Below are positions 1 to 64,000 of a stretch of DNA of 64,000 nucleotides, one piece after another. The notes beneath the pieces were generated by a model that saw nothing but the letters and a program-made list of their open reading frames with translations, had not been told where the DNA came from and ran no database searches. Numbering within the stretch: position 1 is the first letter of the stretch; the number at the start of each line of letters is the position of its first letter. Origin of the DNA: a virus; IMG/VR virus record IMGVR_UViG_3300030098_002339, positions 24,285-88,284 of that record; one strand, 5' to 3'. Made by a program: the position numbers and the translations under genes.

Positions 1-38
1 AAAAAGAACAAAATTAAAATAGAAAAGATTAATAAGAA

Positions 39-1466
39 ATGAGATGGTTAATACTATTTACATTATTAACCTTCAATGTTGCAGCTGAAGAAATTACAAC
101 TGGCAACTTATTACCCAATGCAGGAGATTCTGCATCATCTGTACAAAGTGTAGATACTAACGTACCTAATGTAGCATCTAGCTGCAATGATTTTACTATT
201 AATAATAGTCATTGTTTTAGTACTGAAATAGAAGTTACTGGTACAGGTACAGTTAAAAAGTCTGGATCTTTGGTGGGTATTACAACAAATTCTGATACAA
301 CTACTCAAGAAAAATTAGATAATGGTATTACTCTAAATAGTACTACTATTATTCAAAACTGTGAGTGGGCTAATTCCTCTTATGCTTGTGGCAATAGAGG
401 ATCTGGCAGAGATACATTTAAAACTACAGTTAAAATTTTAGATGTTGATGGCAACACTCTTGCTTCTGTAGATCAAATAAGAAATACAGACGCAGGATAC
501 TATGCCAATGCACATAAATATACTGATCAAGTTATTTATAACAATGCAGGTTCCAATCAGTTTGACTGGACTTGGACTGGGATAGATGAACAATCTAATC
601 CTGGAAATCTTGGTGGACCTAATTTATTAGGAGCTTCTCTTACTATGACTTATGAGAATGTAGTACTAGAAGTAGCAACTTTAACTGCTCTTGAAGAAGT
701 TAACGAAGCTGTATCCAATACTGAAATAGAACAATCTGTATCTGAAGTAGTTATAGAAGAAACTAAAACATTAGCTACACAAGTATCTAATATTCAAAAA
801 GCTCCTATAACTAAAACTGCGAAAGTAGTACAAGTACAACAAGCGGTTAAAAAATTTGAAGCTAAGACAGGAGCTAAAGTTGTTAAAGCTAGTACAACTA
901 GCACAACAACTAATACAGCACCAGCTGCTGCTCCTACTAAAGTAGCACAAGCTCCTAAAAAGGAGAAGAAAGCGACAACAATTGCTAAACAAATTATATC
1001 ATCAACTGCTAAAAAGGAGACAATTAATGAAAAAAAAGAAAAACAAGAAGAAAAAAAATCAGAAGTTAAAGAAGAAAAACAAGAAGAAAAACAAGAAAAA
1101 AAGAAGATAGTATCTAAAACAACTTCATCTTCTAAGTCTAAAGTATCTACAATAGATGCTGCAATGGCTAAAGTAGATGAGGTTGTTAAAGACATAGCTA
1201 AAAATTTAGAGGTTAAAAACCTTGTTAAATTAGAAGCTATGAAAGGAGATATTTCTCTTGCTCTTTACACTAATACTGAATTTTATAAAAGCAGAGATAT
1301 TTATTTAAACAATAATATGTTTGATAATAGAGAAATCTATAACAATATCAATTTAGTACAATATATAGAAAATGATCCCGTTGCTCAAAAAGAGAAGATC
1401 CTAAAAGATCTACGATTAAGAGAACGGGAATTGTTATTTAAACTGGAGGCATTAAAAAATGGGTAA
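39..1466 (+). CDS. Secreted/membrane-anchored protein with beta-rich N-domain and Lys/Glu/Thr-rich linker
   Basis: Signal-peptide-like N-terminus MRWLILFTLLTFNVAA; low-complexity central region. Confidence 0.75.
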   Translation: MRWLILFTLLTFNVAAEEITTGNLLPNAGDSASSVQSVDTNVPNVASSCNDFTINNSHCFSTEIEVTGTGTVKKSGSLVGITTNSDTTTQEKLDNGITLNSTTIIQNCEWANSSYACGNRGSGRDTFKTTVKILDVDGNTLASVDQIRNTDAGYYANAHKYTDQVIYNNAGSNQFDWTWTGIDEQSNPGNLGGPNLLGASLTMTYENVVLEVATLTALEEVNEAVSNTEIEQSVSEVVIEETKTLATQVSNIQKAPITKTAKVVQVQQAVKKFEAKTGAKVVKASTTSTTTNTAPAAAPTKVAQAPKKEKKATTIAKQIISSTAKKETINEKKEKQEEKKSEVKEEKQEEKQEKKKIVSKTTSSSKSKVSTIDAAMAKVDEVVKDIAKNLEVKNLVKLEAMKGDISLALYTNTEFYKSRDIYLNNNMFDNREIYNNINLVQYIENDPVAQKEKILKDLRLRERELLFKLEALKNG

Positions 1467-1731
1467 ACTTAAAGATCAACTGGCAGGAATAGCAGCTCTA
1501 GTAGCAGCTATCGTTGCTATAGGCGGTGGATTTATTAAATATGGTGAGATTACTACTAAGTTAGATAACTTATCTAATCAATCACCAGAACAAGCTGAAG
1601 AAGTAGCTGAAAACTCAGGCAACATTATTGATAATCAACAATCAATTAAAGTTTTACAAACTGAAATGGAACTGTTAAAAGTTCGAATGAAAGAATTACA
1701 ACAAGAATCTAAAAATCCACTTGGTGGATAA
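1459..1731 (+). CDS. TM + coiled-coil protein (spanin-like topology)
   Basis: N-terminal hydrophobic helix then coiled coil; GGAGG SD. Confidence 0.65.
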   Translation: MGKLKDQLAGIAALVAAIVAIGGGFIKYGEITTKLDNLSNQSPEQAEEVAENSGNIIDNQQSIKVLQTEMELLKVRMKELQQESKNPLGG

Positions 1732-1850
1732 TGAAAAAGATTAAAGAATCTATTATAGAAATATTTGTTCTTATTTTATACTTCTCATTTTGTTTTCTAA
1801 TATTGATTTTTATTGGAATCTTATGGTTAGTAGATAAACTAATTAAATAA
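1731..1850 (+). CDS. Small membrane protein, 39 aa (not in ORF track)
   Basis: TAATG coupling; MKKIKESIIEIFVLILYFSFCFLILIFIGILWLVDKLIK. Confidence 0.55.
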   Translation: MKKIKESIIEIFVLILYFSFCFLILIFIGILWLVDKLIK

Positions 1851-2526
1851 TTATTTTAGACTTCTCTTTAGGTTCGTCTTTAGGAGCACCAAATACATTA
1901 AAACTAAATGATCTACGTTCTCCTTTTGTTCTAAAAGGATAAACCATGTGGTACATCCACCATGGAAATATATAATAATCACCAACTTTAGGTCTAATTC
2001 TAACTGTATTTGTAGAAAATAAATGAACTTGTCCAAATTGCATTTCTATTCCACCAGCAGTAGGATAATGATCTTCATCTTCTTTCTTCCACTCTTCCTC
2101 TATACCTTCGGGTAAAGATAGATAACCCACACAAGACATGTGGCAATTAGTATGATAATGCAATGGATTAAAATCACCTGCAAAAGATCTAACATACCAA
2201 CCTGATTTAAATATTACCTTTTGAAGTTCTGCAGCATTATCAGGATGTGCTTCAATATAAGCAGTCATAAGTTTTTGAAAGTATGGAGCCCATTTTTCAA
2301 ATACTTCAGGTGTAATAATTAATTCTTGTTTGACATTACCAACTAAATCATCAGAGAAATCATGAATTTTACTTTTCTCTTTATCAGCAATAATGTTATC
2401 ACAATCTTTATTAAAATCATCTATAAGTTCTTGTGGTAATTTACAATGACCTATTGATGGACCAAATGGTCTATATATTTTAAGTTGTTTATTGTCCTTA
2501 TTTAATTTACTAAAGTGCGTCCCCAT
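1843..2526 (-). CDS. Putative 2OG-Fe(II) oxygenase
   Basis: FNPLHYH, distal H in YHMVYPF, ERRSFSFN; homologue at 45237. Confidence 0.8.
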   Translation of the reverse strand: MGTHFSKLNKDNKQLKIYRPFGPSIGHCKLPQELIDDFNKDCDNIIADKEKSKIHDFSDDLVGNVKQELIITPEVFEKWAPYFQKLMTAYIEAHPDNAAELQKVIFKSGWYVRSFAGDFNPLHYHTNCHMSCVGYLSLPEGIEEEWKKEDEDHYPTAGGIEMQFGQVHLFSTNTVRIRPKVGDYYIFPWWMYHMVYPFRTKGERRSFSFNVFGAPKDEPKEKSKIII

Positions 2527-2758
2527 AATCCCTTTCCATTATCATTTCTAAATAGTGTATAGCTTTTTGTATATCTTTTTGTTTTCCCTTAACCGAATGC
2601 CTACAAATATACTTAATAGCATTCCCTTCTGCAAAGGGTAATTTATTTTCATTAATAAATTCAGCAGGTTCTATCTTAAAAGATTTATAATGATTTCCAT
2701 CTACTTGCTTATTAAGTGAATGATAGGTAACCCCTTTAAACATATCTTTATCTGTCAT
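2510..2758 (-). CDS. DUF3310-family protein
   Basis: QVDGNHY...EGNAIKYICR...KG..DIQKAIHYLE. Confidence 0.8.
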   Translation of the reverse strand: MTDKDMFKGVTYHSLNKQVDGNHYKSFKIEPAEFINENKLPFAEGNAIKYICRHSVKGKQKDIQKAIHYLEMIMERDYGDAL

Positions 2759-2760
2759 AT

Positions 2761-3114
2761 TTAAAATACCAATTTATATCTTTGTGCTTCTCTATTAGGT
2801 CTAGGTACATATTTCTTTTTATTAAGAATAGCCTGTTGTTCATAAGTTAATGAATACTTATCTTCTTTTAACAAAATTTCAACTTTATTTCTAGCTCTAT
2901 ATTCTTCATATCCAGCATAATGAAATACTAAACGAAAGTCTTTAGAATCACTTTTTAACCAATCTATAGCACTCATTTTAGCATATATTCTTTCTTTTCT
3001 ATTACCTAAATATTCAGCATCTAAAAGGGCTTGAACAATTACAGCAAACCACAATTTATTTTCCGCTGATGTCTCTTCCTTTGGTAACAATGGTACTGTC
3101 TGTAGAGTTTTCAT
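2761..3114 (-). CDS. Conserved phage hypothetical protein
   Basis: LW.AVI.QA..DA motif; homologue at 46160. Confidence 0.75.
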   Translation of the reverse strand: MKTLQTVPLLPKEETSAENKLWFAVIVQALLDAEYLGNRKERIYAKMSAIDWLKSDSKDFRLVFHYAGYEEYRARNKVEILLKEDKYSLTYEQQAILNKKKYVPRPNREAQRYKLVF

Positions 3115-3289
3115 CAGATTTAGTTACTTCATAAGTAGTTCTTCTATGTAACATTTGATCTCTATTCCAAACAAAATTATTTAAGTCTAAAGATCTAAAC
3201 GTTTTAAGTGCTTCTTCATCATTAACTGCAGATAAATTAATTTCAGTATATTGAGGATCAAAAACCCAAATTTTAAATTTATAAATCAT
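3056..3289 (-). CDS. Conserved phage hypothetical protein
   Basis: Homologue at 46461. Confidence 0.75.
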   Translation of the reverse strand: MIYKFKIWVFDPQYTEINLSAVNDEEALKTFRSLDLNNFVWNRDQMLHRRTTYEVTKSDENSTDSTIVTKGRDISGK

Positions 3290-3612
3290 ATATTATGTTT
3301 ACGTCTACTTGCTTCTAAAGTTCTAAAAAGATCTATTACCATACCTTCTTTATCTCTTTTATTCTCAAGAGTATTTGCTTTAACTTCCGCATCATATATC
3401 TCTTGAACAGCTTTCTGATAATCATCTGATGCATAATATGCCTGTTCTTTGGCAGATATGCTCTTAAGATTACTTTCACCTGTGATAAAGAGAGCTTTCC
3501 TTCTCTTAAGAAGTCTATCCAGGTATTTAACGTTTGCACTTGCTTCCGCACTCTGTTCGTCTGTTTGAGCAAGGTAGGCTAATGCCTTTTCCAATCTGTC
3601 TTCTGTTATCAT
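3286..3612 (-). CDS. Helical protein, UvsY-like recombination-mediator candidate
   Basis: Coiled coil with SAKEQAYYASDDY; homologue at 46688; function inferred. Confidence 0.6.
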   Translation of the reverse strand: MITEDRLEKALAYLAQTDEQSAEASANVKYLDRLLKRRKALFITGESNLKSISAKEQAYYASDDYQKAVQEIYDAEVKANTLENKRDKEGMVIDLFRTLEASRRKHNI

Positions 3613-3728
3613 ATTTTATTTCTCCTGTTCTTTTGAAATGAATATACGCTTTACGAACTTCTTTAGTTTTCTGCCAAGTCTCAAAATGGCATATTTCCAA
3701 GAAGAGTTTGAAAAGTTTGTAATCCATG

Positions 3729-3929
3729 TCATGGAACTAACTTTCCATCTCCTGTCTTACAATAACTTGCCCATACCTGATGACCATTATAATACACTCC
3801 GTCATCAGAACTTTTAGGACTTAACATTTCTACAAATTTATCGTTGCAAGTTTGAGTAGATAATAAAGTTACTGGTACTTTTGCTACTTCTCCGTTTGTT
3901 AAATGAAGTATCATTAATATTGTTTTCAT
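3729..3929 (-). CDS. Small exported hypothetical protein (2 Cys)
   Basis: SD-like AGGA; positional analogue at 47011. Confidence 0.6.
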   Translation of the reverse strand: MKTILMILHLTNGEVAKVPVTLLSTQTCNDKFVEMLSPKSSDDGVYYNGHQVWASYCKTGDGKLVP

Positions 3930-4052
3930 AATATATTCCTATATAATTGCTGATTTCCTACCACAGACTTGGCAGGGAATTTCACCCCGCCTAGTCATCC
4001 AATTGTCCTCATTTTTTTTATAGAAAGGGAGGAAACCATGAATTGGATTCTA

Positions 4053-4511
4053 TTAAAACGGAGCCTCGTCTCCGTCATATTGAGCATCTAATATCATTCT
4101 TACATATTTATCAATCTGATCAAAGTTTACTTCTTTGCCTGATTGTAAAGATGCTGATAATAAATTACTCATAGTTAATCTATATTTCTCTTTCCATTGT
4201 GATTGCTTATCTACAGGTTTTGATGCTGCAGGTGCTACACTTGGAATAGGTACAGAAGTCGCAACCTGTCCATCTAGCATTTCTACTGATTGAGCAGTTT
4301 GATACCACTTACCATTTTTAGATTGTCTTGGAGGTGCAGCAGTAATCTTAAGTCTAGATCCTTTAGACCAGCCTTCAGCTCCTACAGCTTCTCCATAAAT
4401 AGTCATATCAGTTCCATCATCTTTGGTAACGTAAATACTATATTTACCATTACCTTCTTTAGATGCGAATGCTTTTTTATGACTACATTCAAATGTTTCT
4501 ACATTTTGCAT
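4053..4511 (-). CDS. ssDNA-binding protein-like (OB fold, acidic tail)
   Basis: Acidic-aromatic C-terminus DGDEAPF; next to exonuclease; start re-called at MQNVETF after AGGAG. Confidence 0.65.
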   Translation of the reverse strand: MQNVETFECSHKKAFASKEGNGKYSIYVTKDDGTDMTIYGEAVGAEGWSKGSRLKITAAPPRQSKNGKWYQTAQSVEMLDGQVATSVPIPSVAPAASKPVDKQSQWKEKYRLTMSNLLSASLQSGKEVNFDQIDKYVRMILDAQYDGDEAPF

Positions 4512-4575
4512 TTTATTTATTCTCCTATTTATATTTTTAACAATTGATCCAAATCGTTGCATGTTGATTTATACC

Positions 4576-5367
4576 TCATTTCCATGCTTCCATCCAGACC
4601 TTTCTTGCGAATTGCTCAGCACCTGGAGTATATCTCCATCTCCAGTTGTCGAATGTCAAAGGGAACATTCGCACAACGTCTTCTTTGGATCTAGCAATAG
4701 TCAATATATGTTCTATTACTTTGAATGCTTCTATCATTTGTTCAAGATATCCCACTCGATCACCTAGATCTGTAGTGTAGTTATCCCAAGGACTAGCATA
4801 TAACAATAATGCATCCTTTTTAAACAACTCACGATAGAGAAATTGTTGTCTTAAATGTTCAGGTTTAGGGTGATAATTATGATTAATTTTACCCTTCCTA
4901 CCAGCTTTTCTATCAGCAGCTGTAGGAGCATATCTCCATACTTTAGCAGTAGCTTTAGTATCTACAATATAATCTTTAAATTCAAAGTCTAATTTAGCAA
5001 TTATAGGTATTTCAAGACCTGGATACTTACCTTTCCATTCTTTTTGATAGCTTACAATATTACCATATTGTTTCAGTTCTTTTACGAATGCATTAGCTAT
5101 CTGACCAGACCACTCATACTCATCTTCATGAGATTCACCTTGATGGTCTTTTATGTATTTTTCTTTTGAGACATTTATGATATCATCTTCGTTAGTGATT
5201 TGACTCACTAATGCATGATGAGCTGCCTCTTCAGCAGCATGACCCATTTTCATTCTTGCATTCTCTTCAGTTTCGAATCCAAATAATTTATCTATGATCC
5301 ACATTTGCGGACAATCAATAAATGTATTACCTGCGGAAGCTGAATGATGTTCTATTACTTTCAACAT
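4576..5367 (-). CDS. PD-(D/E)XK exonuclease (Cas4/RecB-like)
   Basis: HSAS..N.FIDCP, G.A.E, KLDF...IVDTKAT, Q..LY motifs. Confidence 0.85.
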   Translation of the reverse strand: MLKVIEHHSASAGNTFIDCPQMWIIDKLFGFETEENARMKMGHAAEEAAHHALVSQITNEDDIINVSKEKYIKDHQGESHEDEYEWSGQIANAFVKELKQYGNIVSYQKEWKGKYPGLEIPIIAKLDFEFKDYIVDTKATAKVWRYAPTAADRKAGRKGKINHNYHPKPEHLRQQFLYRELFKKDALLLYASPWDNYTTDLGDRVGYLEQMIEAFKVIEHILTIARSKEDVVRMFPLTFDNWRWRYTPGAEQFARKVWMEAWK

Positions 5368-5382
5368 AATTTACTCCTTTCT

Positions 5383-5682
5383 ATGATTATTAATATTCAA
5401 AAGTACTTAAGTTGTACTTATAACATATCCCTTGATACCCTCAAGGGAAAAAAGATTATAAGATCTAGAGATGAATACAAAATATACAATCTCTCTATCT
5501 TATTATCTTGGCTATTAAACCCTACCAAAAGGTATGGGGTTAAGAGCCTTATTGCACGATTTCATGGTTGTAAACATAAAAATCGAGTCTATAGACTATC
5601 TAAACTATATAAGTCTAATTCACGTTTTAAAAATTTTGTAGACACTAACTTAACAAAATATGAAAAAACTAGAAAAACCTGA
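5383..5682 (+). CDS. HTH protein resembling DnaA C-terminal DNA-binding domain
   Basis: YNISLDTLKGKK...IARFHG..H..V pattern; homologue at 48686; start re-called. Confidence 0.55.
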   Translation: MIINIQKYLSCTYNISLDTLKGKKIIRSRDEYKIYNLSILLSWLLNPTKRYGVKSLIARFHGCKHKNRVYRLSKLYKSNSRFKNFVDTNLTKYEKTRKT

Positions 5683-6145
5683 GCTTGTACAAACAATAAT
5701 AGATAAGAAAAAAGTATGGTTAAACATACGTGAATCTCGTCTATTATATATGTTTCATCGTAGGTTAGTATCCTGGGAAGAATACGAAGCAGGATCTAGG
5801 TATCGTTTCATGTGTGAATTACAAGCAGGAAATTCTGGAAATACTTTAAAAGAAAGATTAGATGGCTGTACAACTGATTTCATTCCACTTCAAATAGGTG
5901 CAGCATTAGCCGTTAAAGAAGTAGATGAAGAAATAGGCGAACACCTTGCCAAAATTATGAAGTTATTTTGTTGGTTTAATTATGGTATAATTGAAATAGC
6001 AGATCGTCTAGAAATATCAGAACGTAAAGCATCTAATTATGTACATGAAGGACTAGCAAGATTATCAGTTTATTATGGGTATAAAAAAGTCAGAAATACA
6101 ATCAAAGGACAAGGAACTAAGGTTAAAAGACAAAAAGTATCTTAA
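5660..6145 (+). CDS. Sigma-70 region 4-like HTH regulator (late activator candidate)
   Basis: YGIIEIADRLEISERKA...EGLARL. Confidence 0.7.
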   Translation: MKKLEKPELVQTIIDKKKVWLNIRESRLLYMFHRRLVSWEEYEAGSRYRFMCELQAGNSGNTLKERLDGCTTDFIPLQIGAALAVKEVDEEIGEHLAKIMKLFCWFNYGIIEIADRLEISERKASNYVHEGLARLSVYYGYKKVRNTIKGQGTKVKRQKVS

Positions 6146-6500
6146 GTGGGTAGCAAGCCAGGCTTGCATACTTTGTCAAGATGTTCCCTGCCAAGCTCAC
6201 CATATAACCTATGCTCAGCATAGAGGCTTTAGCCAAAAAGTAGGTGATCAATGGACTATACCTTTATGTTTTTTACATCATGATCAGCTACATAGATGTG
6301 GCTTATCTGAACGCAATTTCTGGTTAAAAATAGAGATAGACCCACTACATATAGCAGAAACTTTCTATAAACATAACAAAGATATGTGGAAAAACCCTGA
6401 TTTCTTCTATGATGACTCAATGCTTTGGATTATGGTTTATAACAAACTTGTACCTAAGATTAAGAAACACATTGACTTTATCATGCAACCCAAATTATAG
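6075..6500 (+). CDS. DUF968/Ref-like HNH-type Zn nuclease
   Basis: YLKWVASQACILC...AHH...KVGD..TIPLC..HH..LH. Confidence 0.8.
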   Translation: MGIKKSEIQSKDKELRLKDKKYLKWVASQACILCQDVPCQAHHITYAQHRGFSQKVGDQWTIPLCFLHHDQLHRCGLSERNFWLKIEIDPLHIAETFYKHNKDMWKNPDFFYDDSMLWIMVYNKLVPKIKKHIDFIMQPKL

Positions 6501-6534
6501 AATATAGTATCCTCGCCAGAGGTATGAAAAAATT

Positions 6535-6816
6535 ATGGCTAAAATATTTAAATTTCCGTTTAAAAAAGCTAGATATTCTGAGAGCTTTCTTAAGAAAGTA
6601 GATCCTAATAAAATAGGAGACTTTATTTCTAAAGAGCATCCAGATCTTTCTATTAGAGCTGCTGATGCTATGGCATTAGCTGTAATTTATTCTACTTATC
6701 TATCATTGGTATTTGAGGAAGAGGGAAAAAAAGTTCCTGTAGATGTTATGAATAAGTTTGAAGATAACGATTATGCAACATTCATCTGGAACAATGACCC
6801 AAAGACGCTACACTAA
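6535..6816 (+). CDS. Conserved phage hypothetical protein
   Basis: RAADAMALA motif shared with 49839. Confidence 0.75.
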   Translation: MAKIFKFPFKKARYSESFLKKVDPNKIGDFISKEHPDLSIRAADAMALAVIYSTYLSLVFEEEGKKVPVDVMNKFEDNDYATFIWNNDPKTLH

Positions 6817-7075
6817 AAAAAAAAAGAAACCAGTTACTGAGTTTCCTTATAAACCTATTAAAGATAAATTAACCTGGCATGATGCACAATCTGATACTGG
6901 GTGGAAGTCTAAAGATAGCATGGACAGATTAAGACCTGCAATCTCTAAGACTAAAGGATGGATCTATGAGGAAACTGATGAGTATATCAAAACATTTGGA
7001 ACATACTCTATAGATCCTGAAACCAAAGAAATTGAATTTGGGGAAGTACTTTGTATTCCTAAGAATTGGATTTAA
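6794..7075 (+). CDS. Conserved phage hypothetical protein (W.DA...GW family)
   Basis: WHDAQSDTGW...TKGWI...CIP; homologue at 50101. Confidence 0.75.
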   Translation: MTQRRYTKKKKKPVTEFPYKPIKDKLTWHDAQSDTGWKSKDSMDRLRPAISKTKGWIYEETDEYIKTFGTYSIDPETKEIEFGEVLCIPKNWI

Positions 7076-7078
7076 ACG

Positions 7079-7146
7079 CTTGACCCCAGATCCAATTGGG
7101 CGAGATCTCTTTAATGCTGAAGACCCAATTAGATCAGGGCTCAAGT
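7079..7146. terminator. Long imperfect hairpin between convergent genes
   Basis: CTTGACCCCAGATCCAATTGGG ... CCCAATTAGATCAGGGCTCAAG. Confidence 0.55.
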
Positions 7147-7455
7147 TTAAATCTGATTAGAATCTTCTGTTCTATTATTATATTGTTCTTCAGGTTTATG
7201 AACAGGGTCAGCTTCTAACGGATTAGTATAAGTTTCTTCAATTGCTTGACCACCCAATTCTATTATTCTTTTCTTTGTAGCATTAATTTCAGCTTTAACA
7301 TGATCTTTCGCATGTTCTAATACTTGAGTTAACTTTGGAAAATTCGTAGGATATATTCCATAAATAGTTAAATCATTAATTGCTGTCGCTACTCTTTGAA
7401 GTCCTCTTTGACGCTTTTCTAGTCTGAGTACTTCGCTGTCTGGAGTTATTTCCAT
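7147..7455 (-). CDS. Conserved early hypothetical protein
   Basis: Near-identical core at 50675. Confidence 0.8.
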   Translation of the reverse strand: MEITPDSEVLRLEKRQRGLQRVATAINDLTIYGIYPTNFPKLTQVLEHAKDHVKAEINATKKRIIELGGQAIEETYTNPLEADPVHKPEEQYNNRTEDSNQI

Positions 7456-7520
7456 CTTCCATCTCCTTTATTTTACGTTTTAGTTTATCTATTTCTAACT
7501 GCTTAGTAGCAACCATTGCT

Positions 7521-7787
7521 CTAAGTGCGTTTTCGTTTCCATTGCTCATTTATTTGTCCTTCCATTATGTGATCTAAATATTCATATCGATCTTTATATT
7601 CTTTTAACCATTCCTGAATTATCAATGAATGCTTATCATATAAAAATCCACATGCTATAGCATTACTTAACACAGAAATAGATTCTTTACAATCAGCTAA
7701 TTCCTCTTTGGTTTTAGCCATTTCTTCAGCTGGATTAATTGTTATCATAATATTATTGCTCCTGTTGCAAATCCAATTGTGAACCAT
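7521..7787 (-). CDS. Early hypothetical protein
   Basis: NAIACGFL shared with 51064; true start probably internal. Confidence 0.7.
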   Translation of the reverse strand: MVHNWICNRSNNIMITINPAEEMAKTKEELADCKESISVLSNAIACGFLYDKHSLIIQEWLKEYKDRYEYLDHIMEGQINEQWKRKRT

Positions 7788-7851
7788 ACAATCTCGGTTC
7801 TATAATGTAATGACCAAATATCAAAATCTCTTTTTAGTTTTTCCCATTTAT

Positions 7852-8127
7852 TCATATTTCACCATTCTTTCTTAGTTTATCAACTGTTTTATTAATGATT
7901 TCTTTCATCTTATCATTTTCTCTTAATAACTGATTATTAAGTACTCTAAGATCACCATTTGTTTGTGCATGAGAATCATTAATGTTCATTAGATCTGATA
8001 TTCTACGATCTTTATCCATCAGTTCTATATTATGATTATCTTGTAAAAGACTTATTTGCTTTTTAAGATATTCTATTTCTTTATGAAGATCCTCAAATTC
8101 TTTTAAATCTTTCAATCCTTCATTCAT
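7852..8127 (-). CDS. Coiled-coil early protein
   Basis: KDRRI.DL.NIN..H...NGDLR shared with 51276. Confidence 0.75.
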   Translation of the reverse strand: MNEGLKDLKEFEDLHKEIEYLKKQISLLQDNHNIELMDKDRRISDLMNINDSHAQTNGDLRVLNNQLLRENDKMKEIINKTVDKLRKNGEI

Positions 8128-8534
8128 GCAGCCTCCTCTTCAACTTTTTGATAGACACATACTTTACCTGCAATAAAATCGCCTGGTAAACATTGTCTTC
8201 CAGTTTTTTCTAACCATTTACTCCATGCTTCAGTTATTTTTATATTAACTGTAGGCATATCTTTAAGTTTAGATTCTTCATCCATAAAAAAATCTACATA
8301 ACCATCTTTTCTATTAGATAGTTCTGGCATATATCCAGTAGACATTTGTATTATATCAGTTCCTATTTTCTTATACATCAATTTAAAATTAGGTTTCTCA
8401 TGATGCCAAGTAGTGAACTGCTTTCCGTCTTCATGAAATGTTACTAATTTCCATTGAGGACTCTTACGCTCTTTATTCATTTGACTCATTGATTTATTTT
8501 TCATTTTTCTCCTTTTTATAAACATCAAATTCAT
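8124..8534 (-). CDS. DUF3846-like protein
   Basis: MDEESKLK...N...GDFIAG. Confidence 0.65.
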   Translation of the reverse strand: MNLMFIKRRKMKNKSMSQMNKERKSPQWKLVTFHEDGKQFTTWHHEKPNFKLMYKKIGTDIIQMSTGYMPELSNRKDGYVDFFMDEESKLKDMPTVNIKITEAWSKWLEKTGRQCLPGDFIAGKVCVYQKVEEEAA

Positions 8535-8694
8535 TATTAATTTTATTAAGAATATAATTCATTGCAATAGTGCCACCTAATACAACTAAAGCTTTTTCTT
8601 TATTGTTATATCTATCTGTAAATTCTTTATATTCATCTTCAGACTTTGGAGTCCAAAAGAAATTATTTAAAGTAAATTTAATATTATTTTTCAT
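8494..8694 (-). CDS. Hypothetical early protein
   Basis: AGGAG SD, operon coupling. Confidence 0.6.
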   Translation of the reverse strand: MKNNIKFTLNNFFWTPKSEDEYKEFTDRYNNKEKALVVLGGTIAMNYILNKINNEFDVYKKEKNEK

Positions 8695-8875
8695 TTTTCT
8701 CCTTTTCTAGTGTTAATCTCTCTCCAGTATATGCTTCAGCTTCCATTAACATTTTTAAAGCTGTCATATAATCTTGAAGAGTAGCTCCTTCTTTTAAAAT
8801 TTGAACTCTAATTCTACCGAGTCCACATTTTATAAATTCCTTACCTGCGTAAGGATCTTTTAGTTCTTCACTCAT
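8684..8875 (-). CDS. Hypothetical early protein
   Basis: Operon coupling. Confidence 0.6.
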   Translation of the reverse strand: MSEELKDPYAGKEFIKCGLGRIRVQILKEGATLQDYMTALKMLMEAEAYTGERLTLEKEKNEK

Positions 8876-9107
8876 TTTGCATATTCCTTATATTTGGTTG
8901 TTCTCCACATTTTACGAATATTTTCCATTGTTCTCTATCATCAAAACCTGAAAGATTAAATATATCCATTGCATTTTCATAGTTTTCACAGTTAGTAAAT
9001 AGAAATATATTATGTTTGATATTATGAAATATATATACACTATTTTCATTATCTTTACTCATTAGTTTATTCTCCTTTTTATATATTTTGCTACTAACTC
9101 GACCCAT
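8868..9107 (-). CDS. Hypothetical early protein
   Basis: Operon context; likely start at MSKDNEN after AGGAG. Confidence 0.55.
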   Translation of the reverse strand: MGRVSSKIYKKENKLMSKDNENSVYIFHNIKHNIFLFTNCENYENAMDIFNLSGFDDREQWKIFVKCGEQPNIRNMQNE

Positions 9108-9216
9108 CTAAACCATTCGTTTATATAGTGTCTTCTTTTACCTTGACGTTCTTTCTCTACAACTCTTAAGGCTTTGTCAGTAGCTTTATTTAACACTCTT
9201 AATTGTTCATCGTTTT

Positions 9217-9429
9217 TCATTTAAATTTAACTGCTTTCTCTAACTCTTTAACTTTTTCGTTAGTATGTTGCATAATTTTCTTTAAATCTTCTGCAATATT
9301 TTCAATTGAAGAAGTATTTATACTTGCAAATCTTCTTTGCATCTCTTTATAAGCAGCTAATTCACCATGTTTTCTAGCTTCACTATGTAACTCAGTTACA
9401 ATTTGTATTTGTTTTTGTATATCAAACAT
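9217..9429 (-). CDS. Hypothetical early protein
   Basis: GAAAGGA SD. Confidence 0.65.
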   Translation of the reverse strand: MFDIQKQIQIVTELHSEARKHGELAAYKEMQRRFASINTSSIENIAEDLKKIMQHTNEKVKELEKAVKFK

Positions 9430-9447
9430 ATTATTCCTTTCAATTTT

Positions 9448-9483
9448 AGGGCTAAAGCCCTACACTAGATAGGGCTTATGCCA
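9448..9483 (-). promoter_or_regulatory. Conserved intergenic hairpin just 5' of an RBS
   Basis: GGCATAAGCCCTA-loop-TAGGGCTTTAGCC; homologue 52972-53008. Confidence 0.7.
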
Positions 9484-9489
9484 GTTTAT

Positions 9490-9783
9490 TTAAGCAACTT
9501 TAGTATTCTTTTCAGATTCAGATATCTCTTCAAGTTTCTTCGCAACTTGTTTAGCATCTCTAATCTTATCTAAAGCAGCATTTGTTGCTATGAATACAGT
9601 AGCTAACATAGATGTTTGATTAAACTGTGGTAACTGTTTGTATCTTGGATCTTTACTTACCATTTCATAAGTTTGGAAGTATTGTTCCATAAACCATCTA
9701 GTCATTCCACCAGTTTTTTCAGCCACTCTGTTTTTCTGACTTGGTTTCATACCATTCTGTGTCTTCGACTTTTCCATTAGCAT
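9490..9783 (-). CDS. Hypothetical early protein
   Basis: VA.KLE.ISE shared with 53018. Confidence 0.65.
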   Translation of the reverse strand: MLMEKSKTQNGMKPSQKNRVAEKTGGMTRWFMEQYFQTYEMVSKDPRYKQLPQFNQTSMLATVFIATNAALDKIRDAKQVAKKLEEISESEKNTKVA

Positions 9784-9925
9784 CTCCTTTCTTTTTTATT
9801 TCAAACGGAAACTCTAATTTAGCAGGCATATTCTTTTGAATACATCTACTTAATCCAATTAGAGCCCTAATAGGAAATGTAAATGATGACACAAGTGTAT
9901 CACCTACTTTTTCTATTCTTTTCAT
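9719..9925 (-). CDS. Hypothetical early protein
   Basis: Homologue at 53271. Confidence 0.7.
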   Translation of the reverse strand: MKRIEKVGDTLVSSFTFPIRALIGLSRCIQKNMPAKLEFPFEIKKKGDANGKVEDTEWYETKSEKQSG

Positions 9926-10106
9926 ATTGCTCCTTTCGTTTACGTAAACGATGAACTTTCTTCATCGTATCTGACCACTCTTGATCAAATTCTTTCGATC
10001 CAGGAATTGGATCTACGTCAGCCGTGAGCCAATTCCAGGATTTCCTTATCACTACAGCAGAAATGCTATAAGCAATAAATCGAATAAAATTAAAAACTCC
10101 ATTCAT
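9900..10106 (-). CDS. Hypothetical early protein
   Basis: WNWLTADVDPIPG identical at 53446. Confidence 0.75.
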   Translation of the reverse strand: MNGVFNFIRFIAYSISAVVIRKSWNWLTADVDPIPGSKEFDQEWSDTMKKVHRLRKRKEQYEKNRKSR

Positions 10107-10107
10107 T

Positions 10108-10518
10108 CTACTCCTCTCTATTCGTCATAACATTATATAACTTTTCAGTTCTTCGTTTATAATATTTATCAGCAGATATTTCAGATTTCTTCCACATCTC
10201 TTTAACCTGCTCATATTCACGAGGTATAGCTCTATTATTTGGATAATCTCTTTGCATCCACTCATCTAACATCGCATCAGAATCTGCATACATCATAGTT
10301 ATATCCCATTTCTTCTCTTCACATATTCTTTGTAAATCTTCAGCATATATCCTATTTACACATTTTTCCATCTTCTGATACTGTTGAAAAGAAACACCAA
10401 TAATATCACCCATTTCAGTTTGTGTTAATCTAGACCATATTCGGTGTGCTATCAAATTCTTTGCTAGCCTTTTTGCTATGTCTAAATTTCTTTCGTCTCT
10501 CTTCGATCTTTTTGACAT
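10108..10518 (-). CDS. XRE-family HTH regulator (repressor candidate)
   Basis: LTQTEMGDIIGVSFQQYQKME. Confidence 0.85.
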   Translation of the reverse strand: MSKRSKRDERNLDIAKRLAKNLIAHRIWSRLTQTEMGDIIGVSFQQYQKMEKCVNRIYAEDLQRICEEKKWDITMMYADSDAMLDEWMQRDYPNNRAIPREYEQVKEMWKKSEISADKYYKRRTEKLYNVMTNREE

Positions 10519-10819
10519 TGTCTATCTCCTTTCCATATAATTGTTTTAAGACAAGTAACTCTCGCTTGTCGGAGGTACTTGGCTTAGTCACTACTCTTAC
10601 CGATGGCTTCCCATCACGCATTATCTTAACCAATTGTATCCATCCCTTCTTCGGATATAATATTTCAAGATAAATAAATCTAATGAGATATCTCTTCCAC
10701 CATGTAATATGTTCTATTTGAATAGAACCTGTAAATGGCTGATGATACATCACTCTTATCACTCTACTTAAATTGATAGGTCTCTCTTTAAATCTATTCT
10801 TTAATATCACTCTATACAT
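10430..10819 (-). CDS. Conserved early hypothetical protein
   Basis: RVMYHQPFTGSIQ shared with 53942; AAAGGA SD. Confidence 0.75.
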   Translation of the reverse strand: MYRVILKNRFKERPINLSRVIRVMYHQPFTGSIQIEHITWWKRYLIRFIYLEILYPKKGWIQLVKIMRDGKPSVRVVTKPSTSDKRELLVLKQLYGKEIDNVKKIEERRKKFRHSKKASKEFDSTPNMV

Positions 10820-10847
10820 ACACTCTATCCTTTCTTCCGAATTTTTT

Positions 10848-11006
10848 TAGTGGACTGTCTAACATACAGCTTCCAGTATTTCAGCTTTAGACCTTTTTCA
10901 AGGTTTGGATTTTACGCTTCTGTGACCGACAGTCCTAAGATACTCTACATAGTTGCGCTAATTGGGAGTTATTTTTTTACCACACTTCTTCTATGCTTGA
11001 GTCATC
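10848..11006 (-). ncRNA. Candidate structured leader/ncRNA
   Basis: GGACTGTC/GACAGTCC helix enclosing an ACCTT-GAAA-AAGGT hairpin; GCAACTATG motif shared with 54560 region. Confidence 0.5.
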
Positions 11007-11070
11007 TATTCTTTCAAAATTTTTAAGGACTACGCCTAGAGGGAGGTCGAGACGCAGTCCTTGATTGACA

Positions 11071-11256
11071 TTATTTAGTCAATTTTGCTAGTATTTTCTC
11101 AAGCATTTCATCTTGCTTGTCCAATCTAGTCTTCAATACTTTAGGTATGAAGATACCATTCTGTATCTTTTGAACATAACTCATACCATTATTAATAGCT
11201 GATTTACTTACATCTTTAGCAGTATCAACTACTGATTGTTTATTTGACATATTCAC
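11071..11256 (-). CDS. Hypothetical early protein
   Basis: GAAAGGTGA SD. Confidence 0.6.
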   Translation of the reverse strand: MNMSNKQSVVDTAKDVSKSAINNGMSYVQKIQNGIFIPKVLKTRLDKQDEMLEKILAKLTK

Positions 11257-11301
11257 CTTTCTGTTAATATTATTTACGCTAGTAACAATAATATTAACTA
11301 T

Positions 11302-11469
11302 TTATTTAAATGAGTCTATATGTGCTTTGGCTAAACTTAAACCAAATAACAATAAACCACCTACTGCGAGTATTATACCTAATTTCGTGTGTTCAGGAGC
11401 ATTAATCATAATTATAATACCCATTACATTCATACATAGATATATTACCCATTGAACTACATAAGCCAT
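11302..11469 (-). CDS. Small two-TM membrane protein (start re-called)
   Basis: MAYVVQWVIY...; TAATG-coupled to upstream gene, GAGGTG SD. Confidence 0.6.
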   Translation of the reverse strand: MAYVVQWVIYLCMNVMGIIIMINAPEHTKLGIILAVGGLLLFGLSLAKAHIDSFK

Positions 11470-11606
11470 TACTTCACCTCTGGAATGATTTGATTTAACA
11501 TTCTTTTTGCGGTGAAATAGCCTACTAAAGTACCACCTATTAGCATTGTCATATATATAGCTAATAAGAATAACACAATAGTATACAATACTTCTATACC
11601 AGTCAT
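11469..11606 (-). CDS. First early gene: 45-aa single-TM protein (not in ORF track)
   Basis: GAAAGGA SD; MTGIEVLYTIVLFLLAIYMTMLIGG...; positional homologue 55174-55305. Confidence 0.65.
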   Translation of the reverse strand: MTGIEVLYTIVLFLLAIYMTMLIGGTLVGYFTAKRMLNQIIPEVK

Positions 11607-11972
11607 TATATCCTTTCCGAGCCTTCGACAACAACCCGTTGAATAGGCTCATTTACTGTGTGTTTCATATCACTAGCAATCAAGTTAGCTAATGATATCA
11701 ATGGTTATAGAGCGATTCGGTAATCAGTTAATCAATGATGTTTCGGTCAGAGTTAACTCATCACCAAACCGCAATTAATAACAACAATTATTTTATCGCT
11801 GTCGCTAGCGACTTAGCGATGAAATAATCAACAATAACAAAGACAATCGCAACAGCGATTGACATTGACGGGTTTGTAATCGACCCTCGCAAGATATCGA
11901 TTTGTAATCGATTCTTGTATAGGGGGGTTTGTTATAGCATAGACCCACAATAGCAATGATAAGGAGAAATAG
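11607..11972. promoter_or_regulatory. Early/late divergence region with hairpin array (origin/packaging/promoter candidate)
   Basis: Blocks shared with 55306-55686: TCCTTTCCGAGC, CTGTGTG, GATTCGGTAATCA, GACGGGTTTG, ATAGGGGGGTTT; several CG-rich palindromes. Confidence 0.7.
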
Positions 11973-12227
11973 ATGGCAGCACCATTAATAAAACTAGGAG
12001 GAGCAGCAGCATTTAGAATGCTTAGAACACTTTACAAAAGTGGTAAGTCGGCTAAAAAAGCGGCTGTTTCTGCGACTGCAAAAGTCTCGAACCCGACAGT
12101 CCGAAAAGGACTAGAAGGTGCTGGGAAAAAAGCAGCTAAAGCTGGAGCTCACCTAAGAAAACACCACAAAGCATACGGATACGGTGTTACAGGTGCAGCA
12201 GCTTGGGATATTATCGATAAAGACTAA
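11973..12227 (+). CDS. Small basic protein
   Basis: AAGGAG SD; LRTLYK...GAAAWD shared with 55687. Confidence 0.75.
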   Translation: MAAPLIKLGGAAAFRMLRTLYKSGKSAKKAAVSATAKVSNPTVRKGLEGAGKKAAKAGAHLRKHHKAYGYGVTGAAAWDIIDKD

Positions 12228-12361
12228 TGAGTAAAAAGCTCCCAAAATGGGGCGTTAATACTTACGTCAGATCGACAAAGAAAAAACGACCAGGACGACA
12301 TGCGAAATCCTACTCGAAGAGGATTCCAAAACGTTCCAAATACAGAGGACAAGGAAAATAA
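12227..12361 (+). CDS. 44-aa basic protein ending YRGQGK (not in ORF track)
   Basis: TAATG coupling; PKWGVNTYV and YRGQGK conserved at 55953. Confidence 0.75.
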   Translation: MSKKLPKWGVNTYVRSTKKKRPGRHAKSYSKRIPKRSKYRGQGK

Positions 12362-12832
12362 ATGGCAACAACAATAACAGCATCAACATTAACAGTAACG
12401 TTAACAGAAGCTATTTCGTTAAACGGATACGACCAGGGATCATCGAATACCCTGTCGATTTCCAGTATTAACGAGGTTCATAAGCGAATACTTACAGTTC
12501 CTACTTCAGAAATAGAAGTAGTAGCGATGAGTACCGCTAATAGCTCAGGTACGTTTATCGAAGGAGACGTAAGATATATGAGATTTACGAATCTGGACGA
12601 TACGAACCATGTGACGCTAACGTTCAAAAACGAAAACGATGACGAGTTCGCAATTAAACTAGACAAAGGACAATCCTTTATCTACAATGGCGACATGTCT
12701 GGAGGAGTCGTAGATACAATGGATGGCATAGACGGAACAGGATTAACAGTATCCCTAGGGGATTTAGTTAATGTAACTGCTTTAGCAGATACTGCCGCTT
12801 GCGATTTAGAAGTATTTGTGGCTTGTGTATAA
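12362..12832 (+). CDS. Conserved acidic beta-rich protein, probable virion component
   Basis: Nearly identical protein at 56084. Confidence 0.75.
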   Translation: MATTITASTLTVTLTEAISLNGYDQGSSNTLSISSINEVHKRILTVPTSEIEVVAMSTANSSGTFIEGDVRYMRFTNLDDTNHVTLTFKNENDDEFAIKLDKGQSFIYNGDMSGGVVDTMDGIDGTGLTVSLGDLVNVTALADTAACDLEVFVACV

Positions 12833-12990
12833 TGAAAGCAATAAGAAGTTTACATAGCATACCAGGATGGTTTAAGAAAACGAGAACAAAAGTCGCTAAA
12901 CAGCAGGCTGCGTTCCAAAAAGACCTTAAAGATCCAGGGTTTAGAAAAACAGCTAAAATAGGTAAATACAGAAAGATGTTCCATGGCTAG
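12832..12990 (+). CDS. Small basic protein
   Basis: LK.P.FR..AK shared with 56554. Confidence 0.6.
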   Translation: MKAIRSLHSIPGWFKKTRTKVAKQQAAFQKDLKDPGFRKTAKIGKYRKMFHG

Positions 12991-13222
12991 AAAATCTATA
13001 GAAAAATTAGCAGATAAGATTATTCAGCTATCCCCAGAGGAAGCAGAACAACTTTCATTAGTTATTAAAGCTAAAATGCTTCCAGAAATCGCAAAACAAC
13101 AAGCAGGATTATTAGAACAGGCAGCGAATAATCCGCAATTGGCAGCGATGGGTCAAAGACAAGGCGGAAGAATGCCTATGCCAACTTCAGCAGATGCTGC
13201 TAGACAAGGACTGTTAAGATAA
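12983..13222 (+). CDS. Conserved hypothetical protein
   Basis: Homologue at 56712. Confidence 0.75.
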   Translation: MARKSIEKLADKIIQLSPEEAEQLSLVIKAKMLPEIAKQQAGLLEQAANNPQLAAMGQRQGGRMPMPTSADAARQGLLR

Positions 13223-13320
13223 TGCCAAAAGTAGGAAAAAAGAAGTTCAGCTATACTAAAAAAGGTAAAGCTGCAGCTAAAAAATACGCAAAAAAGAAAG
13301 GCAAAAAGGTTAAATACTAA
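13222..13320 (+). CDS. 32-aa Lys-rich peptide (not in ORF track)
   Basis: MPKVGKKKFSYTKKGKAAAKKYAKKKGKKVKY; TAATG coupling. Confidence 0.65.
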   Translation: MPKVGKKKFSYTKKGKAAAKKYAKKKGKKVKY

Positions 13321-13335
13321 AATAACGAGGAAACC

Positions 13336-13554
13336 ATGGCAAAAAAATTTAAAATGACTAAACAACATAAATTCTTAGGTAAGACGCTACCCAAAGCAAT
13401 TGGTGGAGCAGCTAAATTTGCCTTTAAACAACCTTTAACAGTAGCTGGTGCTTATATTGGTACTAAATTAATAGGAAAGGCTTTTAGAAAAGCTGATAAA
13501 GGAATTAGTTTTCCTGTTGCTAGACAATTCAATAAAAAAGGTAGAAAAATTTAA
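13336..13554 (+). CDS. Small basic protein
   Basis: RQFNK.GRKI shared with 57129; GAGG SD. Confidence 0.7.
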   Translation: MAKKFKMTKQHKFLGKTLPKAIGGAAKFAFKQPLTVAGAYIGTKLIGKAFRKADKGISFPVARQFNKKGRKI

Positions 13555-13871
13555 TGTCAGAAGTTGAAAAAAATCCAAATTATGGAGGCAAAAGGGAAGG
13601 TGCAGGAAGACCTTTAGGGTCTAAAAGCACTAAACCTAAGTGGAAAAGTATGGAAGAAATGTCCGTAAAATACCAACATTCCCCTTTAGATTATATGCTA
13701 GCTGTGTTAAACAATCCTATGAGTTCACCTGAACGTAAAATGTATGCAGCTGAAAAAGCAGCACCATTTGTTCACCCAAGGTTAGCTTCAACACAATCAC
13801 GAATAGGATCTGATGAACCAATTGAAATCAAAGTCGAGTGGCAAAAAGACCAAGAAAATAAAAAAGATTGA
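13554..13871 (+). CDS. terS: Terminase small subunit
   Basis: GGKREGAGRP, PLDYML, AEKAAPFVHPRL; precedes TerL. Confidence 0.8.
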   Translation: MSEVEKNPNYGGKREGAGRPLGSKSTKPKWKSMEEMSVKYQHSPLDYMLAVLNNPMSSPERKMYAAEKAAPFVHPRLASTQSRIGSDEPIEIKVEWQKDQENKKD

Positions 13872-15120
13872 AATTCCTTATAAGCCACGAGAATATCAAT
13901 TAGAAGTACATAACAATAAAAAAAGATTTAATGTACTGGTTTGTCATAGACGATTTGGTAAATCAGTATTATCAATTAACGAATTAATTAAAACCGCAGC
14001 TGCTAAGCCTAGATCTTTATGTGCATTTATTGCACCAACTTACAGACAAGGTAAAGCAATTGCTTGGGAATATTTAAAATTTTACACTAAACCTTTAATG
14101 TATTTTGGAGGTGGACGAAATGAGACTGAATTAAGAATAGATTTATTTAACGGAAGTCGTATTCAAATATTTGGTGCAGATCATCCAGACTCAATCCGAG
14201 GAATGGGATTTGATGGAGTCGTAATGGATGAATATGCGATTATGTCACCAAGAGTCTGGACAGAAATTATACGTCCAGCAGTTTCTGATAAACTAGGATG
14301 GGTAATGTTTATTGGAACACCAATGGGTCATAATCAATTTTGGGAAGTATATGACTATGCACAACGTGGTCATAAAGATTGGATGGGTAAAATCTATCGA
14401 GCTTCCGAAACCAAAGTGATTCCAGATGAAGAGCTGGAACAGGCACGTGCGATAATGACTGAAGAACAATTCGAACAGGAGTTTGAATGTTCATTTACTG
14501 CAGCAGTCTCAGGCAGTTATTATGGAAGATTAATAACTAAAGCCGACTCCGAGAGGAGAATTACCAGCGTGCCACTAGATTCAAATGTAGGTGTAGAAAC
14601 GTGGTGGGATTTAGGTATAGGTGACTCAACAGCGATTTGGTTCGCACAAAGAGTGGGCAAGGAAATACATCTCATTGATTATTACGAAACTTCAGGTGAG
14701 TCATTAGCACATTATGCTGATAAACTTGAAGAAAAAGGATATGCTTATTCTAATCATATAGCTCCACACGATATAATGGCTAGAGAATTAGGAACAGGTA
14801 AATCTAGAATAGAAGTAGCAAGTGATTTGGGTATACAATTTGAAGTTGCTCCTAAATTAGAAGTAGATCATGGAATAGAAACTGTGAGAAACTATTTATC
14901 ACATTGTTATTTTGATAGAGAAAAATGCAAAGTAGGACTAGATGCATTGAGACAATATCGAAAACAATGGGACGATAAAAACCAAGTGTTTAAGAATAAA
15001 CCTTTACACGATTGGTGTTCACATGCAGCTGACGCTTTTAGGTACGGATGTGTTGCAGAACCAATTAATATGTCAGAATGGAATAAACCAATTAGAGTAG
15101 ATACAAAATATATAGTATGA
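13813..15120 (+). CDS. terL: Terminase large subunit
   Basis: HRRFGKS Walker A, VVMDEY Walker B, GTP motif, WDLG and SHAADAFRY nuclease motifs. Confidence 0.95.
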   Translation: MNQLKSKSSGKKTKKIKKIEIPYKPREYQLEVHNNKKRFNVLVCHRRFGKSVLSINELIKTAAAKPRSLCAFIAPTYRQGKAIAWEYLKFYTKPLMYFGGGRNETELRIDLFNGSRIQIFGADHPDSIRGMGFDGVVMDEYAIMSPRVWTEIIRPAVSDKLGWVMFIGTPMGHNQFWEVYDYAQRGHKDWMGKIYRASETKVIPDEELEQARAIMTEEQFEQEFECSFTAAVSGSYYGRLITKADSERRITSVPLDSNVGVETWWDLGIGDSTAIWFAQRVGKEIHLIDYYETSGESLAHYADKLEEKGYAYSNHIAPHDIMARELGTGKSRIEVASDLGIQFEVAPKLEVDHGIETVRNYLSHCYFDREKCKVGLDALRQYRKQWDDKNQVFKNKPLHDWCSHAADAFRYGCVAEPINMSEWNKPIRVDTKYIV

Positions 15121-17270
15121 AAAAATCAGAACAAGAAATATTATCAATATTAAATACAGAAATACATAACGCATCAGGATTTATTGGTGGCGAGTTAGTA
15201 GCTAGAAGAAAAAAATCTTTAAGCTATTATCTTGGTATGCCCTTAGGGAACGAACAAGAAGGTCGTTCTCAAGTGGTATCCAATGATGTATTAGACACAG
15301 TAGAAAGTCTAATGCCATCTTTAATGAGAATTTTTACATCTGGAGATAATGTATTTCAATGTGAAGGTGTTGGACCAGAAGACGATGAAATGGCTCGTCA
15401 ATGTTCCGATTACCTTAATTATATTTTTTATAAAGAGAATGATGGCTTTGTAGCCTTATATTCTGCATTTAAAGATGCATTAATCCAAAAGAATGGAATT
15501 TTAAAAGTATACTGGGATGATTCAGAAAAAACTGAAAGAGAAGAATATACAAGATTAACAGATGATGAATTTAATGATCTTGTTGCAGATTCAGAAGTTA
15601 AAGTTAAAAATCATTCAGAATACGAAGAATCTATAACAGATGATCGTGGTAAAGAAATTGATAAAGTTACTTTACACGATGTTGTTATTCATAGAACAAG
15701 ATTATATGGTAAGGTTAGAATTGAACCTGTACCACCTGAAGAATTTTTAATTGAAAGAAGATGTAAAGATATTAATTCAGCTAACTTTGTTTGTCATAGA
15801 ACAAATAAAACTAGATCTGAATTAGTTGAAATGGGTTTTCCTAAAGATGTTGTAGAAAATATACCTCAAGGTGATACTGATTTCTTTACAGAAGATAAAT
15901 TTACTAGACACCAAAACGTAGATTTCTCACATGGAGAAAATGATGGAGATAGATCCACTAATGATATTTTAGTATATGAATCATATATTAAGATGGATGT
16001 TAATAATGATGGTAAATCAGAATTATTAAAAATAACTACTGCTGGATCTGGAACTGGTAAAATTTTAGATATGACTGAAATAGATAGTATTCCGTTTATA
16101 TCTATGACACCAGTTATTATGCCTCACAGATTTCATGGAAGATCTATATCTGAATTAGTAGAAGACATCCAATTAATTAAATCTACTGTTATGAGACAAA
16201 TGTTAGATAACATGTATCTAACAAATAATAACAGAGTTGCTGTCCAAGATGGACAAGTAGCAATGGATGATCTTTTAACAAATCGTCCAGGCGGAATTGT
16301 AAGAACTAAACAACCTCCACAAAATGTTATGATGCCTATTCAGGCACAACCTATTACAGAACAAGCAAGTGGAATGTTATCTTACTTAGATTCTGTTAAA
16401 GAAACTAGAACTGGAATTACAAGACAATCACAAGGTCTTGATGCTAATACTTTAAACAAAACAGCAACAGGTCAAAACCAAATTCTAACTCAATCTCAAA
16501 TGAGAATGGAATTGATTGCAAGAATCTTTGCTGAAACAGGTGTTAAAGATTTAGCATTAAAAATGTTTGAACTTACTTGTAAGTATCAACAAAAAGAAAA
16601 GATCGTAAGAATTAGAGGTAAGTATATACCTATGAGACCTTACGAATGGAAAGACAGAGTTAATATTACTGTTCAAGTAGGACTAGGTACAGGTTCTAAA
16701 GAACAACAACTAATTTTATTAAACGCTATTCTTGAAAGACAAATGCAAGCAATTAATTTGCAACAGAATGTATTTGGTCCAATGGTTAATTTAAGAAACG
16801 TTTATAATACACTTAAGAAATTAATTGAGAATGCAGGACTTAATGGAATTGAACCATACTTTATGGATCCAGATGTCGGTGCAGCTCAAATGCCTCAACT
16901 ACCACCTAAACCTCCAACTGAGTTTGAAAGAGTTACATTAGCTCAAGTTCAAGGTGAAAATCAAAGAGCTCAGTTAGAAGCTAATACAAGATTAAAAGAA
17001 GTTGAAGCTAAAATGAGACAACAATTGCTTGATTTTGAAATACAAATTAAAGAATTAGAGCTTAAATATGGTTCACAAATAGATGAGCTTGAATTGAAGC
17101 GTAGAAGTATGTTAGAACAAACAGATCTTCAGAAATCTGGAGATATGATGAAAGAAATAGTCAAAGGACAACAAAAATTCTTTAATGATAAACAAAATGG
17201 AAAAGCAAATCAGGGAGGGCAAACGAGCCCAAGTACTTCTAAACGATCCTCTTCTAAAACAAGCGTTTGA
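15117..17270 (+). CDS. Portal protein (P22-like, with barrel)
   Basis: 717 aa after TerL; SQVVSNDV..VE...PSLMR, coiled-coil C-terminus. Confidence 0.92.
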   Translation: MKKSEQEILSILNTEIHNASGFIGGELVARRKKSLSYYLGMPLGNEQEGRSQVVSNDVLDTVESLMPSLMRIFTSGDNVFQCEGVGPEDDEMARQCSDYLNYIFYKENDGFVALYSAFKDALIQKNGILKVYWDDSEKTEREEYTRLTDDEFNDLVADSEVKVKNHSEYEESITDDRGKEIDKVTLHDVVIHRTRLYGKVRIEPVPPEEFLIERRCKDINSANFVCHRTNKTRSELVEMGFPKDVVENIPQGDTDFFTEDKFTRHQNVDFSHGENDGDRSTNDILVYESYIKMDVNNDGKSELLKITTAGSGTGKILDMTEIDSIPFISMTPVIMPHRFHGRSISELVEDIQLIKSTVMRQMLDNMYLTNNNRVAVQDGQVAMDDLLTNRPGGIVRTKQPPQNVMMPIQAQPITEQASGMLSYLDSVKETRTGITRQSQGLDANTLNKTATGQNQILTQSQMRMELIARIFAETGVKDLALKMFELTCKYQQKEKIVRIRGKYIPMRPYEWKDRVNITVQVGLGTGSKEQQLILLNAILERQMQAINLQQNVFGPMVNLRNVYNTLKKLIENAGLNGIEPYFMDPDVGAAQMPQLPPKPPTEFERVTLAQVQGENQRAQLEANTRLKEVEAKMRQQLLDFEIQIKELELKYGSQIDELELKRRSMLEQTDLQKSGDMMKEIVKGQQKFFNDKQNGKANQGGQTSPSTSKRSSSKTSV

Positions 17271-17448
17271 GGATTTACTAGAAACTTACAAGCAAGAAAT
17301 TTTTAATACAAGTTTTGCTGACGATAATAAACGCAGATCTCTTTGGATGGCATATAATATGCTAGACAAAATTAGAGGTCATTTACAGTCTATTATGGAA
17401 AGCGGAAAACTAGCTCAAAAAGATCTTGAGCAGTTAAATAAGAGCTAA
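17185..17448 (+). CDS. Conserved head-region helical protein
   Basis: Between portal and scaffold; homologue at 61137. Confidence 0.75.
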   Translation: MINKMEKQIREGKRAQVLLNDPLLKQAFEDLLETYKQEIFNTSFADDNKRRSLWMAYNMLDKIRGHLQSIMESGKLAQKDLEQLNKS

Positions 17449-17496
17449 CCTATTCTAGGAGCTCAATATACGTCAACCAACAAGGAGGAACGTTAC
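17441..17496 (+). promoter_or_regulatory. Structured 5' leader of scaffold gene
   Basis: GAGCTAACCTA-TTC-TAGGAGCTC hairpin; ACGT...AGGAGGA-ACGT; conserved at 61393-61445. Confidence 0.55.
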
Positions 17497-18489
17497 ATGG
17501 CAGAAAGTACTAATGTACAAGGTGCTGCTGATAAGATCAAAGGACTTCTGAATCCTGAACAAGGACAATCAGAACCTAAGAAAAAAGCAGAACCATCAGA
17601 GCAACCTGAAAAGATCAAACAGGAATCTTCAAAAGAGAGTCAATCAAAGTCTGAAGAAACTCCAAAAGAAGAAGCATCTGAAAATACTGAGATCAAAGAA
17701 GAAACGCAAACAGCAACAGAGGAACCAGAACTCCACCGAGTCAAAGTACAAGGTCAAGAGTTAGAGGTTAGCCTCGATGAACTGAAAGCAGGTTATTCTA
17801 GAGACTCGGATTATAGACAAAAAACTCATTCTTTAGGCTTAGAGAAAAAAGATCTTGAAGCTCAAAAGAGTAGTTTGCGTCAAAATTATGACAATCGTTT
17901 AAGTGAACTTAACGACTTGATTGCAACTGCTGATGGTTTCATCAGACAACAACAAGGTAGTAAAGATCTTAAAAAACTTTGGGAAGAAGATCCCACGTCT
18001 GCAGCACGACTGGATTACCAGTTAAGAGAACAAAACAGGCAGATAGATGATATGAAATCCAAAGCAAAAGACGCTTATCAAAAACAATATGATGAGTACC
18101 TTGATACACAGAGACAGTTAGCAGCAGCGAGAATACCAGAATACAGCGATCCTAATAAAGCTGATCAATTTAGAACTGATATGAGAACCTCTTTGAGGTC
18201 TTATGGTTTTAGTGAGCAGGAAATTGGGAATCTGGCTGATCATCGTTTTTTAATGGTGATTAGAGATGCTATGAGTTATAAATCTGTTAAAGATAGAAAA
18301 CCTATAGTCCAGAAGAAGGTAGCTAACGCACCTAAAGTTGTTAAAGCTGGTGTCGCTAAACCAAGTACAGGCACAGGACGAGACGCCATAAGAAACAAAA
18401 TTGGCAAGTTAGCAAAAACTGGTCATATTAAAGATGCCCAGTCTGCAATACTTGACATGATTAATCTTAAATCTCAACAAAAAAGGTAA
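17497..18489 (+). CDS. Capsid scaffolding protein
   Basis: Acidic N-terminus, VKVQGQELEVSLDEL...YSRDSDYRQKT. Confidence 0.88.
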   Translation: MAESTNVQGAADKIKGLLNPEQGQSEPKKKAEPSEQPEKIKQESSKESQSKSEETPKEEASENTEIKEETQTATEEPELHRVKVQGQELEVSLDELKAGYSRDSDYRQKTHSLGLEKKDLEAQKSSLRQNYDNRLSELNDLIATADGFIRQQQGSKDLKKLWEEDPTSAARLDYQLREQNRQIDDMKSKAKDAYQKQYDEYLDTQRQLAAARIPEYSDPNKADQFRTDMRTSLRSYGFSEQEIGNLADHRFLMVIRDAMSYKSVKDRKPIVQKKVANAPKVVKAGVAKPSTGTGRDAIRNKIGKLAKTGHIKDAQSAILDMINLKSQQKR

Positions 18490-18495
18490 AACACA

Positions 18496-19437
18496 ATGGC
18501 ACAACCAACAAATACGTTTGATACGTATGACAGTATTGGTGAAAGAGAAGACCTGTCGGATGTTATTTATAACATCTCGCCAACTGACACTCCATTCTTA
18601 AGCTCAGCTGCTAAAGTAAAAGCAACTGCAGTTTTACACGAATGGCAAACTGACAGCTTGGCTGCAGCTTCTACATCAAACGCTGTAATCGAAGGTGACG
18701 AAGCCACTTTGGATTCTACTTCTGCAACAACTAGATTATCTAACTCTTGTCAAATTATGGACAAAACAGTTGTAATCACAGGTACGCAAGAAGCAGTTAA
18801 CAAAGCTGGTAGAGCATCTGAGATCGCTTATCAAGTAGCTAAAAGAGCTAAAGAGCTTAAAAGAGACTTGGAAGCAATGTTAACAACAAACAACGCTGAA
18901 GTAACAGGTAACGCTACAACAGCAAGAGAAATGGGTTCATTAAGAGCATGGGTTGCTACTAATGACGTAATGGGAACTTCTGGAACATCTGGAGCAGCAG
19001 GTAATACTGCAGCAACTGATGGAACTCAAAGAGTTTTCACAGAATCTCTCTTGAAATCTGTAATTAAATCAGTATGGGAGCAAGGTGGAAATCCAACTAT
19101 GGTTATGGTTGGTCCTTTCAACAAGCAAAAATTATCAGGATTTACTGGTAATAGTACTAGATTCGATGCAGGTGCTGATGCAACTTTGTATACATCAGTT
19201 GATGTTTACGCTTCTGACTTTGGTCAGCTTCAAGTAGTACCTAACAGATTCTCTAGAGATAGAGATGCTTGGGTATTAGACATGGATTACTGGGGAGTAG
19301 CTTTCTTAAGAGACTTTCAAATGCATGATCTTTCAAAAACTGGAGACACAGAGAAAAAACAACTTCTTTTAGAAGCAACTCTGGAATCTAGAAACGAAGC
19401 TGCAAGTGGCTGCGTAGCAGACTTGACAACATCGTAA
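18496..19437 (+). CDS. Major capsid protein (DUF5309-type HK97 fold)
   Basis: REDLSDVIYNISPTDTPF...HEWQTD; follows scaffold. Confidence 0.92.
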   Translation: MAQPTNTFDTYDSIGEREDLSDVIYNISPTDTPFLSSAAKVKATAVLHEWQTDSLAAASTSNAVIEGDEATLDSTSATTRLSNSCQIMDKTVVITGTQEAVNKAGRASEIAYQVAKRAKELKRDLEAMLTTNNAEVTGNATTAREMGSLRAWVATNDVMGTSGTSGAAGNTAATDGTQRVFTESLLKSVIKSVWEQGGNPTMVMVGPFNKQKLSGFTGNSTRFDAGADATLYTSVDVYASDFGQLQVVPNRFSRDRDAWVLDMDYWGVAFLRDFQMHDLSKTGDTEKKQLLLEATLESRNEAASGCVADLTTS

Positions 19438-19448
19438 TAACTAAATAA

Positions 19449-19531
19449 CTGTTTGGGCGAGTAACCTTAAATCTGCTCGCCCAGCAGATTCTAACAATGA
19501 AGTCTTGAGAGAAGGTTAAAGGCGGAACATT
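19449..19531 (+). ncRNA. Kissing-loop/pseudoknot cis element downstream of MCP
   Basis: Two stems with complementary loops AACCTT/AAGGTT; compensatory changes at 63401-63486. Confidence 0.65.
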
Positions 19532-19545
19532 AAAGGAATATAAAC

Positions 19546-19893
19546 ATGAGAACATTAAACGACTATTTTTTACATGCAGCAATCGCAGATATTAGTACAG
19601 CATCATCAACATTCGTGCCTGTACCTGATGGAGGCAAAGTAATAAAAATTATAACTGCTCTTCAAGGAGCAATTGGAACAGCTAATGGCGGAATTTCTTT
19701 CGAAATTGGTGGTACAGCAATAACTGGTGGCGGGATTACAGTAACACAATCTGGATCTGCTGCTGGGGATGTTGATACAGCAGAACCAACTGCAGCTAAT
19801 GACGTTGCTGAAGATGGAACTATTGAAATGATAACTGACGGAGCTTCTAGCAACGCAGTTAAACTTAATGTAACATTCGTTATAAGAAGATAA
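19546..19893 (+). CDS. Capsid decoration/cement protein candidate
   Basis: Gly/Ala/Thr beta-rich; nearly identical to 63497. Confidence 0.7.
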   Translation: MRTLNDYFLHAAIADISTASSTFVPVPDGGKVIKIITALQGAIGTANGGISFEIGGTAITGGGITVTQSGSAAGDVDTAEPTAANDVAEDGTIEMITDGASSNAVKLNVTFVIRR

Positions 19894-19957
19894 TTTAAAT
19901 CGGTAAATGTTCCTGGAACGTTCTGGGAACATTACCAAAACATAAGGAGAACAAAAT

Positions 19958-20236
19958 ATGAACTATGGTTTAAGACATGGAACTGTGCATAAGCTAACTT
20001 CTGGAAGTTCATCTTCTGCAAGTTCAGCTTTTTCAGCTAATATAGAATATATAAGAGTTGTAGGCACTATTGCTTGTCATATACATATAGCAGTATCACC
20101 AACAGCAACTACAAGTACTACTTATTTACCTGCAGGAGAAGTTGAAGTTATTAAAGTGTCAGCTGGAGAAAAGATTGCAGTATTAAGAATTGGTGGTTCT
20201 GACGGAGAATTATACGCTACAGAATTAACTGAATAA
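19958..20236 (+). CDS. Small virion beta-protein
   Basis: AAGGAG SD; start repeated at 63892. Confidence 0.7.
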   Translation: MNYGLRHGTVHKLTSGSSSSASSAFSANIEYIRVVGTIACHIHIAVSPTATTSTTYLPAGEVEVIKVSAGEKIAVLRIGGSDGELYATELTE

Positions 20237-20574
20237 TGGGTAAAGTAAGAGCAACCGAATGGAATGCTGATGCTAGTAGAACTCGTTATATACAAGAGTC
20301 TGATGGCAAACTAACAGTTAATAATCAGCAAAACTTAAATCCTTTATTAGAAAGGAATAAGAAACTTTATACTCATAATGATGGCTATACAGCCTCAAGA
20401 GATATGAGACGGATTGCTAGTGTCCCTCCAATCATACTACAGATTTGGACTAAAGAATATAATGGGACTAATAATTGGTGGGCTTTACCTAAAGAAACAC
20501 AAAAAAAAATAATGAGAACTAAACTCAACAGTAGTGATTTTAGATACTTTAAAACTTCTGAAGGAAGATTATAA
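20236..20574 (+). CDS. Conserved head-region hypothetical protein
   Basis: RRIASVP...KLN..DFRYFKT; translational coupling. Confidence 0.7.
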   Translation: MGKVRATEWNADASRTRYIQESDGKLTVNNQQNLNPLLERNKKLYTHNDGYTASRDMRRIASVPPIILQIWTKEYNGTNNWWALPKETQKKIMRTKLNSSDFRYFKTSEGRL

Positions 20575-21245
20575 TGGCATTAAATACTTATGCAGCTTTA
20601 AAAACAGCTATCGCTAATTGGTTAAATCGAAGTGATTTAACAGATGAGATCGCTGATGATTTTATTAAACTTACAGAAGCTGATTTCAATTCAAAATTAA
20701 GAATAAGACAGATGGAACAAATAGATACAATAACTATTGATTCAGAAACTGAAACTGTTCCTACTGGTTTTATTGGAGTTAGATCATTTTATATTTTATC
20801 AAGTGATACTAAATATACTTTAGAATACATTACACCCCATAATTTATTTGAAATAAGAGGAGGTTCTAGAACTGGTAGACCTCGTTCTTATACTATTGAG
20901 GCAGACAATGAAACAGAACAATTCAGATTTGGTCCTAGTCCTGATACTACTTACACTGGTTATTTATCATATTATAAAAACTTTGAATCTCTTAGTTCCT
21001 CTAGTGCCAACTCAAGTAATTATATTTTAAGCAATCATCCTGGAATCTATTTGTATGGTAGTCTTTACCATGCATCCAATTTTATTGGAGGAATAGATCC
21101 AGAACAAAAACAGAATTGGTTACAAATGTACATCGCAGCTCTTGAAAGATGCGAGAATAACGATAAACAAGATAACTATGGTGGAGCACCTGTAGTTCAA
21201 AGAACAGATGTGCAAACTGATTTATCTTTCTATAGGCGGAAATAA
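20574..21245 (+). CDS. Head-tail adaptor (tail tubular protein A-like)
   Basis: YAALKTAIANWLNRSDLT...FIKLTEA..N..LRIRQM; YLYGSL. Confidence 0.8.
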   Translation: MALNTYAALKTAIANWLNRSDLTDEIADDFIKLTEADFNSKLRIRQMEQIDTITIDSETETVPTGFIGVRSFYILSSDTKYTLEYITPHNLFEIRGGSRTGRPRSYTIEADNETEQFRFGPSPDTTYTGYLSYYKNFESLSSSSANSSNYILSNHPGIYLYGSLYHASNFIGGIDPEQKQNWLQMYIAALERCENNDKQDNYGGAPVVQRTDVQTDLSFYRRK

Positions 21246-22690
21246 TGCAAGTACCTTTTGGAGAATGGTTACCTGATATACCTGATCATTTAAATAAAGG
21301 AGCTACAACTGCAACTAATGTATTCCCTGCAGCAGTTAGCTATAAACCATTTAAAGCATCACAGCAAAAATCTAATGCTTTAGATAGTCAATGCTTTGGT
21401 GCATTTTCTACAAAAGACAATAGTGCAAACGTCTATACTTTTGCAGGAACAAAATCAAAATTATACAAATTATCTGGCGAAACATTTTCAGATGTAAGTC
21501 AAGCCAGTACTACATACAATGCAGGAGCTGATAACTTCTGGTCATTTTCTAACTTTGGAACAACAGTTGTTGCTTCCAATGGAGAAGATACTCCACAAAA
21601 ATTTGTAGTAGGAACTTCTAGTGTATTTGCAGATCTAGGTGGTTCCCCACCTATTTTTACATTTTCTGCAGTGATTAGAGATTTTCTTGTAGTAGGAAGA
21701 ATTAAAACTGTTAAAAATAGAGTTCAATGGTCTGGCATTAATGATGTTGAAACATGGACATCAGGTACTAAACAATCTGATTATCAAGACTTAGCAGATG
21801 GTGGTGAGATTACAGGTATAGTCGGAGGCGAGTATGGTTATATATTTCAAGAAAACCAAATAACTCGTATGGACTATGTGGGTGGTACAACAGTATTTAG
21901 ATTTTCAGTTATATCTAAAAACAGAGGTGCTATCTTTGCTAAAGCAATAACACAAGTAGGTAAAAGAGTTTTCTTTTATGCTCAAGATGGTTTCTTTGAA
22001 ATTGATGGTGAAACTATTAGACCAATAGGACAACATAAAGTTAATGATTATTTTGAAAGTAATTTATCTGCAGGCTATCAACAAAATATTATAGCTTCTA
22101 CAGATCCATTAAATCATTTAGCAATATGGTCTTATCCTAGTACTGCTGCTACAACAGGAGTTCAAGATCGTTTACTTATTTATAATTATTCTGTTAATAG
22201 ATGGTCTGTAGTAGAAACAGCTGCTGAAATGATTTTTTTACAATTTTCAGAAGCTTATACAGTTGATACATTAGATAACGTATCAAATAGTTTGGATGAT
22301 TTAAATGTATCATTTGATTCTAGATATTGGTTAGGTGGAGTTGTTAATTTTGCAGGTTTTGATGGTGATCATAAACTTATTCAATTTGATGGAGATACTT
22401 TAGCAGCAACAATTGAAACAGGAGAAATAGAACCATCACCTGGAAGACGATCAACTGTAACAATGGTTAGACCAATAGTAGATGGAACATCTACAGCACG
22501 AGTAACAAGTCGTGCAAGAGCAGCAGATTCAGGAACAAGTACTAGCTATGCTAGTTTGCAAACAAATGGAGATATACCTGTTAGATCTTCTGGAAGGTAT
22601 CATAAAGTTGGAGTTGCTATAGCAGCAGCTGCATCTTGGAATGATGCTCAAGGAGTAGATTTAATAGCAGTATCAGCAGGTAATCGATGA
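21245..22690 (+). CDS. Nozzle/tail tubular protein B (P22 gp10-like)
   Basis: FGEWLPD; RVQWSGIND...QSDYQD; position. Confidence 0.8.
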   Translation: MQVPFGEWLPDIPDHLNKGATTATNVFPAAVSYKPFKASQQKSNALDSQCFGAFSTKDNSANVYTFAGTKSKLYKLSGETFSDVSQASTTYNAGADNFWSFSNFGTTVVASNGEDTPQKFVVGTSSVFADLGGSPPIFTFSAVIRDFLVVGRIKTVKNRVQWSGINDVETWTSGTKQSDYQDLADGGEITGIVGGEYGYIFQENQITRMDYVGGTTVFRFSVISKNRGAIFAKAITQVGKRVFFYAQDGFFEIDGETIRPIGQHKVNDYFESNLSAGYQQNIIASTDPLNHLAIWSYPSTAATTGVQDRLLIYNYSVNRWSVVETAAEMIFLQFSEAYTVDTLDNVSNSLDDLNVSFDSRYWLGGVVNFAGFDGDHKLIQFDGDTLAATIETGEIEPSPGRRSTVTMVRPIVDGTSTARVTSRARAADSGTSTSYASLQTNGDIPVRSSGRYHKVGVAIAAAASWNDAQGVDLIAVSAGNR

Positions 22691-22836
22691 GTGATACAAT
22701 AGATATAGATAATATAAGATTTGCATTTTCAGAAACTGACTACTTTCAAAGAGAAGTAGAAAGATCTGTTAATGAATTAATACTAAAAAACAACCAGGAA
22801 AATGACAAAGCATTTATCTGGTTTATGGGAGGATAA
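22687..22836 (+). CDS. 49-aa tail-region protein (not in ORF track)
   Basis: ATGA coupling; MSDTIDIDNIRF...FIWFMGG fills the gap to the fibre gene. Confidence 0.65.
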   Translation: MSDTIDIDNIRFAFSETDYFQREVERSVNELILKNNQENDKAFIWFMGG

Positions 22837-22839
22837 TAA

Positions 22840-25128
22840 ATGGCAGGATCATATATAGGCAAATACGATACAACAGCTGCTAATAATACTGCAACAGGCA
22901 CAGGTTCGGTTAGTATAGCTGAAGGTATGCTGCCTTCTAATGTTAATAATGCTATGCGTGATATTATGGCGGACATTAGGCAATGGTATAATTCAGCTGA
23001 ATGGATTGAATACGGAGATGGAGCAGGATCATATACACCTGCTTATGCATCAGGAACAAGTTTTACAATTGCAGGTGCAGATGTAACTTCTGCTTACCAT
23101 GTAGGTAGAAGAGTTAAAGCAGTAGGTTCGTCTACAGGAACAATTTACGGATCAATTACTGCTACAAGTTTTTCAACAAATACAACAGTTACAGTTTCTT
23201 GGGATTCAGGTTCACTATCTAGTGAATCTTTAACAATTTATATTGGTATTACAAGTGCAACAAACACTTCAATGCCAGAAACTCCATCTATTACTGGAGA
23301 TTATACATTAGATGTATCAGGCGATATTATCCTAGATGCTGATGGCGGAGATGTATTCTTTAAAGATGGTGGTACTACCTTTGGAAGTGCTACTAATTCT
23401 TCAGGTAATTTAATTATTAAATCAGGTACAACAACAGCTTTAACATTTAGTGGAGCTAATGCTACCCTTGCTGGAGATTTAACAATCTCTGGTGATGATT
23501 TAACAATGGGTACTAATACTTCAGGAATGTTATTAGTAGCTGATGGTACAAATTTTAATCCAGTAGCAGTTAGTGGAGATGTTACTATGGCTTCTAATGG
23601 AGCAGTAACAATTGCTTCAACAGCTGTAGAAAATTCTATGTTAGCTGGATCTATTGCTGATAGCAAATTATCTACAATTTCAACAGCAGATAAAGTTGCT
23701 GGTGGAGCTATTCAAATTGATAGTGGTACTGATGGTACATCTATTACATTAGCAGATACAGATAAATTTTTAGTTGATGATGGTGGTACAACAAAATATG
23801 TTAATGCCTCTCAAATTAATAGTTATGTAAGTGCTTCCGTTGCAGCAGACGATCTTGGATCTGGTGATGCCGCAATTAATCTAACAACTTCATCTGGCAA
23901 TATTACAATTGATGCAGCAGCTAATGATAGTGATATTATATTTAAAGGAACAGATGCAACTTCCGATATTACAATGCTTACATTGGATGGAAGTGAAGCA
24001 GGACACGCAACTTTTAATAGTCACGTATCTGTTGGTGGATCTAATAACGAATTAAGATTTTATGAAGGTGCAAACTATATAGGTTTTGAAGCACCCGCTT
24101 TATCAGGAGATCAAATATGGGTATTACCTGCAGCAGATGGATCTTCGGATCAAGTATTAAAAACAGATGGCTCAGGTAATTTAGGTTGGGCTTCTGTTAC
24201 AGGTACAATTACTGCTTTAAATAATCAATCAGCTAATCGATTAACTACAATCGGTTCAACAACAACACAGTTAGATGGTGAAGCAAATTTAACTTTCACA
24301 GGTTCAGCATTAACTTGTATAGGAACAATTACAGTTGGTGTAGATGACACAGGACATGACGTTAAGTTCTTTGGTGCAACAGCTAGTAGATACTGGTTAT
24401 GGGATGAATCAGCAGATGGTGTAGTACAACAAGGTACATTAACTGTTGGAGTTGACGATACTGGATATGATGTAAAATTCTTTGGAGCTACAGCAAGTGC
24501 TTATATGCAATGGGATGAATCAGAAGATGATTTAATCCTAGGTGGTGCTGCAAGAATAGTTGTCCCAGAAGGACAATTAGTATTAGGTAGTACAGCTGTA
24601 AGTTCAACTGCAGCAGAATTAAATTTATTAGATGGTGTTTCAGGATTAGTACAAGCAGATCTAACTAAATTAGCAGCAGTTAATTCTACAGACGCAGAAC
24701 TTAATATATTAGATGGTTCAGCTAAATCTACATCTTCAATTACATTAGCAGATACTGATGCTTTAATTGTTATAGATGGGAATACAACAAAACAAATTCC
24801 TGTTTCAGATATTAAAACATACAATCCAGGTGGAACTGCATGGCAAGCTGTTGTTACAGGTAATACAACAATGGTTTCTGGTAGAGGTTATTTTGTTAAT
24901 ACAACTTCAGCTGCAATTACAATGACATTACCTGCATCTCCTTCATTAGGAGATAGTGTAACGGTTATTGATTATGCAGGAACAGCAGATTCAAATAATA
25001 TTACGATAGGAAGAAACTCTCAAAAAATTCATGGAGCTTCTGAGGATTTAACAGTAGCAACAGAACGAGCTGCCTTTACATTAGTATTTACAGATTCTAC
25101 TCAAGGTTGGCTCTTAACGGAGAAATAA
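22840..25128 (+). CDS. Tail fibre protein
   Basis: EGMLPSNVNNAMR N-anchor, Gly/Ser/Thr-rich modules, GYFVNTTS..ITMTLPASPS C-terminal module. Confidence 0.85.
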   Translation: MAGSYIGKYDTTAANNTATGTGSVSIAEGMLPSNVNNAMRDIMADIRQWYNSAEWIEYGDGAGSYTPAYASGTSFTIAGADVTSAYHVGRRVKAVGSSTGTIYGSITATSFSTNTTVTVSWDSGSLSSESLTIYIGITSATNTSMPETPSITGDYTLDVSGDIILDADGGDVFFKDGGTTFGSATNSSGNLIIKSGTTTALTFSGANATLAGDLTISGDDLTMGTNTSGMLLVADGTNFNPVAVSGDVTMASNGAVTIASTAVENSMLAGSIADSKLSTISTADKVAGGAIQIDSGTDGTSITLADTDKFLVDDGGTTKYVNASQINSYVSASVAADDLGSGDAAINLTTSSGNITIDAAANDSDIIFKGTDATSDITMLTLDGSEAGHATFNSHVSVGGSNNELRFYEGANYIGFEAPALSGDQIWVLPAADGSSDQVLKTDGSGNLGWASVTGTITALNNQSANRLTTIGSTTTQLDGEANLTFTGSALTCIGTITVGVDDTGHDVKFFGATASRYWLWDESADGVVQQGTLTVGVDDTGYDVKFFGATASAYMQWDESEDDLILGGAARIVVPEGQLVLGSTAVSSTAAELNLLDGVSGLVQADLTKLAAVNSTDAELNILDGSAKSTSSITLADTDALIVIDGNTTKQIPVSDIKTYNPGGTAWQAVVTGNTTMVSGRGYFVNTTSAAITMTLPASPSLGDSVTVIDYAGTADSNNITIGRNSQKIHGASEDLTVATERAAFTLVFTDSTQGWLLTEK

Positions 25129-25131
25129 TAA

Positions 25132-26100
25132 ATGGCTGATTATAAAGCTATCAAGGGCTGGACTATTCAAACAGTTTCTAGTGATCCTAGTAATCCTATT
25201 AAAGGACAGGTGTGGTATAATTCAACACTTGGAAAATTAAGAGGTGCTAAATTAGCTGCTGGTGCTTGGAGCACAGGAGCTAATGTAGGAACAGCAAGAG
25301 CTAATCCAGAAGGTGCTGATAGATCAACACCATCCGCAGGTTTAATTTTTGGTGGAAGAACAAGTGGATCAGCAGGTGGTGGAGATACAGAAGAATATAA
25401 TGGAACAGCTTGGTCTGAACAAAATGATTTAAATGTTAATCGTTGGCGAGGTGGTGGTGCTGGAACTCAAACAGCAGGATTTAGTTTTGGAGGATCAACA
25501 GGACCTACAGCTCACGTTGGAACAGCAGAGACCTATGATGGTACAAGCTGGACTGAAGTTGGCGATCTTACTTCTACTACCAGACCTAATACAGTAGGAT
25601 TTGGATTACAAACAGCAGCTTTATGCGTTGCTGGATATGGTGTAGCGGTTGTAGAACAATATAATGGTTCTTCTTGGTCAGAAGTCGGAGATTTAAATAC
25701 TGCTAGAGGTTCTATGGCAGGATGCGGATCAACAACAGCAGGACTTGTAGCACAAGGAGAATCTCCAGGTGGTAATATAGATTCAGTAGAACAATGGGAT
25801 GGTTCAAGCTGGACTGAAGTTGCAGATTGTAATACTGCTCGAAATCAACCAGGTGGAGGTGGAACATCTACTTCTTCTATATGTTTTGGTGGCGATCCTT
25901 CTGCTTTAACAGAAAACTGGGATGGTTCTTCTTGGACTGAAGTGGGTGATATGTCTACAGCAAGAGGTCGTGCCGCAGCAGCAGGAACATCGAGTTCTGC
26001 ATTTTGTGCAGCAGGTGCAACACCAGGAGCAACGACTGGAGTTAATAATACAGAAGAATGGGATCAATCAGTATCTGGAAATAATTGGGATACAACATAA
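25132..26100 (+). CDS. Kelch-like beta-propeller tail protein 1 (one propeller)
   Basis: Repeats E.(Y/W)(D/N)G(T/S)SW(T/S)E..D.NTAR. Confidence 0.8.
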   Translation: MADYKAIKGWTIQTVSSDPSNPIKGQVWYNSTLGKLRGAKLAAGAWSTGANVGTARANPEGADRSTPSAGLIFGGRTSGSAGGGDTEEYNGTAWSEQNDLNVNRWRGGGAGTQTAGFSFGGSTGPTAHVGTAETYDGTSWTEVGDLTSTTRPNTVGFGLQTAALCVAGYGVAVVEQYNGSSWSEVGDLNTARGSMAGCGSTTAGLVAQGESPGGNIDSVEQWDGSSWTEVADCNTARNQPGGGGTSTSSICFGGDPSALTENWDGSSWTEVGDMSTARGRAAAAGTSSSAFCAAGATPGATTGVNNTEEWDQSVSGNNWDTT

Positions 26101-27884
26101 TGGCAGATTACAAAGAATTAAAAGGAAAACATATTTTAAGTATCGCATCAGACTTGGACAACGCTGCAGGTGAAGGACAAATTTGGTATAATACTACATC
26201 TGGAGACTACAAGACGATTGTTAAAGCGGCTGGAACTTGGTCAACTAGTAATAGTTTGAACACAGGTAAAGAAAAATCTTTTGGCATAGGAATTCAAACA
26301 GCTGCTCTTACTATAAGTGGAGAAGGTACAGCCACAGTTGAACAATATGATGGTACTTCTTGGTCGGAAATTGCAGATGTTAATACAGCAAGAGAACATG
26401 GCGCAGGTTGTGGAACTGTAGCCTCAGGTCTTTTTTTCGGTGGACAACCTCCTGTTACAGGAAAAACAGAATCCTGGAATGGAACCTCATGGACAGAAAC
26501 TGGAGATTTGAATACCTCTCGAAGAGGAGGAGGTGGATCAGGACCAAGTAGCTCTGCTGCTCTTGCAGCTACAGGTTATGATGGTTCTAATAATGTTACA
26601 AATGTTGAAAGTTGGAATGGATCAAGCTGGACTGAAGTGGCTGATGTTAATACTGCACGAAGAACAGGAGCAAGTGGAGGAACGAGCAGTACCGCTTCAA
26701 TGATAGTAGGAGGCGGAGGACCTGGTAGTGGAACAGCAAATGTCGAAGTATGGGATGGAGCAAGCTGGACTGAAGTAACTGATATTAATACTGCTAGAGA
26801 AGAATTTAAAGGTGCTCCAGAGACTTCTGCAACAAATTTGGTTTTTGGAGGTGCTCATGATCCAGGTCCTACAGCTGCTACAGAATATTATGATGGATCT
26901 AGTTGGTCAGAGGTCGGAGATTTAAATGAAAATAGACAAAGATTATCAGGAACAGGAACAACGATTTTAGCATTGGCTTCTGGAGGAGGAACTCCTCCCT
27001 CTCCCCTTGTTACTGTTGAAGAATGGGATTGGACATCTACCCTTGCTGCAGGTGCATGGGCATCGGGTGGAGCAGCAAATAATCCAAGAGGTAAAGGTGG
27101 AGGAGCTGGAATTCAAACTGCAGCTGCAGTTTTTGGTGGTGTCGTTAGTGATACCCCTAAATCAAATACAACAGAAGAATATGATGGTTCTTCGTGGACA
27201 AATACAGGAAATTTAAATACAGGTCGACATGCTGGAGCTGGTTTTGGAGTACAAACAGCAGCTTTTTATTGTGCGGGAGAATCAACAGCTTATGTTGATA
27301 ATGTTGAATCTTACAATGGTTCAACCTGGTCCGAAACAACAGATTTAAGTACAGCTCGTGGAGGTGCAGAAGGTAATGGTACAACAACAGCAGGAATGGT
27401 AGTTTGTGGTGCAGTAAACCCGCCTAATTTTTCAACTCTTAACGAACAATGGAATGGTTCTGCTTGGTCAGAAGATGCAGATACTAATACAGGTAGAAAT
27501 GAGGGTGGATGTGTAGGCACATCAACCGCTGCTTTATATTTCGGTGGTTTTACTCCAGATTTAACAGCAAACTCAGAAGAATGGAATGGAACAGCATGGG
27601 CAGAAGGAAACAATGTAAATAGAGTTATTGGACAATCAGGTGATTTTGGCATTCAAACTTCAGCGATTGCTGCTGGAGGAAGTCCAGGAGATGTAGCTAG
27701 CACAGAGGAATATGATGGTACTTCTTGGGCTGAAGTTGCAAATTTATCTACAGCAAGAAATATACTTATTGGAAATAATAATAGCACTGATTCTACTCTA
27801 GGATTAGTTATGGGAGGAGATCCAGGCGTTACTACTACAGAAGAATGGACACAATCACAAAACATTAAGACAATAGCAGACTAG
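26100..27884 (+). CDS. Kelch-like beta-propeller tail protein 2 (two propellers)
   Basis: About twice as many repeats; start re-called at MADYKELKG (TAATG). Confidence 0.8.
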   Translation: MADYKELKGKHILSIASDLDNAAGEGQIWYNTTSGDYKTIVKAAGTWSTSNSLNTGKEKSFGIGIQTAALTISGEGTATVEQYDGTSWSEIADVNTAREHGAGCGTVASGLFFGGQPPVTGKTESWNGTSWTETGDLNTSRRGGGGSGPSSSAALAATGYDGSNNVTNVESWNGSSWTEVADVNTARRTGASGGTSSTASMIVGGGGPGSGTANVEVWDGASWTEVTDINTAREEFKGAPETSATNLVFGGAHDPGPTAATEYYDGSSWSEVGDLNENRQRLSGTGTTILALASGGGTPPSPLVTVEEWDWTSTLAAGAWASGGAANNPRGKGGGAGIQTAAAVFGGVVSDTPKSNTTEEYDGSSWTNTGNLNTGRHAGAGFGVQTAAFYCAGESTAYVDNVESYNGSTWSETTDLSTARGGAEGNGTTTAGMVVCGAVNPPNFSTLNEQWNGSAWSEDADTNTGRNEGGCVGTSTAALYFGGFTPDLTANSEEWNGTAWAEGNNVNRVIGQSGDFGIQTSAIAAGGSPGDVASTEEYDGTSWAEVANLSTARNILIGNNNSTDSTLGLVMGGDPGVTTTEEWTQSQNIKTIAD

Positions 27885-27910
27885 ACAAATGGAATTTAAA
27901 CAAATATAAA
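27882..27910 (+). promoter_or_regulatory. Sigma70-like promoter
   Basis: TAGACA-N17-TATAAA, then AAGGAGG SD. Confidence 0.5.
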
Positions 27911-27929
27911 AGGAAAAAGGAGGAGCAAT

Positions 27930-28223
27930 ATGGCAAATGACATCTTTAATTACTGCGTAGCAACGAACACTGGAAAGGGTTTCATCACACATGATGATAG
28001 CCGAAGATTCTGGATTAGTGGCAATCCTGGTAATGTATGGGTTGCAACAGACTGTGTAGAATCAAGACATTGGATTGCAAGAAACAATGGTGTTTCTAAA
28101 ACTAAAGAAGAAGCACAAGCTATTGTAACAGCAGAAGTTGAAGCAGCACAAGCAGCTTGGGATGCTTTATCTGATGAAGAAAAAGCATTAACATCAAGAC
28201 CAGGCGACATAACTCTTCCCTAA
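27930..28223 (+). CDS. Hypothetical protein in propeller cassette
   Basis: Strong SD; between propeller genes. Confidence 0.75.
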   Translation: MANDIFNYCVATNTGKGFITHDDSRRFWISGNPGNVWVATDCVESRHWIARNNGVSKTKEEAQAIVTAEVEAAQAAWDALSDEEKALTSRPGDITLP

Positions 28224-28232
28224 AGGAATTAA

Positions 28233-30059
28233 ATGGCAACGTACCGAGAAATTAAAGGACTCACCGTTCCTTATTTAGATGCTGATTTACCTTCTGCTTC
28301 TGCAAGTACGCAAGAAGGACAGGTTTGGTATAACTCAGCTACAGGAAAGCTACGAGCTTTTATATCCTATAATACATGGGCTACATCTAGTGCTGCAAGT
28401 ACAGGTCGTGGAGAATTAGGTGGTACTGGACCTCAAACTGCTGCTTTTATATGTGGTGGTAGAAGTCCAACTGTAAGAGCACATACCGAACATTATAATG
28501 GTAGTGGCTGGTCAGAAGTTGCTGATCTTAATTCAGCTAGACATGCTTTAGCTGCTTTAGGTACGCAAACAGCAAGTTTAGCTTATGGTGGAGCATTTCC
28601 TGGAAGCACTGATTCGGATATATCGGAAGAGTTTGATGGTTCTTCTTGGTCAGAAGGAGACGATTTAAATACAGCAAGACAAGATTTAGGTGGTACTGGA
28701 GCTGGAACACAAACAGCTGGGTTAATGGCTGCGGGTAATGTTAAAGCAGGAGGTACTACTACCAAACAACTTTGTGAGTCTTACAATGGAACTAGCTGGT
28801 CAGAAGAATCTGATTTAGGAACAGCTAGATATTATACGGGAATTATTGGAGCACAAGATGCTGCTCTTTGTGTATCAGGAGGTCCTGCACCTGCACCAGA
28901 TGTAACTGTTAATGTAGAATCTTGGAATGGTTCATCATGGACAGAAACTACAAATGTAAATACAGGAAAAGCTCAAGGAGCTTCTTTTGGAACACAAACT
29001 CATGCAATTAATGCAGGTGGTGATAATCCAGGTCCTTCTGAACTTAATGCAGAAGAATGGGATGGCACTTCTTGGACAGAAACGACTAACATATCCTCAG
29101 AAAAAAAATACCATACAGCTGGAGGAAGTGGAACAGCAGGAGCTCATTTAGCTGGTTACGATATGAGTAATTATGTAGGTACAACAGAAGAATGGAACAA
29201 ATCAATTTTAACCTATACCCCTGCAGCATGGGCAAGTGGTGGAAATTATGGACAATCTTTAAAAGGAGTTGGTGGAGCAGGAACTCAAACTGCTGGACTT
29301 GGATTTGGAGGTCAACCTCCCACTAAAGCTGAAACTTATGAATACGATGGTACGGCTTGGACAGAAACAAATGATTTAAATACAGCAAGATATAATACAC
29401 AAGGAACTGGAACTCAAACTGCAGGATTAGCAGCTGGAGGATATGATGCTCCAAATCGTAAAGACGAAGTAGAAGAATATAATGGTTCTACTTGGAGTGA
29501 ACAAAATGATATACCTGCTGCTACATATAATGCGGGTATGGCTGGAACTCAAACTTCAGCTCTTTTCTTTGCAGGTAATAGTCCAGCTGGAGGAAGTACT
29601 GCTGAAACTTATGAATATGACGGCACAAATTGGACTGATGGTGGAGATTTAAGTACAGCTAAAAATGCTAACACAGGATGTGGAACACAAACAGCAGGAT
29701 TATCAATGTTTGGAGAACCTGGTGTATCTAGTGAAGAATATAATGGAACAGCTTGGACAGCTGGAGGAAATGGGAATATTGAACGATATGGTTTAGCTGG
29801 ATGGGGAATCCAAACGGCAGCTGGAGTAGCTGGTGGTTATGGACCTGGATACTCAAGTCTTTCTGAACTTTATGATGGGACCTCTTGGTCAACAAATGCC
29901 TCTTTAAGTACAGCAAGAAGTGCGATAGGAACAGCAAGAAATTCAACACAAGAAGCTGGATTAGTATTTGGAGGATCAAGACCAGCTAATAGTGATGCAA
30001 CAGAAGAATTTACAGGTGTAACAACAGCCGCAGAAGCTGCTGATATTGACTTTGACTAA
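28233..30059 (+). CDS. Kelch-like beta-propeller tail protein 3 (two propellers)
   Basis: Same repeats and GQVWYN N-anchor. Confidence 0.8.
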   Translation: MATYREIKGLTVPYLDADLPSASASTQEGQVWYNSATGKLRAFISYNTWATSSAASTGRGELGGTGPQTAAFICGGRSPTVRAHTEHYNGSGWSEVADLNSARHALAALGTQTASLAYGGAFPGSTDSDISEEFDGSSWSEGDDLNTARQDLGGTGAGTQTAGLMAAGNVKAGGTTTKQLCESYNGTSWSEESDLGTARYYTGIIGAQDAALCVSGGPAPAPDVTVNVESWNGSSWTETTNVNTGKAQGASFGTQTHAINAGGDNPGPSELNAEEWDGTSWTETTNISSEKKYHTAGGSGTAGAHLAGYDMSNYVGTTEEWNKSILTYTPAAWASGGNYGQSLKGVGGAGTQTAGLGFGGQPPTKAETYEYDGTAWTETNDLNTARYNTQGTGTQTAGLAAGGYDAPNRKDEVEEYNGSTWSEQNDIPAATYNAGMAGTQTSALFFAGNSPAGGSTAETYEYDGTNWTDGGDLSTAKNANTGCGTQTAGLSMFGEPGVSSEEYNGTAWTAGGNGNIERYGLAGWGIQTAAGVAGGYGPGYSSLSELYDGTSWSTNASLSTARSAIGTARNSTQEAGLVFGGSRPANSDATEEFTGVTTAAEAADIDFD

Positions 30060-30080
30060 TATTTAAAAAAAGAGTATAAA
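30052..30080 (+). promoter_or_regulatory. Sigma70-like promoter of modification cassette
   Basis: TTGACT-N17-TATAAA, 8 nt before an ATG with no SD (possibly leaderless). Confidence 0.6.
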
Positions 30081-30088
30081 ACCTCTAT

Positions 30089-30775
30089 ATGAAAGAGAAA
30101 AGAAACATACACGAACTTATTGTAAAAGAAGAACCTCATCTTCATGAAATATTAGATCCTGCACAAGTTGCTAAATTTAAAGAATTAACAAACGAACTTA
30201 GAGATACCTGGACAAAGAAACAAATGTTCAGAACAAAAACAGAGATGGAATTTTCTGTTTTAAATGATGCTAAATATCCAACCAATGCTGCTAAGTATTG
30301 GCAATGTGTGAGAGAACAAAATACTCACATGGAAAACTTAATGCATTTATCCTTTGATGCTCGTAAAAATGATATTGAAATAAAACAAAAATTAAAAGAA
30401 CTAGAAGAAGAAAAAGACGAATTAAAAAAAGAACTCATACAAGTAGAAATAGATGAAAAAACTTATAGTAAAGCTAGTATGCAACTTGTTGCAGCTCATC
30501 GTATGAGAGAAGTTACTGAATGGTCTAACTTTAAAAAGATTTATAATGATGGTACTTTTGATGATAAGAATGTAGATACACACCAACTATTATCATACAA
30601 AAAGATCATGAAGAATAGAAAGAATACATTAACTCCTGGATCTTCACAACCTGAAGTCTTTAATGTATTAGGTCAATTGCAAACAATTGAACGGGTGGAA
30701 GAAGAACGAAAAGCCCTTGGACACGAAAAGAAAAAGGCTATAAGTGAAACACCTAAATACGGAAAACAAGGCTAA
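30089..30775 (+). CDS. Coiled-coil protein (fibre-assembly chaperone candidate)
   Basis: YPTNAAKYWQCVREQ plus coiled coil; function inferred from context. Confidence 0.6.
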   Translation: MKEKRNIHELIVKEEPHLHEILDPAQVAKFKELTNELRDTWTKKQMFRTKTEMEFSVLNDAKYPTNAAKYWQCVREQNTHMENLMHLSFDARKNDIEIKQKLKELEEEKDELKKELIQVEIDEKTYSKASMQLVAAHRMREVTEWSNFKKIYNDGTFDDKNVDTHQLLSYKKIMKNRKNTLTPGSSQPEVFNVLGQLQTIERVEEERKALGHEKKKAISETPKYGKQG

Positions 30776-31538
30776 ACAAATCTACTTTCTTTGTGCGATG
30801 CCAAGATCAGGGAATACCTTATTTGCATCACTCATGAATCAAAATCCAGAGATTGCTGTTACCGCCAATAGTATCACCTTGGAAATTATGAAAGATTTAT
30901 TTCTTCTTAAAAAAATAGATGCCTTTCAAAATTTTCCTGATGAACAATCTTTAGATAATGTTATGGATGAAGTTTATAATCTTTATTATAAACATTGGAA
31001 TTATAAAGTTATTATTGATCGAGGACCTGTTTGTACATCTAGCAATCTAAAGATCATGCAAAAACATTTTAAACAACCTATACGATGTATTGTATTAGTT
31101 AGAGATTTATTAGATGTTTTAGCTTCTTATATTAAATGGTTTGAAACTGAGCCAACTGCTTTTTTAAATCAATTAAAAACAATAGATGAAAAATTAAGTC
31201 GACTTATGCACAAGTATGGAGCAATAGCAAAAGGACTTTTATCTATTCAGTATTTACTTCAGCATCCTGAGATGGCTGTGTTTATTAAGTATGATGATTT
31301 AGTTGTTAATCCAGAACAAGAATTAAGAAAAGTCTACACTTTTTTAAATCTCCCCTATTTTCCGCATAAGTTTATTGATCTAGATCAAATTACCGTGAAT
31401 GGTTTACAATATAATGATAGTATTACAGGTAAAAATATGCACACCATTAGAACACAAAATGTTCACAAGGTTGATAATCCATATAAGAATATGATACCAG
31501 AGAGATTTATTAAGGAATATGGACACATCCGATTTTAA
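30744..31538 (+). CDS. Sulfotransferase-family protein
   Basis: MPRSGNTL PAPS loop, LVRD...VLAS, KYDDLV.NP. Confidence 0.85.
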   Translation: MKHLNTENKAKQIYFLCAMPRSGNTLFASLMNQNPEIAVTANSITLEIMKDLFLLKKIDAFQNFPDEQSLDNVMDEVYNLYYKHWNYKVIIDRGPVCTSSNLKIMQKHFKQPIRCIVLVRDLLDVLASYIKWFETEPTAFLNQLKTIDEKLSRLMHKYGAIAKGLLSIQYLLQHPEMAVFIKYDDLVVNPEQELRKVYTFLNLPYFPHKFIDLDQITVNGLQYNDSITGKNMHTIRTQNVHKVDNPYKNMIPERFIKEYGHIRF

Positions 31539-32178
31539 ATTTATCTGGTTAGGGCAAACTATTTTAAGATATAAAGTTCCTTTAGATGTTTTTAATACTC
31601 TTAATGGAATTTACGAAACTAATTTTGTTAATCTTCCTGATGCTCATAAACAACTTGTGGGGAAAATAAGAAAAGAAAATTCTTTGTTTTTTGGTGGTGC
31701 TCCCAATAATAAAATGCACCGACATAATTTACTTCCTCCTTATGTTTTAAATTGGTTTGAAAGTAAATTTAGACATTATTTAGATTTTAATAAAATACAT
31801 CCTTATACACTTCATATGAACTCTATATGGATTAATGAGATGAAAGCAGGAGAATACAATCCTATTCATATTCATCAAGGCACGATTTATACAGGACTTT
31901 CATCAGTCATGATGCTTAAACTTCCTAAAGATATGGGTCCTGAATATGCAAGACCTGATACTCCTTTAAATGGTAAGTTACAAATCGTAGGTGCAGCTAA
32001 TGGTCAATTTGTAAAATCTGACTATTCACCTATTGCAGAAGAAAGAGATTTTTATATTTTTCCTTATGACATGAGGCATTGTGTTTATCCTCATACCAAT
32101 CCTAATGCCATAAGACGCACACTTGCAGCCAACATGGATGTAGAGTATAACCCTGTTAGTACAAGGACAGCAGGATGA
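31519..32178 (+). CDS. Putative 2OG-Fe(II) oxygenase
   Basis: WINEMKAGEYNPIHIH...HCVYP...RRTLA. Confidence 0.8.
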   Translation: MDTSDFKFIWLGQTILRYKVPLDVFNTLNGIYETNFVNLPDAHKQLVGKIRKENSLFFGGAPNNKMHRHNLLPPYVLNWFESKFRHYLDFNKIHPYTLHMNSIWINEMKAGEYNPIHIHQGTIYTGLSSVMMLKLPKDMGPEYARPDTPLNGKLQIVGAANGQFVKSDYSPIAEERDFYIFPYDMRHCVYPHTNPNAIRRTLAANMDVEYNPVSTRTAG

Positions 32179-32759
32179 TACCTACAGAACCTACTTGGAG
32201 AAGTTATATAGCTGAAACAACTCAGCCTATCTTTTCACCTAAACAATGCCAGATGGTTATTGATAAGGGCATGAGTTTAAAAAAAGAAACAGCTGCAGTA
32301 GGTATGGGTAATCCCAAAGGAAGTGGTATTGATCCTGACAAAAGAATTACAACAATTAGTTGGATTCCTTTTAAAGAAATGCCAGAGATGTATCGTGATA
32401 TTGAAAAGACTATGCTTCAAGCAAACAATAATCACTTTGGTTTTGAAGGAATGCGATTAACTGAACCTGGACAATTTACACATTATCTTACAGGTGGATT
32501 TTATGAATGGCATATGGATAATGATGTAGTAGGAAAACATCAGCCTCCTGTTCGTAAAATCTCAATGACACTTCTGTTATCTGATCCTTCTACCTTTGAA
32601 GGTGGTGAATTAGAGTTTATGAGTAAAGGTAAGACTGCAAAGTTAAAACAAGGTCAAGCTATTTTCTTTGCGAGTTGGTTACAGCACCGAGTTAAACCCG
32701 TTACTAGAGGTGAGAGAAAATCTTTAGTCATGTGGTTTGGAGGTCCTTCCTTTAAATGA
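32175..32759 (+). CDS. Prolyl-4-hydroxylase-like 2OG-Fe(II) oxygenase
   Basis: YEWHMD, RKIS, FEGGEL, HRVKPVTRGERKSLVMW. Confidence 0.88.
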   Translation: MIPTEPTWRSYIAETTQPIFSPKQCQMVIDKGMSLKKETAAVGMGNPKGSGIDPDKRITTISWIPFKEMPEMYRDIEKTMLQANNNHFGFEGMRLTEPGQFTHYLTGGFYEWHMDNDVVGKHQPPVRKISMTLLLSDPSTFEGGELEFMSKGKTAKLKQGQAIFFASWLQHRVKPVTRGERKSLVMWFGGPSFK

Positions 32760-33337
32760 TTACTGAGCATCATTTTCCAACAATCATTTATATTAAAGAT
32801 CTACCGAATGCTCTTCAGTTGAATCAATATTTAGAACAAAAGATTATTCAATGGAGCCAACAGGATAAAGGCGAACAAAAAACTAATGCAGGTGGATGGC
32901 ATAGTAAAACGGATATGAATAAAAAAGAAGAATACAATCCGTTAACAAAAGAACTCTTTAATATGCAAGATGAGATTTATCAAAAAGAGCATTTGTCTTT
33001 AAAACCTGTACTTGGAAATATGTGGGCAAATATTAATTATCCAAAATGTTTTAATAGACCTCATATTCATCCTAACTCATTATTCTCAGGTGTTTATTTT
33101 ATTAAGACTCCTCAAAAATCTGGTAATTTGATGGTATACGATCCAAGACCAGGAGTTCAAATGGCAATGCCTAGTCGTAAAAAGGGAGATCTTCCTCCTG
33201 CATCGTGGAGAGAAGTACATTACGAACCTGTTGCAGGAAGATGTATTATGTTTCCTTCTTGGTTATGGCATGAAGTAAAACCTAATGAAAGTAATGATAT
33301 AAGAATATCTGTATCGTTTAATTTTTTACAACGATGA
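32756..33337 (+). CDS. TIGR02466-like 2OG-Fe(II) oxygenase
   Basis: WANIN...HIHP...SGVYF...FPSWL.HEV...RISVSFN. Confidence 0.85.
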   Translation: MITEHHFPTIIYIKDLPNALQLNQYLEQKIIQWSQQDKGEQKTNAGGWHSKTDMNKKEEYNPLTKELFNMQDEIYQKEHLSLKPVLGNMWANINYPKCFNRPHIHPNSLFSGVYFIKTPQKSGNLMVYDPRPGVQMAMPSRKKGDLPPASWREVHYEPVAGRCIMFPSWLWHEVKPNESNDIRISVSFNFLQR

Positions 33338-33978
33338 GTTTCAAAGAAAAGAAATATGAAGTTATTCCCAATGCTATTTCTTACGAACTCGCTAATTTTG
33401 CTTTTAATTACTTTTTACTTAAAAGAGATGCTGTAAACTGGATGTATCAGAATAATTACATATCAGAATTTACACCAGGATTTGGTACTTGGAAAGATAA
33501 ACAAATTCCTAATACCTATTCCTGTTATGGTGATTTTTTCATGGAAACTTTAATGATGAAAGTATTACCTATTATGCAAAAGTTTACAGGTTTAAATGTT
33601 ATACCAACGTATACTTATACTAGAGCATATAAAAAGGGAGATATTTTAAAAAGGCATAAGGATAGACCTAGCTGTGAAATATCCACAACCTTACATTTAG
33701 GTGGAGAACCTTGGTCTATTTATATAGATCCTACGGGATCTAATAACGTGATTGATGAATATAAAAATATTCATAAACCTAATGCTCCTAAAGGAGTACC
33801 CGTTGATCTTAACGTAGGAGATATGTTAATATATAGCGGATGTGATTTAGAACATTGGAGAGAACCTTTTGAAGGTAATGTCTGTGTTCAAACATTTCTT
33901 CATTATAATAATGCAGATGGAAAATTTGCTTATAATAATAAATTTGATAAACGACCAATGTTAGGAATACCAAAATGA
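33334..33978 (+). CDS. Putative 2OG-Fe(II) oxygenase
   Basis: L.RHKDRPSCEISTT...GC.LEHWRE. Confidence 0.8.
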   Translation: MSFKEKKYEVIPNAISYELANFAFNYFLLKRDAVNWMYQNNYISEFTPGFGTWKDKQIPNTYSCYGDFFMETLMMKVLPIMQKFTGLNVIPTYTYTRAYKKGDILKRHKDRPSCEISTTLHLGGEPWSIYIDPTGSNNVIDEYKNIHKPNAPKGVPVDLNVGDMLIYSGCDLEHWREPFEGNVCVQTFLHYNNADGKFAYNNKFDKRPMLGIPK

Positions 33979-34205
33979 AACAATTACTATTAGCACTACA
34001 AAGACAATACGAAGCTAAAATATTAGAAGCAGATTATCAGATTAAGCATTATAGTTCTCATAATTTAGCTGTTAATGCTCATTCAGATATTATAAATGAA
34101 CTTGATAAATGGGTAGATCGTAAAGCCTTTTATGAAGGTAAGTTAAAACAAGTTATAACTTATATGCCTAAAGAAGATAAGAAAGATAAAAAGGATGGCA
34201 AATAA
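33975..34205 (+). CDS. Hypothetical protein
   Basis: ATGA coupling. Confidence 0.65.
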   Translation: MKQLLLALQRQYEAKILEADYQIKHYSSHNLAVNAHSDIINELDKWVDRKAFYEGKLKQVITYMPKEDKKDKKDGK

Positions 34206-34521
34206 TTATAAATTCACTGGTGTAGCATTAGCTACAACTTCTGAAACAACTTTATTAACAGCAGCAGCTGATACTACAGTTGTTATAAGATCTATTAGAG
34301 TTACTAATAATACTTCTAATACACCGACTATCTCATTAGATTTATCTGATGATTCAGCAAGTACTGAGTATACAATATTAAAAACTCAAACACTTGCAGC
34401 TAATACAGGTGTAGAATTATTATCAGTACCTTTAGTCCTAGAAGAATCTGATGCACTAAAAGCAACAATGAGTTCAACAGATTCAACACATATAGGAATA
34501 AGTTACTTAGTAATTTCGTGA
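34195..34521 (+). CDS. Small beta-rich virion protein
   Basis: IRVTN...PLVLEESDALK pattern. Confidence 0.65.
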   Translation: MANNYKFTGVALATTSETTLLTAAADTTVVIRSIRVTNNTSNTPTISLDLSDDSASTEYTILKTQTLAANTGVELLSVPLVLEESDALKATMSSTDSTHIGISYLVIS

Positions 34522-34952
34522 TCCAATTAATTAACATACCAACCAAAAGTGTTGATGAGGCTTGGGGGGTAGTTAGAACCGATATAGCCAATGCTTTAAC
34601 ACGTTCTAACGGATATGCTTTATCAGAGCATATTAAGAAATGGATTATAGAAGAAAAGATGCAGCTCTGGATTCTTTGGGATCAAGAAGCTGACAAAGAA
34701 AAGTATTACGGAGTTGTTGTAACTGAAGTAATACAACGACCATTACAACGATGCCTGAATATTAAAATAATGACAGGAAGACATCGTGAGAAATGGCAAC
34801 ATTTAATCAAACATATAGAAGACTTTGCTTGGCAACAAAATTGCGATTTACTCGAATTAGTTGCTAGACCTGGGTGGAAGAAAATTCTGAAACCCTTTGG
34901 TTATAAAGAAAGTCATGTATTGTTAGAAAAGAAAAAAAAGGAGAATAAATAA
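34518..34952 (+). CDS. GNAT-like protein preceding ejection genes
   Basis: IEDFA....CD.LE..ARPGWKKILK..GY. Confidence 0.65.
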   Translation: MIQLINIPTKSVDEAWGVVRTDIANALTRSNGYALSEHIKKWIIEEKMQLWILWDQEADKEKYYGVVVTEVIQRPLQRCLNIKIMTGRHREKWQHLIKHIEDFAWQQNCDLLELVARPGWKKILKPFGYKESHVLLEKKKKENK

Positions 34953-34953
34953 T

Positions 34954-35688
34954 ATGTCAATCGGAGGCGGAGGAAGTGGCGGTGGAACACAAACTACTGT
35001 AGCTTCTACACAACCATATGGTCCAGCGGAACCTGCTTTAGGGCAGATTCTGTCTGAAGCACAAACTATATATGGGCAAGGTCCAGCAGCAGCTGGATAT
35101 GTTGCTCCTACAACTCAAACCCTAGAAGGTATAGCAGCTCAAGAACAAATAGCTAATGCTGCTAATCAGCAAATATTAGGTACTATTCAAGGTCAGTATA
35201 CGAATCCTTTTTTATCTCCTTTGATCGCACAATCTGCTCAAGATGTGTATTCTAATGTAGCTGGACAATTTTCTGGTATGGGTAGAACACCAACAAGTCC
35301 AATGGCACAACAGGCTGTTATAGGTCAAGTTGCACAAAAAGCATTACCTTATGCATTTGGTCAATTAGAACGAGAACGAGCAAGACAACTTCAAACAGCT
35401 CAAAGAGTACCAAGTTTAACTGCTGTTGGCGGACAATTAGAAGATATACAAAGACAACAACAAATGGCTCCAAGTGATGCGTTAGCTCAATATTATAATG
35501 TTGCAGCTCCCATTGCTTTTGGGCTACCAACACAAAACGTACAAAATCAACTACCAGACGCTAACCCAATAACTATGGCTGCAGGCGGAGCAATGACAGG
35601 AGCAGCTTTAGGATCTATGTTTCCTATGGGAGGAGGCATGGGTGCACTTATTGGTGGCGGTATGGGATTATTAGGAGGATTATTATAA
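34954..35688 (+). CDS. Ejection/DNA-transfer protein candidate
   Basis: Gly-rich ends, Gln/Ala-rich core. Confidence 0.7.
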   Translation: MSIGGGGSGGGTQTTVASTQPYGPAEPALGQILSEAQTIYGQGPAAAGYVAPTTQTLEGIAAQEQIANAANQQILGTIQGQYTNPFLSPLIAQSAQDVYSNVAGQFSGMGRTPTSPMAQQAVIGQVAQKALPYAFGQLERERARQLQTAQRVPSLTAVGGQLEDIQRQQQMAPSDALAQYYNVAAPIAFGLPTQNVQNQLPDANPITMAAGGAMTGAALGSMFPMGGGMGALIGGGMGLLGGLL

Positions 35689-35786
35689 TGGATAAATTTT
35701 TAGACACAATAGAACATTACTGGACTAATCACAAAAAAGCTGTGATTATAGTTGCAGTAATAATCGTATTAGCAATCATAGCGTAA
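35688..35786 (+). CDS. 32-aa membrane peptide (not in ORF track)
   Basis: AGGAGG SD, TAATG coupling, hydrophobic C-terminus. Confidence 0.55.
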   Translation: MDKFLDTIEHYWTNHKKAVIIVAVIIVLAIIA

Positions 35787-35797
35787 GGAGAATATAA

Positions 35798-36736
35798 ATG
35801 TCAGGAGGCGGAGGCGGCAACGGCAATGGCGGAGGCGGAGGACCACCAGGTGGTGGTGATCCAGGAATGTCTTATTCAGCTCCAACAGGTCGTCAAGATA
35901 GAGAAGGAGCTGCATCATCTCAAACATATTCAGCACCAGATAGAGGTGGACCTCCAGGAGGAGGAGATCCAGGTATGACTTATACTGCACCTGCTCCAAC
36001 ACCAGATAGAAATACATATGATGAGTGGGCTACAGTTATTGATACACCTGAAGTTATACCTACTGTTACATCTGAAAATGTATCTAAAGAACCTGTGTAT
36101 GCTGATAGAATCCAAAGAATATCTACTGGAGAAGAACCTGGTTATAGAGCACAAGATTCTCAACCTTTTGGTTTAAGTAAAGAAGAGGCATATAGACAAG
36201 GTAAAATTACAGTAGATCAAAGAGATGCTGATCCTGTATTAACAGCACCAGAAGAAAGAGATTTAACAAGAGATTTAACCTTTGCAGAGCATTGGAATTT
36301 AGCACCAGACGCTTTAAAATATTCACCTACCCTTAGACTATTATGGGCTACAGGTGCAAATTTAGGAGAATGGTCTAAAAGACAAGGTGCTAATGTTTGG
36401 GATTGGGGAACAGGAGAATCTAATATTTCACCTGCTCCTGATAGAGGAGATGGACAAGGTGCAACAGGTGCAGTATCTGCAGCACAATCTAATTACATAA
36501 CTTCTGGACAAACATCTCCAAGTAATTCTGTTGCTGCTAATTGGTATCAAAGTTTAGGAACAGGAAGTGCATCAGGTAATAGTGGTGCATTTAATCTAGC
36601 TTCTGAATATGCAGCTGCACAACAAAAAGTAAAACAAACACTAGGAACACCTAGTGCTGTAGGAATGTTAGCTGTAAATGATAGTCCATTTTTTGACTTC
36701 TTACAGAAACATAATTTGACAAAAGGAATATTATAA
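35798..36736 (+). CDS. Gly/Pro-rich internal virion protein candidate
   Basis: GGPPGGGDPGM(S/T)Y(S/T)AP twice; AAGGAG SD. Confidence 0.65.
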   Translation: MSGGGGGNGNGGGGGPPGGGDPGMSYSAPTGRQDREGAASSQTYSAPDRGGPPGGGDPGMTYTAPAPTPDRNTYDEWATVIDTPEVIPTVTSENVSKEPVYADRIQRISTGEEPGYRAQDSQPFGLSKEEAYRQGKITVDQRDADPVLTAPEERDLTRDLTFAEHWNLAPDALKYSPTLRLLWATGANLGEWSKRQGANVWDWGTGESNISPAPDRGDGQGATGAVSAAQSNYITSGQTSPSNSVAANWYQSLGTGSASGNSGAFNLASEYAAAQQKVKQTLGTPSAVGMLAVNDSPFFDFLQKHNLTKGIL

Positions 36737-36737
36737 T

Positions 36738-37796
36738 ATGGGAATGTTCGATATATTCGCAAATTGGGGTATGCAAAACCCTGATGAAAGAAAGAAATCT
36801 TTAGAAGAAATTGCTAGAGGTTCACAATATGGTACAGGTTTACAAAACAAAAGTGATTTTAAAGATAGTTCTAGTTTAGTTTCTAGATATAATTTAAGAG
36901 ATAGACAAAATCCAAATGTTGTACCTATGCAAAAAAAACAATCAATTTACCCAGATGCCATAACAACAGGTGGTCAAGGAACTCAACAAGGTGATATAGG
37001 ATTTTTACAAAGACTCTCTAATTTAGCTGGAGTAGATATGGATAAAGCTGCAGCAATGTGGAAAGACAAAGGTGGCTTTGAAGGACTAATGTCTAATCCT
37101 GCCTTTACTATGGGCTTAGCATTTATGCAAGCTGGAGCTAATGGTAAAACTTTAGGTCAAGATGCACTAAACAATGTTGTTAAAGCAGCAGGAATATCTG
37201 CTGAATTTAAAGATAGAATAGCAGCTAGAAAACAAGCACCTATACAAGCTACTGCTGGAGATATAGCAGAAGTTAAAGATTTACTTCAAACTATGAAAAT
37301 AGACGAACCTAATATGTGGGAAAAAGCATTTGGTTGGATTAAAGGTGATAATGTTACTGCTAAATATGATGAAGCAGCTGAACAAATTGCTGTTGAATAT
37401 CAAAAAGAAATTGCAATACTTCAGAAAAATAATAAATCGGGTAAACCACTTGTTATTGATACACCTTTAAAGAAAAGAATTATTAAAAAAGTTCTTAAAT
37501 CAGGTAAAATTAAACATAAAAAAGGATGGTTTGGTCCAGTAACTAAAGGTACTATACAAGGTACATCTGAAGATCCTTTTAAAGCAAGAGGTGGTCCAGT
37601 TAAAGCTAATAAAGCCTACATTGTAGGAGAAGAAGGACCAGAAATTATGATAGCTAAATCATCAGGTAAAGTATTATCTAACGATGATTCACAAATATTT
37701 GCTATGCTATTAGCAGCAAACCCACAATTACAAAAAGTATCTAAAGCGAGAGCTGAGAAGATTATGAGATCTCGTTTCCCTGAATACTTTGAATAG
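36738..37796 (+). CDS. Internal virion/ejection protein candidate
   Basis: C-terminal RGGPV....YIVGEEGPE motif. Confidence 0.65.
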   Translation: MGMFDIFANWGMQNPDERKKSLEEIARGSQYGTGLQNKSDFKDSSSLVSRYNLRDRQNPNVVPMQKKQSIYPDAITTGGQGTQQGDIGFLQRLSNLAGVDMDKAAAMWKDKGGFEGLMSNPAFTMGLAFMQAGANGKTLGQDALNNVVKAAGISAEFKDRIAARKQAPIQATAGDIAEVKDLLQTMKIDEPNMWEKAFGWIKGDNVTAKYDEAAEQIAVEYQKEIAILQKNNKSGKPLVIDTPLKKRIIKKVLKSGKIKHKKGWFGPVTKGTIQGTSEDPFKARGGPVKANKAYIVGEEGPEIMIAKSSGKVLSNDDSQIFAMLLAANPQLQKVSKARAEKIMRSRFPEYFE

Positions 37797-37804
37797 GAGA
37801 CATA

Positions 37805-38302
37805 ATGATTAAAATATTCCATCCCAGAGGACTGAAAGAACTTATCTGGAAAGCAGGAAGAACTACTGAAACAGTAGCTTTTAAAAGATTAATTAAAAAA
37901 CATCCTAAGCAAGGCATTAGAGCATTTACAATTGCTCAACGCAAAGGATTAAAAAAAGTTCAAGCTCTTGGTAAAAGACATGGAGTTGAAGGACTTGGTG
38001 TATCTTTAAGAGGAAAAAGAGTTAAACCTTCTAGATATAAACCCACACATTTTGATGATCCTAATAAGGCTTATGCTGATCTACATCAAATTAAAGGTAG
38101 AGCTTCAGCAGAAGCTAAAGAAACATTACATGGATGGGGATTTAGACCAAGAAATCCTAAATTTTACAAAGTTTCAGAAAGAAGAATAGATCCTTTAACA
38201 GGAAGAGCTTCTCTTGTTAGAGTTCGTAAAGGACCACAATATATAAAACATAAAAATTTATCTGCTTGGATCAAAAGTGGTAGAAAAACTTATAAAGATT
38301 AA
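37805..38302 (+). CDS. Basic hypothetical protein
   Basis: AGGAG SD; Lys/Arg-rich. Confidence 0.65.
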   Translation: MIKIFHPRGLKELIWKAGRTTETVAFKRLIKKHPKQGIRAFTIAQRKGLKKVQALGKRHGVEGLGVSLRGKRVKPSRYKPTHFDDPNKAYADLHQIKGRASAEAKETLHGWGFRPRNPKFYKVSERRIDPLTGRASLVRVRKGPQYIKHKNLSAWIKSGRKTYKD

Positions 38303-41300
38303 TGGCTAATGATTTTAATGTTAATGAATTTAAATTAAAAGACCCAGTACGTAGTATACCCGATGGTTTAAAAGAACCAGTAAAGGATTCAACGCCTGGG
38401 TTTTTTCAGTCTCTTCGTAATCCATATCACCTATGGTTAGAAGAATCTTTACCAGCATCACTCTACCAATGGATGACTGGCAATACAAAAAAGAAACAAG
38501 CACAAGAAGCACTCAATTACATTCGTAATAATCCTCAGCAACAAGGATCTAAAATTTATCAGGAAGCTGAAAGAAAACTACAAAGATTTGGTTATCTTTT
38601 AGATGATGGTCCTATGTCCATAGACATGAAGGAAGTTGGTAATATGATTAAAGCCAACCCTAAACTCTTTGGAGCTGAATTAGTTAATATGATTATGGCA
38701 GATCCTTGGTTATTATTTATGCCTCTTGGATGGCATAGATTAGGTAGAGGAGTTGTTAATGGTATTAGATTAAAACGAGCTAAGAATCTTAGCATGACTA
38801 CAGTAGCAGCTAAGAAAGCTGATAACATGGCTGATATTAAAGTTGGAGCTATGGCTACACTCGGAATACCTTTTGCATTCTCAACTGCATGGCAATTAGG
38901 AGAAGATGCTACATTAGATCCTAAAAGAACTACAGTAGAAACTACATTAGGAGCTACAGCAGGAGCTTTAATCTCAGTAGGTTTTGCAGGCACAGGAGCT
39001 TTAGCACAAAGATTAACTCAAGTTCCTAAAAATAGAGTTTTACAAATACAAAACCAAGTTTTAAATAAACATGGAATTAATCCTGAGAAATTATTAGACT
39101 ATAATGAAAATGGTATTTTCCGTTCTGTTGATGAACTTATAGACGAGATACAAAAACAAACTAGAATTATTACAGATCCTAAAAAATTTCAAGTTATTAA
39201 AGCAGATATGACTGCTGCCTTAAGACAGCTGAATGAACATGGAAGAGATATGTCTTTTAATGCTGCTCTTAAAAGAGGTGGTACTCTTGCAGCTATAGGT
39301 GCAACTGCACAATTCTTAACAGCTGATGATGAGAAATTATTAGCAACAGCTAAGGGTGCAGGAGCTGGTGCAGCTATATATTTAGCTGGAAGATTCCTTA
39401 CAAGTAAACTTAGGCAAATGCCTAAAGACTTTGATGCTGCTACTATATCAGCAGAAGCTACATTAGATGCAGCTAAAATGAGTACAGTTAAATTAAACTC
39501 TGCTGCATATGAACTAGCTAATAAGATTAAACAAAATATACCTGATGCAATAGATTCTAGACGTAAGATATTTTATTACTTAACTAGAGCTAGAGTTGAT
39601 AGAAAAAACTTTAGATATGATGGTAAATTAAAACCTATTGCTGATTCAGAATTATCTGCTAGAGAATTAGATGCAGCTAAAGCTATTAGAAAAACATTTG
39701 ATAGTTTAGAGCAATCTCTTGGTAAAGAAGGTAGTGGTTTATTATTTAATAAAAGAGTTAACTATCTTCCTTTATTATGGGAACATTATAATCCTAAGAT
39801 ACAACCTTTTAGATTTGTTAAAGAATTTGATCAAACAGTAACTGGTCCATCAGGTAAGTTTCAGTTTGCTAAACGTGGTGTCTTTGGAGATATTAACGCA
39901 GGACTTCAAAAGAACTTTAAAATTAAACCAGGTTATGATGATCCTACTGAACTTATTAAAGTATATACTCATGCAGCAGGTAAAGCATTATCTACTAGGG
40001 CTTTAATTACAAGTTTAGAAACTTCAAAAATAGAAGGTCTACCTCTCTTAATCAGAAGAGGAACAAGACCTGTTAATCAAAACTATATAGAATTTAAACA
40101 TCCTTACTTTGAAGGTAAAGAAGGATTCCCTTATATCCATAGAGGAATGGATAAATCATTAAGAATGGTTTTCGATGCTACAGATGAACAACCATTAATG
40201 TCAGCACTTTTTACGACTAACTTAATGATGAAGAGATTAGCGGTAGGTTTTTCATTTTTCCATGCAGGTGCATTAGTTGAATCAATGTGGTTTGCTGGAT
40301 CTAAATGGAATTTTATTAAGAAAATATTAAACCCAAGATCTAAAGCTGAATTAGAAAATCTAATTAATAATCCTAGAACTTATGTTAATGAGTTTCCTCA
40401 TGCAGTAAACCAATTAGAACAACATGGCTTTAGGGATGTTATTCAATTTTCTAGAGGATCAGGATTACAAATATCAACACCTGAAGATATAGGATTTGAT
40501 AGATTCTATTATAACTTAAGAGGAGTTGATACCTTTTTAAAAAGACATTTTGGTATTTCATCTAGTGGTAAAGCTGAAAAAGTTTTTAAATGGTTTGATA
40601 GAATAACTTGGGATAGAGTATTTACTCATGCTAAACTTAATACTTTTCTTACAGCATTAAATAAATCTGTACAGCCTGGAGATACTCAAGCTATTATATA
40701 CAGGAAAGCACAACAAGCAGCACAGTTTTCTAATGATGCTTTTGGTGGACAAGACTGGGCTAAATTAGCTAATAGCATACAAACACCTTGGTTAAAGAGA
40801 ATGATGCAAACTACATTTGCACCAGGCTCTAGAGGTTATATGCAGTTGTTAATGTTTGCTCCTGACTGGACAATATCTAATGTTAGAATTATTGCTAAGT
40901 CTTTACCTGCATTTGAAGCTGATCCACAGTTAAGAAGACTATACCAATTTTATTTTGCTAAAGCTGCACTTACTTATGCAGCAGCAGGATCTGCATTAAA
41001 CTATGCATTTAGCGGACACTCTATATTAGAGAATACAGATCCAACAAGAATTGACTTAGGGAATGGTGAAGTACTTACTTTCTCAAAACAGTTAATGGAA
41101 CCTTTCCATTGGATAACTGCTCCACAATCTACTGGTCTTAAAAAGATAGGAGCATTACCTAGAGTTACAATAGAAGTATTAACAAATAAGAAATACTTGA
41201 CAACTAAGTGGAGTCCAAACATCACTAAGAAAGATGATGAAGCTATTGAAAAAGGTTTAAAGATAGGTGGTCAGGTTGGTAAAAGATTTTTACCTATTTG

Positions 41301-41487
41301 GCTGCAAACAGCATCACAAAATATTGCTGAAGGTTTAGAACGAGATGGGCTTAGTGCTGATCTTGCTTGGGACACAGCAGTTGATTTTGTGCTAGGGCAA
41401 AGTGGTCACCCTAGATACCAAGGACCACGATATACACAATATAAAACAAAAGGATTAGTAAGGTCTCCTTACGAAACATTATTTTAA
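38302..41487 (+). CDS. Large ejection protein (internal virion protein)
   Basis: 1061 aa helical; FSNDAFGG, FAPDWT motifs; last structural gene. Confidence 0.75.
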   Translation: MANDFNVNEFKLKDPVRSIPDGLKEPVKDSTPGFFQSLRNPYHLWLEESLPASLYQWMTGNTKKKQAQEALNYIRNNPQQQGSKIYQEAERKLQRFGYLLDDGPMSIDMKEVGNMIKANPKLFGAELVNMIMADPWLLFMPLGWHRLGRGVVNGIRLKRAKNLSMTTVAAKKADNMADIKVGAMATLGIPFAFSTAWQLGEDATLDPKRTTVETTLGATAGALISVGFAGTGALAQRLTQVPKNRVLQIQNQVLNKHGINPEKLLDYNENGIFRSVDELIDEIQKQTRIITDPKKFQVIKADMTAALRQLNEHGRDMSFNAALKRGGTLAAIGATAQFLTADDEKLLATAKGAGAGAAIYLAGRFLTSKLRQMPKDFDAATISAEATLDAAKMSTVKLNSAAYELANKIKQNIPDAIDSRRKIFYYLTRARVDRKNFRYDGKLKPIADSELSARELDAAKAIRKTFDSLEQSLGKEGSGLLFNKRVNYLPLLWEHYNPKIQPFRFVKEFDQTVTGPSGKFQFAKRGVFGDINAGLQKNFKIKPGYDDPTELIKVYTHAAGKALSTRALITSLETSKIEGLPLLIRRGTRPVNQNYIEFKHPYFEGKEGFPYIHRGMDKSLRMVFDATDEQPLMSALFTTNLMMKRLAVGFSFFHAGALVESMWFAGSKWNFIKKILNPRSKAELENLINNPRTYVNEFPHAVNQLEQHGFRDVIQFSRGSGLQISTPEDIGFDRFYYNLRGVDTFLKRHFGISSSGKAEKVFKWFDRITWDRVFTHAKLNTFLTALNKSVQPGDTQAIIYRKAQQAAQFSNDAFGGQDWAKLANSIQTPWLKRMMQTTFAPGSRGYMQLLMFAPDWTISNVRIIAKSLPAFEADPQLRRLYQFYFAKAALTYAAAGSALNYAFSGHSILENTDPTRIDLGNGEVLTFSKQLMEPFHWITAPQSTGLKKIGALPRVTIEVLTNKKYLTTKWSPNITKKDDEAIEKGLKIGGQVGKRFLPIWLQTASQNIAEGLERDGLSADLAWDTAVDFVLGQSGHPRYQGPRYTQYKTKGLVRSPYETLF

Positions 41488-41681
41488 TGAGTAGACATAC
41501 AGAAAATAAAGAAGAAATATTAAAAATTCATGGCGAACTTAAGGTAATTAATACTAAGTTAGATAACCATATTGTACACTTAACAGCTAGAGTAAATACG
41601 ATTTATAAAATTATTTGGGTTGTTGGTGTTATGGCGTTAGGAAACCTTTTAGGGTTAGTTAAAACTCTCCTGGTTCCATAA
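41487..41681 (+). CDS. Coiled-coil + TM protein (hemolysin/holin-like)
   Basis: KLDNHI.HL..RV then C-terminal TM. Confidence 0.6.
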   Translation: MSRHTENKEEILKIHGELKVINTKLDNHIVHLTARVNTIYKIIWVVGVMALGNLLGLVKTLLVP

Positions 41682-41905
41682 TGAAAGTAGCTTTGGCAAT
41701 TGTTATGTGCTCTCTTGTTTATGCAGAGTGCATGCCTCCTTATGAATTTCCCGAAAGATACCGAAGTCATTACGAATGTATGATTGCAGGATATGAAAAA
41801 TCATTATCTAAAATGAAAGAAATTGGGAGAACAGATATTAATAAAGATCAAGTATTTATTAAATTTGCTTGTTATCCAGTAGAAGAACCAGGTTCAGATA
41901 CATAA
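41681..41905 (+). CDS. Small exported Cys-rich protein
   Basis: Hydrophobic N-terminus, 4 Cys. Confidence 0.65.
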   Translation: MKVALAIVMCSLVYAECMPPYEFPERYRSHYECMIAGYEKSLSKMKEIGRTDINKDQVFIKFACYPVEEPGSDT

Positions 41906-41922
41906 TTTTGTACCTCTAGGTC

Positions 41923-41951
41923 TAGACTAACACACTAATTAGTTGTACAAG
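41923..41951 (+). promoter_or_regulatory. Sigma70-like promoter
   Basis: TAGACT-N17-TACAAG just before ATG. Confidence 0.4.
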
Positions 41952-41958
41952 CAATAAT

Positions 41959-42672
41959 ATGCTTCGAAAATCAATACTTTGCATTAGCGATCAACACTCT
42001 CCATATCATCATCCAGATACACTTGACTTTCTGGCTGCACTCAAGAAAGAATACAAACCCGATTGTATTGTGAATATGGGAGATGAATTAGACTGGCACA
42101 GTATTTCTTTTCATGACCATCATCCAGGATTACGTGCACCTAAAGATGAACTTACGGAAGCTAAAGTATTCTTCCAAGAGTTACATAGTATGTTTCCTAA
42201 AATGCATTTATTGGATTCCAATCATGGAAGTCTAGTATTTAGGAAAGCAACAAGACACGGAATACCACACGAACTTTTTAAATCATATAATGATATGTTA
42301 GGTGTGGGACCAGGTTGGACTTGGCATGAGGACTTAATCATCAAAGCATCCAACGGACAAAAAATTTACTTCTGCCATGGTAAATATAAAGATGTGCTAA
42401 AGGTAGCACAACAATATGGTATGTGTACTGTCCAAGGACATTACCATACTACATTCAGTATACATTACTGGAGTAATCCAAATGAATTACTCTGGGCTAT
42501 GCAAACTGGATGTTTAATAAACATGAAAAGTTTAGCTTTTGAATATAATAAACTTCAAAAGACTAGACCAGTAATAGGAACCGCTGTGATCATTAACGGA
42601 CTACCGAAATTGATCCCAATGGTATTAAAAGACAATGGCAGATGGAATAGAAAAATTACCGAGAGGAATTAG
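41959..42672 (+). CDS. Calcineurin-like metallophosphoesterase
   Basis: SDQH, GDELD, SNH, CHG, GHYH motifs. Confidence 0.88.
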   Translation: MLRKSILCISDQHSPYHHPDTLDFLAALKKEYKPDCIVNMGDELDWHSISFHDHHPGLRAPKDELTEAKVFFQELHSMFPKMHLLDSNHGSLVFRKATRHGIPHELFKSYNDMLGVGPGWTWHEDLIIKASNGQKIYFCHGKYKDVLKVAQQYGMCTVQGHYHTTFSIHYWSNPNELLWAMQTGCLINMKSLAFEYNKLQKTRPVIGTAVIINGLPKLIPMVLKDNGRWNRKITERN

Positions 42673-43081
42673 AAACAAGAATCCAGGCAATATTAAAATA
42701 GGTACTGACTGGGATGGGTTGGCTGATGAACAATCAGATCCAACTTTTTGTGTTTTTAAGGAAGCTGTTTGGGGTATTCGAGCTTTAATGAGAATACTCT
42801 TAGTCTATCGTTTTCATCATAAAAAAAATAATGTAGAGGATATTATCGGAAGATGGGCTCCTCCTAGTGAAAATGATACTGACGCTTATATAGACTTTGT
42901 CTGTAACAAGACAGGTTTCAATCCGATGGATCAACTAGATAATAGTATTGAACACTATTTACCTTTAGTTAAATCCATCATTCAAATGGAAAATGGCAAG
43001 CAGCCATATACAGATGAACACTTAGTGGAAGGAATGTATAAAGCATGGGAGGGATTTCCAACAAAATCCTCCGCTACTTAA
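42635..43081 (+). CDS. Lysozyme-like endolysin/virion hydrolase
   Basis: RGIRNKNPGNI...RWAPPSENDT..Y...MENG. Confidence 0.8.
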   Translation: MADGIEKLPRGIRNKNPGNIKIGTDWDGLADEQSDPTFCVFKEAVWGIRALMRILLVYRFHHKKNNVEDIIGRWAPPSENDTDAYIDFVCNKTGFNPMDQLDNSIEHYLPLVKSIIQMENGKQPYTDEHLVEGMYKAWEGFPTKSSAT

Positions 43082-43200
43082 TGTATGTTGGAGATAGATT
43101 ACATCAATGGGCTTGGGATAGATTCTACAAAAGACGAAAAGTTATTCGTCACGTTGGTGGAAGAACAGGTAAAATATACACTTTTAAAAGGAAGTAATAT

Positions 43201-43599
43201 ATGTGGTTAGGACTAGCAAAAATGGCTCTCCAAACGGGAGCTAAAGTCTATGCAAATAAGCAACGCACTAAACAAGCGATGTCTGACGCTGCCCTATTGA
43301 CTGCTGAAAAGCAAGCACGGGGTGAGATTGAATATAATGGTAAGCTATTAGAAGCTCGTCAAAATGATTATAAAGACGAAGTAGTCTTGATTATTTTAAC
43401 GCTTCCGATTTTGGTACTCGCTTACGGGGTGTGGTCAGACGATCCGCAAGCTATGGAAAAGATACAAATATTCTTTGATCATTTTCAAGCACTCCCTTCA
43501 TGGTTTACTAATTTGTGGATTTTAGTTGTTGCATCAATTTTTGGTATTAAAGGTACACAAATCTTTCGTAGTGGTGGACCTAAATTACCTAAAAAATGA
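43201..43599 (+). CDS. Holin (3TM/GTA-holin-like)
   Basis: TM segments, LPSWF...FGIK; follows lysin. Confidence 0.65.
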   Translation: MWLGLAKMALQTGAKVYANKQRTKQAMSDAALLTAEKQARGEIEYNGKLLEARQNDYKDEVVLIILTLPILVLAYGVWSDDPQAMEKIQIFFDHFQALPSWFTNLWILVVASIFGIKGTQIFRSGGPKLPKK

Positions 43600-43811
43600 C
43601 AGAAAAAGCAGACTATCAAGAAATTATAAACGAATACAAAGAACAAGTACGGGTTCTTAAAGAGCAGCTCAATGAGCTTACGGATGCTGCTAAGGCTAAA
43701 GATTCGGCTCTTAAAAGAACTTTACAAAAGTTAGAATACGTAACAGAAGATTTAGACAAAGCGAATGAAGAATTAAATGCAAAAAAAGGTATGGAAAAAA
43801 CCTCAAAATAG
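43596..43811 (+). CDS. Coiled-coil protein
   Basis: ATGA coupling. Confidence 0.65.
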   Translation: MTEKADYQEIINEYKEQVRVLKEQLNELTDAAKAKDSALKRTLQKLEYVTEDLDKANEELNAKKGMEKTSK

Positions 43812-43953
43812 AACCTATGATGTAGGTAAATGTAAATGGTGTCATAAAGACATGGTTAGTTCTGATCCTTTTGTAGTTTTTGCAGATAAATCTAGAGCTT
43901 GTTTAAAATGTTATCATAACTCAGGAGCATCCTTACCGATGTTTCGTAAATGA
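43777..43953 (+). CDS. 58-aa zinc-finger protein (not in ORF track)
   Basis: CKWC...CLKC. Confidence 0.55.
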   Translation: MQKKVWKKPQNRTYDVGKCKWCHKDMVSSDPFVVFADKSRACLKCYHNSGASLPMFRK

Positions 43954-44035
43954 CAAATTTTCCTTACGATATACAAATGACAGGAATGTTTGTATTTATA
44001 ACACTCTACTTAGTATTTAAGGTAATAAACTGGAT

Positions 44036-44407
44036 ATGAAAATAAGTGAATCAACAAGTGTGGCTATGCCAATCAAAAATATGATTGGAATTATTTTTGC
44101 AGTTGCTATGGGTGTGTGGGCATGGGCAGATATTACAAGTAGACTTACATCTTTAGAGACTTCTAAACAATTAATGGAACAAGATTTACTTGAAGCAAGT
44201 ACTCAAAAACCCATAGACCAAGAGCAATTCATGTTGTTGGAAATGATTACTTCTTCTCAAGAAAAATTAATTAGAAGAGTTGATGACATGATGCATAATA
44301 AAATTAATATTAAAGCATTAGAAAAATCAGTTAATAAACTGCAATCTGATGTAGAAAAATTAAAAGATAAGCAAAGATCCTTTGCTAATGGAAATGGAGC
44401 ACATTAA
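44036..44407 (+). CDS. TM + coiled-coil protein (spanin-like topology)
   Basis: N-terminal TM then coiled coil. Confidence 0.65.
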   Translation: MKISESTSVAMPIKNMIGIIFAVAMGVWAWADITSRLTSLETSKQLMEQDLLEASTQKPIDQEQFMLLEMITSSQEKLIRRVDDMMHNKINIKALEKSVNKLQSDVEKLKDKQRSFANGNGAH

Positions 44408-44625
44408 TGGTCGAAACGGTGATCGCCCTATGTATGTTTTATCAAGGTGGAATTATTGAACACACTTATAAAAAAAGTATGTCTGATTGTTTAAAATCTA
44501 AAAGGATTGCTTCTAGAGAAGTTAATCCTGAAAATGTCAGATTTGCCTGTGGTAAAGTAACTGCAAAAACAGAAATTTATATGGGTGAAAAAAAGATACT
44601 TAAAATATTAGAAGATAAATATTAA
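44407..44625 (+). CDS. Small Cys-containing protein
   Basis: TAATG coupling. Confidence 0.65.
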   Translation: MVETVIALCMFYQGGIIEHTYKKSMSDCLKSKRIASREVNPENVRFACGKVTAKTEIYMGEKKILKILEDKY

Positions 44626-44728
44626 TGAACACATGTACAAATTGTAAATGTAATAGTAAATGGCTTTATATTTATAGAGCTGCTATTGTTATATCTATTC
44701 TTGGATTGTTTTATATTCATACAATGGA

Positions 44729-44917
44729 GTGTATTTAATGGACAATAAAATAGTAACAGCATTGTTAGCTATTCTTCTTGCATTGGGAGGCTGGAATTTA
44801 AGTCAGACTTTTAAATTAAGCAATGATATGGTTTTAGTTAAAGAGAAAATTTCTAACATTGAAAACAAAATTAATAAATTCAAACCAAATAAGAAGAAAA
44901 AGAAGAAGAATAAATAA
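44729..44917 (+). CDS. Small TM protein
   Basis: Hydrophobic N-terminus, basic tail. Confidence 0.55.
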   Translation: MYLMDNKIVTALLAILLALGGWNLSQTFKLSNDMVLVKEKISNIENKINKFKPNKKKKKKNK

Positions 44918-44965
44918 CCAATACAATTACTTTCTTAAAAAACGTAGATGGTATAGTAGGAGGAG

Positions 44966-45154
44966 ATGAGGTATTTAATTACATTTTTATTTTTAAGTTT
45001 ATTTTTAGTAGCTTGTGAAAACACAAGACACTCAATAGGTGTTACTGGTAAACCATTAGCAACTGAGGGTAAATTTGAAGATAGTGTAAAATTTAATTAT
45101 AAGATTATTTTTGGGAAAATCAGATCAAAAAACACAGAAGAAGATGACGACTAG
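44966..45154 (+). CDS. Small lipoprotein
   Basis: Lipobox LVAC; AGGAGG SD. Confidence 0.65.
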   Translation: MRYLITFLFLSLFLVACENTRHSIGVTGKPLATEGKFEDSVKFNYKIIFGKIRSKNTEEDDD

Positions 45155-45248
45155 GAATCCAGTCGCTAGAAGTTTACCTAAATACAAACATAAACGCTTT
45201 AAAGATAATACGAAATATAATAGGAAGAAGTATAAGTTAGAGTATTAG
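45144..45248 (+). CDS. 34-aa basic peptide (not in ORF track)
   Basis: MTTRNPVARSL...KYNRKK. Confidence 0.45.
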   Translation: MTTRNPVARSLPKYKHKRFKDNTKYNRKKYKLEY

Positions 45249-45917
45249 TTTGGATTTAGGTTTTTTTTCTTTTCTAGGTTCACCGAATACATTAAAACTA
45301 AAAGATCTACGTTCTCCTTTTGTTCTAAAAGGATAAACCATATGATACATCCACCAGGGAAAGAGATAATAATCTCCAACCTTTGGGCGGATTCTTACTG
45401 TATTAGTTGAAAATAATTGGACTTGTCCATACTGCATTTCAATACCACCAGCAGTTGGATAATGATCTAGATCTTCTTTATCCCATTCTTCTTTAATACC
45501 TTTAGGTAAAGATAGATACCCTACACAAGACATATGACAATTCGTATGGTAATGTAAGGGATTAAAATCACCTGCAAAGGTTCTTACATACCAACCCGAT
45601 TTAAATACTATTTTTTGAAGTTCTTTAGAATTATCTGGATGTGCTTCAATATAAGCACTAACTAATTTTTGAAAATAGGGAGCCCATTTTTCAAATACTT
45701 CAGGACTAATAATTAACTCTTGTTTAACATTACCGACTAGATCATCAGAGAAATCATGTAATTTACTTTTCTCTTTATCAGCAACAATGTTATCACAATC
45801 TTTATTAAAATCATCAATCAGTTCTTGAGGTAATTTACAATGACCTATGGATGGACCAAAAGGTCTATAAATTTTAAGTTCTTTATTCTCTTTATTTAAT
45901 TTACTATAATGTGCCAC
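45237..45917 (-). CDS. Putative 2OG-Fe(II) oxygenase (unit C)
   Basis: Close homologue of 1843-2526. Confidence 0.8.
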   Translation of the reverse strand: MAHYSKLNKENKELKIYRPFGPSIGHCKLPQELIDDFNKDCDNIVADKEKSKLHDFSDDLVGNVKQELIISPEVFEKWAPYFQKLVSAYIEAHPDNSKELQKIVFKSGWYVRTFAGDFNPLHYHTNCHMSCVGYLSLPKGIKEEWDKEDLDHYPTAGGIEMQYGQVQLFSTNTVRIRPKVGDYYLFPWWMYHMVYPFRTKGERRSFSFNVFGEPRKEKKPKSKLIL

Positions 45918-46191
45918 GTTTCCACTTTCTATATCCTTCTACCCAGGATTCTTTAGGTTCATTAGTATAGTCTCTTTCAATAATCATTTCAATAAAGTGT
46001 ATAGCTTTAAGTAAGTCTTTCTTACCACCTTTATCTTGGTGTCTAATGATATACTTAATAGCTGATCCTTCAGGAAATAATAACTTATTTTCTACAACAA
46101 ATTTACTAGGCTGAATCTTATATTTTAAATAATAAGATCCACCTACCTGTTGATCATAACTAGAACTTGAGTTTGAAACCTTTTTTTTCAT
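45904..46191 (-). CDS. DUF3310-family protein (unit C)
   Basis: QVGGSYY...EGSAIKYIIRH..KG..DL.KAIH; start re-called. Confidence 0.75.
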   Translation of the reverse strand: MKKKVSNSSSSYDQQVGGSYYLKYKIQPSKFVVENKLLFPEGSAIKYIIRHQDKGGKKDLLKAIHFIEMIIERDYTNEPKESWVEGYRKWKRGTL

Positions 46192-46519
46192 ATTTAATTT
46201 GAGCAGGAGTTCTTTTATCATGTAAAAGTTTAAGCTGCTCATCAGTCATAATATACTCTTTATTCTTTAAAGCAATCTGTATTTTAGTATAAGCATAATC
46301 TGGATCTATATTAGCCATTCTAAATACTATTTTAAAATCTTTAGACTTTTTGGAAAGCCAAGTAAGTGCTTTATGTTTACAATCAACATATCCTTTTCTA
46401 ATACCTTCGTAAGTCGCATCTCTAACTGCTTGAGCAATTACCGCTGTCCACAGTATATGTTCAGGACTCTTCTCTAAATCTGTCGACTGTTCTGTGGGTA
46501 GTGTCTTTAACCTCAACAT
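46160..46519 (-). CDS. Conserved hypothetical protein (unit C)
   Basis: Homologue of 2761. Confidence 0.75.
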   Translation of the reverse strand: MLRLKTLPTEQSTDLEKSPEHILWTAVIAQAVRDATYEGIRKGYVDCKHKALTWLSKKSKDFKIVFRMANIDPDYAYTKIQIALKNKEYIMTDEQLKLLHDKRTPAQIKYEKKGFKLKF

Positions 46520-46691
46520 CTTTTACAACCTCATAAGTTACTCTTGATTTTCTCATGCCATCATCACGAAATTTAAATTCACTTAGGTTTAATTTTTTAA
46601 AGTTAGATAAGGCATGGTCATCATCTTCAGCAGATAAATATATTTCTGTTGTTTGAGGTAACCATACCCATACTTTAAACTTATAAATCAT
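46461..46691 (-). CDS. Conserved hypothetical protein (unit C)
   Basis: Homologue of 3056. Confidence 0.75.
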   Translation of the reverse strand: MIYKFKVWVWLPQTTEIYLSAEDDDHALSNFKKLNLSEFKFRDDGMRKSRVTYEVVKDVEVKDTTHRTVDRFREES

Positions 46692-47014
46692 ATATTATGT
46701 TGTCTTCTACTAGCTTCTAAAGTTCTAAAGAGATCTATAATTAGACCTTCTTTATCTCTTTTATTACCCATTGTAGCTGACTTAACTTCAGCCTGGAATA
46801 ATTCTTCAACAGCATTCTTATAAATATCTGAAGCATAAAAGCCTTGCTCTTTAGCAGATATAGATTTTAATTCTCTATCATCCATTATAAATAATGCTTT
46901 CTTTCTCTTTAATAATCTATCTAGATACTTTACATTAGCATTAGCTTCTGCACTCTGTTCATCAGTATCACTTAGATATTTTAGAGCTTTCTCTAATCGT
47001 TCTTCTGTTATCAT
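46688..47014 (-). CDS. UvsY-like helical protein (unit C)
   Basis: Homologue of 3286. Confidence 0.6.
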   Translation of the reverse strand: MITEERLEKALKYLSDTDEQSAEANANVKYLDRLLKRKKALFIMDDRELKSISAKEQGFYASDIYKNAVEELFQAEVKSATMGNKRDKEGLIIDLFRTLEASRRQHNI

Positions 47015-47244
47015 TTTTCACCTACTTTTTTACAATACGTTAAAAATACTTTATATTCTTTATTATCAATCTTATAAAATACTCCTTCATATTTTTGTTC
47101 ACCTGGTTTACTATATGTATTTTTTACTACATATTCTTCGCAAGTTTGATAATCCACAAATTGTTGTTTCAGAACATATTTCATTCCTAACTTTTGTGGA
47201 TTGATTTCGCTGGGTGCTATTAATAGCATTAATAATTCTATCAT
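47011..47244 (-). CDS. Small exported hypothetical protein
   Basis: AAGGA SD; 2 Cys as in 3729. Confidence 0.6.
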   Translation of the reverse strand: MIELLMLLIAPSEINPQKLGMKYVLKQQFVDYQTCEEYVVKNTYSKPGEQKYEGVFYKIDNKEYKVFLTYCKKVGEK

Positions 47245-47363
47245 ATATTCCTTTTATTAAATGACAAAGTGGGCTCATTTATATTTATACATTTGTTCTA
47301 TGTTGAACCCACTCGCCACGCTATGCTTAAGAGGGAGATGATTCGTCAGCATAGCAATTCGGT

Positions 47364-47819
47364 TTAAAACTGATCGTTAAATTCATCAGGATTTTCTTTA
47401 GCAGATAATATCTTTCTTACATATCCATCTACTTTAGTAAAATCAATTTCTTTACCTGATTGAATTGATGCAGCCATTAAATTACTCATAGTCAATCTAT
47501 ATTTTTCTTCCCATTGACCAGATTTAATTGGTGCAGATTGAACAGCATTTGGTACAGGTACACTAGCAGCAACTTCGCCACCTAGTAACTCAACTGACTT
47601 TGCAGTTTGATACCATTTACCATTCTTGCTTTGTCTTGCAGGCATTGCAATGATTTTTAATCTTGCACCTTTCTGCCAACCTTCAGCACCTACTGCTTCA
47701 CCATAAATAGTCATATCATTACCATCATCTTTGGTAACGTAAATACTATATTTACCGCCACCATCTCTTGATGCAAATGATTTCTTATGTGAGCATTCAA
47801 ATGTTTCTAGATTTTCCAT
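47364..47819 (-). CDS. SSB-like protein (unit C)
   Basis: Homologue of 4053; AGGAGG SD before MENLETF. Confidence 0.65.
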   Translation of the reverse strand: MENLETFECSHKKSFASRDGGGKYSIYVTKDDGNDMTIYGEAVGAEGWQKGARLKIIAMPARQSKNGKWYQTAKSVELLGGEVAASVPVPNAVQSAPIKSGQWEEKYRLTMSNLMAASIQSGKEIDFTKVDGYVRKILSAKENPDEFNDQF

Positions 47820-47874
47820 ATTCCTCCTTTTATTTAATTGTTTAACTATACTACCTATTCGTTGCATATATACC

Positions 47875-48672
47875 TCATTTCCAGGCTGTATGCCATATCT
47901 TTCTTGCGAACGCTTCAGCACCTGGCGAATATCTCCATCTCCAGTTGTCGAATGTCAAAGGAAACATTCGTACAACGTCTTCCTTTGTTTTCGCTATTCC
48001 TAAGATATGTTCTATCGATTTAAAGGCTTGGATTAAAGTTTCTAAACATCCTACATGATCTCCTAAATCAGAAGTATGATGATCCCAAGCAGATGCATAT
48101 AACAGTAAGCATTCTTTATTGAATAACTCACGATATAAGAACTGCTGCCTTAAATGATCGGGTTTAGGGTGATAGTTATGATTAATTCTTCCCTTTCTCC
48201 CCTTATGTCTTTCTGCTGCAGTTGGAGCATATCTCCAAACTTTAGCAGTCGCTTTAGTATCAACGATATAATCATTGAACTCAAAGTCTGTCTTCGCAAC
48301 TACTGGCAAACATAGATCCTTATAAGGACCATTATATTCCCTTTGATAATGAATTAATTTACCATATTGTTTTAATTCTTTAACAAATGTATTTGCTATT
48401 TGAGCAGTCCATTCGTATTCATCATCAATGGTTCCTCCGTTTTCACCACATCTTTCTATGTATTTACCTTTAGCATCACTTATGATAAGTTTTTCATCAG
48501 TGATTTGATTTACTAATGCATGATGAGCTGCTTCTTCCGCAGCGTGTCCCATTCGCATTCTTGCATTCTCTTCTGTTTCGAATCCGTATATTTTTTCTAT
48601 GATCCACATTTGCGGACAATCAATAAACGTATTACCAGCAGAAGCTGAATGATGTTCTATAACTTTCAACAT
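47875..48672 (-). CDS. PD-(D/E)XK exonuclease (unit C)
   Basis: Homologue of 4576. Confidence 0.85.
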   Translation of the reverse strand: MLKVIEHHSASAGNTFIDCPQMWIIEKIYGFETEENARMRMGHAAEEAAHHALVNQITDEKLIISDAKGKYIERCGENGGTIDDEYEWTAQIANTFVKELKQYGKLIHYQREYNGPYKDLCLPVVAKTDFEFNDYIVDTKATAKVWRYAPTAAERHKGRKGRINHNYHPKPDHLRQQFLYRELFNKECLLLYASAWDHHTSDLGDHVGCLETLIQAFKSIEHILGIAKTKEDVVRMFPLTFDNWRWRYSPGAEAFARKIWHTAWK

Positions 48673-48685
48673 AATTTTCTCCGTA

Positions 48686-48978
48686 TGATTGTTAATATTC
48701 AAAAGTACTTATGTAGTACTTATAACATATCCCTTGAAACTTTGAAGGGAAAAAAACCAATAAAAGATAAAGATGAGTATAATAAATACAACTTATCTAT
48801 TATCTTATGTTGGCTATTGCTACCTACGCAACGCTGGGGTAGCAAAAGCCTTATAGCTCGTTTCCACGGGTGTAAGCATAAGAATAGGGTATATCGTCTT
48901 ATTCGCTTCTATGAGTCTAATAGAGGCTTTAAACGCTATGTTAATGAGGCTATAAAAGGGTATAAATGCGACAAATAG
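48686..48978 (+). CDS. DnaA-C-like HTH protein (unit C); start approximate
   Basis: IARFHGCKHKNRVYRL identical to unit B. Confidence 0.55.
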
Positions 48979-49463
48979 AAAAACCAGAACTTATCTCTAC
49001 AGTAATGGATAAGAAGAAAGTATGGTTAAATATAAGAGAATCTCGCCTCTTATATATGTTTCATCGCAAGCTCATTTCTTGGGAAGAATATGAAGCTGGT
49101 TCCAGATACCGATTAATGTGTGAACTCCAAGGTGGAGGTACAGGTAATGTTCTTAAAGAACGTACTGATGGTGGAACTCCAGATTTTATGACTATGCAAA
49201 TAGGGGCAGCACTAGCAATAGCAGAAGTGGATGCTGAACTTGGTGAAGATAATGCTAGAAATATGAAGTTATTTTGCCATGAAAATTATGGTATTATTGA
49301 AATTGCACATATGCTAGGTAAGTCAGAACGTAGTACTTCTTTTTTAATTCACGAAGGTTTAGCTAGATTAGCAGTTTATTATGGGTACAAAAAAGTTAGA
49401 CATACCATCAGGAGACAAGGTACAAAGGTTAAGAGACAAGCAATATCTGAAATTTGTAAGTAG
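48966..49463 (+). CDS. Sigma-70 region 4-like regulator (unit C)
   Basis: Homologue of 5660. Confidence 0.7.
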   Translation: MRQIEKPELISTVMDKKKVWLNIRESRLLYMFHRKLISWEEYEAGSRYRLMCELQGGGTGNVLKERTDGGTPDFMTMQIGAALAIAEVDAELGEDNARNMKLFCHENYGIIEIAHMLGKSERSTSFLIHEGLARLAVYYGYKKVRHTIRRQGTKVKRQAISEICK

Positions 49464-49806
49464 ACAACCTTGCTTACTTTGTTTAACTCCTAAGTGTCAG
49501 GCACATCACTTAACATTTGCTATGCCACGTGGAATGAGTCAGAAAACTGGAGATCAATGGGCAGTTCCTTTATGTCCTGCACATCATTCTCAGCTGCATT
49601 TATGTGGCAAAAATGAGAAGGATTTTTGGAAAACACTAGATATAGATGCTGAAGATATAGCTTGTATACTATATCAATGGTGGTTAGATCAGAAAGTTTC
49701 TAAAGAATTTTTTACTGATGAGTCAATACTTTGGGTCAAGATCTATAATAATCTTGTACCTAAGATAAAGAAAAATATTGACTTTCTCATGCAACCCAAA
49801 CTATAG
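49381..49806 (+). CDS. DUF968/Ref-like nuclease (unit C)
   Basis: Homologue of 6075. Confidence 0.8.
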   Translation: MGTKKLDIPSGDKVQRLRDKQYLKFVSRQPCLLCLTPKCQAHHLTFAMPRGMSQKTGDQWAVPLCPAHHSQLHLCGKNEKDFWKTLDIDAEDIACILYQWWLDQKVSKEFFTDESILWVKIYNNLVPKIKKNIDFLMQPKL

Positions 49807-49838
49807 ATTGGAATATCCTCGCCAGAGGTATGTTTATT

Positions 49839-50123
49839 ATGGCTAAAATATATAAATTTCCTAAAGGTAAAAAGTTATATTCTCAAAGGTTTATACAGAA
49901 TATAAACCCTAATGCTATAGGTGATTTTATCCAAAAACAAAATCCACACCTTTCTTTAAGAGCTGCAGATGCTATGGCTCTAGCTATTATTTATAGTACA
50001 CATTTAAAATTAGTTTTTGAAGAAGAAGGATCTCAGATTCCTATTGATGTCATGGAAGATTTTGAGGAGAACGATCATAAAAGTTTTTTGTGGAATAAAC
50101 ATGGTCCAAAGACGTTACATTAA
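49839..50123 (+). CDS. Conserved hypothetical protein (unit C)
   Basis: Homologue of 6535. Confidence 0.75.
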   Translation: MAKIYKFPKGKKLYSQRFIQNINPNAIGDFIQKQNPHLSLRAADAMALAIIYSTHLKLVFEEEGSQIPIDVMEDFEENDHKSFLWNKHGPKTLH

Positions 50124-50379
50124 AAAGAAAAAGCCTAATAAAGATTTTCCTTATAAACCTATTCCTAAGCATTTGCTTTGGCAAGATGCTCAATCACAAA
50201 CAGGTTGGTTAACTAAAGAACAAATGGATAAACTTAGACCTGCACAGTCTAAAACTAAAGGATGGATTTATGAAGAAACTCAAGATTATATTAAGACGTT
50301 TGGAACTTACTCTATAGATTCAGAAGATGAATCAATTGAATTTGGGGAAGTAATTTGTATTCCTAAGAATTGGATTTAA
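50101..50379 (+). CDS. Conserved hypothetical protein (unit C)
   Basis: Homologue of 6794. Confidence 0.75.
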   Translation: MVQRRYIKKKKPNKDFPYKPIPKHLLWQDAQSQTGWLTKEQMDKLRPAQSKTKGWIYEETQDYIKTFGTYSIDSEDESIEFGEVICIPKNWI

Positions 50380-50380
50380 T

Positions 50381-50670
50381 TAATGGCTTTGTTCTCAAAA
50401 CTGTTTTCCTCCCGTGTTAATTCACAACACTATGTTAATTCATAGTGTACCTGGAATAAATTTACTCGAACTTCTCAGGTTGCTAAATACTTAGCTCCAC
50501 AGTCATTATTTCGATACCATTAACGAACCAGGCAGTCTCCCACCTGGTTAGCCGAAGTGATGGCTTTTTTAAATAGGTCGTCACCCTAAAACTGGACATT
50601 TTAAGTACCTCCAATTCTTTTACGACAGATCGGTACACCATTCACTTCTATCTGATCTAGAATCAGAATT
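50381..50670 (-). ncRNA. Candidate large pseudoknotted ncRNA
   Basis: No ORF in the track; many helices, GAAGTGA/TCACTTC long-range pairing, twin GAATTAAC loops. Confidence 0.65.
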
Positions 50671-50674
50671 CTGT

Positions 50675-50932
50675 TCACTCATCGTGAATTGGTTCAAGTG
50701 GATTAGTGTAAACTTCTTCTACAGTAGCTCCACCTAGTTCTATAATTCTTTTTTTTGTCGCAATAATTTCAGCTTTAACATGATCTTTACTATGTTCTAA
50801 AGCAGTAACTAATTTTGGAAAATTAGTAGGATATATTCCATAAATAGTTAAATCGTTAATTGCTGTCGCTACTCTTTGAAGACCTCTTTGTCTTTTTTCT
50901 AACCTGAGTATCTCGCTGTCTGGAGTTATCAT
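50675..50932 (-). CDS. Conserved early protein (unit C)
   Basis: Homologue of 7147. Confidence 0.8.
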   Translation of the reverse strand: MITPDSEILRLEKRQRGLQRVATAINDLTIYGIYPTNFPKLVTALEHSKDHVKAEIIATKKRIIELGGATVEEVYTNPLEPIHDE

Positions 50933-51074
50933 TTAGTTTCCTTTCTCTCTGATTTTCTGCTTCCATACGTTCACATTCAGATTCATTTTCCATTTCTTTT
51001 ACTTTACGTTTTAACTTATCTATTTCTAACTGCTTACCAGCTAGTAATGCTTTCCATTGTCCATCATTTACCAT
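50856..51074 (-). CDS. Early hypothetical protein
   Basis: KQLEIDKLKRK also encoded at ~7460-7545 in unit B. Confidence 0.65.
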   Translation of the reverse strand: MVNDGQWKALLAGKQLEIDKLKRKVKEMENESECERMEAENQRERKLNDNSRQRDTQVRKKTKRSSKSSDSN

Positions 51075-51279
51075 TTGTCCTCACATTTTCTATTTGTTCA
51101 CGTAAATATTCTATTCGATGTTTATACTCTTTAATCCAGTTTTGAATAATAAGATTATGTTCATCAAATAAAAATCCACAAGCTATAGCATTATCTAGCA
51201 CAGATACACTTTCGATGCAATCATCGAGTTCATTCTGTGCTTGCTCTATTTCTTTAGCTCTATTAACAGTTATTTTCAT
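51064..51279 (-). CDS. Early hypothetical protein (unit C)
   Basis: Homologue of 7521. Confidence 0.7.
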   Translation of the reverse strand: MKITVNRAKEIEQAQNELDDCIESVSVLDNAIACGFLFDEHNLIIQNWIKEYKHRIEYLREQIENVRTNGK

Positions 51280-51575
51280 ATTACACCTGCTTTTCTAAGT
51301 TTATTAATATTATCATCAACTTGTTTAGCTAAATTTTGATTATCCTTAATAAGCTCGTTATTTAATTGTCGAAGATCACCATTAATTTTCTTATGTTCTT
51401 CATTAATATTTAATAAATCAGTTATACGTCTATCTTTTTCTAAAGTATCTATTTGAGCTTGTTCTCTAACTAAAGCAAGCTCTTTCTCATAATGATCTAT
51501 TTTTTTCATCATGAGTTCATCAGTTTCTTTTTTAACTTTCTCTATTTCAATAATATGTTTCCAATATTCACTCAT
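51276..51575 (-). CDS. Coiled-coil early protein (unit C)
   Basis: Homologue of 7852. Confidence 0.75.
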   Translation of the reverse strand: MSEYWKHIIEIEKVKKETDELMMKKIDHYEKELALVREQAQIDTLEKDRRITDLLNINEEHKKINGDLRQLNNELIKDNQNLAKQVDDNINKLRKAGVI

Positions 51576-51910
51576 GCTGCATCATCCTGCACTTTCTGTA
51601 TTACACATACATGACCTGCAATGAAATCTCCAGGAATAATTTGATGTTTTGTTTTCTTTGCCCATTTATGCCATGCATCTGTAATATTTTTATTAATAAT
51701 AAATGGATGTTTTAATTTAGATTCTTCATCCATCCATAGATCAGTATATCCATCTTTACGATTAGAATACTTTGGTAAATATCCTGTAGTTCTTTCAATC
51801 ATTCTACAGTCTATTTCCTTATACATATCTTCGAATGTAGGTTTCATTTTATAAGGATCTGATTTAATAGATCCATCTGTTCTAAATGTATGTAATTTAT
51901 AACTACTCAT
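51572..51910 (-). CDS. DUF3846-like protein (unit C)
   Basis: Homologue of 8124. Confidence 0.65.
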   Translation of the reverse strand: MSSYKLHTFRTDGSIKSDPYKMKPTFEDMYKEIDCRMIERTTGYLPKYSNRKDGYTDLWMDEESKLKHPFIINKNITDAWHKWAKKTKHQIIPGDFIAGHVCVIQKVQDDAA

Positions 51911-52217
51911 TTTTCCTCCTTTTTTAATAATAAGCTATACCTTCCTGTATCAGTATTAAATGCAAGATCTGCTTCAGATCCATCTAACAATGAACCTGCA
52001 TCAGTTACATCATAATCTAATTCTTTTTCCAGAAAGTTTTGTATAGCCACTCGTATTTCATATATATCAGTCATTTTTTTTTCTTTTCTTCTTATTTTCT
52101 ACGATTTGTCTTTTAACTCTTTTTTTTAATTGTTTGTTCATTTTGATAGTCTTATCTTTTTTAACATCAATATAATAAACAGGCATAAAGTCTAATAGAT
52201 CTTTCATTTTTTTCATC

Positions 52218-52604
52218 TTACCAACTACAATTATAGGTTACTTCTCTACCAGCTTTTAATGCTTTTCTTGCAGCTCTTAAAAACTGTTTATCAAGTTCTT
52301 TATACTCTTTCACAGACTCTTCTTGGTATTGTTGTCCCCAAAAGAATCCATCAGATGCAAAGTAATCATAGTAACCATTCTTAATAGCTGTTTCTAATCT
52401 ATCTAAGATTTCATTAGTAATGTTTACTGGTCCTCCATTAAATCCTAAATGAGAAAGACCTCCTTCGTTTTCACTAGCTTTCTCTTCTCTAGGATTTTGT
52501 TTGTTATACTCTTCTGCCATAAACACTTGTAATCTTGCGTGTTTACGCCAATAGAACTCCTTATTGAGTCCATCTGCATATTGATCAAGTCCCATATTTA
52601 TCAC
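52218..52604 (-). CDS. Conserved phage protein (MGLDQY...YWRKH family), unit C only
   Basis: MGLDQYA, YWRKH, GFFWG, Y.CSW motifs; absent from unit B. Confidence 0.7.
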   Translation of the reverse strand: MINMGLDQYADGLNKEFYWRKHARLQVFMAEEYNKQNPREEKASENEGGLSHLGFNGGPVNITNEILDRLETAIKNGYYDYFASDGFFWGQQYQEESVKEYKELDKQFLRAARKALKAGREVTYNCSW

Positions 52605-52851
52605 CTATTTCTTTCATCTTTTTACCCATATCTGTAGTCAAAATTAATTCTTCATATCTTTTAATTTCAGCCTTCAGATGTTCAGTTATTTTTAATCCTA
52701 AATCTTTAGGTGTTATTTTAGGATCAACATTTGCTATAAAATTTACTGTATCTTGTATAGCATATAAACCTCCAGTCCATCTAGCATGATTCTGTTGATC
52801 GACTGTATCATTTAACATTTGTTTTATATCCATTTTTTTCCTTTCTACCAA
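52585..52851 (-). CDS. Hypothetical early protein
   Basis: GAAAGGA SD before MDIKQM. Confidence 0.6.
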   Translation of the reverse strand: MVERKKMDIKQMLNDTVDQQNHARWTGGLYAIQDTVNFIANVDPKITPKDLGLKITEHLKAEIKRYEELILTTDMGKKMKEIGDKYGT

Positions 52852-52971
52852 AAATTTTCCAATATTTACGTAGAATAATTTCTGGTATTTGTTTCTTTTT
52901 ATATTTTGATGTATCTATTTGTGATACCCAAATTGCAAAGGACATTATTTTTTTCATATTAATTCCTTTCT

Positions 52972-53008
52972 AGGGCATTAAGCCCTACACACAGTTAGGG
53001 CTTATGCC
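52972..53008 (-). promoter_or_regulatory. Conserved intergenic hairpin
   Basis: Homologue of 9448-9483. Confidence 0.7.
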
Positions 53009-53017
53009 AATTAGTAT

Positions 53018-53350
53018 TTAAGCTGATTTTCGTTCAACTTTACTCGTTTCACTTATCTGTTCAAGTTTAGCTGCAACATCTTTTGCTTTCGCTGCATCTA
53101 TTAACTTATGACCTCTAATTACTATCGTAGCAGCAGCAGTTTGTTGTCCGATTATATTTCCTTGTCGTACACCTAACTCCTGTATTACTTGATCAGCAAT
53201 CTTAATCTGCATTGCAATATTCTTATACATTTTATAATACTTGCTATGCACTCTGTTATATAGTTCTTGACTAGATTCTGTTTTCTTTTGACTCGATTGG
53301 TTCAACATCAATAACGTCTCCTTTCTTGTCACGTTTTTTCTTAATTTCAT
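53018..53350 (-). CDS. Hypothetical early protein (unit C)
   Basis: Distant homologue of 9490. Confidence 0.65.
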   Translation of the reverse strand: MKLRKNVTRKETLLMLNQSSQKKTESSQELYNRVHSKYYKMYKNIAMQIKIADQVIQELGVRQGNIIGQQTAAATIVIRGHKLIDAAKAKDVAAKLEQISETSKVERKSA

Positions 53351-53471
53351 AAGGCATTTCTAGTCTGTCAGGCATATTCTTTTCAACTGCATTGACTATA
53401 CCTACGACTATCCTTACTGGTAATGTTAATCCTCGAATTAACATATCACCGTATTTTTCTACTCGCTTCAT
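53271..53471 (-). CDS. Hypothetical early protein (unit C)
   Basis: Homologue of 9719. Confidence 0.7.
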   Translation of the reverse strand: MKRVEKYGDMLIRGLTLPVRIVVGIVNAVEKNMPDRLEMPYEIKKKRDKKGDVIDVEPIESKENRI

Positions 53472-53655
53472 CGTATTCTCCTTTCTTTTTTCTTAATCGA
53501 TTATACTTTTCTTTGGCTGCGTAGAACTCTTTATCAAATTCCTTTGTTCCAGGAATTGGATCAACATCAGCGGTGAGCCAATTCCATGCTTTTCTTACTG
53601 TTACAGCAGCAACGCTATAAGCAATAAATCGAACAAAATTAATAACTCCATTCAT
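53446..53655 (-). CDS. Hypothetical early protein (unit C)
   Basis: Homologue of 9900. Confidence 0.75.
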   Translation of the reverse strand: MNGVINFVRFIAYSVAAVTVRKAWNWLTADVDPIPGTKEFDKEFYAAKEKYNRLRKKKGEYDEASRKIR

Positions 53656-54048
53656 TTACTCCCTTTCTTCTCTATGATCTTCTAACTTAGAATCATACTT
53701 AGTTAGGTCTTCAAAGAATGTATTTATATCAGTATCTGTTAATTCACAGAACTTCCATAAATTTCTTAATCCGATAGCGTTCATTCCACATTCGTATTTT
53801 TGAACTTGTTGAAATGTTACGTCTAACATAATTGATACTTTGGTCTGAGTTAGATTCTTTTCTAATCTTATCTTTCTTAACTTCATACCAATTACTCGTG
53901 CAAATACACTAGGTACTATGTCATTATTATTTCTTATTGTTTCATCTATTTCTATTTGACATAACTCTGGTGTTTTGAACTTTCTTATTTGTCCTGTTCT
54001 TGCGCTCATATGTATCTTTCTCCTTTCCATATAGTTGTTTGTAGACAA
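53656..54048 (-). CDS. XRE-family HTH regulator (unit C, divergent)
   Basis: LTQTKVSIMLDVTFQQVQKYECG. Confidence 0.85.
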   Translation of the reverse strand: MSTNNYMERRKIHMSARTGQIRKFKTPELCQIEIDETIRNNNDIVPSVFARVIGMKLRKIRLEKNLTQTKVSIMLDVTFQQVQKYECGMNAIGLRNLWKFCELTDTDINTFFEDLTKYDSKLEDHREERE

Positions 54049-54313
54049 GCAACTCTCGTTTGCCAGAGGTGCTTGGCTTTGTTATTACTCTAATCGATGG
54101 TTTCCCATCTCTATATACTTTAACTAATTGAATCCATCCTTCACTTGGATATAGTATTTCGAGCATTATTGGTTTAATCCAATATCTCTTCCACCACTTG
54201 ATATGTTCACTCTGAATAGATCCTGTAAATGGTTGATGATACATCACCCTACTTACTATACTCAGATCTATTCTTCTCTCTTTGAACTTTCCTTTTAGTA
54301 TTACTTTGAACAT
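53942..54313 (-). CDS. Conserved early protein (unit C)
   Basis: Homologue of 10430. Confidence 0.75.
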   Translation of the reverse strand: MFKVILKGKFKERRIDLSIVSRVMYHQPFTGSIQSEHIKWWKRYWIKPIMLEILYPSEGWIQLVKVYRDGKPSIRVITKPSTSGKRELLVYKQLYGKEKDTYERKNRTNKKVQNTRVMSNRNR

Positions 54314-54549
54314 TCTTTTTCCTTATCCAATATTCAGCATCCATCCTTTTAGTTGGATGATTCATTATTTCTGATAATTTAACTATTGTATATTTCATCT
54401 TTCCATCCAAGGTTTAATTGCAAATAGTATCAATACTAAGAGCACTATCATATATAGTTCCTTACTCTGTATTGTATTCCAAAATGAATCTATTGCAAGT
54501 TGTATTATTGTAGGCTCCATACTCTCTATCCTTTCAGTTTAAAATTTTT

Positions 54550-54898
54550 TATAGTCTACCATAGTTGCGTAGTGCCCTTGCGGAGTGACACGTACCCAAG
54601 TACTAACTACCACGTTAGACTAGGCATATAGTAGACTATACGATATATTATATATATCTCACACGTGCTTGGATTTTTTCTAGCCTGTGTTTCCACAGGA
54701 TGTATTACACTTGCAAATGTAATAACTGCCAAGCAACTACCAGGTGCATAAGCACATTAGGTTAACTCTAGATTTTACATCTAGAATTACAAGTAGTACA
54801 CTACTCATCTGGCTCTCAGGATTTATCCCAAACACCAGACTCTCGCTACCTTATCGCGTTAACCAAACGATTCTTCAGTCAACGTGAGAGATATATAT
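54550..54898 (-). ncRNA. Candidate two-domain multibranch ncRNA
   Basis: Closing helices 54550-59/54631-40 and 54650-66/54882-98; GAAA and GCAA tetraloops on minus strand. Confidence 0.65.
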
Positions 54899-54905
54899 TT
54901 TTTTC

Positions 54906-54940
54906 AGGGCTATGCCCTGCACTAAGCAAGGGCATAACCC
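54906..54940 (-). promoter_or_regulatory. Hairpin of the 9448/52972 type
   Basis: GGGTTATGCCCTTGC-loop-GCAGGGCATAGCCC. Confidence 0.6.
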
Positions 54941-54949
54941 ATATTATAT

Positions 54950-55123
54950 TTATTTCTTATCAACTAATGCTTTAATCATATCTTTTAATTCAGCTAGTTC
55001 TTTTCTAACTTGAACAAATGATTGATGTGTAGCATATGGCTGATGTTTCTTATTATCCCAGTTCTTGTTTAACCAAGCAACTTTTTCATTGGGAGTCTTA
55101 CCATTCATAGGTTGTACAGACAT
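54950..55123 (-). CDS. 57-aa early protein (not in ORF track)
   Basis: GAAAGGAG SD; MSVQPMNGKTPNEK...; positional analogue of 11071. Confidence 0.6.
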   Translation of the reverse strand: MSVQPMNGKTPNEKVAWLNKNWDNKKHQPYATHQSFVQVRKELAELKDMIKALVDKK

Positions 55124-55173
55124 ATTATCTCCTTTCTGATAATAAATATCACTATCGCTAGAGCCAGTGATAT

Positions 55174-55305
55174 TTAAACTATTTCTTTATTTTCGTCCTT
55201 TAAACTCTTAAAGAACTTATAACTAAACACACCACTTGCTACCATCACTGCTAATTGTATAGAGAGATAGATAGCTAATAGAGTCATTACTATTGTAGTT
55301 AACAT
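55174..55305 (-). CDS. First early gene: 43-aa single-TM protein (not in ORF track)
   Basis: GAAAGGA SD; LLAIY shared with 11469-11606. Confidence 0.65.
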   Translation of the reverse strand: MLTTIVMTLLAIYLSIQLAVMVASGVFSYKFFKSLKDENKEIV

Positions 55306-55686
55306 CTTATCCTTTCCGAGCTCGATTCTATGCTAGAATATAGCTCTTTCTGTGTGACTATTTGATAATCATCAATCAATATCATCAATGTTATCAAGGG
55401 TTAACGAGTGATTCGGTAATCAATATATCAATGGATTTAGCCCAATGTATACCGACTACCGAAGATAAACAAACAACAACAAAATTGTTGTCGATTTCGC
55501 TAGAAATATCGACAACTATTTTAAATAAAAACAAAGACGAATTGCGACAAAGTTGTCGCTAGCAATTCGACTGTCATTTTAATGACGGGTTTGAAATTCA
55601 CCCTGATCACATCGAGATTGATCTCGATTGATCAAATAGGGGGGTTTTGTACAGCAACAACACAACAACGAAAGAAGGAGGAAACT
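55306..55686. promoter_or_regulatory. Early/late divergence region with hairpin array (unit C)
   Basis: Same blocks and hairpin order as 11607-11972. Confidence 0.7.
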
Positions 55687-55953
55687 ATGGCATTACCATT
55701 CGCAGCAGGTTCTGTAGGGATGAGATTCCTAAGAACACTCTACAAAGGTAAGAAGAAGATTGGCAAAGGAGCTTCAATGGCAGCGGGATACGCTGGCAAA
55801 AAAGGCTTCGTAAAGACTAGCCAAGCAATTACAGGTGCTTCAAAGAAAGTACATAGAGGAACTATGTCCGCTAAAAGTTTAGCGAAAAAATACCCAAAAT
55901 CGACTGCAGCCATCGGTGGTGCAGCGGCTTGGGATATGCTTGATCGTGACTAA
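55687..55953 (+). CDS. Small basic protein (unit C)
   Basis: AGGAGG SD; homologue of 11973. Confidence 0.75.
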   Translation: MALPFAAGSVGMRFLRTLYKGKKKIGKGASMAAGYAGKKGFVKTSQAITGASKKVHRGTMSAKSLAKKYPKSTAAIGGAAAWDMLDRD

Positions 55954-56084
55954 TGGCTAAGAAACCCAAATGGGGTGTTAACACCTACGTCAAACGAACC
56001 AAGCCTCAAATAGGCAGACATAAGAAACGGATGAACAAGGACGAAAAACGATCCTATAAAAAATACAGAGGACAAGGCAAATAA
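55953..56084 (+). CDS. 43-aa YRGQGK basic protein (not in ORF track)
   Basis: Homologue of 12227. Confidence 0.75.
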   Translation: MAKKPKWGVNTYVKRTKPQIGRHKKRMNKDEKRSYKKYRGQGK

Positions 56085-56554
56085 TGGCAACAACACTAAC
56101 AGCAGCAACATTAACTGTGACATTAACAGAGGCAATTTCGTTAAACGGATATGACCAGGGATCAAAGAATACCCTAAGCATAGCCAGCATTAACGAAGTC
56201 CATAAGCGTATTCTAACAGTCCCAACTTCAGAAATAGAAGTTTTGGCTATGAGTACCGCTAATGCTTCTGGGACTTTCATAGAAGGCGATGTACGATATA
56301 TTCGGATCACTAATTTAGATGATACGAACCATGTAACTCTTACCTTCAAAAATGAAAACGATGATGAGTTCGCAGTTAAACTAGACAAAGGACAATCCTT
56401 TATCTACAATGGCGACCTATCAGGAGGAGTCGTAGATACGATGGATGGCATAGACGGAACAGGATTAACAGTTTCCTTGGGGGACCTGGTAAATATAACT
56501 GCACTTGCAGATACTGCCGCTTGCGATCTAGAAGTATTTGTGGCTTGCGTATAA
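56084..56554 (+). CDS. Conserved beta-rich protein (unit C)
   Basis: Homologue of 12362. Confidence 0.75.
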   Translation: MATTLTAATLTVTLTEAISLNGYDQGSKNTLSIASINEVHKRILTVPTSEIEVLAMSTANASGTFIEGDVRYIRITNLDDTNHVTLTFKNENDDEFAVKLDKGQSFIYNGDLSGGVVDTMDGIDGTGLTVSLGDLVNITALADTAACDLEVFVACV

Positions 56555-56712
56555 TGAAATATCCATTAGGATTACCTTATACAGTCATCAGTAGTCTTTC
56601 AGCTAAAACTTTAAAAAAGAGCTGGAAGAAACGGGATCAGTTTATTAAAAATTTAAAGAATCCTAAGTTCAGAGCAAAAGCTAAACTGAAGGATTATAAA
56701 ACAGTACTATAA
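56554..56712 (+). CDS. Small basic protein (unit C)
   Basis: Homologue of 12832. Confidence 0.6.
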   Translation: MKYPLGLPYTVISSLSAKTLKKSWKKRDQFIKNLKNPKFRAKAKLKDYKTVL

Positions 56713-56951
56713 TGGCTAAACGATCATTAGAAAAATTAGCAGATAAAATTATCCAATTAACTCCTGAAGAAGGACAACAATTGGGTTTAATTATAAGAGC
56801 TAAGATGTTGCCAGAAATGGCAAAGAAACAAGCTGGATTATTAGAACAAGCAGCGAATAATCCACAGATGGCACAAATGGGACAACCACGTGGTGGTCAA
56901 ATGCCTATGCCAACTTCAAGACAAGCTGCGATGCAAGGACTATTAAGATAA
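56712..56951 (+). CDS. Conserved hypothetical protein (unit C)
   Basis: Homologue of 12983. Confidence 0.75.
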   Translation: MAKRSLEKLADKIIQLTPEEGQQLGLIIRAKMLPEMAKKQAGLLEQAANNPQMAQMGQPRGGQMPMPTSRQAAMQGLLR

Positions 56952-57031
56952 TGAAAAAGAAAAAAAATAAGAAGAAGAAAAATCAAAAGAAAAAGAAGAA
57001 CAAAAAAAAGAATAAGAAAAAAGGGAGATAG
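56951..57031 (+). CDS. 26-aa poly-Lys peptide (not in ORF track)
   Basis: MKKKKNKKKKNQKKKKNKKKNKKKGR; TAATG coupling. Confidence 0.5.
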   Translation: MKKKKNKKKKNQKKKKNKKKNKKKGR

Positions 57032-57041
57032 AAAGGTAAAT

Positions 57042-57119
57042 ATGCCAAAAGGAAAAGGAACATACGGGTCTAAAAGAGGTAGACCTCGTAAAAAAAACAA
57101 AAAGAAAAAAAGAAAGTAA
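57042..57119 (+). CDS. 25-aa AT-hook peptide (not in ORF track)
   Basis: MPKGKGTYGSKRGRPRKKNKKKKRK; AAAGGT SD. Confidence 0.6.
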   Translation: MPKGKGTYGSKRGRPRKKNKKKKRK

Positions 57120-57128
57120 AATACTAAT

Positions 57129-57440
57129 ATGGCAAATGTTAATGGAAATTGGAAAGGCGGTAAAGCAGTAGTTAAGTATTCCAAAGCTAAAGCTAAGGGA
57201 AGAAAAGCTGCTGGTCAAATTGCTAGAAACTACAAAAGATATGTTAGCCCTTCTGTTAAAATATTAAAAGGAGCAACAGGCTTAGCAGCTGGTGCTGGTA
57301 AACTAGCTTTAAGATTTCCTGGTACAGGTTTAGTTGCAGCTGGTTTATATGCTGGAGCTAAAGGTATTGCTAAAAGACAGAAGGGTTTAAAATTTCCTCA
57401 ATATAGACAATTTAATAAACGAGGAAGAAAGATCATCTAA
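57129..57440 (+). CDS. Basic protein (unit C)
   Basis: Homologue of 13336. Confidence 0.7.
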   Translation: MANVNGNWKGGKAVVKYSKAKAKGRKAAGQIARNYKRYVSPSVKILKGATGLAAGAGKLALRFPGTGLVAAGLYAGAKGIAKRQKGLKFPQYRQFNKRGRKII

Positions 57441-57817
57441 TGAGTGAAGATAAAACACAAGAAAACAAAGTTGAAACTAAAGAAGAAGGTCCTTTAGACA
57501 AACCTAATTATTGGGGAGTCTTAGGAAGCAAAAAACCTTCTAATAAAGGTGGAAAACGTGAAGGAGCTGGAAGACCATTAGGTTCTAAAAGCACAAAACC
57601 TAAATGGAAATCTATGGATGAGATGTCTGTGAAATATCAACATTCCCCTTTAGATTATATGTTATCTGTGTTAAATAATCCTATGAGCTCACCTGAGAGA
57701 AAGATGTATGCTGCTGAAAAATCAGCTCCATATATTCATCCTAGGTTAGCTTCTTCAACAGCAAGAATAGGATCAGATGAACCAATCGAAATCAAAGTCC
57801 AATGGCAAAAAGATTAA
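57440..57817 (+). CDS. terS: Terminase small subunit (unit C)
   Basis: Homologue of 13554. Confidence 0.8.
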   Translation: MSEDKTQENKVETKEEGPLDKPNYWGVLGSKKPSNKGGKREGAGRPLGSKSTKPKWKSMDEMSVKYQHSPLDYMLSVLNNPMSSPERKMYAAEKSAPYIHPRLASSTARIGSDEPIEIKVQWQKD

Positions 57818-59075
57818 GCGAATTGAAATTCCTTATAAGCCAAGACCTTATCAATTAGAAGTACACGATAATAAAAAACGATTTAATGTATTAGTCTGTC
57901 ACAGACGATTCGGTAAATCAGTATTATCCATTAACGAATTAATTAAAACCGCAGCAGCAAAACCGAGAGCTCTGCTGGCTTTCATAGCTCCTACCTATAG
58001 ACAAGGAAAATCTATAGCTTGGGAGTATTTAAAATTTTATACGAAACCTCTAATGTATTTTGGAGGAAGTAGGAACGAGACTGAATTAAGAATAGATTTA
58101 TTTAACGGAAGTCGTATTCAAATATTTGGTGCAGATAATCCAGACAGCATCCGTGGATTAGGATTTGACGGAGTGGTTATGGATGAATATGCAATTATGT
58201 CACCTAGAGTTTGGACAGAGATCGTAAGACCTGCTGTATCAGACAAACTAGGATGGGTTATGTTTATCGGAACACCCATGGGACATAATCAATTCTGGGA
58301 AGTCTATGATTACGCCCAACGAGGTCATAAAGACTGGATGGGTAAAATCTATAGAGCCTCAGAAACCAAGGTGATTCCAGACGAGGAGCTGGCGCAGGCA
58401 CGTTCCATAATGACCGAAGAGCAGTATGACCAAGAGTTCGAATGCTCTTTTACTGCAGCGGTCTCAGGAAGTTATTACGGAAGATTAATAACGAAAGCCG
58501 AAAATTCTAGAAGAATCGGATCCGTGCCTGTGGATAGTAACGTAGGTGTAGAAACGTGGTGGGATTTAGGTATAGGTGACTCAACAGCAATTTGGTTTGC
58601 TCAACGAGTGGGAAAAGAAATACACCTTATAGATTATTATGAAACTTCAGGAGAATCTTTAGCACACTATGCAGATAAACTTGAAGAAAAAGGATATGCT
58701 TATTCTAATCACATAGCTCCACACGATATAATGGCTAGAGAATTAGGAACAGGTAAATCAAGAATGGAAGTTGCTAATGAATTGGGTATTGATTTTGAAG
58801 TAGCTCCTAAGTTAGAAGTAGATCACGGAATTGAATCTGTGAGAAATTTATTACCACATTGTTATTTTGATAGAGAAAAATGTAAACTAGGATTAGATGC
58901 ATTAAGACAATATCGAAAACAATGGGATGATAAAAACCAAGTGTTTAAAAATAAACCTCTACACGATTGGTGTTCTCATGCAGCTGACGCATTTCGATAT
59001 GGCTGTGTATCTGAACCGATTGATATGACGGAGTGGAATAAACCAATTAAAGTAGATACCAAATATATAGTATGA
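57777..59075 (+). CDS. terL: Terminase large subunit (unit C)
   Basis: Same motifs as 13813. Confidence 0.95.
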   Translation: MNQSKSKSNGKKIKRIEIPYKPRPYQLEVHDNKKRFNVLVCHRRFGKSVLSINELIKTAAAKPRALLAFIAPTYRQGKSIAWEYLKFYTKPLMYFGGSRNETELRIDLFNGSRIQIFGADNPDSIRGLGFDGVVMDEYAIMSPRVWTEIVRPAVSDKLGWVMFIGTPMGHNQFWEVYDYAQRGHKDWMGKIYRASETKVIPDEELAQARSIMTEEQYDQEFECSFTAAVSGSYYGRLITKAENSRRIGSVPVDSNVGVETWWDLGIGDSTAIWFAQRVGKEIHLIDYYETSGESLAHYADKLEEKGYAYSNHIAPHDIMARELGTGKSRMEVANELGIDFEVAPKLEVDHGIESVRNLLPHCYFDREKCKLGLDALRQYRKQWDDKNQVFKNKPLHDWCSHAADAFRYGCVSEPIDMTEWNKPIKVDTKYIV

Positions 59076-61222
59076 AATCAGAAAAAGAAATATTAGCAAT
59101 ATTAGGAAAAGAATTACATAACGCTTCTGGATTTATTGGAGGCGAATTAGTTGCTCGAAGGAAAAAATCCTTAGAGTACTACCTAGGAATGCCATTAGGG
59201 AACGAACAAGAAGGTCGTTCTCAAGTGGTATCTAATGATGTATTAGATACAGTTGAAAGCCTCATGCCATCTTTAATGAGAATCTTTACAGCTGGCGATA
59301 ATGTATTTAATTGTGAAGGTGTTGGACCAGAAGACGATGAAATGGCACGTCAATGTTCCGATTACCTTAATTATATTTTTTATAAAGAGAACAATGGATT
59401 TGTAGCTCTTTATTCTGCATTTAAAGATGCATTGATCCAAAAGAATGGAATCTTAAAAGTTTATTGGGATGATTCTCAGAAAACTGAAAGAGAAGAATAT
59501 ACAAGATTAACGGATGATGAATTTAATGATCTCGTTGCAGATCCTCAAGTTAAAGTTAAAAATCATTCAGAATACGAAGAACCAATAACGGATGATCGTG
59601 GTAAAGAAATTGATAAAGTTGCTTTACACGATGTTGTTATTCATAGAACAAGATTGTACGGACAGGTTAAAATTGAACCAGTTCCTCCAGAAGAATTTTT
59701 AATTGAACGTAGATGTAAATCTATTGATGCTTCCCATTTTGTTTGTCATCGAACAACAAAAACAAGAACAGAACTTATTGAAATGGGTTTTCCCAAAGAT
59801 GTCGTAGAAGGATTACCTGCAGGCGATGCAGATTATTTTACGGAAGATAAGTTTGTTAGACATCAAAATATTGACCTACAGCACGGAGCTGCTGATGGAG
59901 ATAAAGGCACAACAGATATTACAGTTCATGAATGTTATATTAACATTGATGTTAATGAAGATGGTAAATCAGAATTAGTTAAAATCATTACAGCAGGTAG
60001 CGGTACTGGTAAAATTCTAGATTTAGAAGAAGTTGATACTATACCATTTATATCAATGACACCCGTTATTATGCCACACAGATTTCATGGCAGATCTGTG
60101 TCGGAATTAGTAGAAGACATCCAACTTATTAAGTCTACTGTTATGAGACAAATGTTAGATAATATGTATCTAACAAACAATAACAGAGTTGCAGTACAAG
60201 ATGGTCAAGTTGCAATGGATGATCTTCTAACTAACCGACCAGGTGGAATCGTAAGAACAAAACAACCTCCTCAAAATGTTATGATGCCTATTCAGGCACA
60301 ACCAATTACGGAACAAGCTAGTGGAATGTTAGCTTATCTAGATTCTGTTAAAGAAACTAGAACAGGGGTTACAAGACAATCCCAGGGGCTAGATGCTGAT
60401 ACCTTAAATAAAACAGCAACTGGACAAAACCAAATTCTGACACAATCACAAATGAGAATGGAGTTAATTGCCAGGATCTTTGCTGAAACAGGTGTTAAGG
60501 ATCTAGCTTTAAAAATATTTGAATTGGTATGCAAGTATCAACAAAAGGAAAAGATAGTAAGAATTAGAGGAAAATACATTCCTATGAGACCTTATGAATG
60601 GAAAGACAGAGTAAATGTTACTGTTCAAGTAGGTTTAGGTACAGGTTCTAAAGAACAACAGCTAATTTTATTAAATGCAATCTTAGAAAGACAAATGCAG
60701 GCAATAAACTTACAACAAAATGTCTATGGACCTATGGTAAACCTTAGAAATGTATACAATAGTTTAAAAAAATTAATAGAAAATGCTGGATTGAACGGAA
60801 TTGAGCCATTTTTCATGGATCCTGACGTTGGTGCAGCACAAATGCCACAACTTCCACCTAAACCACCAACAGAATTTGAAAAAGTGACGTTGGCTCAGGT
60901 TCAAGGTGAAAATCAGCGTGAACAATTGAAAGCTGAAGTAAGATTAAAAGAAGTTGAAGGTAGAATGAGACAACAATTGCTTGATTTTGAGATAAAAATT
61001 AAAGAATTAGAACTTAAATACGGATCTAAAATCGATGAACTTGAATTGAAACGTAGAACTATGTTAGAAGAAGTAGATCTTCAAAAATCTGGAGATTTAA
61101 TGAAAGAAATAGTGAAAGGACAACAACAATTCTTTAATGATGGACAAGCTAGAAACACAGCTGCGAAGGGGAAAGAGAGCCCAGGTGCTGCTAGACGATC
61201 CCCTGCTAAAGCAAGGGTTTAA
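59072..61222 (+). CDS. Portal protein (unit C)
   Basis: Homologue of 15117. Confidence 0.92.
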   Translation: MKSEKEILAILGKELHNASGFIGGELVARRKKSLEYYLGMPLGNEQEGRSQVVSNDVLDTVESLMPSLMRIFTAGDNVFNCEGVGPEDDEMARQCSDYLNYIFYKENNGFVALYSAFKDALIQKNGILKVYWDDSQKTEREEYTRLTDDEFNDLVADPQVKVKNHSEYEEPITDDRGKEIDKVALHDVVIHRTRLYGQVKIEPVPPEEFLIERRCKSIDASHFVCHRTTKTRTELIEMGFPKDVVEGLPAGDADYFTEDKFVRHQNIDLQHGAADGDKGTTDITVHECYINIDVNEDGKSELVKIITAGSGTGKILDLEEVDTIPFISMTPVIMPHRFHGRSVSELVEDIQLIKSTVMRQMLDNMYLTNNNRVAVQDGQVAMDDLLTNRPGGIVRTKQPPQNVMMPIQAQPITEQASGMLAYLDSVKETRTGVTRQSQGLDADTLNKTATGQNQILTQSQMRMELIARIFAETGVKDLALKIFELVCKYQQKEKIVRIRGKYIPMRPYEWKDRVNVTVQVGLGTGSKEQQLILLNAILERQMQAINLQQNVYGPMVNLRNVYNSLKKLIENAGLNGIEPFFMDPDVGAAQMPQLPPKPPTEFEKVTLAQVQGENQREQLKAEVRLKEVEGRMRQQLLDFEIKIKELELKYGSKIDELELKRRTMLEEVDLQKSGDLMKEIVKGQQQFFNDGQARNTAAKGKESPGAARRSPAKARV

Positions 61223-61400
61223 AGATCTCTTAGAAACTTACAAAGACGAAATTTTTAATACGAATTTTGCTGACGATGAAAAACGTAGATCCCTTTGGAT
61301 GGCATATAATATGCTAGACAAAATACGAGGGCATTTACAGACAATCATGGAAAGCGGAAAACTAGCTCAAAAAGATCTTGAGCTTTTAAACAAGAGCTAA
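61137..61400 (+). CDS. Conserved head-region protein (unit C)
   Basis: Homologue of 17185. Confidence 0.75.
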   Translation: MMDKLETQLRRGKRAQVLLDDPLLKQGFKDLLETYKDEIFNTNFADDEKRRSLWMAYNMLDKIRGHLQTIMESGKLAQKDLELLNKS

Positions 61401-61445
61401 CCTTTATAGGAGCTCACTTACGTCAACCAATAGGAGGAACGTTAC

Positions 61446-62441
61446 ATGGCACAAGAACAATCAGTTCAAGGTGCTGCTGAAAAAATATCTGGATTACTGA
61501 ATCCTAAACAGGACAATCAAGTACCAGAGAAGAAAGAAGCAGCTCCCTCAGAGCAACCTGAAAAGATCAAACAGGAACCTTCAAAAGAGAGTCAATCAAA
61601 GTCTGAAGAAACTCCCAAAGAAGTAGCTACTGAAAAAACCGAAATCGAAGAAGAAACGCAAACAGCTACAGAGGAACCCGAACTCCACCGAGTTAAAGTT
61701 AGTGGTCAAGAGTTAGAGGTTACCCTCGATGAGTTGAAAGCAGGTTATTCACGAGACTCGGATTATAGACAAAAAACTCATACTTTAGGCTTAGAGAAAA
61801 AAGATCTTGAAGCTCAAAAGCAGAGTTTGCGTCAATCTTATGATACTCGTTTATCAGAACTAAACGAAATGATTACAACTGCTGACAGTTTTGTCAGACA
61901 ACAACAAGGTAGTAAGGATCTCCAAAAACTTTATGATGAAGATCCCACATCTGCAGCTAAACTGGATTACCAGTTACGACAACAAAATAGGCAGATAGAG
62001 GAAATGAAGTCTAAAGCTCAAGAGGCTTACACAAAACAATACAATGAATACCTTGATATACAGAAACAGTTAGCAGCAGCTAAAATCCCAGAATATAGCG
62101 ATCCCAATAAAGCTGATCAATTCAGAACTAATATGCGTACAACACTACGTGGATATGGTTTTAATGATACAGAAATTGGAAACCTGGCAGATCACCGTTT
62201 TTTAATGGTGATTAAAGATGCAATGAGTTATAAATCTGTTAAAGATAAAAAACCTATTGCCCAGAAGAAGGTAGCAAATGCACCTAAAGTCGTTAAAGCT
62301 GGAGTAGCTAAATCAGGACCAAGTTCAGGTAGAGAGGAAATAAGAAACAAGATCAATCGCTTAAAGAAGACTGGGCATCTTCGTGAAGCTCAAGACGCAA
62401 TAAGAGATATGATCAATCTTAAATCTCAACAAAAAAGGTAA
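61446..62441 (+). CDS. Capsid scaffolding protein (unit C)
   Basis: Homologue of 17497. Confidence 0.88.
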   Translation: MAQEQSVQGAAEKISGLLNPKQDNQVPEKKEAAPSEQPEKIKQEPSKESQSKSEETPKEVATEKTEIEEETQTATEEPELHRVKVSGQELEVTLDELKAGYSRDSDYRQKTHTLGLEKKDLEAQKQSLRQSYDTRLSELNEMITTADSFVRQQQGSKDLQKLYDEDPTSAAKLDYQLRQQNRQIEEMKSKAQEAYTKQYNEYLDIQKQLAAAKIPEYSDPNKADQFRTNMRTTLRGYGFNDTEIGNLADHRFLMVIKDAMSYKSVKDKKPIAQKKVANAPKVVKAGVAKSGPSSGREEIRNKINRLKKTGHLREAQDAIRDMINLKSQQKR

Positions 62442-62447
62442 TAAACA

Positions 62448-63389
62448 ATGGCACAACCAACAAATACGTTTGATACGTATGATTCCATTGGAGAACGTGA
62501 AGATCTGTCAGATGTTATTTATAACATCTCGCCAACTGACACACCATTCCTTAGCTCTGCAGCTAAAACAAAAGCTACAGCAGTTTTACACGAATGGCAA
62601 ACTGACAGTTTGGCATCAGCTTCAACATCCAATGCTGTAATCGAAGGTGACGAAGCAACTTTAGACGCTGTTACTGCAACAACTAGATTATCTAACTCTT
62701 GTCAAATTATGGACAAAACAGTTGTAATCACAGGTACGCAGGAAGTAGTTGATAAAGCTGGAAGAGCTTCTGAACTAGCTTACCAAATCGCTAAAAAGTC
62801 AAAAGAGCTTAAAAGAGACTTGGAAGCACAACTAACAACAAACAACGCTGAAGTAACAGGTAATGCTACAACAGCAAGAGAAATGGGTTCATTAAGAGCA
62901 TGGGTTGCTACTAATGACGTAATGGGAACTTCTGGAACTTCAGGAGCAGCAGGTAATACTGCAGCAACTGATGGAACTCAAAGAGCTTTCACAGAATCTC
63001 TCTTGAAATCTGTAATTAAATCAGTATGGAACGAAGGTGGAAACCCAACTATGATTATGGTTGGACCTTTCAATAAACAAAAATTGTCAGGATTCACTGG
63101 TAACAGTACTAGATTCGATGCAGGTGCTGATGCAACCTTATACACATCAGTAGATGTTTACGCTTCTGACTTCGGTCAACTTCAAGTAGTACCTAACAGA
63201 TTCTCTAGAGATAGAGATGCTTGGGTATTAGACATGGATTATTGGGGAGTAGCTTTCTTAAGAGACTTTTCAATGCATGAATTGTCAAAAACTGGAGACT
63301 CAGAGAAAAGACAACTAATTCTAGAAGCGACTCTAGAATCTAGAAATGAAGCTGCAAGCGGCTGCGTAGCTGACTTAACAACTTCATAA
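62448..63389 (+). CDS. Major capsid protein (unit C)
   Basis: Homologue of 18496, same length. Confidence 0.92.
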   Translation: MAQPTNTFDTYDSIGEREDLSDVIYNISPTDTPFLSSAAKTKATAVLHEWQTDSLASASTSNAVIEGDEATLDAVTATTRLSNSCQIMDKTVVITGTQEVVDKAGRASELAYQIAKKSKELKRDLEAQLTTNNAEVTGNATTAREMGSLRAWVATNDVMGTSGTSGAAGNTAATDGTQRAFTESLLKSVIKSVWNEGGNPTMIMVGPFNKQKLSGFTGNSTRFDAGADATLYTSVDVYASDFGQLQVVPNRFSRDRDAWVLDMDYWGVAFLRDFSMHELSKTGDSEKRQLILEATLESRNEAASGCVADLTTS

Positions 63390-63400
63390 TAATATAACAA

Positions 63401-63486
63401 ATGCGTAGGCGGGTAACCTCAAATTCTACCCGCCTTGCATCCTAATTAACATTGAAGTCTTGAGAGGGGTTAAAGGCGGAACAATG
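63401..63486 (+). ncRNA. Kissing-loop element downstream of MCP (unit C)
   Basis: Covarying homologue of 19449-19531. Confidence 0.65.
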
Positions 63487-63496
63487 AGGAAACAAA

Positions 63497-63844
63497 ATGA
63501 GAACATTAAACGACTACTTTTTACACGCAGCAATCGCAGACATTAGTACAGCATCATCAACATTCGTGCCTGTACCTGATGGAGGCAAAGTAATAAAAAT
63601 TATAACTGCTCTTCAAGGAGCAATTGGTACAGCTAATGGCGGAATTTCTTTTGAAATTGGTGGAACAGCAATAACTGGTGGCGGGATTACAGTAACACAA
63701 TCTGGATCTGCTGCTGGAGATGTTGATACAGCAGAACCAACTGCAGCTAACGAAGTTGCTGAAGATGGAACTATTGAAATGATAACTGACGGAGCTTCTA
63801 GCAACACAGTTAAACTCAACGTAACATTTGTTATAAGAAGATAA
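63497..63844 (+). CDS. Capsid decoration protein candidate (unit C)
   Basis: Two aa differences from 19546. Confidence 0.7.
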   Translation: MRTLNDYFLHAAIADISTASSTFVPVPDGGKVIKIITALQGAIGTANGGISFEIGGTAITGGGITVTQSGSAAGDVDTAEPTAANEVAEDGTIEMITDGASSNTVKLNVTFVIRR

Positions 63845-63891
63845 TTAATTCAGGGGATGGAAACATCCCCTAAACAAAAGGAGAACAAAAT

Positions 63892-64000
63892 ATGAACTAT
63901 GGTTTAAGACATGGGACTGTGCATAAGCTAACTTCTGGAAGTTCATCTTCTGCAAGTTCAGCTTTTTCAGCTAATATAGAATATATAAGAGTTGTAGGCA
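63892..64000 (+). CDS. Small virion protein (unit C), truncated by window
   Basis: Near-identical to start of 19958. Confidence 0.7.
   Translation, partial: MNYGLRHGTVHKLTSGSSSSASSAFSANIEYIRVVG

Follow-up and report, generated by a model that had tools for sequence, protein, structure and literature searches.

What kind of RNA, if any, is specified by the roughly 350 nt at positions 54550–54898 of a marine phage sequence, and does it act on the gene that follows it or on its own? The window, i.e., the whole stretch of DNA analysed here, comprises 64,000 nucleotides of the IMG/VR record IMGVR_UViG_3300030098_002339 (positions 24,285 to 88,284), and an initial annotation had described the region as an early-expressed, two-domain structured RNA of unknown function, read on the minus strand. 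The element is located inside a protein-coding operon, and the phage genome unit to which it belongs measures about 43.5 kb. What is conserved in the element is a marine phage RNA whose fold has been maintained in evolution. In the overall reading that we regard as fairly probable, positions 54650–54898 in minus sense specify a stable folded non-coding RNA, namely an enlarged variant of the manA class, which forms an optional cassette in an operon that is read leftward, and presumably early, in a marine podophage and is free-standing and self-associating.

Architecture and Folding of the Element

The helices drawn in the initial annotation are all present in the sequence where it had placed them. 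Folding of positions 54540–54945 in minus sense yields a minimum free energy (MFE) of -152.2 kcal/mol (z -9.59), which was equalled by 0/100 shuffles, and the plus strand of the same interval gives -121.9 (z -7.84), while domain 2 folded alone has a z of -6.89; the largest open reading frame (ORF) within the region is 47 aa. The features described in the following all lie on the minus strand. The manA-like RNA domain, corresponding to domain 2 of the annotation, extends from the P1 5′ arm to the P1 3′ arm (54650–54898) and is defined by a covariance model and by homologues. Its P1 5′ arm (AUAUAUAUCUC-U-CACGU, 54882–54898) pairs with 54650–54666, as seen by covariation, and is followed by the manA signature core (54847–54881; UGACUGAAGAAUC, a short hairpin and GAUAAGGUA), which was identified by its pattern and by an Rfam local match. 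The loop of the core hairpin harbors GGUUAAC (54858–54864), the 5′ arm of a long-range or kissing helix whose partner GUUAACC is found at 54760–54766 and which is deduced from pairing in the homologues. The intervening central region (54767–54846) is variable and contains hairpins 1–3 (TCTGG/CCAGA, AGTAG/CTACT and TCTAGA/TCTAGA); it can be aligned only in the closest clade of four sequences, where hairpin 1 shows compensatory changes. The 3′ part is a three-way junction (54667–54734) delineated by covariation, consisting of P3 (GCUUGG/CCAAGC, 54729–54734 with 54667–54672), the conserved CAGUU, P3a (the TATTACA/TGTAATA hairpin at 54704–54723, with the palindromic apex UUGCAA at 54711–54716), P3b (CCTGTG-GAAA-CACAGG, 54684–54699) and an A-rich strand ending in AAUC.

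Comparative Support for a Folded RNA on the Minus Strand

Among viral and marine contigs, 29 distinct homologues cover domain 2 over its full length. A covariance model, R1, which was built from 23 sequences of the subtype only, scores 196.6 bits over 54649–54899; the R1 searches left out the window's own record (L001) and duplicate contigs (L005, L006, L011, L012, L014, L022, L026, L028, and L031). In A7, an alignment of the 29 homologues evaluated for P1, P3, P3a and P3b, 96.5% of the cells are paired (79.7% when shuffled), changes on both sides occur in 29/40 pairs (16.2 ± 1.7 when shuffled) and the covariation score is 0.514 (0.185 when shuffled, with 0/500 shuffles reaching it and slid controls at 0.03–0.11), although fitting of A7 to the model structure inflates the pairing figures. 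A5, an independent MAFFT alignment of 23 sequences that includes the long-range helix, gives 93.0% paired cells compared with 79.3%, both-sides changes in 33/48 pairs and a score of 0.422 compared with 0.178. Because the 29 sequences belong to a few clades, there are fewer independent events than the cell counts suggest.

At the level of single helices, the 16 pairs of P1 are paired in 100% of the cells in A7 (99.7% in A5) and 12 of them have changed on both sides, while the six pairs of P3 are likewise 100% paired, with both-sides change in five; the same holds for all seven pairs of P3a and for 5/6 in P3b. The AC/GU pairs flanking the core are invariant in 29/29 homologues and the core hairpin consists of two invariant pairs plus U-G, hence these elements, which never vary, have no support from covariation. 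The long-range helix forms a duplex of 7–11 bp in 23/23 homologues, with changes on both sides in all seven pairs and a mean energy of -9.6 kcal/mol for native pairs versus -6.9 for non-native ones. The GGTTAAC/GTTAACC pairing proposed in the initial annotation is thereby confirmed by the homologues, and the alternative given by the single-sequence MFE is unsupported; the AGTAG/CTACT hairpin competes with a long-range helix that is seen in the other three sequences of the closest clade. An alternative 5′ helix of CACGUUGACUGAA with UUGGUUAACGCG, suggested by the single-sequence MFE and by RNAalifold on the four close sequences, is invariant in this clade and by reading cannot form in L019, and was dropped.

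Comparison with the copy in L007 is uninformative on relative conservation, as the element has 0/348 mismatches, the upstream flank 2/702 together with two indels, and the downstream flank 5/143 and 8/124. A blastn search with 54400–55000 against 50,697 phage records returned no match.

The strand was assigned from the wobble pairs: 94 G-U cells stand against 6 A-C cells, so that the minus strand is the RNA sense, and pairing falls from 93.0% to 84.9% if the other strand is read. Three studies provide RNA-library contigs that map to the element, namely one of 359 nt on 54529–54887, which bridges both domains, and, each from a different study, one of 191 nt (54667–54857) and one of 187 nt (54664–54845), all of which give neither RNA ends nor strand or level and come from libraries that may contain DNA. 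Their ends (54887, 54529, 54664–54667, and 54845–54857) may be assembly break points, as they fall on variant-shared sequence. In X15, X16, and X18 there is no contig on flanking coding sequence, while X17 has contigs on the flanks only, at a depth of 2; an uncovered part is no evidence. Covariation over the 29 homologues, the excess of G-U over A-C and these contigs together bear out the structured RNA of the minus strand that had been proposed from the sequence.

The same data speak to the question of whether the conserved object could be DNA, folding only in the single-stranded or cruciform state, i.e., an origin, a packaging site or an array of protein-binding palindromes. In favor of this, each of the two strands outperforms its shuffles in folding, and the locus contains inverted repeats that are long and AT-rich, together with hexamer palindromes (TTGCAA, TCTAGA, and GTTAAC); however, the asymmetry between G-U and A-C cells with the loss of pairing on the other strand, the contigs from RNA libraries and the possession of a core common to an RNA family solved as RNA structure are at odds with it, and an element that is optional in close relatives is ill-suited to be an origin or a packaging site. 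We consider a DNA-level function extremely unlikely.

Probable Kinship With manA RNA

In the folded RNA, P1 is followed at once by the core UGACUGAAnAAUC-hairpin-GAUAAGGUA, which is the signature of manA RNA (RF01745). The core pattern matches once in the window, where 0.00 matches are expected by chance. With this core in its conserved part, the RNA is not of a wholly unknown kind. The Rfam search that had been suggested for the region came out in two ways: manA is the only family among 4227 that matches it, and this one local match (8.4 bits, E 7.6, model positions 25–60), obtained when only 54640–54900 was searched, is far below the manA gathering threshold of 55.2 bits (Rfam 15). The manA model has no match at the gathering threshold in the whole window, and none at E ≤ 10 in 54300–55200, and searches of the complete 88-kb record and of eight loci carrying the subtype were likewise negative.

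As the Rfam model fails badly, the kinship rests on the 35-nt core, the order of the blocks and weak reciprocal model matches. The core pattern occurs inside Rfam-validated manA RNAs, at 4/14 loci above the gathering score and at 3/10 below it, and the core motif lies within the Rfam-validated manA RNAs of L037, L046, L036, and L043. At the same coordinates of these RNAs, R1 scores 23.1 bits in L037, 21.4 in L046, 21.7 (local) in L043 and 17.3 in L036, with E-values of 0.03–0.5 that are rough owing to a short calibration; other core-bearing elements reach up to 34.9 bits (E 8.2e-5, equally rough for the same reason). Three blocks occur in the same order as in manA, namely the core, the UUAACC segment and a terminal hairpin ending in AAU that adjoins the P1 3′ arm. 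The manA layout in which P1 leads into UG-AC-UGAAUAAUC, a hairpin and UAAG-GU is present at 54847–54898 and agrees with the Rfam consensus. With respect to the last hairpin of manA, P3 likewise adjoins the P1 3′ arm, with AAAAAAU in front of it and with a loop that is enlarged by two hairpins. In the central domain of manA a helix right after GGUA and three hairpins are expected, and here the hairpins are present and cannot be aligned with the model.

The conserved part is thus read as an enlarged relative of manA that is so far uncatalogued in Rfam 15 and the literature searched, with Weinberg's alignments and the 8,495 IMG/VR candidates of PMC10690425 being outside this comparison. As such a variant is invisible to the Rfam model, the manA class, an orphan since 2010, is wider than the catalogue suggests. 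It is extended hereby to small marine podophages, the nearest cultured relative by portal protein being a Pelagibacter phage (50% identity).

An Optional Cassette

The element is an optional cassette: three close relatives (L002, L003, and L004) have an empty site between the same flanking genes, with the junction directly after the hairpin that precedes the element. The junction at 54518–54549 consists of AAAAAAU UUUAAACU GAAAGGAUAGAGAGUAUG and includes the ribosome-binding site and the start codon of the following 41-aa ORF (54395–54520). Its AAAAAAU is repeated at 54898–54904. AAAAAAT stands on either side of the filled site and occurs once in the empty sites of L002, L003, and L004.

Presence and absence at one site, with two copies of AAAAAAT when filled and one when empty, together with an AT-rich inverted repeat of 16–17 bp at the ends, could also be explained by a MITE-like non-autonomous mobile element, in which P1 would be the terminal inverted repeat, AAAAAAT the target-site duplication and the folding a by-product. 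This we judge very unlikely. The 88-kb record contains the element only once, no further copy was found in the relatives' records (blastn against the three relatives gave chance words only), and at 22/23 homologue loci it occupies the same slot directly after a gene-end hairpin; moreover, the internal helices covary, and the unpaired core nucleotides are invariant and common to manA RNAs. The direct repeat is better read as a recombination junction, since the junction motif bounds ordinary ORF cassettes as well, for example two extra ORFs in L007; it is also found before a 129-aa ORF of the other genome unit (10817–10834).

The precise absence from relatives, the length of about 340 nt and the multi-branched fold are likewise what one would see if a self-splicing intron or another known ribozyme had been inserted between genes. 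However, no group I, group II or small-ribozyme family of Rfam was matched at E ≤ 10 in 54300–55200 or 54640–54900, the location is intergenic so that no gene is interrupted, and the terminal G required for group I is precluded, because the boundary can be shifted only within the 7-nt AAAAAAU repeat. The probability of an intron or ribozyme is, in our estimate, next to negligible.

The Flanking Hairpin and Domain 1

Two of the initially annotated features are separable from the conserved RNA. The GC-rich hairpin at 54907–54940, which had been proposed as a possible processing site just 5′ of the RNA, comes after the stop codon of a 57-aa ORF upstream and belongs to the upstream gene cassette rather than to the RNA, as it is also present in the relatives without the RNA (L002, L003, and L004). 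A hairpin of differing sequence is found at this position in 22/23 homologue loci. It is not terminator-like, because no T-run follows it.

Domain 1 (54550–54640) is a hairpin domain appended on the 3′ side and closed by UAUAGUCUAC/GUAGACUAUA. Its closing helix TATAGTCTAC/GTAGACTATA lies at 54550–54559 and 54631–54640, and GTAC-TTGG-GTAC and CC-GCAA-GG read on the minus strand as described; folded alone, the domain has a z of -3.15, with MFE and centroid structures disagreeing on the interior. An 18-mer scan of IMG/VR for domain 1 homologues found L007 only, and since this copy is identical it carries no comparative information. The other homologues have other modules or none at this position, so that the two-domain unit of the initial annotation lacks conservation, and domain 1 is a lineage-specific 3′ appendage or stem without comparative support, which most likely protects the 3′ end. 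A stretch, CGCAACTATGGTAGA, shared by domain 1 and the other genome unit was considered and found no support (two matches versus 1.17 expected at ≤3 mismatches); the copy in the other unit has an indel and was not scored.

A Leader of the Next Gene or a Free-Standing RNA

Rfam still types manA as cis-regulatory, and the same role has to be considered for the variant, i.e., a cis-acting leader or riboswitch that responds to a metabolite or another factor by regulating how the next ORF is translated or read through. The part of the original description that concerns manA rated it a riboswitch candidate (Weinberg et al., 2010; PMC2864571). The element has the orientation of the flanking genes, with a ribosome-binding site and a start codon downstream of it, and in 4/23 homologues (L019, L207, L089, and L076) these follow P1 within about 10–20 nt, which would permit control in cis. 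In the window itself, however, the 91-nt extra domain and the junction separate the RNA from the ORF, and over the 23 homologue loci the sequence after the RNA differs, with at least five unrelated ORF starts by reading and no constant gene class. In 4/23 copies the next module ends in a stem and a T-run ahead of any ORF, and 46/147 other manA-core elements have a tRNA or tmRNA gene no more than 300 nt away, in every case on the strand of the element. Nor is there a conserved alternative pairing of the terminator/anti-terminator type, the 5′ helix of RNAalifold being invariant in the four-sequence clade, and close relatives keep the same flanking genes where the element is missing. A leader function of this RNA is hence unlikely. 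For this branch of the class, an optional cassette with changing downstream genes disfavors the riboswitch reading and indicates a trans-acting or structural role instead. The domain 2 RNA is most likely free-standing and self-associating, and not a gene switch.

As to its expression, gene order suggests that the RNA is presumably made early. Sigma-70-like sites in 54200–55800 number 10, with 7.4 ± 2.6 expected, and offer nothing usable, and there are three terminator-like sites, none of which is within 54360–55470.

Proposed Self-Association and a Possible Assembly

The apex of P3a is self-complementary in 29/29 homologues, with UUGCAA in 26 and UUCGAA in three. The latter form a single lineage (L015, L024, and L025). 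For canonical manA RNAs, sections of an unreviewed cryo-EM preprint describe pentamer-based decamers and a 60-mer held together by intermolecular kissing loops, and present manA as the first natural short RNAs with icosahedral-like cages (bioRxiv 10.64898/2026.07.01.735769). Self-assembly of the variant is carried over from this one account by analogy. The AU-rich, 16-bp P1 clamps both ends of the RNA together, and the loop of the core hairpin pairs over 7–11 bp with the downstream UUAACC-type segment. Copies of the RNA might join by loop–loop pairing, as canonical manA RNAs do, with the palindromic apex providing a putative two-fold contact between copies. The 7–11-bp pairing may form between neighboring copies, and may equally be purely intramolecular. 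An assembly of this kind could serve as a scaffold or as a sink during host take-over.

A more far-reaching proposal, which we put forward tentatively and hold to be rather doubtful, is that the subtype has a self-assembling architecture of its own, in which palindromic two-fold contacts, rewired pairing between neighbors and a rigid 16-bp clamp would give a closed RNA-only particle or lattice with a geometry unlike the manA decamer or 60-mer. Such a particle might be made at the start of infection by marine podophages, either as a trap for a host factor or as protection for a cargo.

Comparison With Known Systems

Among phage-encoded RNAs, the prohead RNA (pRNA) of phi29 is likewise early-transcribed and non-coding, and forms a ring via intermolecular loop–loop pairing. 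pRNA is essential for packaging and is found in all known relatives, whereas the RNA described here is absent from close relatives and has no similarity to pRNA in sequence or fold, so that the likeness is an analogy only. ROOL and GOLLD are large RNAs of phages and prophages, about 580–800 nt in length, which are ORF-free and highly structured and form homo-oligomeric, multimeric cages. Both are much longer than the present RNA, and neither was matched by its Rfam model in the whole window, in 54300–55200 or in 54640–54900. Multimers of long RNAs are alluded to in passages of the manA preprint (bioRxiv 10.64898/2026.07.01.735769).

The closest system is manA itself. The two share P1 followed by (G)UGACUGAAUAAUC, a hairpin and GAUAAGGUA, with flanking AC/GU pairs, a central multi-hairpin region with a UUAACC-type segment for loop pairing, and a phage-borne, marine occurrence. 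They differ in size, as 226–291 nt separate the ends of P1 here compared with roughly 145–170 nt in manA, and in P1 itself, which has 16 AU-rich pairs instead of 5–6. The core hairpin is cut to 2–4 pairs and the UUAACC segment now pairs with its loop, so that the topology differs from that of manA, while the terminal hairpin is expanded into a three-way junction with a palindromic apex. The genomic neighborhood differs as well, since 0/29 copies, which reside in a small-ORF podophage operon, have a tRNA or tmRNA neighbor, in contrast to the 46/147 other manA-core elements. With its relocated kissing partner, added palindromic loop and long clamp helix, the variant would thus constitute a natural experiment in rewired assembly interfaces.

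Folding and Covariation

The element at 54550-54898 on the minus strand is a real feature, and its conserved part is filed here as an apparently novel form of manA-class RNA (Rfam RF01745). Every helix listed in the initial annotation is found in the sequence, and the structured region it proposed is reflected in the folding energy, with values for 406 nt around the element of -152.2 kcal/mol for the minus strand (z -9.59, equalled by none of 100 shuffles) and -121.9 kcal/mol (z -7.84) for the plus strand. A small open reading frame as an alternative was checked, and the longest ORF inside the region has ≤47 aa.

Covariation supports a conserved structure for the 5' part of the RNA, domain 2 (54650-54898). 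When the helices of the window were tested on A5, a MAFFT alignment of 23 distinct sequences, 93.0% of 1077 cells paired (79.3% in shuffled alignments), both sides had changed in 33 of 48 pairs (18.8 ± 2.1 shuffled) and the covariation score was 0.422 (0.178 shuffled); none of 500 shuffles reached any of these measures, and slid partners as a control scored 0.02-0.12. R1, the covariance model built on A5, yielded 41 matches of 98-240 bits in the 252 sources searched, with no match in 12 relatives without the element. In A7, an alignment of 29 distinct sequences of full length that was guided by the model and leans towards it, 96.5% of cells are paired, both sides changed in 29 of 40 pairs and the score is 0.514 vs. 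0.185. The AU-rich clamp helix P1 (16 pairs) and the junction helix P3 (6 pairs) are paired in 100% of A7 cells, with 12 and 5 pairs changed on both sides, while P3a (7 pairs) and P3b (6 pairs) are paired in 86.2 and 95.3%, with 7 and 5 such pairs. The assumed minus-strand sense also held: with 94 G-U cells and only 6 A-C cells, the RNA strand is fixed.

Neither the two pairs that flank the core (54847-54881) nor the core hairpin itself has comparative support: the former are invariant, and the latter consists of no more than a U-G and two unchanging pairs. In all 23 sequences, 7-11 bp form between the loop of this hairpin and a downstream segment, in about a dozen sequence versions (native mean -9.6 kcal/mol, non-native -6.9). 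In the shorter clade, the downstream arm is located in a hairpin loop, and the pairing is therefore a kissing complex there. Only three close sequences can be aligned with the central hairpins of the window. Hairpin 1 shows compensatory changes, and at the AGTAG/CTACT hairpin these three sequences have a competing long-range helix. P3a, the first hairpin of the 3' junction, varies freely in its stem and has the apex UUGCAA in 26 and UUCGAA in 3 of 29 sequences; both are self-complementary, a property that the GC-to-CG swap preserves, but in one lineage only.

Genomic Setting and an Optional Cassette

The window, bases 24285-88284 of an IMG/VR virus record of 88,284 bases, contains a tandem pair of related phage genome units (period ~43.4-43.9 kb, mutual identity 68-86%). 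The stretches 1850-20066 and 45244-64000 represent two different, related units, head to tail; this arrangement may reflect either a true tandem or the chimeric assembly of two strains that occur together. The units encode an SU10-type portal protein, with Pelagibacter phage HTVC106P as best cultured relative (50% identity), and the DNA is present in marine metagenome runs. No tRNA or tmRNA was found in the window. The second unit carries the element, which shares its strand with a leftward small-ORF operon. This operon includes an HTH regulator and starts ~500 nt upstream of the element, where the structural genes diverge from it; judged by gene order, it would be "early."

Relatives were fetched via the neighboring 123-aa protein. 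Three of them (L002, L004, and likewise L003) represent empty sites, where the upstream hairpin and one AAAAAAT are directly followed by the junction TTTAAACTGAAAGGAATAGAGAGTATG; the window has ~340 nt between two AAAAAAT copies. In the close relative L007, all 348 nt of the element are identical; two extra ORFs follow, and the junction is repeated in front of each. This motif, GAAAGGA(A)TAGAGAGTATG, is located before successive small ORFs, often after AAAAAAT (window 54518-54535 and 10817-10834; L007 1850-1869 and 2140-2160), has one occurrence in each genome unit of the window, and marks borders where cassettes (ORFs or RNA) differ between relatives. It is probably a hot spot of recombination through which accessory genes are shuffled. 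We interpret the AAAAAAT repeat as a junction at which cassettes recombine rather than as the trace of a transposon; the element is single-copy per record, with none elsewhere in the records of the relatives.

Rfam and core-pattern searches found no manA-like RNA in the window's other genome unit. The same slot there (10820-11070, minus sense) holds a different structured stretch of ~130 nt, also flanked by AAAAAAAT, which has a z of only -2.28 and lacks a manA core. CUAUGUAGAGU is part of this stretch and also of a recurring module behind the manA-like RNA in L258, L161, L024, and L025. Another ncRNA candidate, at 50380-50700 (minus sense) and listed separately in the initial annotation, is specific to the second unit, where it stands in place of 144 nt (7076-7219 in the other unit), folds moderately well (z -3.58) and has no flanking AAAAAAT junction.

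Flanking Modules and Domain 1

Of the 23 homologue loci, 22 have a GC-rich hairpin in front of the RNA, with a sequence that varies. It had been proposed as a processing site of the RNA; it is also present at empty sites, however, and therefore belongs to the upstream gene.

As for the proposed two-domain unit, the 5' part is conserved in relatives (L019 and L015 have a diverged version of this part only), whereas no homologue of domain 1 (54550-54640) was found except the identical copy in L007. This 91-nt 3' domain has a solid closing stem of 10-14 bp and an ambiguous interior (z -3.15, MFE and centroid structures differ), and is one of several interchangeable 3' modules. What follows the RNA varies among the 23 loci: only a ribosome-binding site in four, a module ending in a stem and T-run in four, or several recurring structured modules; the next ORFs also differ between loci. 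Three modules recur, namely in L258, L161, L024, and L025 (~100 nt downstream), in L143, L180, and L220, and in L027, L029, L030, L197, and L200. One of them ends in a stem and T-run, none matches an Rfam family, and the third has AUAGUCUA and AUAUGCCUAGNCUAA in common with domain 1.

Relation to manA RNA and Possible Function

At gathering thresholds, Rfam returned nothing for the whole window; a search of 54300-55200 with E up to 10 gave two chance-level matches only. When the search was restricted to 54640-54900, manA was the sole family of 4227 to match, with model positions 25-60 covering exactly the core, at 8.4 bits (E 7.6). The pattern TATATNTCTNNNNNTGACNGAANAATC, derived from three sequences, found 10 stretches in IMG/VR, and the looser core pattern TGACNGAANAATC-N9-15-GATAARGTA at least 120 matches each in IMG/VR and the metagenome collection, many of those listed with quite different flanks. 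The pattern lies inside an Rfam manA RNA in 4 of 14 scanned matches (L037, L046, L036, L043), and 3 of 10 others have sub-threshold manA matches (L059, L033, L075). The scanned loci of the window's own type (L062, L143, L080, L019, L015, L029, and eight further loci) yielded no match to manA in Rfam. R1, which had no canonical manA sequence in its training set, matches Rfam-validated manA RNAs at their own coordinates with 17-23 bits, and other core-bearing elements with up to 34.9 bits (E 8.2e-5, rough). Given these matches and the shared order of blocks, we file the RNA as a manA-class variant that fails the family model and is not a member by the Rfam criterion. The article texts searched contain no description of the subtype.

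A tRNA or tmRNA gene lies within 300 nt of 46 of 147 other manA-core elements, always on the same strand, and of 0 of 29 members of the subtype. In other phages, canonical manA RNAs directly adjoin permuted or alpha-type tmRNA genes and lie inside tRNA arrays (L043 921-1446, L046 2433-2843, L036 1452-3384), and this same-strand adjacency suggests that they are co-transcribed and processed with stable RNAs. RNA-library contigs of three studies map to the element, indicating presence in RNA libraries, not ends, strand or level; one of 359 nt (54529-54887) bridges both domains. In 2010, manA RNAs were put forward as riboswitches (PMC2864571); they still lack a ligand. Cis regulation of the downstream gene is the main rival reading, which we consider improbable. 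The varied downstream context, the tRNA-adjacent manA relatives, the RNA-library contigs and a preprint that reports pentamer-based decamers and a 60-mer cage of manA RNAs formed via intermolecular kissing loops (2026, bioRxiv 10.64898/2026.07.01.735769), point instead to a free-standing, self-associating RNA as the likeliest reading, and a reasonably probable one. That it is a structured RNA of the manA class is much better secured than its assembly.

Compared with the Rfam consensus and canonical manA sequences, the subtype has several blocks in common, in the same order: P1 leads directly into (G)UGACUGAAUAAUC, a hairpin, GAUAAGGUA and a UUAACC-type segment, and the last hairpin, with a loop ending in AAU, abuts the P1 3' arm. 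In contrast to manA, the subtype differs in size and has a long, AU-rich clamp, a reduced core hairpin with a loop that now serves as partner of the UUAACC segment, and an expanded, palindrome-bearing 3' junction.
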